Part shown: positions 1-64,000 of the stretch, piece after piece
How positions within the stretch are numbered: the first letter of the stretch is position 1
How the letters are laid out: each line of letters opens with the position of its first letter
NCBI GenBank assembly: GCA_003614675.1
Contig: ML002215.1
Span: forward strand, 1 to 64,000
DNA: 64,000 nucleotides
Origin: Dimargaris cristalligena
Taxonomy: Eukaryota
Direction: 5' to 3'
The notes under the pieces: generated by a model
The model's input: the letters and a program-made list of their open reading frames with translations, nothing else
Databases searched by the model: none
What the model was told of the DNA's origin: nothing
Made by a program: the position numbers and the translations under genes

Positions 1-17
1 TCAGGGGCAGGGGCAGG

Positions 18-198
18 GGCTCATTCACTCATCAGGGGTGTACTTCTGATAAGTGTGAAAAATGGATTAAAAATAAAAGTAGGTAAAAAATGTGGTAAGT
101 TCACCACAGGCTCATTCACTCATCAGGGGCATACTTCCAATAAGTGCAAAAAATAGATAAAAAATAAAAGTAGGTAAAACTGTAGTAAGTTCACTATA
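18..198. repeat. Tandem direct duplication of a ~91-bp unit (18-108, 109-198)
   Basis: Both units read GGCTCATTCACTCATCAGGGG...AAAATAAAAGTAGGTAAAA...GTAAGTTCAC. Differences include reciprocal TG/CA pairs (GTGTAC/GCATAC, CTGAT/CCAAT, GTGTGA/GTGCAA). Confidence 0.9.
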
Positions 199-638
199 GA
201 TAGCACTGGATTTATTACCAGAGTCAAGTATACTTTAACCCCTTTACCAATTAACAATACTATAATAACTGGGTCCCCCATTGACTTAGAACAAGGTACT
301 TTATTCACAAAAGGGATGGTCAATATTTAGAGGTAGATAGGAGAGACAGCAGGTGGTGGATATATAGTCAGGGCCTCCTGGTCCTCTCATTTCAAGTAAA
401 CCAATAGCTGTATAGTTTACTGTTCAAATTGGGTTGAGAGGAGGGAACATGCCTCTCAGAGTTGATTGACCCAGATACCAGATCACTTTATGTGGGTCCC
501 ATCTAGAGTTAAATAAGGTCACATACCCAAGTGGTATAAGTGGGCCCTTATCCTACTCTATTATCATTTCCACAGTAGCAGCAGTAGTCTCCTCATGGGT
601 GTGAGGTAAAGGGGGGTACCCTCTTTTAGTGGGCTTAA

Positions 639-1211
639 TGTTAGACTATTTAGTCTACCTTAATCTAGCTAACTTAGGTATCCAACCTTATTAGGCCTTA
701 TAGTACCATATTAGCCTTCCCATAGTCACCCCTAGTACCATGGGATTATCCCTTATAATATAACCCTTCCCCTTCTGGACTCCACCCCATCACACTAATT
801 ACTTGAGTACTGATCCAAAGACTCTTCTGGTTACCCTCAGAGTCTTCTGGATACCTGCGACCATCCAGTTAGCCTATCTACCTATTCCCTAGTCTTAGTA
901 ATATCCTCCCCTTGGGACCTCCCTCTGGAGCTACTCCTACATATATATAACTGGGCCCCATTGGGACTAGTTAGATTCCTTAGTTTACTCCTACCCCTAG
1001 TTTACCCCAATAAACTCTATATATGCTCATCCCCCTTATACTGACTAGTAAGTATACCCACTGTATATCCCTACTTCTAAGCCTTTATTAGTTAGTACTG
1101 TGCCCTGTACCTAATACTAGAAGCCTACTTAGTTGAGCCTAAGCCCTACCTACCATTAGAAGCCTATCCTTAGGACTCTTGATAGACTAAGAGTAATTAA
1201 CCTAGTTGATA
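639..1211 (+). mobile_element. Degenerate LTR-like repeat, copy 1 (paralog of 54577-55159)
   Basis: Colinear similarity to 54577-55159 over ~575 bp (e.g. ACTTGAGTACTGATCCAAAG, CCTCCCCTTGGGACCTCCCTCTGGAGCTA). Starts TGTT; internal TATATATAA (~942) and AATAAA (~1009). Confidence 0.7.
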
Positions 1212-1335
1212 ACCCCTTATTTAGTTCATTTTATCTGATATCCTCTTAAGGGATCATTTTCTTCATATTTTATATATTTGGTAGTAGCTACTGTGTTATT
1301 TGGCTTTATTATCATTAAATATATAGTGTATCATT

Positions 1336-1479
1336 ATATGGGGGAAGTTCATTCAGGCTGTATAATAAAAAATCCATTAGATGAGGCCCATATTACTGGT
1401 CAAAATTTATTCTTATATATATTCACCTATGCATATATTATGTAAAACCTTTTACAGTTGGTTTGAATTTCACCCTTAT
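1336..1479 (+). mobile_element. MITE family copy A (~144 bp)
   Basis: ATATGGGGGAAGTTCATTCAGGCTGTA...TACAGTTGGTTTGAATTTCACCCTTAT; imperfect ~27-bp terminal inverted repeats; matches four other copies in the window. Confidence 0.85.
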
Positions 1480-2800
1480 GAGTGATACCCTATCCTAAGT
1501 CGGCTATTACTGGTTTATCTGTCAAACTAATTACAATACCCCCAATACCTTAAGACTTGGTAATTAATTTGAACTCTCAATTGAGACCCACTCCTATCCC
1601 ACTAGGTGATGCTCTTCACTGTCACCCCAGACTTCTGGGTCTTACATGTCCCTAATTCCATAAATGTGTACACTCTATCATGATACCATAGAGGCCTGGT
1701 GCAATTTTAGAATAGCAGTAAGTTCAATCCAATTCTGGATGGTGCAAACAAGACCCTAGCCCACATGAGTTCTAGGAAGCCTCATACTCAGCCACAGGGA
1801 GTGTTCATCAAACATATTTGCAAATACCTAAAAGACTTGCTTTGACCAATGGTGGTGTTGGCCTCAATGATATCCATGGGTGCTCACAGTTAGGTTATTA
1901 GTTTATCTTGATAACTGGAATACACCTTGTATAATTGATGATCACTCCAGTGCCACACTGGAGGCTATAGGATAGGACCACTCCACTCCACAGGAGCTAT
2001 TTGTTAATTGTAATGTATTGGCATGTAGCAGAGATGCCAACTAGAAGAAGGTGGCTCCTAAGCATAGTGTACTAAAGGGGGTGGCTTAAAAATGGACCTT
2101 GGACTACCTCCCAGTGGTATCTGATGTGGGGATTATTTGTGATGTTTGGGTGTTGCAATGGCCCTGGGAGATTGCCAAATAATTAAGTGTGGCCTAGTTT
2201 TATCAGGCCTGACAATCATGGGCAACACATCTAATGAAGTAGTCTGAATCAACAGGGTTTTAAGTCAAAATACCAAAGCAGATGGCTGTATTTGGTGTTT
2301 GGGACACTTCTCAAACATTGAAGTAGAACCCACCCCCCTCCTGCTTCACTAGTACTTGAGAAAGTAAAGTGCCAGATACATTACTTTCCCCTTTGCTGGC
2401 CCATTGCCCCCGTGTAGGTCAGTAATCACTAGTATCCATAGCGAGCACTGGAATTGTGTATGGTATTGTAGTTTTGTTCGTCTTTTTTAGGCCACATAAC
2501 TTGACCAGCTCAGCCCAGCCACTCCGATTTTACATTATACAGTTGGCTCGGATTCCTCCCATGTAATTACTACCCTAGTCAGCTGGACCCACCCGCTCAC
2601 TAATGGCCATGGGGAATGGGCACTATGATATTTAGGAGTCTGGCTTTTGCTTGATACATGGACTCTTGAATTATCCTCTTTCTTTTGTTATTCCCATTTC
2701 CTGTAGCACCTCGTAACTGAAGCAAGACATTCCCCTCCCGTCACTCCATTTCTATACTTTGGCATATAGCATTCCTAACGAAAACGGACATTTAAGCACC

Positions 2801-4690
2801 ATGGCCCAACAGGAAGGCGGAGTCATCCTCGAAACCACACTAGTAAGTCGGACGCGTAGTTTCGCACACCATGGGGACAGTCCGATGAACAGTTCACCAT
2901 TTAGGTGATATGTTTTTTTTTTGCTTAGACCGCTTCCATTGCGTAGTAACGGCGATTCGAATCCGGCGTGGCCAGCAAATGTGTTTTGCACCTCTAACCC
3001 AAGTTTTTTTATTAAACCCATTCTATTGCCCCATGTTCCCCATTTGGTCAACGATTAGGGACCTATCGAGGTCGAGTTATATTGGAAGGAGGCCCCTCAG
3101 ACTTGTCACAATTTTTATGAGTTGGTAAGTGTAGTATACAGCTCTCGGTATTTACATATTTCCGAATATATAGTGAACCACCGCTGCGTTGCTTCATTAT
3201 ATTCTCTAACCGTCGCAATCTACCGAATTTACAACCCATTCGATGCATTTAAATAATGTATACATTACTCAGGCGAAAACCGGCTACTATAATAATACGG
3301 AGGTAAGTTAGTACTCGTTTTTTTAACACGACAGGTGTACGCTCCAGACTTACTTAGCCAAAGAATTGATACATATACTCTCGCCTCTAGCAATATGGCA
3401 GATTGAAATACGAGCAAAGACTTGACTGAAGATACATACCTCATCTACACTATTTCTGCAACTGTCGCTTAGTTCCACCGCATTATTAGGGTAAGTTGAG
3501 TTCGTATTACACCTTCTTTACCAATAGCTAGATATATAGATTACAGCAATAAGGCAGCGATAACTTCGCCTTCCCTTACTCGATATTCAAATTGTTAATT
3601 TTTCGGGCATGCCACTAAATCCGAACATTTGATTTTCTATGTCGCGTGAATAGGATTTCATGATCCAAGGCGGTGATCCGACTGCCACCGGCCGCGGTGG
3701 CTCCTCGATATACGGGTAAGCAATAACTGTGAACCTAACCATGAATATATGCCTATATTTAATAATAGCTTTCCGGCCATGGCGTTCAATTATACATTCG
3801 GCCCTGATTGTAGATACACTGCTTTCTTCTTGTCTAACTATATTGTGTACAATTCTAATCAATTTTTGGTGGTGTGGGGTATAATCAGAGGCAAGTTTGC
3901 TGACGAGATTACTGATAAACTTAAGCACACCGGAGCTGGGATACTAAGCATGGCGAACAGCGGGCCAAATACCAACGGTAGCCAGGTAATTCTATTTGTC
4001 GAATTATTGAAGCAGTGAATGATCCACTAGTCAACACTACTGCATAACCGTGATGGAATCGTAGGTGGTAATTTAACTAGGACCTTGACTAAACGACATT
4101 TATATTATATTTCATTATTTAAATACCCATCCGGCCATTTAGTTCTTCATTACTCTGGCGCCTACCAACTGGCTAGACGGTAAGTGATTTCATTCATTTC
4201 TACATATTTCTTCATGTATTTATCCAACATTTATTCTAAGGCATTTTTTTATTATTTCTACCGGATCCTTACCATGCAGTATAATTGCACGACTGCCCCT
4301 GCCCCTAACCAACTTCCCCCCCTCTCCCTATACCCACCGTTGGAATATACGCGGAACATCCTATAGGTAAACATACCATATTTGGTAGAGTCAAATCCGG
4401 AATGAAGGTGGTTCAACGGCTAGGACTCGTGCCCACAGATAAAGAAGACCGGTAAGTAGCACCCTCAACTGAAAGAAATGTGACTAGCAATCGATTAATG
4501 GCGCGACCACTACTTCATGCCTAAATGCTATATATGTCCAGATGACTAACTGCAGCTGAACAAAGTAAAAGGGATTTAGCGAGTATAGACTAACTATTGG
4601 ACATACCCCATGTAATTGCATTTTGAATACTATATTCCATCCCTTAGACCTACCGAAAAAGTCTCTATCATGCGTGCCTCAACTTGCTAA
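2801..4690 (+). CDS. PPIL1: Spliceosomal cyclophilin-type peptidyl-prolyl isomerase (PPIL1-like), 9 exons, ~159 aa
   Basis: Exons 2801-2842, 3059-3124, 3273-3302, 3473-3490, 3654-3715, 3889-3985, 4143-4179, 4367-4451, 4648-4690, all GT-AG. They splice in frame to [73 protein letters not shown]...[37 protein letters not shown]... Confidence 0.93.
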
Positions 4691-6068
4691 AACGGGCATT
4701 AGCTGCTCGGTGTAGCAGCGGCCACCCCCTTATTTTCCTTGTGGCGAGTCCGACTATCTTTAATGGGTCGACATCCCGTATTCCACATATGCGAACTCGA
4801 CCTGGTGATGGTTAAAGCGAAGCAATAGCAATAAAGCATTTGAACCCATCCAGGCCCTTCACAGCTAGTTTTAAGAATTCCCAATCTGAGTTACTCTGGA
4901 CTCATTATTGCAATGGTGATAGAGCGTTGATAAGATTGATCGGCGATGGTCTCTCAATCAGCGATGACAGGTTTATCGGAGATGCCAATGAGTTCTTTTT
5001 TGATAAGGGTGGGCTATAGAGCAGGTAGAGGAGATGTCGGAGATCGGATCACCAGGCTATAGAGGCTGAACCGACCATAACCGTACAGGATAGGCGGTAT
5101 TCAGTGGATCCAGGCTATTGTTTTTACCCCTTCCCCTTCATTCAGCAGCTATAATCGGCGGGCCCTGCACAATCACTCGTTCCCCCTGGCCCGGAAGTAA
5201 TAGTGATTCAGGCGGGGTGCAATAGCGGGTCGGGTGGAGCCGCCTGCACTGGCGGGGGAACATTAGGAAATGAAACTACACATGCATTAAATTAGGGCCG
5301 GTTAAATAGACAAGCCATGATGATTTGCCAGTTGCTCTGTGAGATATTCCGCGGGTAAGCTGTCAAAGTTGAACGTGAAGGAAGGGGAGCGATTCAGATC
5401 ATATGATTCGCCACCTCAATCGAGACGGATGACGGATGGGTCGCCGAATTAATAGGGCCCAATCAAGGGCAAAACTGTATATTTTGCTTGGCTGTTCCCG
5501 TTGGAAACAAAGAATGTGGAGACCCGCCGCCAATCCCCTTCTCCACCTCTCCCTGGTGTTAAATCGTACCATGGGTCTGGACTGTGTTGTGGTAATGTAC
5601 ACATTATTGGCGAATACGAGGCAAATCAACCTCTTTGCCTTCCTATTTTACCCTCTAAAAATATATTTTGACTAGGTGTGCCGCAAAAAAATATAAGCGC
5701 TGTGCGTGGCTGTGAGTGAACTTGAAGGCCACGAAGGTTGTCTATCATGAACAATAGTGGTATATTCAAGCAGAGCGGCAAACCAGGCCAGTAGTGGTAG
5801 GTAGTATAGATAAATATGGACCAAGAAGGGTTGGGGGAGTGGAAAAGAAGGGGAGGAGAGAAAAGAAGAGGGTCATATGGATGGATACATCCCCCAACCA
5901 ACTAACCCTTATTTTCGGACCCAAAGCTTCGAATATTATTATTATCCACCCTTTCGGTGCAATATTTTCTTTTAATCTTCTCCTCCAGCACCGTCTCCCA
6001 ATGGTTGGCCCGGCATTCCCCTTCCTCGACCTCCCTTCTCCCCTCCTTACCCTCCTCCACTGCCCGAG

Positions 6069-7463
6069 ATGAGTCACTCCGTCTTCCACCTCGAGGACGA
6101 TTTCCTCCCCCTCCCGCCCTCTCCCCAAGTTAGTAGCACCCCCACCGGGAATAATAGCAACTACACCACCGACGCCCTGGTCTCGGCGGTTCGCCAATGC
6201 CGCCTGAGCAGCCACCGTCCGATGCTATCGCCCATCGACCCCGGCAATTTAAGCGACAGTAGCTCCCAATACCAACACCACCAACCCCCTGCCTCGGGCG
6301 CAGCGTCGCCGCAGCCCCCCCACCTCGGCACCAGTTGCGTTGAGGAAGAACACGTGCTCAAAGCCATCGTCCATGAGGCCGAGGCCCAGGCCCCCAAAGT
6401 TGGCCTGGACCATTTCCACATTCTGCGCCTCATCGGTCGGGGTGCCTACGGCAAAGTGTTTCTGGTGCAGCATAAGCTGTCTGGCCAGTACTACGCCATG
6501 AAGGCCATCCACAAGGCCTTCGTTACCGAGGATACCCGCAACATTGAATTGACTAGGGCTGAGCGCACCATTCTGGAGGACGTCCAGCACCCCTTTATCG
6601 TGCGGCTGTTTTACGCTTTTCAAACCGACCACCGCCTCTACCTTATCCTGGAGTACATCCCCGGGGGCGAACTGTTCCACCACCTCTACCACGAGTGTAT
6701 GTTCCCCGAACGGGTGGCCCGCTTCTTTATTGCTGAAGTCGTGTGTGCCTTAGAACACCTGCATACCCTCGGCATCATCTACCGTGACCTGAAACCCGAG
6801 AACTGCCTCATTGATCGGGAGGGTCATTTAGTCCTAACGGACTTTGGCCTGTCCAAACTGGGGTTGCCCAGCAACGGCAAGACCAGCACCTTCTGCGGCA
6901 CCACCGAATACATGGCCCCCGAAATCCTCAACGAGCAGCCCTATGACCAGGCGGTGGACTGGTGGTCATTGGGCATTTTGCTGTTCGACATGATCACGGG
7001 TAGCCCGCCCTTCACGGGGGACAATAAGAATTCGGTCATGAACGCCATCCGTCGCGCCCAACTGAAGTTTCCCCGCTACGTATCTCCTGCGGCTCGTCAA
7101 CTGGTCCAGGCCCTGCTCCATAAGGACCCGGCGAAACGGCTCGGGACCTTCACGGGCCCCATAACCACCCACCGTGCTCGTCGACCTATGCCCAGCGGTG
7201 GTGGGGGATTGGGGCGGCGGCATTCCCGCATCCGCCAACATAAATTCTTCGATGGGCTGGACTGGGCGGCCGTTGAAGCACGGACCGTTAAATCGCCCAT
7301 AATCCCCAAAATCCGTGGGGACGACGACACGAGTAACTTTTCGACCGAGTTTACCTCCCAGCCCATTGCCGAGTCCCCCGGGGGTTTACCCCCACCGAGC
7401 CCTAGCACCGACATCCTTTTCCACGGGTTTAGTTATACCGCCGAAAGCCATCATTTCGGTTGA
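6069..7463 (+). CDS. AGC-family Ser/Thr kinase, S6K/Psk1/Ypk3-like, intronless, 464 aa
   Basis: GRGAYGKV, YAMK, YRDLKPEN, DFG, TFCGTTEYMAPE; C-terminal turn motif ESP and hydrophobic motif FHGFSY. Confidence 0.93.
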   Translation: MSHSVFHLEDDFLPLPPSPQVSSTPTGNNSNYTTDALVSAVRQCRLSSHRPMLSPIDPGNLSDSSSQYQHHQPPASGAASPQPPHLGTSCVEEEHVLKAIVHEAEAQAPKVGLDHFHILRLIGRGAYGKVFLVQHKLSGQYYAMKAIHKAFVTEDTRNIELTRAERTILEDVQHPFIVRLFYAFQTDHRLYLILEYIPGGELFHHLYHECMFPERVARFFIAEVVCALEHLHTLGIIYRDLKPENCLIDREGHLVLTDFGLSKLGLPSNGKTSTFCGTTEYMAPEILNEQPYDQAVDWWSLGILLFDMITGSPPFTGDNKNSVMNAIRRAQLKFPRYVSPAARQLVQALLHKDPAKRLGTFTGPITTHRARRPMPSGGGGLGRRHSRIRQHKFFDGLDWAAVEARTVKSPIIPKIRGDDDTSNFSTEFTSQPIAESPGGLPPPSPSTDILFHGFSYTAESHHFG

Positions 7464-7860
7464 CTAGCTTCAACATCAACACGATGGTGGTTGTGGTGGC
7501 GGCGGCGGAAACTGGATTTGGACCTTCCATTGTTGGTCTACTGTGGCAATACTACAACTGGCTATGGTTGTTCAAATGGCGGGTCTGTTAGCTCAAACTT
7601 TCCTAACCTAGCAATATATATATTTCTGATAAGTCTGCTGCATGTTTGGATAATGTGGTTTTCTCTGTTTGCGTATTTATACCAATGTCTCTACTTATTC
7701 ACTGGCTGGCAAAGGTCAGTAGTAGCAAGGCAAGCGAAAATAATACAATGCAGATTCCTCTACTCTGTATTTATTTTTAGTGTAGATAATAAAGGAAAGC
7801 AACCAACTGGTCAGAATTGGGAAGCAGGAGGGGCAGAACCTTGTAGTTAAAAGAACGAAG

Positions 7861-8004
7861 ATATGGGTGAAATTCAAACCAGCTGTATAAGGTTTTACAT
7901 AATACGTATATTAGCGAATATATGTGAGAATAGTTTTTAACCAGTAATATTGGCCTCATCCAATGGATTTTTCATTATACAGCCTGAATGAACTTCTCCC
8001 ATGT
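7861..8004 (-). mobile_element. MITE family copy B (144 bp, reverse orientation)
   Basis: ATATGGGTGAAATTCAAACCAGCTGTA...TACAGCCTGAATGAACTTCTCCCATGT, the reverse complement of the other copies. Confidence 0.88.
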
Positions 8005-8375
8005 CATTTGATACTAATAGAAACCGATGGACGAAATAAACGACTGGAGAGTATGTGTTTGTAGCGGCATAAATATGTATGGTGGGATCTGTGGCCCGGA
8101 ATGCAGAGCGGATAAAAACGCAGTCAGAACCTTTAGCTTACCAAATTAACCATAGTTTATTCTGTAAAGTCGCTTGGGCGTGCATAGCTCATTCAAAATA
8201 CTAAAACCAAGCCAATCAAGTATTCCATTATTACAGTTTGATACTCGCGAATAAGTATAATCACTACTGCGTACACACGATAGCCAGGAATATTTTTTGC
8301 TATTTATAGATATGGGCCAACATTAGATAGAAGCAAAGAGGTAGGGTGTAATATAAAGTCAGGCTTCTTCTTGAC

Positions 8376-8894
8376 CTAGGCTTCGATGACCGACGCGGTT
8401 TGGGGCCAGGACTTCATAATATCGGCGTCCCTGGGGCGAGGTCGGTAAGTTAGGGTCATGGCATAGGAATCGTCGCCGGTGATCAAAAAACAGTCAAAGG
8501 TGGCGGCCACCAACTCCTTATATTCGCCCTCCTCGCTCTCGAATTCGCCATAGTTGTGGATACCGGTGAGTCGAACTACGTAAGTCTTGAAGTCGGGCCC
8601 GTTGGGGTCGCAGATGGCAGGGCCCGTCGGAGTGGGGGTAGGCGTGTCGGTCGTGGATTCCTTGGTGACACTAGGGGTAGTAGGGTCAGTTGGGGTTACG
8701 CTGCTGGCGGTATCAACGGGAATGGTCGCAGTGGTAGCGGTAGCGGTGACAGTGGCGGGGGCTTCGGGGCCACACTTATTGGAGCTGTCGCGACGGACGA
8801 GACGGGTACAGGTTGGGCTGGCGGGAAGGGCATGGACAAGGGCGAGGTTCTGGACGGCGGCGAGGGCACAGACAGAGAACAAAAGAACCTTCAC
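8376..8894 (-). CDS. Secreted Thr/Pro-rich protein, paralog 1 of tandem family; homologous start codon is GTG
   Basis: (V)KVLLFSVCALAAVQNLALVHALP signal-like N-terminus, CTRLVRRDSSNKCGPE motif, T/P linker and conserved C-terminal ~75-aa domain. No in-frame ATG before the upstream TAA at 8940-8942. Confidence 0.7.
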   Translation of the reverse strand: MKVLLFSVCALAAVQNLALVHALPASPTCTRLVRRDSSNKCGPEAPATVTATATTATIPVDTASSVTPTDPTTPSVTKESTTDTPTPTPTGPAICDPNGPDFKTYVVRLTGIHNYGEFESEEGEYKELVAATFDCFLITGDDSYAMTLTYRPRPRDADIMKSWPQTASVIEA

Positions 8895-9997
8895 GGTAAA
8901 AATAGTACTTAGAAAATTGGATAGACACAGCACAAAATATTAATAATTAAAGGGTTAATGTTAATTCCTATAGTGTTTGGCCATGATATTGCTATAATTA
9001 AAGCAACTCCCTAGTTCGCCTTTTGATAAAGTGAGGGCACAGGGATTTTGTTACAATACCATCCACGGAGGGCGGGGAGGGGCTCCTTGCTTGGCCCATG
9101 TGCCTATATTTTAGTAACCTTCCCAGGAGCTGAACCGGTGGGCCTGGCCATTCTAATACCGCCCTTGGCTGTTATGATTCGCCGCCATTAGGCGATCATA
9201 TTCCCATCTATTATATTCGAATAAGTGATTGAATAATAAGATGAGCAGGCCTGTATGGCCAGCTCGCTTATGAGACAAGAAGCTCTACTCGGCTCATTGT
9301 TGGTAAACATATAGGGCAATCTGCCAAAATTGCATACACATCAAATAGAACGCAATTGCCGAGGGTCGCTATGGGGGTAATCCCTACCCCCACTGCCTTC
9401 GCTGAAGTAAAACTTCGCCCCTCCCGCTGATAAGCACAGTGTAAGTTCATTCTCGTTTGGGGACGTAGTACCTTTTTCGTTTGGACTGATGTATCGAATA
9501 TAAAGGCATAGTAACCATTGGGGGATGACCAATACAATCAAGTAATGCGTTGGCATTTAAATACCATCGATTAAACAACGTAAAAAGTGGTGTAAATATA
9601 CCTAACCCTCCCAGTTAACCAAGTCACTTTTAAAGAGGGGGAAACTCCTTTTGGTGCCCAAGTATTTTGTTTAGTATCCCATTAAGAATAATTTTATATT
9701 GCCGGTATTTGCAACAGGCGTTCTTCCAGCCGTAGTCCATACACGACGATATTCGATAGGTATACATCAACTATAATGGACAAATGGAAGGTCAATAGTC
9801 CTCGCGTTGCTCTATGAACGAAAAGAGGAAAATCAAGCTTATGCATCCCAAATATCTTAATATGTCTCACAATACCAATAATTAAACTAATTCAACCGAA
9901 AAACGGCTGTTGCAGTAAACCTCCACGATATAATTTTATTCCACAACTTAGTTAAGTTGGAAAGACAGATCTAGCGGATACAATGACTCCCGAAACA

Positions 9998-10507
9998 TCA
10001 ACCGCCCAATTCCGTGACCGAAGCAATTTCGGGCCATTGTTTTAAAATTTCAGTGCCCCTCGCCTCTAGTCGCACAATGAGCTGCAGACCGTCGATGTCC
10101 GTATTTGAGATATAGTAGCGCAGATAAGCCTTCCCTAGTGTATCAGTGTAGGTCGCAATTTCGACCCGGGATTCTGTAAAATCGATGGCGCCCGAGAATC
10201 TGACACTATACACCTTAAACTCGGGGCCGAGAAGGGCACATACGGGGGTAGGGGTGGGGGTGATGATTGCCTCGGCGGTGACAGTGGGTGTGGTTATTGA
10301 GGAGGGAGTCTCAGAGCTAGCCGCAGGGTTAGTTGGCGGCGATACCATGATGTAGCTAAGGATTTTAGTAGTAATGGGTGTTTGAGGGTCTCGCTTATCG
10401 GAACCGTTACGCCGAGCCAAATGGACACAGCCTGCGTCTGCGGGGAGGGCCATGGCAATTCATTGCCAAACGATATAAGTACAAGTAACAGCTAATAAAT
10501 TATTCGT
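9998..10507 (-). pseudogene. Paralog 2 of the tandem secreted family, probably pseudogenized
   Basis: Frame upstream of the 151-aa ORF aligns without gaps to the paralog 3 signal peptide but has ACG at the Met1 position (10505-10507) and TGA at codon 16 (10460-10462). Two Cys conserved in the other paralogs are lost. Confidence 0.7.
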
Positions 10508-11714
10508 ACTTATTGACGTGTGGGTTAGGGTGAGCAATGGCTAGGTGCAATTAAAATAATAGATGCATAGGTGAATATGGTATCAATTGGATATAATAGA
10601 TGACCACTGTTGAGTATTTAACGCATGGGCCACCCAGCTGTATAGTGGCGGTATTTAAGCTAAACTACCATGAGTTTCCAGCGACAATACGAGCTGCCTC
10701 TCTTTACTTATATGCTGGCCATTCAGTTATTTTTCGAACTGACATATCCCGTAACACAAGTTTTGCAATGTGGAAAATCACCCTACCTACCTGGTGCTAT
10801 AAATAGAGGCCGATCAATGCCCCACTGAGTTTTGGTGGGAAGTTTCTGAGTCATTGGAGTGTGGTGGTGGATAGACCAGAATTCGACACCACAACATGCC
10901 AACTCCGTACCCCTAAAGATTGCCCAGACTTCGAAACCAATTTCGGTTACAATAGCAGATTCCCTTTCTGCAAGAAGGAATCAACTAAGAACCGTGATTT
11001 TCTTAACATACACATTGTTTTAGGCTTTCTGTCGAATGTTAGCTAATCATTCCTTCTCGGTTAATCGCTAAATTTGGACCGTTCCCCGAAAATGCCGATG
11101 ACCTAGGCATCACTACAATGATTAAAAAATTATTATGGAATATGGGTTCATAAAGCCAACAATAATGGGCGTAATGCTGTAATATGGCGAGAGTGAATTG
11201 TAAATAGTGGTGCCTTACTTATAGGAAAACAGCATGAGTAATCGGCAGACAACTCTTATTTAACACCATGCAATTAAAAACGATGTGGCATTGGCTTAGA
11301 GCCTACTATTCGTAGTGATAGACAGCCTAGCCTGCATAAACTCATCCATCACCCGGCTACTTGTGGGCTTGCCTTCACTTATCCTGCATATTTGCCGAAA
11401 ACCGACCCTGATATAGTTCAATCCAATATATTCAAGATGCTATAGTAGGGCATATTGGAGTTTAAAAACTAATATAATATTATTGAGTTTCGCCGGGCGT
11501 AAAATAATCAGAAACCATAATCATTGAAAGGGGAGAGGTTCGCCGAATGGTCGCTAAAATACTGTCGTTTACTTATGAAATATTATCTAATCGGATAGAG
11601 TCAACTAGCTTATAAGTGGTCTTAGTGTATTATATGAGTCGATTTATATGTATAAATGAAATCGGGGGAGAACAGGATGGTAAAGATAACGTACCCATCG
11701 GTCCCAATCGCTAT

Positions 11715-12224
11715 TTAATAGATCTCGTCCACCTCAGGGAAGGTGCGCACAAGGTCAGCGTCCGCAGGACGGAGACGCGCGGTGATTTTCAAATTAAAAG
11801 CATCCGGCTGGAAATAGAAGCAGTCGACTTTAGTCGCCATTTTCATAACCAGAGCATTTGCCAGCTGAAGAAACGTGTTGGGATCATGGACATTAGGCAA
11901 TCTGACCGTAAAGTTCTCGAACCCGGCCCCCATGGGGTCACACACCGCGGGGGTGGTGGGAGTGGGAGTGGGCGTCACCGTTACTTCAGTGGTCGTGGGG
12001 TCAATGGTAATAGAGGTGGTGGTGGTGGTGGTGGCGGTTCCGTCCGTAACCGTCACTCCGGCCGTATCGACGGGAGTCACAGTGTTGATTCCTGGTACTT
12101 CGGGTCCACACTTGTTGGAGCCGTCCCGACGAACGAGGTAACCGCAGTCGGGGCGGGTGGGGAGGGCAAGGGCGAGACTCTGGAAAGTGGCCAGGGCACA
12201 GATGGCTAATACGAGAACCTTCAT
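11715..12224 (-). CDS. Secreted Thr/Pro-rich protein, paralog 3 (intact), 169 aa
   Basis: MKVLVLAICALATFQSLALALP signal peptide, CGYLVRRDGSNKCGPE, Thr-rich linker, C-terminal domain shared with paralogs; TATA-like TATATAAA near 12356-12366. Confidence 0.85.
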   Translation of the reverse strand: MKVLVLAICALATFQSLALALPTRPDCGYLVRRDGSNKCGPEVPGINTVTPVDTAGVTVTDGTATTTTTTSITIDPTTTEVTVTPTPTPTTPAVCDPMGAGFENFTVRLPNVHDPNTFLQLANALVMKMATKVDCFYFQPDAFNLKITARLRPADADLVRTFPEVDEIY

Positions 12225-14180
12225 AGCTATAGTGAAATTAAACTGAACGTTATATTATATATTGTATGAAATAAAATATAATGGAAGGGGGTGAGAGAGG
12301 GAAAGAGAAGCTAACATCGAATGGAAGGATAGGGAAAACCGGGCCCCAGCTCCGTTTTATATAAACCCCACAAGCGGCCTAGCAAGGAAATGGGAAGCAG
12401 GCGAGGTACCAGTATTATTGAAGGCTGTTTTGATTCACTCTCAACGGATAGTCACTTGGCCATCCTGCCTCACTCGCTTTCAAACACGAATCGAATGACT
12501 GGCGGCTTTTTTCAAGTCAGCCAATTGCTTTTTGGGAATGTTATTCACTTCGCTCTCTAAAACTACATGGCTGCAACGTAAATTGGGACTATGGCGGTAA
12601 TGTGCTGAGTGCTTGAGTGTGGTCGTGGGCAACGTGATCACCATTTTCGCGAAAATTGACATTCACTACACCGAAAAATAGTCGGATTTCCTCTTCCACT
12701 AGGGAAGGGAAAATCATATTCAGTGATAAGCGGAGTGGAACTGACATGCAGAACTTTCGGCCAATGTAAATATTGCTTCTGAAGGCCAAACACCTGCCAT
12801 TAAGCTTACGTAACAGGAGATAAAACCAAACGTTTAAAAGCACGAATAAGACCAATGTTTTCATTGTGCACCATGCTTTTTTATCAAGGGTTCGCATTAT
12901 ATAACGAACAACCCGAGTAAGACAGTGGGGATAGTTTAATAATAGCCAGAAGAGCTGGTATTCGTTACATTTAGGACTACCGGAAATAGTCGTACAGGGT
13001 ACATTTACTCTAATTAGATAGTCTACCAATTTGGTTTAAGAGAAGGAACGCCAAGTATGCCCATGCCAAAAAATCTATAAATAATAAAATGGCCGAACTT
13101 TAAGTGGTGGGGACCACCAAGTATGTTGTAGGGCTATTGTGTGGGTATATTTTGCATTGGTGGGCTAGAAAGAAACTGTAAGGATACCTATTATGGTGTT
13201 AGCAATCGGGAGCAGTATGGGCAGAATTGTGTAATTATTATTTGAGGCTACTTAATAGTTTACCGAGGGGAGCGCAAGTGACAGCCAGATTATCAAATGA
13301 GTAGTCGAGATACTAGGTTGATATTTGTGTAAAATTATATACAGGTAGAAAAAATATCTGAAAACATTACCAGTGAAGTCTTGCGATTGAAGACTGTTCG
13401 GGGTGTTATAACACTCAATGATAAAGGCTGAAAATAATCTGTAATAATTGGAAGATAGAGGACTTTAACAAACAGGGCAAGTAGAGATGGATGTCTATAA
13501 TGCCAGGGGGGGGGGGGCTCTCCATCTATAGCTGAGAAGTATACCGACAAGAAGGGGTGGCAGGTGGTGGGCCTTCATATCTTATTGGTCAATTGAAACC
13601 TTTGGAATGTGACAAAGGTAACACTGACATGCGTGGCACACTTTTCCCCTATGAGGATATTTGAAATGGTAGGTATATTCTGTTGGTGTCTTAGGAGTGG
13701 CTGCCACGAATCTGCCGCCCGGCTTCCACTCTTGCTTGGGTTTAGGGGAGCGTTTGGTTAGACAATGGATACATAATGATGGATAGTGCGAGCTTGTTAT
13801 CTAAAATCAAATAAAGGACCCACTAGAATAAGGGGAAGGAAAGAATGGGTACGGAAATGGTGTAAAAAACTCAAGTTAAACGCTCCTGTAGCCCAACTGG
13901 CATTGAAATAAGTAAACATGGTCGACAAGGCCGTTGATATTGCTCATCCTGTCATCCATCCTCCCCTTCTCCCGAGGTAACATTGAACAACTAGGCCAGA
14001 CAACTAGTATAAATATAGACACGAAGTCGCGCATCTACCTCCCCTAGTTGTTCTTTATATTTATTTTTTTGTAAATAAAGCCCCCCCCCCTTTCATTGCT
14101 GGAGCCTCTTGCATGCCAAATATATCTATCAATATATCGTACGATTGCCAAGACTGCGGCCTTGTTATTCATTTGTTAGA

Positions 14181-15254
14181 ATGGGCTTAACTATCCAAGC
14201 CGGCCTATTGGTGCTTCTACTAGGCGGAGGTATCTCAGGCTCAACCGCCGGGGCGGTTTCCACCCAGAGGGACGTTTCCTATTGCCATGTAACTCCACCA
14301 GCTGACTCCGATCAACACGCCTACCCGATGAGCCTTGCCTCCATTATCAATGGTTTCAACCAGCTCCTAAGGTCGCCGTCGTCGATGTCGCTGTCATCAT
14401 TGCCGCCACAAATAACTTGAGCTCCCTACTCTGAGGCCAGCTGGGCTAATTCGAGATACACGGAGGAGAAAAAGAGAAGCATGCCTATTAGTTCCCTGCT
14501 TAACAAACCTGACCCAACGTTCGAGGTTGATGAATTCAACGGACCCTACCCTGTATCCCATACCGGTGGTCCGGTGATTCCTTCTTCTCCACCTCCACCC
14601 CCGGCTGCTGCCCCACTATTACTGACCTGGCCGTTCCATTATTCACCCCCATTAGGCAAGGATAAATGTTCCCATCCGACGGTTGGCCGCACTTCGAACC
14701 AGGTATCAATGTATCGGACGTTGCGCCCGAAACCCTCCTCATCCGTCCGCTCCTACTCCTTTTTCAACCCCGCTATTGGTAGTAATGCACTCTCACGCCC
14801 ACCGCCACCTCCGCCTGGCCAGACTCGCTATCGTCCCCTTCTTCCCGCCCATTTAATATCCGGCCACACCAAAGAGAAACTACTCGACAATCAGCGGAAA
14901 GGAAAGTATAACTGTCTCGTGTGTACCCGCCAGCTCCGTGACCTGGCAGCCCTAGAAAATCACCACACATTACACCAAGCAGATGGGGAAAGACCTGTGA
15001 AGGATGCCTGGGCTACTTTACCATCCCGCAACTTACGAGCCATCAGAAAAAATGTTGTGCCATCCCTTCTCCCCCTACTCCTTCCACTCGATCTCCAATT
15101 TCAATTTCAACTTCCCCACACCATCCCCCAACCAGTCCGGTTCCTAGCCAGCTCTGTGGTACCTTTGAGGTACCTTACCGAGAGTCGTCGCAGGGGTCAA
15201 CAGAGAAACGTTGGCCCTTCCAAAGTCAACCCTAGGAGAAATAGGGTTCAATAG
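14181..15254 (+). CDS. Signal-peptide-bearing C2H2 zinc-finger protein interrupted by a single in-frame TGA (codon 80); possible pseudogene
   Basis: ORFs 14109-14420 and 14481-15254 share a frame and 14421-14480 has no stop. N-terminal MGLTIQAGLLVLLLGGGISG; motifs MSLASIIN and MPISSLLN; YNCLVCTRQLRDLAALENHHTLH; basic C-terminus; TATAAATATA near 14008. Confidence 0.6.
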
Positions 15255-17037
15255 TCCATAATATATTTATTATATTAAAACATGCCCTTAGATTCGACCT
15301 CACTGTTTATTATGTTACTATTGGTAAGTCCAGTTTGTTCTTGTCGGTTCAAAAAACTGCCTTAAGCCTGTTAGCTCAAAAAATTACTGACCACACACCG
15401 CCCTCAAAAAGGTATACTGAACAATGAGTGCCGCATCAATTTACCCCTCGTTTGCCCTTATGGTTTTTGTATTATTATTTTTTGCAGTTTTCTTCTCCAT
15501 TTTATATTTCATGCATTGACATGTCAGGTATTTTGTCTAATTTTCTCTATTTCTCTATTTAAATAAATACCTAAACAACTACATTCTTATCCATCATACA
15601 GTTTGCCTGGTCCCCCGCCGTAGGCTCCAGTACAGTCTAACAGTACCGATTCTCCCGTGAGTGAGTCGAACCTCCCGTCGGGACATACTGCTTCTAGGGT
15701 TAGAGCAATCACCGATGCTACCGATGGACCGGGCCACAGCATTACACTACTACTTCAATGGTTTTGGTAGTTATTATTTAAATCAGTTTTTAGTATCAAA
15801 TAGAGAAGAAATGGATCAACCTCCAAGGTCCACGAAGGGCAGTGGGGGGCTGCGGTATATGTGCCTCCAAGACTCGGGTCGGGCATTCCAGCTATCCAGT
15901 CGCCAGCCCATATTGGAAGATAGAGCATTCATGTATATTATATAACTTATTGCTAGGTAACCTAGTAAATTCCAATGGCGGCCCGGGTGGTAAAAATACT
16001 ATCGACGAGTGGCCAGCCTCACCTAACGGTTGCAATACTGTGCCTTTGAGATACTATGGCTATTCCAAGGTAAGGTTGGGTGAAGTTTCAAAATAGTCAA
16101 AAACTATTAAATTTAGTTCAGTGATCATTTTAGTAGGTGGGGTGCATAAATGAAAAAACCGGAGTGGTAGATAGTATAGGTAGAGTCATGTGCCTTGGTC
16201 AATAGATGAAAGATATGGGTGCTGAATTGCTACTTAGTCTTCATATTCTGGTGTATAAGGTGCTAACATGGGGGTGCTGTTAATGGTACACAATCAATGG
16301 ACCATAGACCACGACGCTACTGTGTCCATTAAAATCATTATTTTAGTTATATTAACTGAATTTCGATACGTTCATTATCCAAGATCGAGATCCTCTACGT
16401 TAAATTCTAACCTAGTATCTATTGTAGCTGTTTAAATTTTGCTACCAGGTTTGGTCAAATTCAGTTCATTCAACAGAAAACGGCGTGGATCACGTAAAGG
16501 TGGGAGGGAGGCTTCCAAAGAGCGGGAGGTTATCTACCAATCATGTTTGGGAGACGAGTATTATTACACACGTTCAGCCAATTAATGATTAGGATGGGAA
16601 AACATAAACAACCCAGCTATACACCTATTTACTACCAATTCCCAGTGTATTGACGGGTAAAGGTTGTTTTGATTTTAGAGACGGGTAGAGGGGACAAATC
16701 AAGGGGGAAAAGTACCACCGCACCGTTTATTGGAGTGTTTGAAGGTCCCGCAAAGATATTGCTGGGCTATGGCTGTGTTTTTTGGCAACAGTTGATTTAT
16801 CCTAGGGTCGATTTGGAGAGTGTTGATTGAAACAAGTTGGCGACCTGCTATTATTTTGTATTTACTTATCTACCCTTTCTCCCGGCTTCATTTTGATTTA
16901 CTAGCTCTCCATTGATCTCAGCTCTTTCCATTCCTAGAGTAGCCCAGTGTGCAATAACCCCAATACTTATAGTCGTATCTACACTACCAACCCCCCTAAA
17001 CTTAGAAGCCCCATTTTAGTTCCAAAGGATTAGCGCC

Positions 17038-20000
17038 ATGTCGAATAATAGTCAAGACCCTCTCGGCGAACATGACCATGAGATGGTATCGTCCCCGGCC
17101 TCCCAGGCTGGAGGAATGGCCACTGGCAGCGGTCAAGCCCCTACCCCTGGTTCCCAAGTGTCCTTTCCACCATCGTCTCCGGTTCCCGCTAATTGGCAGC
17201 GCGGTCAAGTTCCCGCTACACCGGAAGGTTTTGGGTAAGTTGCCTCATTATTCATCTTTACGAGTCACTCTCAGTTTCACGGTATTTTGGTAGCAATTGG
17301 CCAACCTAGGCGTGCTGACCAGAGCACACCACAGCCTAATTCCAACTCACCGGCACTCTGCCATCAATATCATGTCTAACTTTGCTTACTCCTATCCCGG
17401 CCTTGACTCGGCCTTGCCCTATTACTCCTTATCAAATACACACTAGGCACATCTACGGCTCTTCCCAGCGCGGCGAAATGAGTAGCTTTATGGGGACTAG
17501 CCAGCGGATGACCGCCGCGACCCCCTCTAGCCATATGGGCGCCTTCAATACCCAATCCCCGTTCGCCCAGCCCTTCTCGGATCCCTCGACACCAGGTCCT
17601 TCTTACCCTTCAGCTACCCCCGGTAACTATCAGTCGGAATTGCCCAGCACCTTAGACACTCCGGCGGCGGGCGATGATCCCTCGGCCACCGTTCGCGTCA
17701 TTTGGGGCACCACCGTGGATATCCAAGAATCAATGTCGCTTTTCCGCGACTTCCTCCTCGAATTTAAGCTGAAATACAAGCTGACGGATCGGGATAGTCA
17801 TCGCAGTCTTGAGCCCGAATACCAAGACCCCTACTACCCCCGGATTCTCCAGCAAGTAGGTTGAGTTCTATTTATTGACATATCCCTATTTGGATCTGGT
17901 CATCCAAGTGTACCACCCAGATCATTATTAATGCAACTTCCGTTAGTTACCGGTTAAACCGCGCCCTTATATACGCTGACACACCGTCCAATTATTTGCT
18001 TTACATTCCATTGCGTACATTATAGATGCGGGATGCCGAATCTTATAACCTCAACCTGGACTGTACCAATCTCCTAGCCTACCCACGCAGCGTCAAGCTG
18101 TACCATCAATTAGTTCAATACCCCCAAGAAATCATTCCCCTGATGGATCACGTTCTTACCCAGATTTTCCACGAACTGTTCCGCGACATTGAATTCCACG
18201 GTGGCCAAGAGTTTACCGTGCGCCCCTATAATTTGGAGAGCGCCGTCAACATGCGCGACCTAAACCCCGGTGACATGGACAAGCTGGTTTCGATTAAGGG
18301 CCTAATGATTCGGTCGTCGGCGGTGATTCCTGACATGAAACAGGCCTTCTTCCGCTGCAGCAACTGTGACTTTGCCGTTTTGGTGTCCATTGACCGGGGC
18401 CGCATCGCCGAGCCCACCAAATGTCCCCGGGATGTCTGCAACTCCAACGGAACCATGCAGCTGATCCACAATCGTTCTCAATTTGCCGACAAGCAGGTGT
18501 GTCGGCTTCAGGAGACCCCCGATGTGATTCCCGATGGCCAAACCCCGCACACCGTGTCTCTGTGCATGTACGACGAGCTGGTTGACGTTTCCAAGCCTGG
18601 TGATCGGTAAGTCTTTGCGACATGGCCGACTCGGGCTATGTTTATTTATGTGAATCAAAATCCTTCGTGGGTAACCCATATTACTATGATTAGCTACACT
18701 TGCAATAATACCACTCATTATATACCATTCATTAGTGATGCGCCTCTCGTATATTCGCGGTTTTATTTCAAATAAGTTAGCACGCGGTATTCTGCCCAAT
18801 ACACTATCTCATTTCCCCCCTTGCTTCTCTGTGTTATATTAACCTCCACTTGTGACTATAGATTGGAAGTCACCGGTATCTTCCGCGGTGTTCCCGTTCG
18901 CCCCAACCCCCGCCATCGTTCTATCAAATCCCTGTTCCGGACATACATCGACGTGGTCCATGTCCGCCGGTCAAGCCAGCAGCGTATTAACATGGATCAG
19001 AGCACCACCGGGGAAAATGAATATACGGTCGACTTCCAGGAGGACGAGCAGGTCCAGGCCCTCTCCCCCGAGCAGGAGCAGGAGATCGTGCGCTGGTCTC
19101 AGAAACCCAATCTCTACGCCCAACTCGCCCAGTCCCTGGCCCCCAGCATCTTCCAAATGGAAGATGTCAAGAAGGCCATCCTGCTGCAGCTCTTCGGTGG
19201 TACCACCAAGACGTTCCAGGAAAAGGCCATCCCCAAATCGCGTGGTGATATCAATCTATTGTTGGTGGGTGATCCAGGTATTAGTAAGTCGCAGATGCTG
19301 AAGTACGCGCACAAGATCGCCCCCCGCGGCGTGTACACGTCGGGTAAGGGCTCCTCCGCCGTTGGTTTGACCGCCTATGTCACCCGGGATCCTGATACTC
19401 GTCAGGTGGTCTTGGAAAGTGGTGCTCTGGTACTTAGTGACGGGGGAATCTGCTGTATCGACGAATTTGACAAGATGTCCGACACGACCCGGTCCATCCT
19501 CCACGAAGTCATGGAGCAGCAGACTGTGTCCATCGCCAAGGCCGGGATTATCGCCACTCTTAATGCCCGCACTTCCATTTTGGCCAGTGCTAATCCCAGG
19601 GAGTCGAAGTGGCAGCGCAATCTTTCGGTTACGGAGAACGCCAATATCCCCCCTCCTCTGCTCTCCCGTTTCGATGTGGTATTTGTTCTGATCGATAAAG
19701 TCGACGATTTCGAGGATCGTCGGTTGGCCAAACACTTGGTGTCCCTGTACCTGGAGGATACCCCCAATGTGACGGATGATCAAAACGTGATGCCCATCGA
19801 ACAGCTCACCCAATATCTCCAGTACGCCCGCCGTAACTACCACCCCGTGCTGACCGAAGATGCCTGCGCGGTACTCACCAGCGCCTACGTGGAACTCCGC
19901 AAACTCGGCTATTCGCGTAACAACAAAGTCTTCAGTTGCACGACCCGTCAACTGGAGTCCATGATCCGACTGGCCGAAGCCCATGCTAAAATGCGGCTCT

Positions 20001-20374
20001 CCCGGACCGTGGACGTCGATGACGCCCACGAAGCTACCCGTCTGGTCCGGACCGGTATCCAACTCGCGGCCACCGATCCCCTGACGGGAGCGATTGATTT
20101 GGACTTAATCGCGACGGGTATTAGTTCGCATACCCGCCGGTTCCTGGATGACATGAAAAAAGAACTGGTCCAATTACTCGCCCGGCGGTCCGTGCCCGCC
20201 ACCCGTTGGCATGTCGCCCTAGAAGAACTCAACGAACAGTCCTCCGTGGAGGTCCAGGCTAAAGACTTCGAACAAGCCCTGCGGGAATTGGAAACCGAGG
20301 GCTATGTTCAAATCACCGGCGATCGTGGCCACCGGCTCATTCGTCGTTTGGCGGCTGGTTCAATGGGCATGTAA
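17038..20374 (+). CDS. MCM4: DNA replication licensing factor MCM4, 4 exons
   Basis: Exons 17038-17234, 17447-17855, 18026-18606, 18862-20374. S/T-P-rich N-terminus, VIWGTTV, Zn finger CSNC...CPRDVC, LQETPDVIPDGQTPHTV, Walker A GDPGISKSQ, IDEFDKM, SRFD. Confidence 0.96.
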
Positions 20375-21197
20375 AGAACCACCCAGCCTCAGGACCCCCT
20401 CCCACCTTTATTGATACATTATAGATAGAGACTTTTTTTTAAAAAAATATATATATTAGTATATTTCTACTCCCCTATTGTGCACCATTTTAGTAAGTTT
20501 ATATTTTCACCACTAATTTGCCGGATGCTCGTGTTTATCATTCCATTAGTTCTAGTTAGAAATGGGCTCCCTTATATTGGTATAACATAATTATAAATAA
20601 AATTCGGCATTTAACCATTTGTCTGTAGATATTTTTGCTGGCATTTTAGGGTGGCCTAGGGTAGTCGCTCTTAATGTTTGCACGGGTGCTCAGAGAATGG
20701 GGTTGTGATTCTTGACCAAAATCTTTCTACCAAATATCGGTTTAAGCCATCGAACATCTGGCCATTTTACCCTACACTACCATTACATACAAATAGATGT
20801 GCCATGATACGAGTCGCAATGTTTCAGTTTTATCAAATCCATTAAGATTGCTAGAGTAGCTAATTATGCCACACATCAATAATAGAGAAACAGACTGAAT
20901 AGTATAGATAATCACTATATATTACATCTACCGTCAGTGACTGTGCCAAGTATTCATTTTTAACACTCGACATTGGTGGTCTTGGGACGGGTAGGAGCAT
21001 GGCCCAGTTAAAGGTAGTTCACTACTAGTACAATACACATATGCTATTACCAAACTAGCGCCCAATAGGCCCAAAAGAGAGAATCGACATGATCCCATGG
21101 CACAATACCGCAATGGGGAAGGCAGATACACAAAAATCAGCACCATTTATTTATATTAATACAAGTTCTCTTTGAAACTGAGGGGCGTGTGCGTAAA

Positions 21198-22588
21198 TTA
21201 AAAGTACAGGCGAATGAGTTTGCTGCGCTGATTTCGGGCTTTACATGTGACGCAAAGAAAGCTAGGGTTAAGGCTATCTACACAATCAGTGCAGTAGATG
21301 TGGCCGCAGGTAGTGGCGTAAATATCAGTGGGGGGTTGCATACACCGGGGACAGAGCATAGCCTGGAGGGGGGGTTCTTCACTCTCCATGGACATTTCGG
21401 CGTTTTCGTCGGGATCATTATCCCGGGTTGGAATGGCACGCGTAAATTCCAGGCGGCTTTGGGTACGCTGTTGGGCCAGGGTCAATTTCAATTCTTTGGG
21501 AGGCGGCGGAGGAGGTTGGTTTTGCAGATGTGGGTCAATATCCTCGGGCCGCGCATTGGGGTCAAGAAGGGCTCTTAGTCGGATCACCGTTTCATCAGTT
21601 ATTTCCCCGTCCCCAATAAAATTGACCATCTCATCGACATCGTTAAGATCTGAATTGAGATTTCTAAAAGGCGCATAGGGATCGGCCTCATCGTAATCAT
21701 CATCATCATCGTCATCATCGCCGTCGTCGTCGTCACTATCCTCCCGGCGGTGATATCTATGTGCTCGGTTCGCGGGGGTGGTATTATTGGAGCGGCGTTC
21801 CACCCGAGGGAATCTAGACGAATATGGATGATAAAATGAAGGCCTGGACCGATCCACGGGGGCAATATCATTCCAATTAAACATCCCAACAATACTGTCG
21901 AGAAGGCGGCGGGTATCGATGCTGCTACCCAGGCCAGTTGTAATACCCAGCTGCTGATCCAAACTTAGAGGTTGGCCCACTGGGCGCGAGTCGGAATGGC
22001 GGTTTCTAGCTCCAATATTACGGAGGAGTATGGAACCAGAGCGAATGTCTAGAACAGGATGTAAATGCGGCCGGCGGTTGTGCCTGCTGATAGGTGCTAC
22101 GGTCATATAAAGGTGGTCGACGGAGGCATGAATATAGGAGAGGCGGAGGTTGAGTCCGGATTCATTGTTCATTGTGAGACAAGATAAAATAATAAATGTC
22201 AAATTATTAGATTATGGACCTATACAACCGACCTTTTGCAGTTCAGAAGCTTATAGTTGTAGCCTCTTGACCGACTTAGATAGTCTAGGGATGTAGGGGG
22301 AGGGGGGTGGCACGTTGCGATAGGATACGGTCACTTACGAGGTGGTACTTCTGATGTTATTTCAAGCTCATTGTTATCGAAAAATTGAAGTCCTTCACGC
22401 ACACGGGCAAGTTCCTCGGGTGGACGGGGAGACCGAATGGGCTCGTCCGTCAGGTCGATGGGTTCGGTACCCGTCGGTGGTGCCGGAGCAGAAGGGGGTA
22501 CATAGTCGATTATCTCGATTCCGTCGCTCGACGGCGACGATGGGATATGCTCTAAAGGACTATCCCTATTGTTTCTAGAATGGGCCAT
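21198..22588 (-). CDS. SUMO-targeted RING E3 ubiquitin ligase (RNF4/Slx8/Rfp-like), 2 exons
   Basis: Exon 1 22588-22339 (GTAAGT donor) joins exon 2 22096-21198 in frame. SIM-like IEIIDY, PIDLTDE, LEITSE; acidic tract; C-terminal C3HC4 RING CPRC...CGHIYCTDC...CVTC ending IRLYF. Confidence 0.8.
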
Positions 22589-23337
22589 GTATAGGTCGGA
22601 GGCCAGAAATAACAGAATCTAATTTAGGAAGAACGACCGAAGTCTCGGTGGAGTTCGGAAAGACCGACAGAAATACTATTAATGTATTAAAGTGGGGGGC
22701 TGGCTAGAGCGGTGGGTTAATTGAACTATTGAACAAAAGGGAGGATGTTGGGATTACAATGCACGACTTGGGGGGGAACTAACAAGAAAATTAGGTGAAC
22801 GTAATAGTTAGAGGCAAGGTAGAGTCGATGACTTTACGACAACTTCGCGAGCTTTCGGAGGGAAATGGATACAGGGAGTTTAGCATGAACTAGATTGTAC
22901 AGTTGTATAGTCATAAAAGCAACGGATAATAATGCACCAGAGAAAGTGGATATAACAGGGAATGCCCCCAAATCAGCTTTCCAAGAAACTGTTAGCCTGT
23001 TTGGAGGCTTGTTACGGAAGATTCAACCTATTCCACCAGTCACTGCGGAATAGCTTCACTGTTGCTCCATTGGGTTCTTTAAAGAAGGGCAGCCCTTATC
23101 GGCCATTTTAAATCCCACCGTGGGCTATATGATATTAGATAGTCCTCTATTAGAAATGGAGTATACTAATTAATGAACACTATATGCTTTTCCGCCACTC
23201 TACTCGTTTTAAGTCTGACACCAGACATATAATAGCCGAATAGGAAGAGCACTGAGCATGAAGGAATAGAAGCTTCGCGGTGGGTGGCGGGTTCCTGTTT
23301 GCCCAATGGCCTTGGAGTCCTCCACACACATAATTAG

Positions 23338-23485
23338 AAATGGGGGCAGTTTGGTGAGGCCGTATAACAAGAAATCCATTGGACGGGGTTAGTATTACTG
23401 GTTAAAAATAAATGTCCCGCTTATTCTCCTATGCGCATACCATGTATACCTCTCTGTATACAGCTGGGTCGAATTTCACCCACAT
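23338..23485 (+). mobile_element. MITE family copy C (diverged)
   Basis: Retains AAATCCATTGGA, TATTACTGGTTAAAA and TACAGCTGGGTCGAATTTCACCCACAT; ends ~90 bp upstream of the methyltransferase ATG. Confidence 0.75.
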
Positions 23486-23573
23486 CAAACTTTTATTAAA
23501 ATTTCTACCTAAATACTGTTTCCCAATTCCATTTGATTTTCACCCGCGAATTCCCCTTACCAGACTAGGTCGA

Positions 23574-24969
23574 ATGGAACCCGCTGATAGCCCAGCGGCC
23601 AGTCCCGAGTTGGCCTTGACGCCCAATGAGCTTCGTCTGGCCCAACGAATCCAGCGCCAGGTCCTTCAAATGGTTCCACTACACCTTCTCGATTTTTCAC
23701 CCGACGACTTTAGTGTTACTTTAATGGACCAAGGGGAAACGGGCGAGCTGGCTCACATGGCTTTTCAGTCTTGGATAGCCGAGGAACTATTGAACCACCC
23801 GCTCATGCAGCGTTACCCGCCTCCGCCCACCTATTTACGGGGGTTTCTGAAACGCTATTTGGCTCTGGTGGAGCGACTGGAACCCGCGGCCGAGGTTAAC
23901 GAAGCGCTTCTAGCGACTTACATTGACTTGCTTGGGCAAATCCCCGCTAGCCAAGATGGTCGGCCCCTTGACCGTTGCTACAAAACCTATCTACCGTCGA
24001 CGGGGAGCCCTAGAAACAACCTCCCCGCGGAAACCTCAATTACCCTCCAAGAGGAACAAATGATGATTTGCCGGGGTACCACGGGCCTGCGCACCTGGGA
24101 AGCCAGTTTAAGGCTGGCCGAGTACGTTATCCAAGAAGGTCAGGCATTGGTTCAAGAGCGGGCAGTGGTTGAGCTCGGTAGTGGGACTGGTCTAGTAGGT
24201 CTGGTCAGTGCCCTAGTCGGTGCCACGCGGGTGACCATGTCGGACTATAATCCCGAGGTTTTGGATCTCTTGCGGGATAATATCGCTCTTAATTCCGACC
24301 GGCTACCCTGTCCCGTAGAAGTTCGTCGCCTCGACTGGACGAAATTTTCCGTGGCTGACCTCACCTCCTTCCGAGAGAGTACCGTATTGGGCGCCGATTT
24401 AGTATATGACCCTTCAATCATTCTAGCCCTCGTGGATATACTGCACGCCTTTGTAACTTTAGACTGTCAAGTCTATGTGGCATCCACAATTCGCAACGCT
24501 ACTACATTTCAGCTCTTCCGTGACACATTAGGTAAGTGCATTTATGACGGAGTATGGTAAGCGGGTCAATAGACATTTTGAAATCAACTTGCTCACAAAG
24601 GGGGCTGCCTACATCACAAATCCAGTGGAATCATGAAATCAGGGTAGAAACCTATTCTATTAATTCCGGAATAGCCTATACGCACAAATGCCTTTATTGA
24701 AAATATTAATTTGCATCCACAAGGGATTTGGAGCTATTGCTACGACCTATACGAGGGTCAATCGTAAGCAATACCAGCTTATAGACTATCGACCGACTAA
24801 ATCAGTTGTTAAAATTTAACCAATTAATTTGGTCATCTATTGTTCACGAATAGTCGATCATTCGGATATAATCCTAGAGGAGTTCGAACTTGACCAAATA
24901 CCCCGCTGTTTCTTTCATGAAAACCCCGATTCTCGAGTCGTTATTCTCAAGCTAACTCAATCGAAATGA
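23574..24969 (+). CDS. EFM3: Protein-lysine N-methyltransferase, EFM3/EEF2KMT (FAM86)-like, 2 exons
   Basis: Exon 1 23574-24531, exon 2 24854-24969. FAM86-like N-terminus (YPP...YLRGFLKRYL), GTTGLRTWEAS, VVELGSGTGLVG, LDW, GADLVYD, STIRN. Confidence 0.85.
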
Positions 24970-25527
24970 ATCTATAATATTGTTTAAGCATTGGTCAGTT
25001 ACGCTTATCCAGGCAGGTCTTATTAAATTGGAAATGCTCCCATAAGAAAACTAATGATTTGTAAACTGTTCAAGTCACATATCTATTTAATAGCAGTTGT
25101 CTAGATATGGCTATATTGGGCATTATCTATGTTGGAGAGCCTTAGGCCATCTGTATAGCAAAAAAACCCCGGTTTGTAGATCAGATTCTACTGGTGAATA
25201 AAACCACCCACTGCCATTACCAAGTATGCACCGTTGCATTTGTCATCGTTTTTTAGCTGGGCCGGGACTATCCCATTTCGGCATTGTCCTCAATAGCAAG
25301 ACATTATCCATCATTAAAAGCACCTTCACTTTACCGGATTTATTGGTATATTTTATCATTAATCTCGAAAGAAAAAAGTGTAGTTTGGGTAATCGGCATA
25401 TTGGTAGTGAAGTGTGTAGGCTATACGGATTAGTTATAAAATATATATATAACCTGAACAAATAGAGGTGTTATGCTCATAATCGCTACTCGCTATGAAA
25501 CCGTTGAATACTTAATAAAGCCCGAAC

Positions 25528-28500
25528 TCAGGCACTTTCTATACTAGAGTTGTAGCCATCGCTCTCAATATCGGAAGGTGATTCGGCAGCCGAGTCTTCT
25601 GTCGGCACCGATGCCAACTTGGCCAAGTAAGCAATGGTATTCTGACGATTTATATCCGCTAGGTCTAGGCCAATGGTCAAACGGTGACAGCGAGTAACGA
25701 GTTGAATAGCGGTCAGGGAATTACCGCCGAGTTGGAAAAAGGTGGCCTCCAAAACAACAGCGGAGGGCTCAATCTCGAGTATCTCGGCAATTAAGGCAAC
25801 CAGCTCCGTTTCGGTAGGGCTGAGTTCGACGGGGTTTTCGTTGCAGCGGGTGATTGTGAAATCGAACCTGGGCAGGGATCTCCGATCGACTTTACCCACT
25901 TGGGTGAGGGGAAGCTGGGCCAATTCGACCAACCCAGAGGGCACCATGTAGTGGGGTAACCGACCGCGCAGAAAGTCCAGAATACCCGCAGTCCTGCCGG
26001 CGACGGGGACTACATAGCCTACCAAGTGGGTGTCATCCTGGATCAACACCCGGGCCTGGTCTACAGCGGGATGGCGTTCCAAGGCACTCTCGACCTCCCC
26101 CAACTCCATCCGATAGCCGCGCAATTTGACCTGGAAGTCCGCACGACCGAGACATTCGACTCGACCACCCGGCAACCAACGGCCGAGATCCCCCGACCGA
26201 TAAAGCCGGCCTCCGGTAAAGGGGCATTCCATAAATTTTTCCCCGGTGAGTTCCGGTTGTTGGAGGTAGCCTCGGGCGAGCCCAAGTCCACCCAAGTAGA
26301 TTTGCCCTGTTGATCCAATGGGTACGGGACGCATATAGGAGTCCAGAATAATACTGGTGACATTGGCCATGGGCGTGCCCACGTGTATCGTGGACTCATC
26401 TACTCGCATCCGATTCCAGTGCGATAAAATGGTTGTTTCGGAGGGACCATAGGCATTGATCAGCTCCACCACTGGCCCCCAGTTTTGAGCGACTTTGACG
26501 GGCATTGGTTCACCGCATAGAATTAGTTGCTGAAGGTTGGGATAATGGCTAGGCTCGAAGCAGGCCATCAGGGACGGAACTGCAATGACCCGAGTGGCTA
26601 GCTGGAGAGCGGACTCATAATCTCCAGGGAACACTAGCGAGGTACCGCCGAATGATAGCGGGGACCAGATCTCTAGAATGGACATGTCGAAAGTCGGGGT
26701 AAGCATCGCCGGCACGACCGTGTCCGGGCCGGCAGGAAAATCGATATTGAACCCCAGCATAAAGTTGCTGAGCGACTGGTGCTCTATCATAACACCCTTA
26801 GGGGCGCCCGTTGAACCGGAAGTGTATACCACGTAGGCCAGGTTCGAAGGGGAGATGGCCGGCGATACGAATGGTGCCGATTCGCCCCTAGTTAGCAAAG
26901 GAAGGGCGTCGATTGGGATACGAGAGATATCAATGTCACTAAGGGCCGCCAAAAATTCGGCACGCCCAATGACAGCAGGACATTGGGCGTCTGCGAGAAT
27001 AAACCACATCCGGTCCAGCGGGAAGTTAGGCACCAGGCAGACGAAGGCCGAACCGGTCTTCCAGACAGCTAGCTGACTAATGACAAGCTCCAAGGATCGT
27101 TCCGCCAGTATACCAATGATCCGATCAGGGCCACAGTCGACAGACTGGGCGAGCACTTGGGCAAAATGGTCCGAGGCAGTGTCCAGCTGAGCGTAGGTAT
27201 ATCGCTCATTCCCTTCAATTAAAGCCGTGTGATTGGGGGTCAGGCGAGCCTGGTATTGGAAGATGGAGTGAATGTAATCAAGTACAAAGGGTCGGGGGTT
27301 AGCAGCAAAGGAGTGCAGTAGCTGGTGGCGTTCGGCTTCCGCAAACAGCTCGACGTCCCGGAAGGAGGCCTGGGGTCCCAAACTAACGATCGAGTTAATG
27401 GCCTGTGCAAAATGGTTGGCGAATCCGGACATGAAGGTGTCACTAAAATCCAACTGGCGGTAAGTAAGGCGGAACTTCAATTGGTCATTCTTGGTAAACG
27501 CCCCGATAGACAGGGAGTAGTCCGTGGGGTCCCAGCCCCTTTCAAGGTGAAAATGAATGGGAAGGTTGGGATCGTCCGACGTTTCAGGATAATTCTCCAA
27601 AACGAATATGGTGTTGAAGAGGGGTTTTTCGGTACTTATCCCACTCCAGCGGTGGATATCGCTTAAATGGTTATGCTCGTAATTACACATGACCGTACTG
27701 TTGGTTTGGATCGACTGTAGAACATCCGCCACCGACACGTTTCCGGCAAGTGGGACACAGCAGGGCACGGTGTTAATACACAGACCCACCATATTGGCAA
27801 TACCATCGAGGTCTACATTGCGACCCGAGACCACCGCCCCGAATACCGGGAAATCGGACCCGGTATAGCGCTGAAGAACGGCAGCTAGAGCCGCCCGAAG
27901 AACGGTCGATAGTGTGATACCTAGATCCTTCGTAAAGCGATTCAAAGCATCCAGAGGACCAACAGTGTGCTCAACGATACCGTAAAATCCATCATCATTA
28001 GGGTGGGTCCGGTTGTCGGGCCGGTGGTGGGGCTCAGTTAGCAGACTAGGGGTCTCAACGGAAGCAAACTGGCGGGCCCAGAACGATTCAGCCTCAGACT
28101 GGTCCTTGGCTAGGATATGGCCCACAAAATCTTTGAAAAGGAGGGAGTGGCTGGTGGGGGTTAGTCCTGAGTAGTACTCCAGAGCTGTCCTGAAGAGCGG
28201 TCCGTTTGACCAGCCGTCCAGAATGGCATGATGGGCCGAAACGAAGAAACGGTAGGTATTCTCAGTAATACGGAATAGGCCGAATTTAATTAATGGTAAG
28301 TGGGACGGGAAGCCAGCCGCGCGCTCGGCCTGCGTAAACTTGACATCAAGGGTAGAGATCACGCTATCCCGCCAATCACCAATGACCCACTGGGGGCTAA
28401 ATGATTTGGTGATCAGTTGGATATTGCGGTCCGCCTGGCCACCAGTACCCATAATAAACCGGGTGCGCAGGGTATTATGTATCTGGGCAGTGTCGTCCCA

Positions 28501-31500
28501 CGCTTTCTGGAACCGAGTGATATCCAAGTCACCCGTAATGGTGAAGGTCAGCTGAACAGCGTAGGCGGTGGGGTCCTGGATAGTGGCAAACAGCATACCT
28601 TCTTGAAGCGGTAGACACGGGTAAATATCCTCAATGTCATCGGCGCCGAGGTCTAGTAGGGGAAGCTCCTCCTCAATAAATTTGTTGATATCGAACTCGG
28701 GCGCGGTTCCCTTCGGTAATGTAGAACTAAGGAGGGGGAAATCCGACAAGGTCCAGAAAGGTAGGCAGTCGGGTTGCTCAAGAAGGTGCACCATGTCGGC
28801 CAAAGCCTGTTGAAATTCAGCCAATAGAGACTCAATCACACCCGATGGCACCACTTGGGGGCAATAGTGGATAGTGAATTTAAGTCCGGACGAGGTGGGG
28901 ACCCCGATAACTTCGAGTAGCTGAGGGCGCAGTTCGGCGGGATCACAGACCGCCAAATGAGAGGTAAGGTCCGGTCGAACAGTCCAGAGGGCCCGACCTC
29001 CCCGGGTTAGGGTACTCTGGTCCGTGGTGTTGCCTAGGTAGTTAAAGGCCACTTCAATCGGAGCATAGGATGAACTGGCAATCTCGGTATCCCGAGACTT
29101 ATCCAGCATATGATGCAGCCCGTATTTCAGGCCCTGGGTGCCACTCGAAGACCGACGGGCCTGTTTGGCCACTTTAAGATAATCTGCAACGGTTGTATCG
29201 CTGTTGACTTGGGCTTGACAAGGTACCAATGCGGTAAACCAACCAACGGTGCGGCTGGGGTCAAGGGTGGGTTGGAAGGGGAGGCGGCCGTGCGACTCAT
29301 TGAATATTGTAACTGTCGGGGCCTGCGATATAGAAAATAAGGCTCGGAACAAACCAGCCATCATCACTTCCAGGGGCTGGATGCCATGGGTATCAACGTG
29401 AAGTACGGCATTGGACATGGCGATGTCTAATTTAATTGACCGGGCCTGGATATTGTCTTGGTAGTTGAGTGACATAGTGTCGGGCCGAATATGGGGGAAC
29501 ATTGTTTCTAGAGGCTGGGTAGGGGGTGAGGCATCCTGGTTGGTGGTGGTTATAGTTTCCTGGGCCCATTCTGCTAGCTCAGTGGCCCAGGTGGCGAATG
29601 GTAGATGCTGCGGCACCGGTGGTTTATCTTCCAGAAGCAAGGATAAATCCTCCAAGATAATAGCCCAAGACACCAAGTCTACGACAAGGTGATGGACTGT
29701 TATAAAGAGTAAATGTTGGACATTAGCAGACTGCGATGTAATGGTCTGTGGGGTGTCATTATTTGACAGCGTAATGAGACCGGTGGCGAGAAGGTGGCCC
29801 TGGGAAATATCCAGTGACGACTGGATATCGATAAAATGATCAGTGAGGTCGGACGGGGACGCATTAAGCTCAAATACCGGGACGGGTAAACGGGCGAAGG
29901 GCGGTAGGACTCGTTGACTCCATTGGTGGGATGAACTAGTCGAGTCGCGGATAAACTGACAGCGTAACATGTCGTGGTGGTTAACTAGGCGGAGCAGGGC
30001 CGAGGATAACTGTGCGACAGATATAGGTCGGACTAACTCTAAGGCAAACGACTGATTAAAGTGATGGGGGTTAGCCCAGGGGTGATCCAAGAACCACGTT
30101 TGAATGGGCGTGAGCGGGAAGGAGGTCTGGTAGTCGATGGCATGCAATTGGCCCGCGATGCCGGCGGTCGATGTTATAGCAATCATATCCTGGACCGCAT
30201 CCTGGAGCGACTCGCGGCCCAGGAGGGCGTGGCCCGGTAAGGCATACCCCAACTGACGGCACTTGGATGAGACCTGAATTCCCGAGATGGAATCGCCACC
30301 CAACTTTACGAAGGATAGCAGCAGGTTGACCTGATTGGGGGATAGACCAAGAACCTCAATTAGAGCCTGGGTTAGAACTTTCGCCGGCTGGCTGGATGGG
30401 GACGGACCGGCGTCAGACAGCGAAATCAGCGTCCGCTGGGACGCTAAATGTTCGACAAAGTGGTTCTGAAGAAACTTGGTATCGCACTTGGAATTGACCG
30501 TGAGAGGCATAGTTGGCAGACCCACAATGTAACTCGGGATCATGTACGAGGGTAAGAGTTTGGCTAGGGCCGTGCGCAGGCGGTCTTCATTGACGGCAGT
30601 CTCCGGGATAACATAACTGACTAGGAACGAGTCGTTCACAAACACGGCACAGTCTTTCACTCCAGGCTGCCGCAACAATACACTCCGGATTTCGTCGAGT
30701 TCGATTCGGAAGCCACGTAGTTTGATTTGGCCATCGGCGCGTCCTAGGCACTCCACCTGGCCGTCAGGTAGCCAGCGACCCAGGTCACCCGAATTGTACA
30801 GCTTACCCTGGCCTGTGAAGGGATTGTCGATAAACTTGGAGGCATTAAGATCAGGCCGGTTAATATAGCCCTGGCTAACACAGACCCCGCCGATAAAAAT
30901 CTCACCAACGGTCCCAATGGGAACTAATTGGAGATTCCCATCAAGGATGTAACACTCAGTATTCGCAATGGGTCGGCCAATAGATATGCGGCTTCCAGAG
31001 ATCACTCGGCCGACATGGCTGATGATGGTAGTTTCTGATGGACCATATCCGTTATACAATTCAAGGAAGGGGGTCCACTTGGCGGCCAATTCTAAGGGTA
31101 AAGGCTCGGCCCCCACCACTAGAGCTTTTAAGTTGGGGAACTGGCTGGGTTCGAGCGGGGCAATAACGGAGAGGGGCAGCATGGCGCTCGTGATGGTTGA
31201 CAAGATATCCGGCCCCGTCTCGTTGGGGAAAACCAGGGTCATCCCATATACGAGCGGGAATAGCAAAACAAGTATACTGGCATCGAACCCCGGTGATACT
31301 TGGCAGAGAAACCGCATGCCCGGATGGCGCAGGGACGCAAATGCCTCATTAGTAATAACATTGTTTAAAGACCGGTGCTGGACCACGATCCCTTTGGGTA
31401 GGCCGGTAGTCCCCGAGGTAAACACGATGTAGGCCGTGTCATTCGGCTGAACGGTATATTCCATACTTTCGTGAGGGTGGCCATCAGGGCCCGGGGATAA

Positions 31501-34500
31501 GTTTTCAGAGTTTAATGCTTCTGACCACACTGTACTAACCCCAGTGACAGTTACCACTCGGGTACACTCGGCGATATCAACGATATACTTTTGGCGATTG
31601 TGCGGGAGTTTGTTATCCACTGGCACGTACACCGCCCTAGCACACCAAATAGCCAACATACACATAATGGTATCCGGATGACTGGTCGCCACAACACCTA
31701 CCCTGTCTCCGGGCTGTACATTAGCGAGTCTCAGGCGATTAGCCATGAGCTGAACACTCTGGGCGAGCGCTGCATATGTCTGGGTATGAACCCCAATTTC
31801 TGTGGCTACCTGTTCGGGGTTCTTCTTAGCTGTCTTAAAGAATAGCTCGAGAATATTCACATGGGGGGTCTCGGGGGGGTTGGTCAAACCCAAGGAACCG
31901 ATAGCAAAGTCCTTGAGTAGAAGTCGGGTCTCGGAGTCACTGATCAATGGTGCGGTGGGCCAGGGTTCGCACAATACTATTACAGAGTGGGCGAATAGCA
32001 CGAAATTATGGGACAGTCGGCCCGCTGTGTCAGCACTGAAAATTGAGGGATTGAACATTAGTTGACACTTCATGGCTGGTTCAGAATCAACAATGGCTAG
32101 CTGCAGATCATATGGGAACATAGTGTGGAATGGTGTCGGATAGCTCACTTGGATCCCAGAGGTAGGTTTGCTACTATATACCTTTTGGAAAGCAAAGCAC
32201 ACTCGTGAAAGGCCAGCGAGGCGACAGTGGCCAGGTAGGTCAAGACCAGCTAGCAGCTCACCAACTGGTGGCATGGGATGGGTCAAGGATCCCCCAATTT
32301 GATGAACTATAAGTTCAGTTAGTTCATGAAATTCGACTGACAGTTTCCCAGAAATTCGAACAGGCCTACGGCCCATAGATGAAGAGTCGCCTGAAATGAC
32401 CGTGTCGGAGCGATGGCCGCCGGATTCGCACATATCTATTACCAAATCATCTTGGTTCGTCAGGCGCCGTAAAAACACAGTGAAAAGGGTGAGCCAAACA
32501 TCAGAATCGCTTATTGATTTAGATGAGGACAAGTTTCGTATGGCTACAGCCAGTTGTTCTGGGATGTCGACCTTTACGTCACAACATTGGAAGGTTGGTA
32601 ATGAGGGGTGAGCATAATCGGGTGATAAACCCAATTCGGTGGGGGGATCACGGAGGAGGGTAGTCCAGTATTGGACATCGGCTTTGGTGGGTAGATGGGT
32701 GGTAATATCAGGCCTTGTGATATTATCAACACTAGGGTTGAGGGAATTGCTAGATAATTGCTGGATAAACGTCTGTACAATTCTCTCAAACAAGTACGAG
32801 TCACAGGATATTTCATGGACGCGGAGGGAAATAGTGGATACTGTTTCACTATAAGATAGCACTGCTAGCTGATATAGATCGACTTGGGTCAAGGTACCTT
32901 GGGTCACATCGAAATAGGGTACTGTTTCCTCCAAGTACGCGTCATCAAGGATGTGGGGGCCATCAATCAGATGTTCAGAAACCCCAATTTGCATATTCAG
33001 CACGGTTCGGCAAGTCAAAACCCCTTGCTCAGAAACAAAACGGCACCGCAGTTCCTCGTACTGAGCGGCAATATAGTTGATGGACCTCTGGATGTCCTCT
33101 AGCCGAAGTGGCGCAGAAGAGGAAATGAGAATGTGGTGGTGGAAGTCTACCTGGGGCTCATCTAGTTGACTAAGGGACCAGATACGTTGTTGGCGCTCGG
33201 TGGGAGCCAAGAGACGGAGGTATGGCGCTGGTTTATTGACGGTTGGATAACTATTGTGATTGCTAACTACACCAACCGCAGTGACCTTGATGCGGCCGAC
33301 GAGGTTGGTAATTATATTAGCCAAATCACAGAAGTCGGAATGTTTAACCAGGTCGCCAATAGTCAGCTGCACATCATACTTCTGACGAATGCGGAACTGC
33401 AGCTGCTCCAACTGAGCCAATGTGGCGCCCACTGTCGAGTGCACAGCCTGCGGAGAAAGTGAGTCGAATGATAGCTGAGTAGAACACAACTCATTGGTCA
33501 CAACAGTTAGCCACCATTCAGTCTCCGATAAGTTTTCGGTGGAGTGTGTCAGGTGGGCATTGAGGTAGGCTTGGACAAAAAATTGCAAACGAGACGATAG
33601 GATATCGGAAACATGCGGAAAATCGCGAGTAGAAATGATGAAGTGGGGAGTGAGGACGGCTGGAACGAGTGGGTAGACAACCCTCTCCTTTAATCGAACT
33701 ATTTCGCTTTCGGAAGCATTCGCCACTAAGACTATTACTTGGCCACCGGGAAGTAGCAAGGTTTTAGGCGACCGGGCACCCGCCTGGACGAGTACCTGTT
33801 CCAGGACTCCGAGGTGCAGCTGGCGATCGTCGATTATTACTCGCTGATGGCTGGCGCCTAGAATATGCACCATCTCATTAGAACTCCGATAGCCGAGAAC
33901 GGGTGGTCCAATTGGAGCGACTTTGTCGGCCGAATGAAGGTTGACCAGAGCCAGTCGACCAACGACGCCGGGTGGACAAGAGTGGCCACAGCCGTCCAAG
34001 ACGGCCAAGATGGTATCGCTGAAAGGCTTACCAGAACTGGGAAGACTACGTGATATTAAATGCTCGGCGGTCACCACCTGATGGCCATGTATGATGGATG
34101 CAATAAACACTAGACAAGTGTCCGATGGCCTGAGCCAATGAAGTATATCGGCCCAGGTGGGTTGAGCTAAATCGCAAAGAACTAAGCGACTTCCATCACA
34201 GGGGTCAGCATTGATGTCATCAACGGTTACAATTTGGCAGACGGACGCGGTTTCCTCTCCAGGGGCAACTAAGCTCGATGACACAATTGGTGTACCCGAC
34301 AATAAGCAGGAGAGGGCAAGCCAGGGAAACTGGGGGCTAGCCGGGGTCAGCGAGGGGTTAACAACGCACGTGTCCACTCCGTCAAAATATGATTGCATCG
34401 AATGAAGGGCATGGTGGACCAGATGGCAATGGGCAGTAGGTAGTGTACAACACTCGGACTCAGAGGCAGAAATCAGGGACAGGCCGAAGTCCATTGGATC

Positions 34501-37500
34501 GGTCATAGAGGGATGCTGGCTCAGTTCAATGACATTCTCAATGTGATAACCCGATGAGCCGACTACGCTGACTAAAACAGACTCGGCTGCTACGTATGGG
34601 CGGATGGACTCAACTAGCGATGATGGCAGCCACACAACTTGAAAAGCGCCCGAATCGATATAAGCTACCATATCGTCGACTGAATAGCTTGTCGGCAGGA
34701 TCGATAGTTTTACCCCCAATGTAATGGCCGCCACGAGACACCCCAGTAAGCATTCGATTGATTCAACAAGAGCCACAACGGAAACTAGTCGGTCCTCAAC
34801 AGCCTCCGCTGTGCGGAAGGCCAGCGAATTAGCCACCTGATTCAGTTCCAGGTAAGTCAGTGAATGGGCATCACCCTGGTAAACAACCCCGATGGGATCT
34901 TTCGTGACTGCATCATTCCATTGTTGGAATAGTGAAGAAACAGTTGGCGTATGAAGTGGCTCATTGCCATTGGCTGTGACCAATTCGTGTGGTAAAGTGG
35001 AAATTGGTGAATCGAGGGACAACTGGTCAACCGTGCAATCAGGAAGTGCCGCCATAATTTGCCCTAGAACTATTTGAACCATATCTACGAGCTGATCAAT
35101 GGAGACATCGGAATACGTACTCCTACTATAACTCACCTTGGCCTCGACGCAAGTGGTACGCTCAATAAAATTGATGGCTAGCTGGTACTCAGTAAGTTCG
35201 TCTATACCCATGTTAGACATGACTAGCGTATGCAAAGGATTAGTGACTGGGTCAGGAAAATGTTCCGAGCCAACCAATGTGTGGAATAGTGGTCGTCGGC
35301 GACCCGAGGCCACCCATTTGGTAATATCAGTCAGCTGTGTATGCTCAAATGAGATCATAGCAATCTGGGCCTGGTGAATCGATTTCAACCATGACTCCAG
35401 GGGAGACCGATCCAGTCGTACCCGGAACGGCACGGTGTTGGCGCAGGGTCCAATGACCTGCTCTATCCCGGGAATTTCAAGGTTGCGTCCGGCCACCGTA
35501 ATGCCAAATACCACATCATCTTGGTCAAGAAGGCGACTTAGTACCACCGCGTAGGCGGCCCGGAGTAAAACTGATAACGAGATACCGTATTTCTGTGCAG
35601 CTTGAATCAACCGACCCTTGGGAAGTTTGAGAATAGTAGCTTGGGTTGTAAAACCAGACTGCCCGCAATAATCCGGTTGAAGTAGGGGTGCGGGAGTGAT
35701 TGGTGCATTCAATAGATATTCGGTCCAAAAAGTTTGAGCGACAGTGGTTTCAAAGCGTTGAACGTGGTCCACCATATCAGTAAAACTGGCACCCGGTACT
35801 AGGGACACCATAGAAGATTGGTGGTAGGCGTCCATCCATGCCTGAAGCAGCAGGGGAAGCGACCACCCGTCGATGAGGGAATGGTGGATGGTGATGACGA
35901 CATGGTGGACCTGGTCATCGGCGGTAGGGAATACAAAGTTTCGGATCATGATGTCCTTTAGGGTGAAGCCGCGTTGACGGTTCGACCTGAAAAACTCATC
36001 GAGTGAGAACAGTGGGCGGTCCTGAATGGTCCAGACGTTCGGGCTGGGTTGCAAGACCACTTGGATAAAGCCCCGGGACTGCTTAGCCGAAGACTCGAAG
36101 AAGATGGTGCGCAGAGGAGCATGTTGTTCGGCGACGGAATCCCAAGCCCGGACCAGGCGATCGAGATCCAGGGGGCCCATAATTTTTAAGGCCGCTTGAA
36201 GCAGATATGAGGAGGGATTGGTGGATACCCCAGTCAATAAGCCACTCTGGAGAGCAATGCACGGTAGCAACTCTTCCAGCTGGCTCAATGGGATGTGCCG
36301 CCGATTAAGTTCGCCAACGATGTCTTGAAACTCGGAACTGGACAGTTGCAAGTGAGCAAAATCGAATTGGGTAAGAAGGGGTTCGGCGTATAGCGGCTGG
36401 GCCCGTTTGGTTACATCAGCTAGCTCGGCTAGATTGTGGCGCCAGCCAGCCATCACCTGGTCGATTACGATCCGTGAATATACCCGGGGATTGTACTCGA
36501 TAACTAACCTTAGGCAGTCGCCTACAATCGTGGGCATTGGGTTAATATCGAAAATAACGTGGTCATCGGGAGCAAAATCGTGTAAACCAAAGTAATCCGA
36601 CCACTCGATGGATAGGGGGTCATCCGAGGAACTATTGTTGGCATCATTGTTAAAACGGCCAAAGTAATTGAACTGGACGTCCAGTCGGGCGGGGGTCTTG
36701 GCCTGCAGTTTGGCTCGCTCTTCCGCTGGGACTCCGGGCATGTATTTGAGTAGCGCATAGGGGAACCCCTTGCCGGGGATCTGCTGCAATGCCTCTTTAG
36801 TATGGCGCAGAAATTCCAGCAGGGACTGGCCCGGACGGGTGTGGAGTACCAGGGGGTACAGGGCAGTGAACCAACCGACAGTACGGGTGATGTCCTGCTG
36901 GGCGGACCAAGGTTCACGACCGTGGCCCTCCATACAGAGGGAGACTTGTTGAAGACCAACCGTATGGGCAAAGGTCTGGGTAAAGGTGGCTAAGAGAAGA
37001 TCCCTGGGGGTGACTCGCCACTGTGGGGCCAACTGGAAGAGCAAGGCGTCGGTGAATTCTTGATTAAACTCCAGGGAGGTGGAGATACGGGCGGACGACG
37101 TGTCGCCATCGTCGACTTCCGGCGGAGGAAGCAAAGTAATAATGTCCTGAATCGGATTACCAGGATTCACTTGTGTGGGCCAGACATCTGCCGAGAGACG
37201 GCCGGCGTAGTCACCTAATTGGGCCGCCCATGCTTGGAAGGGCAAGGTTTTGGGCGGCAGTGGGTCACCCCGCAAAAGGGTGTTAAGGTCTTCAATCAGG
37301 ATGCGCCACGAGATCAGGTCCACCAGAGCATGGTGGATAGTGATAAATAGGCGAGTATCACTGGGGGTCGTGGGATGGTAGATTAGGGCGGCAGCTAAAA
37401 CGGGCCCGGTCGTCAAATTAAGCCTGGATTGTACGTTCAAGATGAAATCCGGATAGTCTACTGGGGCTACACTATCCTCGGTGAGAAATATATCGACAGG

Positions 37501-40344
37501 CGACGACGTAGCCATAGTGATGGCTTGGGTCCACCCCTGCTCGTCCTCACCGGGCTGAAACCGCGCTCTTAGAATATCGTGGTGGTTCATGAGGGACACT
37601 AAAGCACTGGTAACTGCTGATAAAGGCAAAGGACAGTGCGGGTTCACTTTTAGGGTGAACGACTGATTGAAGTGGTGCTGGTTATGAAAGGGTATCGAAA
37701 AAAACCAGCGCTGAACAGGGGTCAAATCAACCGTGCCTTGAATTGGGCCACTGTATATCGCATTGGTCTTCTTGGTAACAGTGGTAGCTTGCGGAATATT
37801 TTGGGTCATTTGGTGAAGCTCGGGGTACTGGTAAATCAGTGGCACTGTTAGCTGGTACCCCAGCTTCTGCACTCTAGACACCAACAGGATAGCCGAAATA
37901 GAGTCACCTCCGATGCGGAAGAAATGGTCGGTGGGGTTAATACGCTCAGGGTCCAGCTGTAGTACCTGGGCCCAAGCAAGGCGCAGGTCCTGGTTCACAT
38001 CGAGCAGGGGGTCGGTAGCATTCGGGATGACTGTTGCGGAATTCGACGACTGACGCACCAAGTGATCAATCGAAGGAAGCGACTTGCGGTCCAGCTTGCC
38101 ACTTGTTGACGTCTGAAATTCGGTCACGGATACCAGCAGCTCGGGAACCATCTGCTTGGGTAAGTTGTCCACCAAAAACTCCAGCAGAGCAGTGTGGTCT
38201 AGGTCGTCGGGGCTCGAGTAAAGAACTAACTTGTCGTGTACCACCGCCGCCACACTGTGTTTGAGACCGGGGAACCGACTGGCCGTATTTTCCACTTCTT
38301 CGAGCTCGATCCGGTACCCGCGAAGCTTGATCTGATTGTCTATACGACCCAGAAACTCGACGGTACCGTTTGGCAGCCATCTAGCGTAATCGCCAGTGCG
38401 ATAGACCCGGCCGGGCCCATATGGGTTAGGGATAAATTTGGTCCGGGTAGCGTTGGGGAGGTTTTGGTAACCGCGGGCCAGCCCGATACCCCCGATAAGC
38501 AGCTCCCCCGGCACACCAACCGGCACTAACCGAAGCTCATCGTCGACCACCAAATTGAAAACATTCCGGATCGGCTGACCAATGGTAATGTCATCATCGG
38601 GTCGGATAATAGCCATATTGCTGAAAATGGTAGTTTCGGTCGGTCCATACATATTGGCCAAGGTACACCGATGGGCCCATTGGGCCTGTAATTCGGGCGT
38701 AAGAGACTCTCCCCCGGTCACGATGGCTTTTAGCTTCGCTAAGTTGGTGGGATCTAGGCGGGCTAGGAAAGAGGGTACAAAACACCCCGCTGTGGCCTCG
38801 GACAAGTCAGCCAAAATATCGGTGGTCGGAATCATCACCGTACTTCCCGCACATAATCGGTGGAAAATCTCGTATAGGATACCATCAAAGGCCACGGACA
38901 TCATCTGGATGACCCGGTTACCGGGACCATGGGCGTCTTGTAAATTTGGATCAGTGACAATGTTGGTCAAACTGCGGTGCTCGACTTGGACCCCTTTGGG
39001 TTGGCCAGTAGTTCCAGAGGTGTAAACCACGTAGGCTAAATCGTGGGGCGACGATGAAACTGGTTCGAATCCTGATACTTCCGCGTTCTTAGCGGACAAA
39101 TGGACGTAGGGGTCAACCACTAATACGGGCACTCTTGACTGGCCCGACAGGCGGTCCAGGGCCGATTCGACAGTAATGGCCAGTGCTGCTGCACTGTCGT
39201 CCAAAATAAATTGGATTCGGTCGGTAGGGTAATCAGGGTCAATGGGTACATAAGCGGCGCCGGACTTAAATACCGCGAGCAGCGCAACGATAAAGGCGAT
39301 GGACTTAGGGATAAGCAGCGCAATCCGCATCTCGCGCTGGGAACCGTATTTCTCAATTAGACCCCGAGCTAATTCAGAAGTGGCGTAATCCAGTTGAGCG
39401 TAGGTCCACTCCTCGGTTCCGTGAGCTAGTGCCAAATGGTCGGGATAACGCTGAGCGCAGTCCCTGAACAGGTGGTGGATGGGCCGGTCGACGACTTGAA
39501 CTGGCTTATTCATACAGGAAAAACCCAGTAACCTTTTTTGTTCCCGATCGCTGACCCACGGAATGTCACGCACCAAGGTGGGCAGTTGGTTTGGAATTGA
39601 ACTTAGGAGGGTTTGCCATACTGCCATAAAAATAGTGCTAAATTGATTTGCAAACTCTTCGATGGCGGTGGCTCGATATGCTGACCGGGCTGATGTTAGG
39701 CTAAGCTTAGCCACGCCATCTCCACCCCAGTGGCAGCTCGCCAACAGTTTAGCCCCAGCCAGGGTCAGTAGGTCTGTGTGGGCACGTTCGGCCCTGTGAA
39801 ATGCAGAGATGCAGTGGGTGTCAGAGGTAGGGGGCCCCCGACTGGTTGGCGTACCAGGTGAGGCGCAATGCAGAAAAACCTCTATCGGTGTACAGTTACC
39901 CGGTGCCTCCAAAGTGACTTGATTGTCAGTAACAGAAACCGGAATGTTATCTGACTCAGGGTAAACCTGGTCACTCAGGCCCAATGAACCGACCGGTAAA
40001 TCGGGGTCCACTTGCCATAAGGCCAACGTATATGATACTGGGCCGGTAGTTTGGTGGGGCTCCTGGTCGTTTGCGACTGGGCTATCTAGAAGCCCAAAAG
40101 CCACCAACGTTTGCTGGTAGTAGCGACTTAAGAGAATAGCCATACTTCTCTGGACACAATCCTCGAAAGTGGAAATGTGGGCCGGTTGGACGGGAGTGTT
40201 GCCGAGGACAGAGGTGTACGTTTCAAACCCGGGAAGAGTCACTCGGGACTTGCCAAGCGGCAATCCGGCGTTCGGGAGATACTCAGCTGGCACTGACGGT
40301 ACCAGGGGTTGGTTGCCAGCAACGAGAACAAGGCGGAAATTCAT
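25528..40344 (-). CDS. Non-ribosomal peptide synthetase, 4938 aa, intronless: [partial C]-A-T-E-C-A*-T*-C*-A-T-E-C-A-T (* = degenerate)
   Basis: Three intact A domains (YTSGTTGQPKG, FTSGTTGLPKG, YTSGSTGAPKG); three T domains (GGDS, GGDS, GGNS); two E domains (HHALVDLISW/EGHGRE/RTVGWFT and HHLVVDLVSW/ESHGR/RTVGWFT); C domains HHSLIDGWS and HHAILDGWS; no TE, R or terminal C domain. Confidence 0.96.
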   Translation of the reverse strand: MNFRLVLVAGNQPLVPSVPAEYLPNAGLPLGKSRVTLPGFETYTSVLGNTPVQPAHISTFEDCVQRSMAILLSRYYQQTLVAFGLLDSPVANDQEPHQTTGPVSYTLALWQVDPDLPVGSLGLSDQVYPESDNIPVSVTDNQVTLEAPGNCTPIEVFLHCASPGTPTSRGPPTSDTHCISAFHRAERAHTDLLTLAGAKLLASCHWGGDGVAKLSLTSARSAYRATAIEEFANQFSTIFMAVWQTLLSSIPNQLPTLVRDIPWVSDREQKRLLGFSCMNKPVQVVDRPIHHLFRDCAQRYPDHLALAHGTEEWTYAQLDYATSELARGLIEKYGSQREMRIALLIPKSIAFIVALLAVFKSGAAYVPIDPDYPTDRIQFILDDSAAALAITVESALDRLSGQSRVPVLVVDPYVHLSAKNAEVSGFEPVSSSPHDLAYVVYTSGTTGQPKGVQVEHRSLTNIVTDPNLQDAHGPGNRVIQMMSVAFDGILYEIFHRLCAGSTVMIPTTDILADLSEATAGCFVPSFLARLDPTNLAKLKAIVTGGESLTPELQAQWAHRCTLANMYGPTETTIFSNMAIIRPDDDITIGQPIRNVFNLVVDDELRLVPVGVPGELLIGGIGLARGYQNLPNATRTKFIPNPYGPGRVYRTGDYARWLPNGTVEFLGRIDNQIKLRGYRIELEEVENTASRFPGLKHSVAAVVHDKLVLYSSPDDLDHTALLEFLVDNLPKQMVPELLVSVTEFQTSTSGKLDRKSLPSIDHLVRQSSNSATVIPNATDPLLDVNQDLRLAWAQVLQLDPERINPTDHFFRIGGDSISAILLVSRVQKLGYQLTVPLIYQYPELHQMTQNIPQATTVTKKTNAIYSGPIQGTVDLTPVQRWFFSIPFHNQHHFNQSFTLKVNPHCPLPLSAVTSALVSLMNHHDILRARFQPGEDEQGWTQAITMATSSPVDIFLTEDSVAPVDYPDFILNVQSRLNLTTGPVLAAALIYHPTTPSDTRLFITIHHALVDLISWRILIEDLNTLLRGDPLPPKTLPFQAWAAQLGDYAGRLSADVWPTQVNPGNPIQDIITLLPPPEVDDGDTSSARISTSLEFNQEFTDALLFQLAPQWRVTPRDLLLATFTQTFAHTVGLQQVSLCMEGHGREPWSAQQDITRTVGWFTALYPLVLHTRPGQSLLEFLRHTKEALQQIPGKGFPYALLKYMPGVPAEERAKLQAKTPARLDVQFNYFGRFNNDANNSSSDDPLSIEWSDYFGLHDFAPDDHVIFDINPMPTIVGDCLRLVIEYNPRVYSRIVIDQVMAGWRHNLAELADVTKRAQPLYAEPLLTQFDFAHLQLSSSEFQDIVGELNRRHIPLSQLEELLPCIALQSGLLTGVSTNPSSYLLQAALKIMGPLDLDRLVRAWDSVAEQHAPLRTIFFESSAKQSRGFIQVVLQPSPNVWTIQDRPLFSLDEFFRSNRQRGFTLKDIMIRNFVFPTADDQVHHVVITIHHSLIDGWSLPLLLQAWMDAYHQSSMVSLVPGASFTDMVDHVQRFETTVAQTFWTEYLLNAPITPAPLLQPDYCGQSGFTTQATILKLPKGRLIQAAQKYGISLSVLLRAAYAVVLSRLLDQDDVVFGITVAGRNLEIPGIEQVIGPCANTVPFRVRLDRSPLESWLKSIHQAQIAMISFEHTQLTDITKWVASGRRRPLFHTLVGSEHFPDPVTNPLHTLVMSNMGIDELTEYQLAINFIERTTCVEAKVSYSRSTYSDVSIDQLVDMVQIVLGQIMAALPDCTVDQLSLDSPISTLPHELVTANGNEPLHTPTVSSLFQQWNDAVTKDPIGVVYQGDAHSLTYLELNQVANSLAFRTAEAVEDRLVSVVALVESIECLLGCLVAAITLGVKLSILPTSYSVDDMVAYIDSGAFQVVWLPSSLVESIRPYVAAESVLVSVVGSSGYHIENVIELSQHPSMTDPMDFGLSLISASESECCTLPTAHCHLVHHALHSMQSYFDGVDTCVVNPSLTPASPQFPWLALSCLLSGTPIVSSSLVAPGEETASVCQIVTVDDINADPCDGSRLVLCDLAQPTWADILHWLRPSDTCLVFIASIIHGHQVVTAEHLISRSLPSSGKPFSDTILAVLDGCGHSCPPGVVGRLALVNLHSADKVAPIGPPVLGYRSSNEMVHILGASHQRVIIDDRQLHLGVLEQVLVQAGARSPKTLLLPGGQVIVLVANASESEIVRLKERVVYPLVPAVLTPHFIISTRDFPHVSDILSSRLQFFVQAYLNAHLTHSTENLSETEWWLTVVTNELCSTQLSFDSLSPQAVHSTVGATLAQLEQLQFRIRQKYDVQLTIGDLVKHSDFCDLANIITNLVGRIKVTAVGVVSNHNSYPTVNKPAPYLRLLAPTERQQRIWSLSQLDEPQVDFHHHILISSSAPLRLEDIQRSINYIAAQYEELRCRFVSEQGVLTCRTVLNMQIGVSEHLIDGPHILDDAYLEETVPYFDVTQGTLTQVDLYQLAVLSYSETVSTISLRVHEISCDSYLFERIVQTFIQQLSSNSLNPSVDNITRPDITTHLPTKADVQYWTTLLRDPPTELGLSPDYAHPSLPTFQCCDVKVDIPEQLAVAIRNLSSSKSISDSDVWLTLFTVFLRRLTNQDDLVIDMCESGGHRSDTVISGDSSSMGRRPVRISGKLSVEFHELTELIVHQIGGSLTHPMPPVGELLAGLDLPGHCRLAGLSRVCFAFQKVYSSKPTSGIQVSYPTPFHTMFPYDLQLAIVDSEPAMKCQLMFNPSIFSADTAGRLSHNFVLFAHSVIVLCEPWPTAPLISDSETRLLLKDFAIGSLGLTNPPETPHVNILELFFKTAKKNPEQVATEIGVHTQTYAALAQSVQLMANRLRLANVQPGDRVGVVATSHPDTIMCMLAIWCARAVYVPVDNKLPHNRQKYIVDIAECTRVVTVTGVSTVWSEALNSENLSPGPDGHPHESMEYTVQPNDTAYIVFTSGTTGLPKGIVVQHRSLNNVITNEAFASLRHPGMRFLCQVSPGFDASILVLLFPLVYGMTLVFPNETGPDILSTITSAMLPLSVIAPLEPSQFPNLKALVVGAEPLPLELAAKWTPFLELYNGYGPSETTIISHVGRVISGSRISIGRPIANTECYILDGNLQLVPIGTVGEIFIGGVCVSQGYINRPDLNASKFIDNPFTGQGKLYNSGDLGRWLPDGQVECLGRADGQIKLRGFRIELDEIRSVLLRQPGVKDCAVFVNDSFLVSYVIPETAVNEDRLRTALAKLLPSYMIPSYIVGLPTMPLTVNSKCDTKFLQNHFVEHLASQRTLISLSDAGPSPSSQPAKVLTQALIEVLGLSPNQVNLLLSFVKLGGDSISGIQVSSKCRQLGYALPGHALLGRESLQDAVQDMIAITSTAGIAGQLHAIDYQTSFPLTPIQTWFLDHPWANPHHFNQSFALELVRPISVAQLSSALLRLVNHHDMLRCQFIRDSTSSSHQWSQRVLPPFARLPVPVFELNASPSDLTDHFIDIQSSLDISQGHLLATGLITLSNNDTPQTITSQSANVQHLLFITVHHLVVDLVSWAIILEDLSLLLEDKPPVPQHLPFATWATELAEWAQETITTTNQDASPPTQPLETMFPHIRPDTMSLNYQDNIQARSIKLDIAMSNAVLHVDTHGIQPLEVMMAGLFRALFSISQAPTVTIFNESHGRLPFQPTLDPSRTVGWFTALVPCQAQVNSDTTVADYLKVAKQARRSSSGTQGLKYGLHHMLDKSRDTEIASSSYAPIEVAFNYLGNTTDQSTLTRGGRALWTVRPDLTSHLAVCDPAELRPQLLEVIGVPTSSGLKFTIHYCPQVVPSGVIESLLAEFQQALADMVHLLEQPDCLPFWTLSDFPLLSSTLPKGTAPEFDINKFIEEELPLLDLGADDIEDIYPCLPLQEGMLFATIQDPTAYAVQLTFTITGDLDITRFQKAWDDTAQIHNTLRTRFIMGTGGQADRNIQLITKSFSPQWVIGDWRDSVISTLDVKFTQAERAAGFPSHLPLIKFGLFRITENTYRFFVSAHHAILDGWSNGPLFRTALEYYSGLTPTSHSLLFKDFVGHILAKDQSEAESFWARQFASVETPSLLTEPHHRPDNRTHPNDDGFYGIVEHTVGPLDALNRFTKDLGITLSTVLRAALAAVLQRYTGSDFPVFGAVVSGRNVDLDGIANMVGLCINTVPCCVPLAGNVSVADVLQSIQTNSTVMCNYEHNHLSDIHRWSGISTEKPLFNTIFVLENYPETSDDPNLPIHFHLERGWDPTDYSLSIGAFTKNDQLKFRLTYRQLDFSDTFMSGFANHFAQAINSIVSLGPQASFRDVELFAEAERHQLLHSFAANPRPFVLDYIHSIFQYQARLTPNHTALIEGNERYTYAQLDTASDHFAQVLAQSVDCGPDRIIGILAERSLELVISQLAVWKTGSAFVCLVPNFPLDRMWFILADAQCPAVIGRAEFLAALSDIDISRIPIDALPLLTRGESAPFVSPAISPSNLAYVVYTSGSTGAPKGVMIEHQSLSNFMLGFNIDFPAGPDTVVPAMLTPTFDMSILEIWSPLSFGGTSLVFPGDYESALQLATRVIAVPSLMACFEPSHYPNLQQLILCGEPMPVKVAQNWGPVVELINAYGPSETTILSHWNRMRVDESTIHVGTPMANVTSIILDSYMRPVPIGSTGQIYLGGLGLARGYLQQPELTGEKFMECPFTGGRLYRSGDLGRWLPGGRVECLGRADFQVKLRGYRMELGEVESALERHPAVDQARVLIQDDTHLVGYVVPVAGRTAGILDFLRGRLPHYMVPSGLVELAQLPLTQVGKVDRRSLPRFDFTITRCNENPVELSPTETELVALIAEILEIEPSAVVLEATFFQLGGNSLTAIQLVTRCHRLTIGLDLADINRQNTIAYLAKLASVPTEDSAAESPSDIESDGYNSSIESA

Positions 40345-41346
40345 TGCAAAGGATTCACGGGGTCAATAGCAATAGTCAAAGATAAAAATAAAAATAAAAT
40401 GCGGTACAATAAACCTGCTGGCCGGTAGTTTCGTGAAAGATTGATTATAGTCCACCAGTCTGGATGTCCCGGGAGATTCAATATGCTTAAATGATTAGTA
40501 GCAGAATGCCAGCTGGGCAAACATTTATAGGACTAAAATGGCCCTTACCTGGAGATTGGTATGGAACTTTGGTACGAATATGGCTTGTTAGGCTATGGAA
40601 GTACATGGGCCAAAGGTAGGGGCTCGGGAGAACAGGGGTACAAAGGGCGTTAGGGACTCCTACCACCGGTGATGTTAGGAATAAGGGGGGATTAACGACA
40701 AGATACTGAATAGCACCAACCAACCAATACTGAACTGGAAATCTCAGAGAGCTAGGGTTATAATCGACTGCTTTATTAATAGATCAGTGATGCTGTCAGC
40801 ATTAAAACTACGACGGTGAGTGCAGGAGTCACTGCTATATTGTTCTATCAACAATCGTGGCCTGGGGTTTGTCGTGGGTAATTCAAGTACGATCCGGTAT
40901 TGCACCATGAGTCATTGAAACAGAAACACAGCCGGGGTTATCGCCCCTGTGTAATCCAAGTCGGAGTGGGGATAGATACGGGCTGATATTTAACTAGTGT
41001 GTGTTCATGTTCGATTGAACGATAAAGTACGCCATGCATAGCAGCGAACATTGACAACATGGCTTAAAGGGTAAATACGGTTCAAACCTCGTTATAAAAC
41101 CAGTTAACTGCCTACAACCCCCCTCGAAGCCCATATTAAAATAGCCTGGTTAGCAACTCTGTATTTAGGTAGAGATGCTACTTTTTCAGGAATTTCTAGT
41201 GACACATTCCTACCTACTCTCATCCCCGCCCCTGATTATTTTCCAACTTGGGCTCACTTCCGCATGATGGCTAATGTAATCAAAATAATGAAAGCCCCTG
41301 GGCGGGGGCGGTAAGTGGTTTCATAACCCAAGAGAGAAGGTGAAGC

Positions 41347-41478
41347 ATATGGGAGAAGTTCATTCAGGCTGTACAACGAAAAATCCATTGGATGAGGCCA
41401 ATATTACTGGTTAAAAGCCATTCCCCCATACATATATTATATAAAACCTTATACAGCTGGTTTGAATTTCACCCATAT
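41347..41478 (+). mobile_element. MITE family copy D (132 bp, internal deletion)
   Basis: ATATGGGAGAAGTTCATTCAGGCTGTA...TACAGCTGGTTTGAATTTCACCCATAT; ~1 kb upstream of the NRPS start. Confidence 0.9.
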
Positions 41479-42981
41479 GAATGAATATTAATGCGCCAGA
41501 TTTGAAATTTTCCCTAGGGATCAACTCAATGCAGCTCTCTAATGTGATATCACAGCCTGCGCGTGCACGCCCCTGGCGGTAAACTACATTGATGTACTTC
41601 ATATATGAGGTAAGTCATATTGCAATTGTTCTCTCGATAGCCCGGACTTTTATAGTTTGATATGGAATAACTGCATTGCAAAACGGTCGGTGATCACCAT
41701 ATTTAAGTAATTGTTCGATAATCAAGGGATGTTCTGGTAGGGGAGTACTGATTTATTCGAAAAAAGCATTGAATCTCATTTACCGAGATTGAGCAAATCG
41801 CCAGTCAATAAAAAAATGCGTGAATAGGCTTCTTACGAATTAATTTTTGAAATGACTTTAGGCCACCAGAGGGTGCTTGGACTCAATGTAATAATTACGC
41901 GGTCATTTGTGCGACAGACACCGGCCTTTAAGAACATGTTTCTTTTTCAACCAACTGCCAGGAAGTCCGTTTTCATTACTCACCCAGGTACTTTACCAAT
42001 CCGATGAACATAGTTTATAACTAACCATACTTTTGTGCAAAGGAAGGAGGGTCCAGAATTTACTCGGGATATCGTACATCCGACACCCCTTTCCGCCACT
42101 ACTTTGACCTGACATGAGTCGGATGGCGGACTACATTACTCTTGCATATGGCACCGGTTGAGAAGCTGACATAGCACATTATAAGTTCCGTTTTGGCCAG
42201 CACCCCCTACTGTAAAAGAGCCCCTGGGTGGCCAACGCCATTGGCATATGGTCTGAAAACTCTGCCGTTAAGCCCCATCCCCCTTAAATGGAATAAATTA
42301 AGGAAATTGTACCATCATTAAGATTTACCCCCCCCCCCCGTATTGAACTCGGTTTAGTATATACCCTTATTACCGACAGGACACGCTGCTCTTATTGGAG
42401 AAACCACAAGCTGATAACGGTGGCTTTAATTTATTGAAAGACCCAAAGAACCAATATGCAAATTGAATTATTGGTTGGCCTCTAAAAATAAAGTAGGTTG
42501 GCTGATCGGTTTATGCATTTACCAACAAATTGCATGTTATAAGCAACAGCAGGAACATGGCTTTTAGTTTCTAATGGCATTGCGATTCCGACATCTTTAA
42601 AAAAAAATATATACTCTACAACCTCACACAATGATACGTGTATCAATAATATGATAGACTTATTATCGCTGAATGAGCGAAGTATATAAGAGAGTGATGC
42701 AGGAGTCATTTCGGGCTCAAACCCCAAGGAGAATGTGTTGGCAACTGTTAGCAGGGAAGAATACATAATGGAGAACAATACCAAAAAATGGGATGATCCA
42801 AAACAGTGCTAATGTGAAAATGATAGAGTAATCCCTTTTGGCGCATTTTAAATGGCATCAAAATAGGAAAATTGATGGTGGTTAACCAATGAAGATGATA
42901 GGTAAACTAGTGAATAGTTTTTTGGTATATTTTTGGGGATTTATTGATTAAAAACATATATTAGTAAAAAAAAAAAATTAT

Positions 42982-43477
42982 TGTGCCGCCTCCCCAAGAA
43001 CCACAAACTTCGGCGGCACCTATTCCCAGGCCTAGGTCACCAGGATGTCCTCAGGACCGGTCCTACAATTCCCCCAACGGTCCTGCAGGAATCCCCAACC
43101 CCCAAGTACCGAATGTCCCCATGACTTCCCCAGCAGCTAAGCCACCGAGTTTATTAGAACAAACTTGTTTGGAACTCAATCAAAACCAGCGACGCCACCG
43201 ACGTCCCCAACATTCCTAACCAACAACCTCAAGTGACCCAGGACCACCAGCGGTTATTCCAACAATGGTTTCAAGACCAACTACTGCTTTCCACTGCCAC
43301 TGAATACCCTAACCCCTTGATCTATTTCCTGACATATAAATAAGGGGTAATCACCCATCTTTAATAAAGCAGACTTTGACGCCCTGTTTCTTGCCCTTGA
43401 AATAGCCGATTCTTTTGCCGATTTTTACCAGAAGATTGTTTAAACTCTTATTCTAAGCATTTTTCTGCTGCTGCACA
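42982..43477 (+). mobile_element. Putative solo LTR (~496 bp) immediately upstream of a tRNA gene
   Basis: Ends TGTGCCGC...GCTGCACA (TG..CA, 7/8 inverted match); internal TATAAATA (~43335) then AATAAA (~43363); C-rich block in AT-rich flanks; no clean TSD. Confidence 0.45.
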
Positions 43478-43490
43478 AAATTTTATATGC

Positions 43491-43564
43491 GATTTCTTGG
43501 TGTAGTTGGTTATCACGTCTGTCTAACACACAGACGGTCGCCGGTTCGAATCCGGCAGAAATCA
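43491..43564 (+). tRNA. tRNA-Val (anticodon AAC), intronless
   Basis: Acceptor stem GATTTCT/AGAAATC; anticodon stem TCTGT/ACAGA with loop CTAACAC; T arm GCCGG-TTCGAAT-CCGGC; followed by a T-run Pol III terminator. Confidence 0.97.
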
Positions 43565-43687
43565 TATTTTTGATGTTTTTAGATTGATCGCAGCAACTTT
43601 TTATATTAGTGGTTGATATACCCACGCAATGCTTTATTATCCAATATGTTTAAATCCGCAGAAGAAATGGCGATAGTGTGGAATATA

Positions 43688-44268
43688 TTACTCGGCCGAC
43701 TTGGGCTCGTTGGCCCTTTTAGCGGCCCGGGCCTTTTTAATTTCTTCTAATTGGGCCATAATCTCGCTCCGAGTAGTTCCGACTTTGTTGCATTCTTCCG
43801 GGGGAGGGTAAAGGTCCTTCAGGGCCTGACGAACGTGGCGGTCATAGAAAGTAGGATCCCCGAAATAGATCATGATAGCGATGGGGAAAAAGACGTAGAT
43901 GCCGAACTATTTCAAAATTTTGGCACATGGCATTGGGGGAGGGAGGGGGGGGTTGAGGTTTATATAGAAGTAGGCAAATAAAAATTATTGAAAAATAAAT
44001 AAATAAATGAATATTGTAGTTAGTGGAGGGGAGTGGGTACAGTTTAAGAGAAGGGGCAATGTGGGATGAGTGTTGGGTCGTTGCCGTGGTCCCGCAATGG
44101 ATCTGGCACCGCATCCCAAAACCCACTTCTCTCATATTTCGAGGCACTCGACCGTAAAGCGCAGGAGGCACCCCCACCTAGAAGGCTCGGTGAACCGGGG
44201 AGAGAGAGACGAATTAAGAGTAGGGGAGCTATACTTACGCGAAATACTTCCATGCGAGGGCCAGCCAT
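43688..44268 (-). CDS. PET100: Cytochrome c oxidase assembly factor PET100, 2 exons, ~82 aa
   Basis: Exon 1 44268-44239 (MAGPRMEVFR, GTAAGT donor) plus exon 2 43906-43688 (FGIYVFFPIAIMIYFGDPTFY...). Matches the Pet100 'EVFKFGxYxxFP' pattern. Confidence 0.85.
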
Positions 44269-44673
44269 GGTAGGAATCGTCTGTTCGGAATAACTGGCTA
44301 GGTAGCAGTAGGTAAGTGAGCGGGTAGGGAGAGGGGGGATGAATGTCGGTGGCGATGACAACCAGCTGGGGGAGGGGTTCGGTAGCTATGGCTATTCCAA
44401 GCGTTGGGGGTCCCAATGTAGAGCTCGCAAGTTCCGGGAAGGGAGGATTTGGGAGCGGGGGTGTATTGAAAGAGAAGGGTTAAACAGGCAGGGCGTATAT
44501 TTACTTCTACAGGGCTGTCTAAATCAATGGTAACAAATGGGGGTAAATCGTATGCGAAAGGGAACGACGGTTAATTGAAATGAGAATTTGTTTCTAGGGA
44601 TGAGCTGGGTGTTTGGCAACCAAGCTTCAATTTGGGTGGGTGGGGGGGGATTTATACGTCTCCCTTATTTAAC

Positions 44674-44817
44674 ATATGGGAGAAGTTCATCTAAGCTGTA
44701 TAACGAAAAATCCATTAGATTCGGCCAATATTACTAGTTAAAAATAAAATTCCCATATATTCTCCCATACACATATAATGTAAACCCTTATATAGCTGGG
44801 CTGGATTTCACCCATAT
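44674..44817 (+). mobile_element. MITE family copy E (144 bp)
   Basis: ATATGGGAGAAGTTCATCTAAGCTGTA...TATAGCTGGGCTGGATTTCACCCATAT. Confidence 0.88.
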
Positions 44818-45259
44818 TCTCTTTTACCCATCCCCTATACAACCCCCAGACAAGCTAGGCCATTGAAGTTTGAACTAGATAATTGGTTGGCTGCTCACCC
44901 TTCTAAGATGTGCTCTTTTGCTCAATGTCAATTTTAGATACTGGTGATTGGATTCTACCCGAAAACATCCGAGAGGCCCAAAGGAAACCGCGGCAACACC
45001 AAATACATATAAAAGAGTCTACAATTAATCGTAAAAGAGATACGTCGGTTTTTATATTCATATTTAACTAATCTTGAATATCAGGCTAGGGTCCCTCTTT
45101 AAGTCATTATAGCAAACCGTGGTTTCATTTGAAGGTGAGCAATCCAATAGCTGCATAATATTAAAACGTCGAAAATGTAGATAGATAATATACAACAACG
45201 GCGAAAGGATAGACAATGGCAGTGGTGTATCGGGATGCAAAACTCAGGAAATAGTACAT

Positions 45260-46900
45260 TTAGGCAGACGCTGAAGGAGGGGGAAGATATACCCCTTTCA
45301 AAGATTTAGATATGTCAGGCTGGGCCAAGACGGCATAGCAGAAAAGATACTGAATGGCGGATTGGACCATCGTGACCCGTTGGGCCCGTAGATAGCGCAC
45401 CAGGTCGAAAATTAGATCCCCGGCTAGGAGGATTTGGGAAGCTGACCGACCGGCGTAGGAGGCGAATAATTGTTGGACGAAGGGTTGGAGAATAGGCGCA
45501 ACTCGACTACTAGCCTCCCCCTGCCACTGTTGAGCTAGTACCATTGGTAATGAGGCGGTGGAGTTAGGAATAGGGTGGTTTGATTTGGAGGGAATTTGGG
45601 GGGAATTTGTAAATTTGGCCAACTGGGGATTGCTTTCAAGGGCGTGGAGAGCCCAATCGAGGGCAATAAAGGTACCCGTACGACCACACCCGGCACTACA
45701 ATGTACGATGACTGGAGCCCGCGGGGAATAATCAGCATCCGATGTTAACGCAATTGACGAGTCGCGTGCAGAAGAAGTTGACGGATTAGAAGGGAGTAAC
45801 GACGAGGGGGAAGGGGAGGAAGTGGAGTAAAAAGGGGGATTGTATTGGTAAACGGCATCCCGGAGGTGAGTGAACAGTTCTAGCTCGTTCGGTACCCCGC
45901 AGTCCGGCCAGCTTTGGTAATGAAGTTGGGTTACTTGGAGGGAGGAATTTCCCAGGCTAACCAAGAGGTCCCGGACAATGGCCCCAGTGGAGGGGTCGAA
46001 CCGTTCCCCGCGTAGTGTAACGCGCAGTCCACCTAATTCGGCGAAGACGAGGGTGGGCGGAGGAGAGCTGTGACTAGCTGGGGTCCGATTTTTCCTCATG
46101 GGCCAGTAGACGTCGCATTTTAGCACGTTTTTCTCGACCTCGCGGGTTAACATTACAATAACCCGGGCCTGCTGCTGCCAGACCAGGGCCCAAAAGTCGC
46201 CTATGGTACTACTCAGCGGACCCTGGGTGGCGATGTAGGTTTGGCCCGTCTGCCAAGGTGCAAAGATCCAACTGGCGTTGATGTAGTCGCCGGGCACCCC
46301 CCCTTCATCGCCGTCCTCACCATCTGACCCAGCCGCATCGCTATCATCCTCACCGCCATCAGCGTCACAGGCCAATGCCTGGGTATGACGATGGCCGGTT
46401 TCGGAATCGGCGGTATCGATGGAGCGGCGGGATATTAGTTCCTCGAGACTGTGGTACACCGAGGATAATCCTTCTGCGACGGCAGTTAGTGGCCCTCCTC
46501 TGCTCGCTTCACTTATCCGTTTGGCCGACGAGTCCATAGTAGAAGACGGGGGCAGAGCAGGGGGTTGGGGATCGTCGCCACCGCCGACCAACCGGCGCCG
46601 GAGTCGAACCCGGTTATACTCAAAAGGCAGGATATCTTTGTAGCGATCCACGTCCCACCGCGCATACACTGCGGAAAGGGCCACCCGATGGTACGGGTGT
46701 TGCGGTTCGGTGCGGGCCGTGAGAAAGGCGGCCTTTTCTTCGTCGCATATCCATTCAAAACGCTGGGCGAGTAAGTGGCGGGTGTGGACCTGGTCGAACG
46801 AACGGAGGGTTTCCCCTAAAGGTAGGGTAGCGGGCGGTGGGGTGGAAGGGGTGGTTGCGAGCGCAAACTTTGGTCGGCTGGTATTGATATGGACGCGCAT
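45260..46900 (-). CDS. Classical protein-tyrosine phosphatase, 546 aa
   Basis: DRYKDILP, DYINAS, YIATQGP, IVMLT, KCDVYWP, WPDCGVP, catalytic VHCSAGCGRTG, Q-loop MVQSAIQY. Confidence 0.93.
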   Translation of the reverse strand: MRVHINTSRPKFALATTPSTPPPATLPLGETLRSFDQVHTRHLLAQRFEWICDEEKAAFLTARTEPQHPYHRVALSAVYARWDVDRYKDILPFEYNRVRLRRRLVGGGDDPQPPALPPSSTMDSSAKRISEASRGGPLTAVAEGLSSVYHSLEELISRRSIDTADSETGHRHTQALACDADGGEDDSDAAGSDGEDGDEGGVPGDYINASWIFAPWQTGQTYIATQGPLSSTIGDFWALVWQQQARVIVMLTREVEKNVLKCDVYWPMRKNRTPASHSSPPPTLVFAELGGLRVTLRGERFDPSTGAIVRDLLVSLGNSSLQVTQLHYQSWPDCGVPNELELFTHLRDAVYQYNPPFYSTSSPSPSSLLPSNPSTSSARDSSIALTSDADYSPRAPVIVHCSAGCGRTGTFIALDWALHALESNPQLAKFTNSPQIPSKSNHPIPNSTASLPMVLAQQWQGEASSRVAPILQPFVQQLFASYAGRSASQILLAGDLIFDLVRYLRAQRVTMVQSAIQYLFCYAVLAQPDISKSLKGVYLPPPSASA

Positions 46901-47596
46901 GGTAATCGGGGAAGGACGGGCCGGGGGTTGGGTGTGGTAGGAAAAAAGGAGATAAGGGTGACGGCTAAATCAGGAATGCGGTGCAATCGGAAGTGACCGC
47001 GGTGTGGTAATCCTTTAGGGAAACCAGGCTGACTAAGTATGCGGCGAGTGGAGAAAAAAATATATGAAATGGGAATGGACCCTTGGTGAAATGGGCTCGA
47101 CTCGGACAGTATGGAGAACTCGTAATGAGATCGCGGCTAAGTGGACAAGGTAGATTCTCTCTCGTAAATTGCAAACAGGAGTAAACTGGGAATATATCGC
47201 CCTATATATAAAGAACTGCGACAACACAGCCTAAGACGATACAAAAAACTAAGGGAGATTTGGAGCGAGGAAAAAACCGAATAAGCCAACTAAAACTGGC
47301 TATACATAGATGGCCAGGTATATATCTCCTTCTCTTTCTCTCTCTCTTTAAATCTATGGTATCGCCTGCATTGGAAAAGATGGAACGGGGGGTTGTCAGT
47401 AGATACTGTAACGGTTTAGGTCGAGTGGGACCTATGGATTAACCGAGTTTCCAAAGAAGGAAGGATTTAACAAAATAACAAGGTGCCGAGTTGGGCGGGA
47501 AAAGTTTTTAAAGAGTTATTTATTGATTATTAAATCGAAACTTAAGGAGTCAAGATTATGCTGTGTCTATTCGTTATATACTACTCGGTTGGTTGT

Positions 47597-48076
47597 CTAC
47601 TGGCTTGGGCGGCTGCTGTTCACCACTTGCCCGGTGGAGGTGGATGTAAGGGGAGGGACAGGTTGGATGATTTCATTGGCCGGATGTCCTAGTCGCTCTA
47701 TAGTTGGGTGTTCCGCCTCGCCTGGCGGTTGCAATACACAGGCGAATACAATTATATATAACTCTACACAGTGGTAGCAGGAGGTGTATATGCCTGTCAT
47801 CGCCAAGATCACCGGATAGTTAAAGGCGGGGACCATAATATATGGCCCCAAGTTACAATTGACGAGGCAGGTTCGGCCTAGCTGTTTCTCAATAGAATCC
47901 TGGAAGTTTAAAGACCATGGAAGTATAATGCTGGGCAACTCCACCTTCGACGTGCTATGCCTAGGGGTCCGCAAGACGACCTTGGCATCCTTTTTGGGCT
48001 GCTTCGACACCATGATAAAAGGTTTGGGCATGCCTGGGGACGCAGATTGGGTGGTCTGGGGGGTGCTGGTGTACAT
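47597..48076 (-). CDS. Hypothetical orphan protein (~159 aa)
   Basis: Open frame from ATG 48076 in a GC-richer patch within AT-rich intergenic DNA; no recognisable motif. Confidence 0.3.
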   Translation of the reverse strand: MYTSTPQTTQSASPGMPKPFIMVSKQPKKDAKVVLRTPRHSTSKVELPSIILPWSLNFQDSIEKQLGRTCLVNCNLGPYIMVPAFNYPVILAMTGIYTSCYHCVELYIIVFACVLQPPGEAEHPTIERLGHPANEIIQPVPPLTSTSTGQVVNSSRPSQ

Positions 48077-49326
48077 AGTAGATACAGGGTATAGTTGTAG
48101 GGAACAAGAAAAATCAATTATCAAAATACTTGGACAGTACTATTAAAAATAATAAGGGTTTTATTGAAATGAATAATAGGACAGAAATAATATATGAACT
48201 TTAAGGGGGTAGACGACTTCCTGGTTTCCTTCACAGAATTCCGACATCTTTTATGTGAATTCGGGTATTTTAGAAGTGTCAGTTACATTTGCAAGAAGAT
48301 ATACATAGTATGGAAGTAAGCTATGTTATGTGATTTCATTGGCAGTACATCAACGATAAAAGAATTACAATGCCATTCATTTTAGTAATGCTATAAATGA
48401 AACCGCCACAATAGACGTTAGTATAATAAAAGCAGTCTAAGCATAGCACGGGCGGGTGCCATGCACGGGATATATAATCAACCACTGGCAAACAATCACG
48501 ACATGTCGGACGGCACTACATACACTACATGATACTGTTCGCGGTCAATTAAGTATACCACTATAAAACCCCAGCCTGTATAGAATTGGGTCATTTTCAA
48601 GATAAGTTTCACCAAAAATTGCAACTTAAATTCAGCAGCGGCGGAGATCTGCCTGCCGAGTGCCAGGGGGGATGGTTAGGTAATACGGGGGGAGCCTTAT
48701 CTCCCTAATGGCTAAACGAACAGGGATGGGAGATGATTAGCATGGTGGCCGGGTCTATCATTGGATGACTTCGACTTCTACAAGCGGGCGGGATGAAAAA
48801 GCGGGGGTAAAAACGAATCGTGGCTGCAAGTCCAACCTTGGGTGTCTATTCTAAATAGGCATTGCACTCCCTGCTTGAAGCTCACATACAGTTGCTTGAC
48901 TAACTATTCGCCGAATAGTGTCAATGTGTGAACTAACCTATTCACAAGTTGGTTTCGTATGGAAATGATCGTCGTTTTCGTCAGCCCATTCATTCGGATT
49001 TTCCGACAAAACTAGGTGCCAGCCCTTTAACCATTATCGATGGGTATATAGCTAAACCACCTCGCCCCCTTACACAAGAAGCCTTTGGAGCCCTTTATCT
49101 CTTAAATTTATCCACTTGTGCAATATATATTTCACTGTATTTTATCTAATCCGCTATAATCGCACCTTCATTAATAGGCTTTGCTTCCATTCTTATCACA
49201 ATTGTCGACGGGTACTTCTTTCCACTCCGTCCCCTACTTCACTACTTCCACCTTCGTAATTCCCACTCCTTATATCCATTTAACAGCCTGTTCTTCATAG
49301 CCCGCTACTCGCCATAACTCTGAAGG

Positions 49327-50851
49327 ATGGTTGGCTTCCAATTCTGGGCCTACGGACTCGCTTTAACCGGTCTGATGATTCCCGGGTTGACCGCCAGTCA
49401 AAAACAGGTTCGCCTATATGGCGATATCATTGCATTGGCCAACGACTACAGTATCGCGACAAACGAGACATCCTTCGAAATTGATACAGTGCAGGTTATT
49501 GATTCCAGAATATCCCAAGCTGTGAAGTTCGAGGTACGTTGGCTCTTCCCAAGGCTCTCCCATACAGATTTTTTTATTTTTAAAAAATGTCCTCCCGCCC
49601 CCACACCTAAGCACATTGCCCCATAAAGGCCCCGGCCCTATGGTCAAAAGAGCAGCGAAGTTCACCTGACTCCGAGAGGGTCGTTTCCACCGGACATTTA
49701 CTGACGACTATCCACACTCTTTCTACTGCATTTACGGGTTTTCTCTAACTATTTGGGCCACTTAACCACTATGTATATTCTCGTGCCAACAGGGTTTGCC
49801 ATTCGAGTACAGCGCCAGCAAGAAACAAGACTACCCGTCCAAACTAGGCTATGTAGCCCTGTTTAATTTGACGACCTACGAATCCACATCGACCAGCCTC
49901 CAGTACTTTAACAGGGACCAAGTCGATTTTTCTATTGGATATCGCACCGATGATAAGCCCAATCTTAACGGCTTGAGTTTGGCAACCAATCGGCCGATCG
50001 TTACCATCCCGAGCAGTGCCGCCCGTAAACTCGTCCAGGCCATGGAGGACCACCCATCTTCGCTGTACCTTCGCATGTCCTTCTTGGATGCCCAAGGTGA
50101 CGAGATTACTTCAACCAATATCATTAAGAGCGAATCGAACACCGGTGCAATTATTGGTGGCGCCGTAGGCGGAGCCGTCGGGGTTATTGCTCTGCTCCTC
50201 GCGGCCTTCTTTATCCGTATGACCATTCGCCGTCGCCACTACGACCGCGCCCGGGCAGGCCGACGAGGCCAGGGTATCGAAACACTGCAAGCCAACTTGA
50301 AGAAGAGTGCGGCGGGACCGTTGGACCCCCAGCTGCTCCAGTATATTCCCGAGATTGACACCAAGAGGCGGGATCTCGCCGATCTTAAACGGGCGGCCCC
50401 GTTGCATCATTCCCACGACAGTGAAGCGTCGATGCTCGACACCCGTGGTGACGACCAAGTGGACGAGGACGCCGACCTGAGTCAGGCGAGTACGCGGCAG
50501 GCATCCCAGGTTCATTTCAGTTCGGCCCCGGTCAATGAGAAGGTTTTGGGCGGTCTTTTGACCCACGATGGGCCGGCCGATGTATCGGCTGATATGGATG
50601 GCACCCACGAGACCTGTTCGGTTTGTATCGATGACATCGAGAAGGGCCAGAAAATCCGCCAACTGCCCTGTTTCCACATCTTCCATGTCGAGTGTATCGA
50701 TCAGTGGTTGCTCGAAAAGTCGTCGGCCTGTCCTTTGTGTAAATTCGATGTGGCTCGTCACTGCATTCAAATGGCGGGACCTGGCTATCGCCCGCCGGTG
50801 GCTGCACCCAAAAAGGGGCCTAACGAGGAGCACACCATTTATATTTACTAA
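49327..50851 (+). CDS. Signal peptide + lumenal (PA-like) domain + TM + RING-H2 E3 ligase (RNF13/GRAIL-type architecture), 2 exons
   Basis: Exon 1 49327-49533 (signal MVGFQFWAYGLALTGLMIPGLTA), exon 2 49793-50851. TM GAIIGGAVGGAVGVIALLLAAFFI followed by RRR; RING-H2 CSVCIDD...LPCFHIFHVECIDQWL...CPLC. Confidence 0.88.
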
Positions 50852-53593
50852 GTGCTTACGTAAACCCCTTTATTTTGTTTGATATATTATTTCCCAGTCT
50901 ATAACTGGCTGCTGAGGTATAGGCTGTCACGTTTTAGTAAGATAGCTGGAGCTTTTACAATAATTATCCAGATTACAGGGTTTTTCTTTAATTCACGCCG
51001 GTGTATTTGTGCTAGCCTTTATGTATATATAACCCTATACCAACTGTTGCCGTAGCTGCAAGTTCTCTTGATAATATTATTCCGAGATTAATAGGCTGGG
51101 CACTAATAGTATAACCTTGAAATAGAAAGCGCCGCTAAAGGACAGGTAGTCTCGTTAGCGACGGTGTTATTTAAATGTACGTTGACTACATTTGAGGGCT
51201 ATGTTTGGTACAGTAGAAAGAAAATGCTAACGTCCATGGGATAGGGCAGTCATTTGGCAACAGTACCAATGTTGCCTAAATTGAGTTACAATATTGGAAG
51301 TCATATAACCCTATATTTCTCATGTTAGTGAACAGCTTTTTACCCGATACATAACTTGTTAATTTTTTCTTAAGGGGTGCAATAATTACAAAATATAAGG
51401 GGGTGGTAATTTTAGGGCTGGGGAGGGCCTCTCGTTCAGGAAAATACCGTAATAACTACCCTTTTTTGTGCCCTATATCCATAGGCACTTATATATTGAC
51501 TGCAGTGCTCGGCCTGTGTTTAGTATCGCTCTCAAATTATTTAAACAGCTCATCACGGCGATATTTGACTAATATGGTGCTACTATAGAATCATGGAAAT
51601 TGCCCTCCTCCCCCTCTGACATAATAAAATTTTGCCTCCATTTACAACTATATTCAACTTTAAACAATAATACTAATCAGAGTGGTGGATATTGACGTAA
51701 AGTGCCGTAAACAGACCGCATTCATGCCATTGCTATATGACCATTTCAAAAACCAGTGAACTTGGATAGAAATTTGGATACTCGTGGCTCTTAGTAAACG
51801 CCTTTTTTTAGTCAGATATGCGGATGGTTTGACCAGGACCTTTTCCGCCATCGCTAAATGAACCTAATTTTAAAATTGGTTGCTAGGGCGAAGAATGCCA
51901 TCAAGGAAGATGCTATGGCCATTGGCTCATTGCTATTGTAATTAAACGGCTAGGAAGAAATGCAACCCAAAGGGGGGAGTGTGAGACCCTGGCTATAACT
52001 AGAATATATATGGGAGGGGTGCAAACGACATTTATAGTACCTGGTGTAGCTTGAGTATTTTGAACACTGGTATGGTATACAGGTCTTTGATTGATGTAAA
52101 TTATTAGCCAATTATCGTCGGGCGGCATGTAGGAGAGCGGTAGAACTAGAGGGATTCCGCTGATGGTCGCGTATACAAATTATAATTTAATTTCGGTTTG
52201 GGTAACACAGTGGGCTATTAATATCCGCTCTTTGACCCTACCCGCACTTCCACTTTATCGAGATAGCCCCAATGTTTCCCCCCATAATGGCCCTCACATG
52301 AACCGGGCTGTTCCATTCGCTTCATACTCTGGCCTATTTCCTTGCCGTTTCTCTCCGCCATAGGCGTCAGACGCCACTACTCGAGCATTGGGCAAGGTTG
52401 TCGCAGAATAAAGGACTTTCTAATCAGTATCCCAAGACGCCCGCTGTATTTGCAATGTATTATTTAAAATAAGTGCACTTTTCGCGGATGTATGGTATTA
52501 GACTAGATTGGGAGCTCCAGTAGCTCAACTCAACATCGTCTATTACAGGCTTTCTGGCCGAGATTCTGTAGCAGCCATAGGGGTGCAATTCCTAGTCGAA
52601 CGACTGTTTAAAAAAATATTGATTGTTCATCCTTCAAGTTATTCGCCGGTGGCAACCTATCGATTTTCTACCGGACCAAGGTGCAGTACGCTATACTAAT
52701 TATTTTTAGCCATCCCAAGTGAAATATCACTGTGGTAGAAATAACACACATTCGATTGTCGGGAAAACAATGGGGACACGGAGGATTGATAAAGAAGGGG
52801 AGGATAGGATATAACCCGAGCACAACAATTCTAATTCGACTAATATGAATTTTCCGATGAGGAAAAACACGGCGACCAAAATCAGGGATGTCCTCTTCTG
52901 CACCAGCCCACCATTGGCAATGGTCGGCTACTTCATTATTCGACTGGCTCATGCTCGACGGCGGAATCGGGAGACTGTAGCGTATACGGCTATTAGTATA
53001 GGGGTGACTAGGGAAAGAAACCACCCGGGACTAGAAAGGAGGTGGCGGGGGCAGTTGGTTTTGGTGGTAGTCGGCGAGAGTACAAATCTTCTCTTCCAGT
53101 CAGCTGTCACACCAGCCACTGTGTTGACCAAGTGGCCCGCTGTGCTACTATAGTTGAAATTAGAAGCGTTTGGCCAGGATACCTCCGCCGCTGATGGCTC
53201 AAAAACCAGCTTGGTAAAAAGGCGAAGGATCAAAATTATACGCTACGGTTCGGTATTGGTGCAGAGCGGCCGGGCCCTGTAAGGCAATTTATTTGGGGAA
53301 GAGTCCTTAAGTTATACCCGTAGGGTAGTACAATAACCATTTATTTTACCGAGAGCCCCAAGAGCGGCGGACAGATGGGGATGAGCCGGTCTACCTTTCC
53401 TTTGGCTAAACATTTTATAAATAGCTGGCGGTATCGCCCTTTCCTTGATTCAACAAATCATCCGCCCTTCAACTCACTCCCCCTCTCCACTCCTTTGCTT
53501 ACCTTCAAGCCTCCCTTTTTGCGCCATCGACAAGCTCGTGTGCCTCTTGCTCAACTTTTTGCACCCTTTTCTCCCGCCCTCCGCTAACCCACC

Positions 53594-54305
53594 ATGGTGT
53601 TCCTGCATATGAACATCCTTGGCTTGGCCGTTCTGGGCCTCTCATTTAGTCTTCAGACCCAACATGCTACGGCCGGGTATTTCGGACTCTACAACAATCC
53701 CGCTCAGTTGAGCCATGCTAGCGATTGGACCAATGCTGTTGCTGGCAACCCCGCCATTGGAGAGTCCGAGCACCAGGGCATGTGGGTTAACGGCCGATTG
53801 ATCAAAAAGGCCTTTAGTGTAAGTACATCTGGGTTCTATGGGCCACGCTCTGGCGTAGAGTCTCCCCACTATGGGCTTATGGGTTAGCGATGGAGTGCTC
53901 ATACTTTTTGCCAGCCTCCACTTTTACATAATATTTTGGCTGAGATGACTCCCTTGAATGTGGGCCCCAGGGTTATGACATCTTGAATGGTGGGCTCTAT
54001 CAATATATACCTTAAAACCATTTGGCCCTTGAATAGCCTACCTCAGCTAGTATACTGACAGCATTTACTCCTAGGGGTTCTGCAGGTGCCTTGAGTATAT
54101 CCGGTTGACAAATAACATTTACTTTAACCATCTAACTCACAAACTATTTACGGGTTCACCTCTTTTATAATCAACTCCACAGATTAAGGAAGCAGACAGA
54201 GATATTACCAGGAACATGTCCCCTCAAGAAAAGGAAAGATACTACCAAAGTGGAGAGCAGATTAGGGATGCTTTGATGGGAAAGACCCCCCCTACTCAAA
54301 ACTAA
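53594..54305 (+). CDS. Small secreted protein, 2 exons, ~115 aa
   Basis: Signal-like MVFLHMNILGLAVLGLSFSLQTQHATA; donor GTAAGT at 53819; acceptor CAG at 54180-54182 gives in-frame exon 54183-54305 (IKEADRDITRNMSPQEKERYYQSGEQIRDALMGKTPPTQN*); TATAAATA near 53416. Confidence 0.65.
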
Positions 54306-54576
54306 TTCTCTCCTCTTAATGGGAATTTTTCTATAAAAAAATATATTCTTTTTTTACATTAGCCAATTTAGTTAATGTGCCTGTTTAATAAATTTAGCCT
54401 TTAGAGACCCCTTACTGGAGACCTGTTGACTTACTTAACTATATCCATATAACTGGTCCTCTTTAAAATGAGCACAGCTACCTAACTGCAATTGTTTTAT
54501 ATAGCAGAGTGAGCCATTAACAAAGGGCTAAAATAAACATTATAATATATATATATATTAAATCTCTGGCTATGGC

Positions 54577-55159
54577 TATTGGACTATCTAATATACCTTA
54601 ATCCAGCTGGCTTAGATATCCAACTATATCAGGCCTTATAGTACTATATTAGCCTTCCCATAATCACCCCTGGTACCATAGGACCATCCCTTATTATATA
54701 ACCCTTCCCCTTTTGGACCCTGCCTCTTCATACTAATCACTTGAGTACTGATCCAAAGTCTTGTCTGGTTACCCTCTGAGTCTTCTAGATACTAATAGCT
54801 GTCTAGTCAGTTCATTTACCTATACCTTAGTCTTAGTAGTATCCTCCCCTTGGGACCTCCCTCTGGAGCTATCCCTGTATATATATAACTGGGCCCTATT
54901 CAGACCAGTTAGAGTCCTCAGCTTATTTCCTACCCCCTAGTTTACCTCAATAAACTCTATATATACTCACCCCCTCATACTAACTAGTAAGTATGCCTAC
55001 TGCATATCCCTTGCATATACCTGCTGTAGCCTTTATTAGTTAGTACTATGCCCCATACCTGATACTAGTAGCCCACTTGGCCAAGCCTAAGCCCCACCTA
55101 CTGTTAAAAGCCTATCCTTAGGACTCTTGATGGACTAAGAGTGGTTAACCTAGGCAACA
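54577..55159 (+). mobile_element. Degenerate solo-LTR-like repeat, copy 2
   Basis: Colinear with 639-1211; ends ...CAACA; flanked by ATGGC / ATAGC (5-bp TSD with one G>A); no CpG. Confidence 0.72.
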
Positions 55160-58109
55160 ATAGCCTGTTTCTAATTTTAAATGCACTATGATTAAGTAAA
55201 ATGGCTACAGGGTATAGAAGTTGAATAGTTACTTTACTTATTTAAGTAAGGTGATGGCTCATTACAGGGAGATCCTCTAGCAATTTGCAGGTCATTAATT
55301 CTAGGGTAGTCAAACCATCTCACCTATTATTTGATGATTTGCCAAAGTGACTATCAGTTCAACTTCAGACACCTTCTACTACCTCTACCCAAAGGTCTAT
55401 CATACTGGTGTCAACTAGCAATATTAGCCTACAGCTGTGAAAGGGTCAGTGAGAAATAAGTTTACAATTTTTAACAGAAAGGAATAGGTATACTGTTAGT
55501 TATTTGAGGTGGAGGACGGAATGGTGGGTTGAATCAATCAGAGAGGTCAACCAGAACCCAAATTCCTGACGGTGATGAGGCGGGTCCACCCAATTACACA
55601 CCAAAAAAATATACCTATGAATTCACATGGGCCTCTATATAGTTATATTTAAATCTAGACGGGGCATTTCATTGCGCTAATGAATTTAATTGAGTCAAAG
55701 GATATATTATACTACTACGGAGAACTAAATCCTCTTACTGCAACCATCCTCCCTTTTATTTTCTGATCTGAAACTTAATATATTGCCGCTGTAATTGTAT
55801 TGCGGGGGGCTTGCAATCTTACTCACAATGTAACCATTGTTGAATCAATAACATACATAACCTTCTTTATTTCAGTATCAAAGTAGACCCCGCGTATAGG
55901 CAGCGGCTCATTACGTTAAGGCTGATCACTTTCAGCATTAATGGCATGTGTATTGTTGTGGACCAACCTAAGAAGTCGGCCGGCAAATTTGTGACACGGG
56001 GAGTTGAGATATCTTGCTGTCTACAAGAGCCAGAGGTGGTAAGTGGCGGAGAAGCTTTGGCAAGTCAAGGAGTGGCGTGACTTGTTTGGACCCGAGTCGG
56101 TTAGGCAGAGTATAGTCTGTATAGCTCGGTCATCTCATGCTCATGGGCAATGTCCATATGACTGTTATGTGTTGCCATGGTTTCCATTTGGCACCCACAG
56201 ATTTCACAAGGAAATAAATCACCCATGCTTTCGTGCATTACATAATGGTCCCAAATTGTATTCACGGGCAGATTTTCTTGGCAGCAAATGCACTCATGGT
56301 GGCTAACGTCAAGATCCGGCATAATGTGGGATTACAAATGAACGAGCAACAATACCACAAAGGAGGAACGGCTTAATTAATATATAAAGAAGATGGATTC
56401 AAGGTAGAGTATACCAAAGAGAGGCGATCGATGATTTTTGAATTAGGTTGTTGTAGGGGGTGATAGGGTACTCATCGAGTATTTATAACGAGTTGATATA
56501 TCTATGGCTACCTGGTTAAGAAAATGTAGTATCGGCAACCTTTCCAATTCACTGCCTGCTGGTAATAAGACCCCCATATTGGCATGCAAGCTGATCAATC
56601 GTGACTTAACAATCACGTTCCACAATTATGGACGTTTTGCACTCGAAATGGACAATACTGGGCAAGATTGTTGGTAATACTAACCAGATAGCCCCTACAT
56701 CATGTGAAAGCGGAGTTGCCACCAATTCCAGCCATTAAGCCATACTTCCAACCTTGGGTCCGGAGGTAGTGTCGCATTACACTAGTTGATTAAAAGACAC
56801 CTAACATGTAGAAGTTGTATTCAATATAAAGTTTTAAATGGCAGACAACCTCTTTGTAACTATCTTGTTAACAATGGTGAACTGCCCTAACCATCACACG
56901 CAACCAAATAGTACATATCATCGTGGATGATTATATTGCTTATTCCGAGTTGACCTTCCCCATTGCCAAATCAACAAACAAGCCAATGTTTACTCTTTTT
57001 ATGTACGCCCATTTTACCTATTTTTTCCAGATTCCTCATTAAGATTTCGTGATATAGCGGAGTTTGCGGAATGGCGGGTTGTTGGATTGGTGGATATCAC
57101 TAAACCTTATTTCATGCGTATGACCGCCCTTACCACCCAATAATACAGTTTCCCCATCACTATTTAGTGCATTTCATCAGTTTGGCCACAATGAAAGTGT
57201 GGGTATCCGCCTCCCACCCCTAATAGGTCATTAATGAAGAGGTTAAGGCTGTCCTTAAAAGTAGAGTGCTGTTGATTAATGCCAAGTGAAAATAGGAATA
57301 GCCTGTGGAAAGCCCCGCTGCAGAATCTAATAATTGAATTCCTTTGATTCTCGTGATTGTTTTCCAGACTGGCTATGGTTTATCAATCACGTGACAATTA
57401 GGGGCAGTGCCTAGCGAAAAAAATCGGTTCCGTGTTAAAGCGTGTAGATGCTTGTTTATAACATATTGGCAATACAACCCCGTATTAATTATGGATGTAG
57501 GCATGGTCTCCTGGCATGAACCTAGCGAAATTATTATTAGGCTAATCAAATCACGTATTTGTTCGACTTGGTCAACCCGATGTATTGCAAGAGATGTGCC
57601 CAGTGCTAAAAGCCACTAAGCCAAGCAGACTTCCTATCGAATTTGGTACAAATGACCTTGTGTACCAACACCATGAAAAGTCGGACATTGTTTACTGATG
57701 TCTTGAAAATAAGATCCCTACAGGCAATTTAATGGATCTTACTGATCCCAACCCCTAATTGTTCTGACTCTTTCACATTATGCAATTATACAATGTGAAC
57801 CAATGTTTATCACCCGCGTCATGCGCAAATTGTTTACCGTCTATAAATGCCGTGAGGTAGTACCGAAGACATAGTCGGTTATACTTTATCAATGAAAGTC
57901 AAAAAAAATATCCGGAATTTACGCTTTCGAGGTCTCTGATGACGAAATGTCGGGACAGCGAAGCCCACTTAGAGTCGTAATAAATGGTATATATAGCACA
58001 TGGGGAGGAGTGGGTTCAATTGATCCAAGAGCTAGTCTCCGAGGGTCGATCCGACCGCGCGCCATCCTTTTCCAATTCGATGTGATTACTAATCATGCAT
58101 ATCTGGCCA

Positions 58110-59764
58110 TCAGTGATTCTCGGGTGCGGTAGAGGTAGGGGTGGCTGCTGCTACGGGTATGCCGAGCGCCTGGGCCTTGGAGCGTAGTGCATCTAACTCG
58201 GATTCCAGTCCGGTTGCCGGAGGTGCGGCGGGCTTAGTGTACACTGAGGTGGACAGTTTCGTGACCTCCGTGGCGGCCGCCATGAGTTCCTTGGTAGTTT
58301 TTTCTAGAGTCCGGAGTGTCTCCATCAGCACTTGGCGTTCTTTGGAACCGCTGGGTAAAGTCAAGACCTGGTTCATGATCTCCTTTTGCTGGGCCACATG
58401 GGACTGGATCAGTTGCTCCCGCTGTTTGCCAATTTCCAACAATTTACGGCTCTGTTCGGCACCCGGTGGAGGGCGTGCAAATGGAGCCGACCCGGAATCC
58501 GTATCCATGTACTCCCGGTGGTGGGGGCGGTATGGCAAAGGCCGTCCTCCACGGAACGGGGTAGGACCTGATGACGGAGCGCCACCCTCTTCCTGGGCTG
58601 GCAGGCGCTTCCAAGTCACCCGAGTGCGGGGATTCTGGAAATGGGGACCGGGTGTCTGGATAACAGCTTGGGCCTGGCTCGGTTCAGCAAAGGTCACGAA
58701 CGCTCGCGAGTGGTCCGCCTGGAGGGAAACTTGCTTCACTTCGCCGAAGCGGGAAAAATAGTTGGTTAGCGCGTCGACCGATAAGAACCCATATGGAATA
58801 TTAAAGACGGCAATTTCGATGTCGCTAACTGGCCAGTTGTTATCGGGTACTGTGGGAATGTTCGCCATAGGAGGCCGGAAAGGAGGTCTACCGAAGGCCA
58901 TGGGCGCCCCACCAAAAGCCATGGGGGGCCGGAACTGGTTCATCATGGGCATATGACCCATATTACCCATGGGTGGTGGCTGCGGCCAGCCCATCGAATA
59001 AGGGGGGCCGATGGGACGAACCATGCCATATGGTTCGGCTTTCGGAGCACCACCAGGGATGTGTTGGTAGCGACAATTATCACCAAGCTTGCACCGGCCC
59101 TTCTTCTGGAAAGTGAAGCAAACCTTCTGGGATTTCGTAGCGGGCTGGGCTCCATTCGGGACAGCGGGGACGGCTTGGCCATAACGATCTGGGTTTTGGG
59201 TGCGACCCCGATCGGCGTGTCGATCGCTGGACTCCGGTGTAGAGTCAGACCGCCGAGGTGGACTGCGGCTACGGGCCCGCCGTTCATTGGTATGTGACGA
59301 GGGTGTGGGTTCTGGCTCCATCGACTGTGGGATTTCGCCAGGAGATGCCGTTAAGGCCCTAATGCGTTCGAACACTCCCTCAATGAATGGTCGAGGGTCT
59401 GGAATAGGGCAGGGCAGGTCATTGGGAAAACAAATTAAAGGAGTGCCAAAATAACACGAAGTTAATCTAACAGTAAACCCTGGAGTTCAATAGATGGAGG
59501 GTAGACGACATGTTCTCCCTTTTTCCCCAAAAATAAAATAAAACATTCACCGAGGAACTAAAGAGGTAGGTAGAGCTTACCTTCAGTCAAGAAATCGACG
59601 AGTTGTTCGATACAATTCTCCTTTAGTTCGTGGGAAGGCTCTTCGTTGGTAACCAGAGTAAGAATGTAATCGGCTAGAGCCATGGGATCTGCATCACTGA
59701 GGGAGACCAGTTGGTCTTGGATGTAGCCCTGCAGGTTTTCCGTGGCAGCGGCATCGAGCGGCAT
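58110..59764 (-). CDS. RBM26: RBM26/27-like RNA-binding protein (PWI + CCCH + RRM + coiled coil), 2 exons, ~490 aa
   Basis: Exon 1 59764-59581 (SDADPMALADYILTLV...CIEQLVDFL, PWI-like), exon 2 59398-58110. RS segment, CFTFQKKGRCKLGDNCRYQH, RRM (LTNYFSRFGEV...AFVTF). Confidence 0.87.
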
Positions 59765-60453
59765 TGTGAAGGTATGAAGAAGGCGATTTTTGTAAAGAGG
59801 AATAGAAAGCAAAGCAAACAACAGAGGAAAAGAATGGTGAGTGAAAACTGGCGAATACTATATGAAGAAGGACTCGAACCTGGAAGGTAAAAAAATCGGC
59901 ACGTAAAATGGTTGGTTTGGCTGAGCAGTGAATACCAGCCAGCTTGGTCTCTGAATCGATGAATATTAGGCAAGCTATCCGCGGCAAGGTGCCGTAATGA
60001 GACTGGAAGTAATATAGCAGGGTGTAGTAGTGGACCACGCGACTAGCGACAAAAGCACTAATGGCCGGCTTAACAGGGTGCTTTTCAGGGACAAAGATGG
60101 AAGAGTCGCGCCAACGGTTAAGCTGGAAAACAATTTAACCGTTGCAACGCGAAGATGTACGTACATTGGAGTGCCCTGGAGCGGACGGGCCGCGCTTTTA
60201 AAGCAAGGATAGGACAAGCGGAGTTCAGCGTGAAGTGAAGCGCATTTATTGCCAGCCGGTGGATAAATGCGCGTATAGAGGAGAAATGTAGGTTTAGGAT
60301 TCGAGGCATAGTAGAAATAGTTAGTCAGGTGAAACCACCCCAGTGGTGATCGCCTACTGTACACGACTCGACTCAATAATGGCCGAGACATCATCTCTCT
60401 CCCCACCACCCAGGCCAATGCATACATCCACGAGTATTGGCAGTATGCGCATA

Positions 60454-60522
60454 TACACACACACACACACACGCTAACAGGGACCCAAACGGATTACCCG
60501 TCATATCTGCTGCTGCTGCTGC
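60454..60522. repeat. Short microsatellites (CA)n and (GCT)n in the divergent RBM26/VAC8 intergenic region
   Basis: ACACACACACACACACAC at ~60454-60471 and CTGCTGCTGCTGCTGC at ~60507-60522. Confidence 0.8.
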
Positions 60523-61117
60523 TTCACCCACCCTGGCTCCTTGTTGTCCAAACCACCCAGGGACTTGCCGGCTGTTCTCTCTTTCCTCTGTCTCTTTCGA
60601 TTCCCTCTCAGTTTTTACTTTACTTTATTGCTGAACCTTTTCTTACCCTTTGCTTCCATTCCTACACTTCTTTCCCCCTTCTCTTCAGCAGCGACCCCGC
60701 TGGCCCCTTTTCCTACTACTACTATACTACGTAATTCCACCACCACAATACGCCACCTCCACCAACTGACCCTGCCTCTGAGCCCTTCCCATCCTCGCTC
60801 CGCCCTTTGCCTTTCCTCGCTAGTGCCCTCTTCCCCGTATTTTGGCTCTTGCGACCACCGTGCCAAACCCCCTATCCTTAGTTTGGAACCCCGTTCGTGG
60901 CCATCTCGAGTACCCCGGCCTTTCCCCGCTCCTGTGCGCGCTTTCGCTCCCCGTATCGCCCAGCACCCAGTGCGCGTTCTCTATACCTATTTCACCGCCC
61001 ATCCACCCCACTTGCCCCGTCCCCGCCACTATTGTATTGTTGGTCTTTCCAGCTATTCCCACTCTGTCCACTTCTTCGGTCATTTAGCCCGCCAACGCTA
61101 CTCGTATACATCTACCC

Positions 61118-64000
61118 ATGGGTGCCTGCCAAAGTGTGTGCGCGTCTTGTCGGATTTGCTGCCCTACGCTGTTTAATTGTAAGTATTCTCCTCTATCGGG
61201 TGGTCCTCTGCTGTACGCTATTTTTCTGGCTCTATTGGCAAGAGCCTAGAGCACGATAAAGGCGCTCTACATCTTACCTTTGTAATGAATACACTGCCAC
61301 TACGCCAGGTAGCCTAATTGTGCAACCCTCGCCTGTGTTTTACGACTGATAAAGTACTGCCTATTCATTCACGCAATGCCTCTCTCCCTACTCTTTTGTA
61401 CGCCCCGCTGAACTACTCAATTTTAGGCTGTGACTACGGCAAGCATGGATACGACGCTCTGCTCCAGGAAGGCGAGCACGAAGCGGTCAAAGATCTAATT
61501 CGGTTTTTCGAAGGTAAGATGCCCCCTGTATAGACTGGGTCGATTTAAAACCTTGCCCATATACTATGACTGACAGTCCAACTACGGCCAGATACTTGAA
61601 GTTACTTCGACTTGACCTATCCTAGTGTCCTCATCTTCTGCTATGGTTGGCATCTTGGCACCCTCTGTACGAAGTAGATCGGAACAATGTAAATTTCTTT
61701 GAAGGCGAGCCCCTTCGCGCCCTCACAACACTGGCGTTTTCCGACAATGTGGATTTACAAAGGTCAGCCGCCTTGGCCTTTAGCGAAATATCAGAAATCG
61801 GTAAGCTTTCACCCAGTGCAATATTTTGATCCTAGAATAGTGCAGCACAACTATCCACACCATTTCACCAGGGATATTTACATTGGTAGTGGGGAGGGGA
61901 TTGATTGTTTTCCCCCGATCATCCCTTTGGTCAACCAATTGTCCACCCATACATTATTTGGGATTATTAATTTATGTTGCCCCCACTCACTTCTATTACA
62001 CTGCCTTCCTCGATCCCATTACATTACATTTCCTTACCATACCCCTCCCTACTAGATGTCCGTCCAATCGAGCGGGATGCACTCGAGCCTATCATGTACC
62101 TGCTTCAGTCCCAGGACAGCGATGTCCAGTGCGCCGCCTCCACCGCCATCGGGAATCTCGCTGTGGACCGTAAGTCTCATTTGTAACTAGCTGCACCTCG
62201 CTGAACATGTAATAACCACGCGAATTCCGGTTTACTTTGTTATACCCTCCTGCAATCTAACTGCAATGCCTTGGTTTTACCTCCCGTTTATTTCCCCACA
62301 AATACTATTCAACAGCTTATAATAAGCTGCTTATTGTCCAACAAGGCGGTGTAGAGCAGCTAATCCGGCTGATGATGTCACCCAATGTCGAGGCTCAGTG
62401 CAATGCGGTTGGTTGTATTACCAACCTGGCCACCCATGGTAGGTTGCATTTCATTTGGCCACCTTGATATTACGTTATTATCGTCCTCGCTCCAATCCAC
62501 TACTTTAGCCCCTGTTTACTTGCTCGCTCCCCATACCCAACCCCTAATCCGTAGATATTGCTGTTTCCCTATACCATGGTCCTATCCCTAGAGGAAAACA
62601 AGTCCAAGATCGCCAAAAGCGGCGCACTCATCCCTCTAACTCGCCTGGCCCGCTCAAACGACATTCGAGTCCAGCGCAATGCCACCGGTGCGTTGTTGAA
62701 CATGACCCACTCGTCGGAAAATCGTCAGCAGCTTGTTACCGCCGGTGCCATCCCGGTGCTGGTCAGCCTTCTATCGTCGTCCGACTCGGATGTCCAATAC
62801 TACTGCACTACGGCGCTCAGTAACATCGCGGTGGATGCCAACAGCCGCAAACGCCTCTCCAGCTCGGAACCCAAATTGGTCAACTCCTTGATTCATCTGA
62901 TGGACACTGCCTCCCCCAAGGTTCAGTGTCAGGCTGCTCTTGCCCTTCGTAATCTGGCCTCCGATCAGTACTACCAGGAAGCCATTGTACGGTCCAATGG
63001 TCTGCCCTCGTTGCTGAGACTGTTGCAATCGGCCATCGTGGCTCTGATTGTGTCGGCCGTAGCTTGCATCCGCAATATCTCGATTCACCCGGATAACGAA
63101 GCCCCTATTATCGAAGCGGGGTTCCTGCCTCCTCTGATCCAACTTCTGGCCTTCCGGGACAACCAGGAGATCCAGTGTCATGCTATCAGCGCCCTGCGCA
63201 ACCTGGCCGCCAGTTCGGACGATAACAAGATGGCCATCGTGGATGCCGGTGCCATTGAACTGATCCGGGACCTGGTTCTCGAGTGCTCGCCCGTGGTCCA
63301 GGGCGAAATGACCGCGGTGCTAGCCGTGCTGAGTCTCAGCGAGGATCTTAATGAGCGGATCCTCCAGGCCGGTATACTGCCTGTACTGGTGCAGCTCACC
63401 AGCCAGGAAAACCCCGAGGTGCAGGGTAACAGCGCGGCCGCCATCGGGAACCTGGCGGTGCGGGCCCCCGATCTCGGGTGGTTCGTTGAGGTGTGGCAAC
63501 AGCCCCACGGCGGTATCCAGGGTTATTTGGAAGAGTTCCTGAAACCCGAGCAGAATATTGCCTTCCACCATGTCGCCGTCTGGATCGTACTCCACTTTTT
63601 GGAACAGCGGGACACTGATCTCACTCGCCTCATCCTTAGCCATCCCACACTGCTGCCCTCCATAAAGACTCTGCTGGGCACGCTATCCAAGCACACCACC
63701 CGTCACCAAGTTGACCCCACCACGGGCCAAACCTACCCCAGCCATAACCATTCCGACCACCCCGCCGGTACCTCGCCGTCCACCCCGGGGGCTGGTAAAC
63801 TGCCGGGCTCGTCGGACAACCTGATGGACGGGGGTGACGACGCTTTACTTTACGGAGACGAAGACGATCAGGAGTACGCTGATGTGATGCAGTTGGCTGA
63901 TAATGTCCTTCGTATAGCCGAAAACCCCGATATTTTGGACGATATGCCCAGCCAGCACTACAGCGACCACGGCAAGGATTCCGACGCCAGCAACCACCAG
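61118..64000 (+). CDS. VAC8: Vacuolar armadillo-repeat protein Vac8, at least 6 exons, 3' end beyond the window
   Basis: Exons 61118-61133, 61427-61513, 61678-61800, 62056-62169, 62316-62438, 62592->64000. MGACQSC N-terminus, [80 protein letters not shown]. Confidence 0.94.

Follow-up and report, generated by a model that had tools for sequence, protein, structure and literature searches.

The window, i.e. the whole 64,000-nucleotide stretch of Dimargaris cristalligena DNA analyzed here, contains on its minus strand a nonribosomal peptide synthetase (NRPS) gene of 4938 aa (25528..40344), a single open frame without stop or frameshift, from an NRPS family of a mycoparasite, a fungus that parasitizes moulds. 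The domain order is Nfrag-A1-T1-E1-C2-A*-T*-C*-A3-T3-E3-C4-A4-T4, with asterisks for dead domains; all features given below lie on the minus strand. The N-terminal remnant (39520..40272) had no Pfam match and is common to the paralogs; its sequence resembles the C-lobe of a C domain. It is followed by an intact A1 (38083..39483, YTSGTTGQPKG), an intact T1 (37795..37998, GGDSI), the epimerase-type domain E1 (36406..37743, HHALVD), and an intact C2 (35014..36276, HHSLIDGW) that clusters with bacterial DCL domains. Downstream of the dead domains, A3 (30475..31857), A4 (25882..27273), T3 (30181..30387, GGDSI) and C4 (27325..28632, HHAILDG) are intact, and E3 lies at 28765..30129. T4 (25612..25818, GGNSL) is the last domain; the ORF has no release domain, nor does a terminal C-like domain follow T4. 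The observed/expected CpG ratio within the gene was 0.67–1.02, with no CpG desert. A family could be assigned for 9 of the 15 window proteins scanned, the annotated neighbors being MCM4, a kinase, a phosphatase, RING proteins, an RNA-binding protein and a lysine-methyltransferase-type protein. None of these is a typical tailoring enzyme, and no P450 family was detected among the 15.

A complete dead A-T-C unit in frame

The presence of a complete, catalytically dead A-T-C unit inside this ORF is confirmed. The sequence-only reading had placed such a module, in frame and without stop or frameshift, at 31950..34950, which agrees with the start of A* at 34932 and the end of C* at 31960, and every motif that it quoted lies within the ORF. 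The domain scoring that it proposed gave, for 31945-35244, an AMP-binding score of 13.5 bits (cut-off 29.9; 208–251 for the three active A domains), a Condensation score of 85.6 bits, and no PP-binding match, whereas every active T domain matched. Sequence identity of the dead A, T and C domains to active domains was 13–19%.

The A* core (33850..34932) keeps the A fold and has lost the ATP motifs. As originally described, LTYLEL (residue 1829, position 34860) and PPGVVGRL (residue 2124, 33975) are retained, and a second motif is eroded to GASHQRVIIDDRQLH (residue 2163, 33858). The P-loop position aligns with LISASESECC. The P-loop, A7, A8 and the A10 lysine are missing, as in all aligned paralogs; the alignment to the A3 domain of the same ORF ends at FPH, ahead of the A10 lysine. 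The small subdomain Asub* (33616..33849; QRVxxxxxQxHLG ... FPH), which lacks this lysine, is present in every homolog examined. A predicted 20-residue helix (F..AYL, 33529..33615) appears to replace the A10 loop and the flexible Asub-T linker. T* (33301..33528) has a carrier fold and the family motif EWWLxVxxNEL. The earlier claim that its VGATLA (residue 2305, 33432) provides no pantetheine serine stood, with the refinement that GATL corresponds to GGxS, so that Leu2309 (codon 33418-33420) occupies the exact serine position. Similarly, C* (31960..33210), a pseudo-condensation domain of apparent LCL ancestry with a full C fold, does carry HEISCDS (residue 2510, 32817) in place of HHxxxDG, but its histidine is the first, structural one, and Glu2511 takes the catalytic second position. 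Asp6 is kept.

Structure prediction, also proposed at the outset, retained the A, T and C folds: models of the dead unit (pLDDT 77 and 78; pTM 0.68 and 0.79) show them in the order of an active module. The C* model matched solved C folds with Z 25.7 and an rmsd of 3.0 over 401 residues, and the glycopeptide X domain was among the equally scoring matches (Z 24). In the fold comparison, the modeled packing of Asub*-T*-C* superimposed on no solved T-C arrangement; a new packing is thereby neither shown nor excluded. A C* homodimer prediction, run without use of the alignment, scored 0.00 against a mark of 0.32, which counts neither for nor against dimerization.

Conservation and constraint of the dead unit

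Searching the same genome with the dead unit gave 22 matches, among them 16 near full-length copies besides the present one, in open frames at 32–37% identity, and the unit sits after C2 in about 18 paralogs. Across six species of three genera (Dimargaris, Dispira and Tieghemiomyces), Asub*-T*-C* was kept in 29/29 C2-bearing proteins, 19 of which were found only by a query without the dead unit. The A* core was absent from 14 of the 18 Tieghemiomyces proteins, in which Asub*-T*-C* was still kept. The C2-to-A3 distance was 1049–1074 aa in 14/14 paralogs and ranged from about 590 to 1080 aa across homologs. Residues invariant in the family are concentrated in Asub*-helix-T*, and most are hydrophobic, glycine or proline. 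A scan of prokaryote genomes with the dead unit gave 11 pattern matches, of which none was confirmed, and a profile search for longer proteins gave only 10 weak matches (38–60 bits), the named ones bacterial. Among the best 150 of 8043 matches in a search of 1.84 billion sequences, architecture was checked for 19 and names were looked up for 19; of these 19, 5 were D. cristalligena records, 7 were dead modules of other species, and the rest had intact A domains.

The C* domains form a single clade (support 0.997), left by the tree on a long, unresolved branch among the C classes. As the tree did not place them, a profile score was used instead: 10 of 11 bacterial LCL domains, labeled by context, scored 36–92 bits with the C* profile, above every DCL domain (maximum 25), which suggests that C* arose from an LCL-type C domain and lies nearer to that class than to the DCL or E domains.

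At the pantetheine serine position, T* has leucine in 18/18 copies of the D. cristalligena genome and proline in 16/18 Tieghemiomyces proteins; two of 28 readable homologs (P0034 and P0194) have a serine, without the motif. A relay through T* is excluded in the D. cristalligena genome by this uniform leucine. In C*, all 17 copies of this genome keep the first histidine and have Glu or Asp at the second; Asp6 is retained in 7 and lost in 10. In the other genera the second histidine is missing wherever readable, with Q or P there (HQ in Tieghemiomyces). We consider it extremely unlikely that C* still catalyzes, or T* still relays, by altered chemistry. The consistently acidic residue, the Asp6 of the present ORF, the two serine-bearing homologs and the report of an active C domain with HQxxxDM (PMC11546977), which bears on the HQ of Tieghemiomyces and on whether C* is dead, speak for such chemistry; the Q or P of other genera, the frequent loss of Asp6, the Leu or Pro of nearly all T* and a C* dN/dS of 0.27–0.29, twice that of active C domains, speak against it.

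Overall, dN/dS of the dead unit was about 0.3 (0.27–0.32) compared with 0.11–0.21 for active domains, in non-independent paralog pairs picked by dead-domain identity, which biases dN downward. Medians were 0.11 for A1, 0.15 for E1, 0.13 for C2 (0.13–0.15 in paralogs) and 0.12 for A3, and the two in-frame linkers flanking the dead unit reached 0.50 and 0.67. The dead parts thus appear to be constrained at the level of the fold, with true in-frame linkers drifting much faster. The present copy has no close paralog (31–39% identity in A*-T*), so the dead-unit value is that of the family and not its own. Because the constraint on A1, E1, C2 and A3 is that of active domains, and because A1 pockets vary between paralogs, the upstream unit is taken to be in use.

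Simple decay, through absence from homologs and neutral evolution, was the outcome named in advance as fatal to a maintained module. It is contradicted by the occurrence of the unit in paralogs and three genera, its single origin and purifying selection, and we conclude that the pseudo-module is kept rather than locally decaying. A reading in which the frame is held open merely for the downstream modules, or the region is mostly spliced out, is largely refuted. Two public gene models do excise in-frame pieces (residues 2669-2770 in P0002; 2202-2298 and 2483-2789 in P0003), and dN/dS of the unit exceeds that of active domains. However, the excisions differ between the two models and concern pieces whose protein sequence is conserved among the paralogs, genuine in-frame linkers change far more quickly, the length of the unit is nearly fixed, and a truly broken paralog (C123) shows stops in both C2 and A*.

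The acceptor of the upstream condensation domain

Two readings had been proposed from the start, i.e. that C2 skips the dead module to join T1 to T3, or that the module is a spacer between independent units. Either is possible and the two are compatible; skipping is favored because no C2-type domain directly ahead of an active A domain was seen in the copies examined, nor any gene split at the unit. We assign a probability of about 0.55 to the reading that C2, the sole intact domain able to accept from T1, skips to T3, with the remnant serving as the platform of A3. In support of skipping, the domain order that results when A*-T*-C* is formally deleted, E-DCL-A-T, is stereochemically correct.

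The scenario would start from an ancestral NRPS with the inferred layout A-T-E-DCL-A-T-LCL-A, in which the A-T of module 2 and the following LCL-type C domain lost all three activities, presumably in a single event predating the divergence of Dimargaris, Dispira and Tieghemiomyces; the single origin and shared slot are observed. The module would have been retained as a folded, non-catalytic block, of which Asub*-T*-C* may be the required part and the A* core dispensable. In the present enzyme, A1 would load T1, E1 would epimerize, and C2 would couple the T1 load to the amino acid on T3 of the same chain, bypassing A*-T*-C*. The first amino acid is thus probably handed across about a thousand inert residues, and the predicted product is a tripeptide on T4 (D-aa1, D-aa3, aa4). 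Several observations weigh against skipping: A3-T3-E3-C4-A4-T4 would by itself be a complete dipeptide line; one paralog (C372) has an open frame of 5004 aa although it begins in the middle of A* and the preceding 7.7 kb contain no upstream unit; the NRPS ends at T4 without a release domain; and T3 would have to reach the acceptor site of C2 across 590–1080 residues. The serine of two T* homologs, the known active domain with HQxxxDM and a modeled Asub*-T*-C* packing unlike any solved T-C state count on the same side.

The junctions of the unit differ. In the C2-A* linker (34933..35013; dN/dS 0.67, median identity 15%), the canonical C-A helix motif is lost, whereas the C*-A3 linker (31858..31959) keeps it (LISDSETRLLLKDF). 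The motif was found in 0/17 C2-A* linkers, 14/17 C*-A3 linkers and 11/21 active C-A controls, with helix profile scores of −1.9 to 2.0 bits for C2-A* versus 0.2 to 13.3 bits for C*-A3. This pattern suggests that the C2-A* platform is loosened and the C*-A3 platform intact; C* would remain attached to A3 as the usual C-A platform, and such a structural role of the remnant in supporting A3 seems likely regardless of the acceptor of C2.

The same asymmetry fits two linked units, a rather unlikely reading in which A1-T1-E1-C2 gives its amino acid to an amine other than that on T3, which may be a free amine, that of an amino alcohol or peptide already released, or the N-terminus of a chain on a later carrier. 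A second line would then begin at C*-A3, where C* is a dead starter-like platform comparable to the remnant before A1. Four paralogs end in A3-T-reductase and could alone make an amino aldehyde or alcohol, and the downstream half of the present ORF has no release domain. The nearest paralog of C731 and C970 switches between A* and T*, indicating recombination of the two halves within the dead unit. The lone C2-type ORF C136 and the mid-A* start of C372 also fit, but these two and the head-to-head partial copies of C565 may be rearranged or broken; together with C75, C652, C928 and C123 they were excluded as evidence of fission since they are possibly rearranged, broken or misassembled. Moreover, no clean fission was seen, as traceable A1-type starts either continue into T1-E1/C2 or reach the end of the contig; all 29 C2-bearing proteins stay fused; and the C2 motif is of ordinary DCL type.

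Skipping in trans, with the pseudo-module as a dimerization or docking scaffold and C2 serving T3 of another chain or paralog, is quite unlikely. It would account for the range of C2-to-A3 distances and for the invariant residues of Asub*-helix-T*, and has precedents in VibF, reported to dimerize via a dead C domain (PMC8795117), and in head-to-tail FmoA3 dimers (PMC10510592). On the other hand, C* paralogs are only about 33% identical, the invariant residues are mostly of the kind that maintain a fold, and VibF dimerization is reported to be unnecessary for function (PMC8795117).

Very unlikely, too, is recruitment of a tailoring or release enzyme by C* in the manner of the glycopeptide X domain, with T* or Asub* as part of the surface. 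An LCL-derived dead C domain of full fold, equally matched by the X domain, in an ORF lacking a release domain would suit this. Yet HRxxxDD (PMC11546977) is replaced by HE, HD, HQ or HP, the annotated neighbors offer no partner of the typical tailoring kind, and the idea is silent on the onward route of the T1 load.

Returning to skipping within one chain, a tentative extension is that Asub*-helix-T*-C* is an evolved bypass adaptor, a rigid and non-catalytic block that parks the dead carrier, frees T1-E1-C2 and brings T3 to the upstream C domain. If so, all Dimargaritales NRPSs of this family would skip obligatorily, and the block would also be a swap point for free recombination between first modules and the lines downstream.

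Comparison with known systems

The assembly-line logic is non-canonical, as first proposed, but not unprecedented, since skipping is already known from myxochromide S. Module skipping in this system was reportedly described by Wenzel in 2005/2006. Skipping is reported for the synthetases of myxochromide S and of the D subtype (PMC6180311, PMC5984369); the S-type enzyme bypasses a dead-carrier module, and carrier inactivation can also induce skipping, although only 1/6 engineered carrier knock-outs permitted it (PMC6180311), which counts against skipping here. The Dimargaris unit likewise is internal, in frame and flanked by intact modules, with an inactive carrier, and the reported Ser-to-Pro change (GGNPS) is that of the Tieghemiomyces T*. 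The defect reported for myxochromide is that of the carrier motif; it affects one family, in certain of its pathway types, and the products prove the skip. In Dimargaris the skipped unit would be A-T-C, with all three domains eroded and the unit fixed in three genera and the main NRPS family.

Closer in mechanism are the fungal penilumamide synthetase PlmJ and peptaibol synthetases, for which an upstream C domain has been proposed to condense past a whole A-T-C; PlmJ keeps an active A domain and the carrier serine, so that a T relay is not excluded there (PMC10549243). The ferrichrome synthetases Sib1 and Fso1 are likewise fungal NRPSs with a degenerate A domain in an intact frame, but their T and C domains are still used and the carrier is loaded by another A domain (PMC2644324), whereas T* and C* are dead. 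VibF C1 and the glycopeptide X domain resemble C* as C folds without the catalytic histidine under selection; these are single domains with demonstrated roles (dimer formation; P450 docking), and C* lacks HRxxxDD or a known partner and is accompanied by a dead Asub-T. For the fungal fungisporin synthetase HcpA, it has been suggested that a C domain works across an A domain lying in between, and one homolog has a degenerate C remnant; the bypassed A domain is regarded as either redundant or used at a later step in trans, and no complete dead A-T-C block is described (PMC4041764). The literature searched, mostly outside subscription journals, contained no description of a three-domain fossil fixed throughout an order, nor of a product of the Dimargaris family.

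For the reach of a C domain to the carrier of the next module but one, nature provides few cases of skipping, and engineering mostly fails. A fungal order with dozens of natural versions, long and short (A-core-less), makes the C2-T3 geometry directly testable, and NRPS engineering might profit from the block as a junction, provided that it uncouples module 1 from the remainder. Product prediction for this mycoparasite NRPS family is altered as well: A-domain surveys overlook the block at its low AMP-binding score, C-domain counts exaggerate product length, and gene models excise the dead block.

Catalytic loss and retained folds in module 2

In the window, a stretch of eukaryotic DNA poor in genes, lies one open reading frame of 4938 aa (25528–40344, minus strand), matched at 96–100% identity by proteins carrying the name Dimargaris cristalligena. 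The domain order of this frame is Nfrag-A1-T1-E1-C2-A*-T*-C*-A3-T3-E3-C4-A4-T4, where asterisks mark the dead domains of module 2 and Nfrag is an N-terminal remnant. All five motifs from which the sequence-only reading had deduced a catalytically dead, in-frame module were found at their positions. Pfam scored A* at 13.5 bits (cut-off 29.9) versus 208–251 bits for active A domains, and over the dead unit it returned no carrier match and a weak match to C*. Aligned to the gene's own A3, A* has LISASESECC as P-loop and the match stops before the A10 lysine. Motifs A1–A10 and the C-A linker helix are named as is customary, and C domains are labelled DCL or LCL from their context. T* carries Leu2309 at the pantetheine serine position, and C* retains the first histidine with glutamate replacing the catalytic second. 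Hidden catalysis in the unit has hardly any probability in our estimation.

The domain skeleton noted earlier was borne out by predicted structures, in which the A-T and C folds are retained. The A*-T* model (pLDDT 77, pTM 0.68) best matched NRPS A-T structures at 13–16% identity. It has a 20-residue helix in place of the A10 loop and flexible linker; all genera share the F..AY pattern of this helix and the FPH ahead of it. A model of the A* small subdomain with T* and C* (Asub*-T*-C*) reached pLDDT 78 and pTM 0.79, and the C* model matched C domains (Z 25.7, rmsd 3.0, 401 residues). Solved T-C states did not fit the whole Asub*-T*-C* arrangement, whose packing (17 sequences) is weak evidence. 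Recruitment of a partner by the unit has only a slim chance of being right. The canonical C-A linker helix motif was found at the C2-A* junction in 0/17 copies in the own genome and 0/7 in other species, and at C*-A3 in 14/17 and 5/6; this pattern is crude, with matches in 11/21 of the active controls. Under a linker profile the junctions split in the same way. The A* core is dispensable, the C2-A* joint loosened and the C*-A3 joint retained.

Nfrag (39520–40272), a stretch of about 250–280 residues ahead of A1, resembles an eroded C-domain half. It is common to paralogs (median identity 32%), had no Pfam match, and is a second dead piece that may be A1's platform. The public gene models P0002 and P0003 splice out differing in-frame pieces of the dead unit and Nfrag (31977–33742, 39462–39955); because the pieces of the unit are conserved as protein, the splicing is likely an annotation error.

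Paralogs, selection and origin

The own genome holds at least 22 matches to the dead unit, and in open reading frames rebuilt from fetched stretches it always lay between intact C2 and A3 where both flanks were present. Among 18 C2-type hits (42–100% identity), 17 continue into A*, one of them (C123) broken by stops in both C2 and A*. The remaining hit is a lone 484-aa frame on contig C136 (L061, 4793–6244; HHSLMDGL), with no other NRPS domains in the 10 kb fetched. Leucine occupied the T* serine position in 18/18 paralogs; C* had H(E/D) in 17/17 and retained Asp6 in 7/17. Paralogs C41 and C209 are without E1. Contig C565 (L035–L036) carries two head-to-head partial copies overlapping at 4480–4615, and the C372 frame (1909–16920; L049–L051) has no upstream unit within 7.7 kb.

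Purifying selection on a module shared by paralogs, proposed as a check in the sequence-only reading, was borne out. Median dN/dS (Nei-Gojobori; 15 close paralog pairs, 3–15 per domain, saturated pairs dropped) in A*, T* and C* was 0.32, 0.23 and 0.29, respectively, versus 0.11–0.21 for active domains; pairs were chosen by dead-domain identity and share ancestry, and the window copy, having no close paralog, was excluded. Pooled values (7 pairs, 14 sequences) were 0.27–0.32 for the dead parts versus 0.67 and 0.50 for the C2-A* and T*-C* linkers, whose median identity was 13–15% versus 31–48%. Dead segments measured 1049–1074 aa in 14/14. Decay or splicing of the unit is the least probable reading, and the conservation as protein of the pieces removed by gene models argues against splicing.

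Among the matches listed, an A*-T* profile found the unit in proteins of Tieghemiomyces parasiticus, Dispira parvispora, Dimargaris verticillata and Dimargaris xerosporica. An E1-C2 query, used so that homolog sampling would not presuppose the unit, added Dispira simplex. Of the 31 proteins examined, 20 were Dimargaritales proteins new from this query and 10 came from the profile search or its clusters; the last was a control from Geranomyces. Asub*-T*-C* followed C2 in all 29 that bear C2; the two without C2 are a D. xerosporica fragment and the Geranomyces protein. The A* core was missing in 14 of 18 Tieghemiomyces proteins as annotated, leaving 591–656 aa from C2 to the next A (654–656 in 11). 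The T* serine position is leucine in Dimargaris and proline in 16/18 Tieghemiomyces proteins and Dispira simplex; two homologs have serine there, both without GG(D/H). In a 56-sequence tree, C* (0.997) and C2 (1.0) each formed one clade, and C2 and later fungal C domains joined bacterial DCL domains (0.995); this grouping takes in 20/20 active Dimargaritales C domains of the tree, including those without a preceding E. C* scored highest against LCL domains and is the sole LCL-like domain seen in Dimargaritales. With C* and C2 each a single clade and the unit spread across species, module 2 died once, early; the dead module is real, ancient and selected.

The acceptor of C2

A1 pockets vary among paralogs, and A1-T1-E1-C2, constrained at active-domain level, would seem to be in use; if so, C2 needs an acceptor. 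T* would be ruled out, and the simplest acceptor would be T3 of the same chain, a reading we hold at a probability of roughly 55%. Against it, the gene is without a release domain and its downstream half alone could make a dipeptide, the C372 frame starts mid-A*, and halves recombine within the dead unit in C731 and C970. Two linked units, with C2 using an amine not on T3, would be an unlikely alternative, and skipping in trans via a dimer a decidedly improbable one. That the dead block evolved as a bypass adaptor is our boldest reading, tentative and rather doubtful.

The NRPS stops at T4 (25528–25818), and neither a TE or R domain nor a terminal C-like one follows in the protein or downstream of it. 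C372 and C1151 likewise end at T; an E-like terminal C domain closes C41, C143 and others. Four paralogs end in A3-T(GGHSI)-reductase, namely C193 (L045–L046), C503 (L041–L042), C731 (L047–L048) and C970 (L043–L044), and their nearest paralog differs between 5' and 3' halves, switching near A*/T*. The scanned window neighbours include no biosynthetic cluster; those with an assigned family (9/15) are housekeeping-type, and genes at 6069–7463, 18026–20374, 21198–22202, 23412–24560, 45260–46900, 49796–50851 and 58110–59375 comprise an AGC-type kinase, MCM4, two RING proteins, a lysine-methyltransferase-type protein, a tyrosine phosphatase and an RRM/CCCH protein.

Comparison with known systems

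Our literature search found no description of this unit; one source covers 27 NRPSs and 'modular synteny' (PMC6784888), and related work was also consulted (PMC9866270, PMC7466969, PMC5984369, PMC10549243, PMC10510592, PMC4041764, PMC2644324, PMC8795117, PMC11546977). The unit falls outside the ferrichrome degenerate-A modules, and C* outside the X domains. In its working it would resemble the skipped module of myxochromide S, which is defined by product, whereas the present one is known from sequence; according to PMC6180311, 5/6 myxochromide carrier knock-outs abolished production, which counts against same-chain T3. The dead module may represent a new form of module skipping or of pseudo-domain scaffolding.
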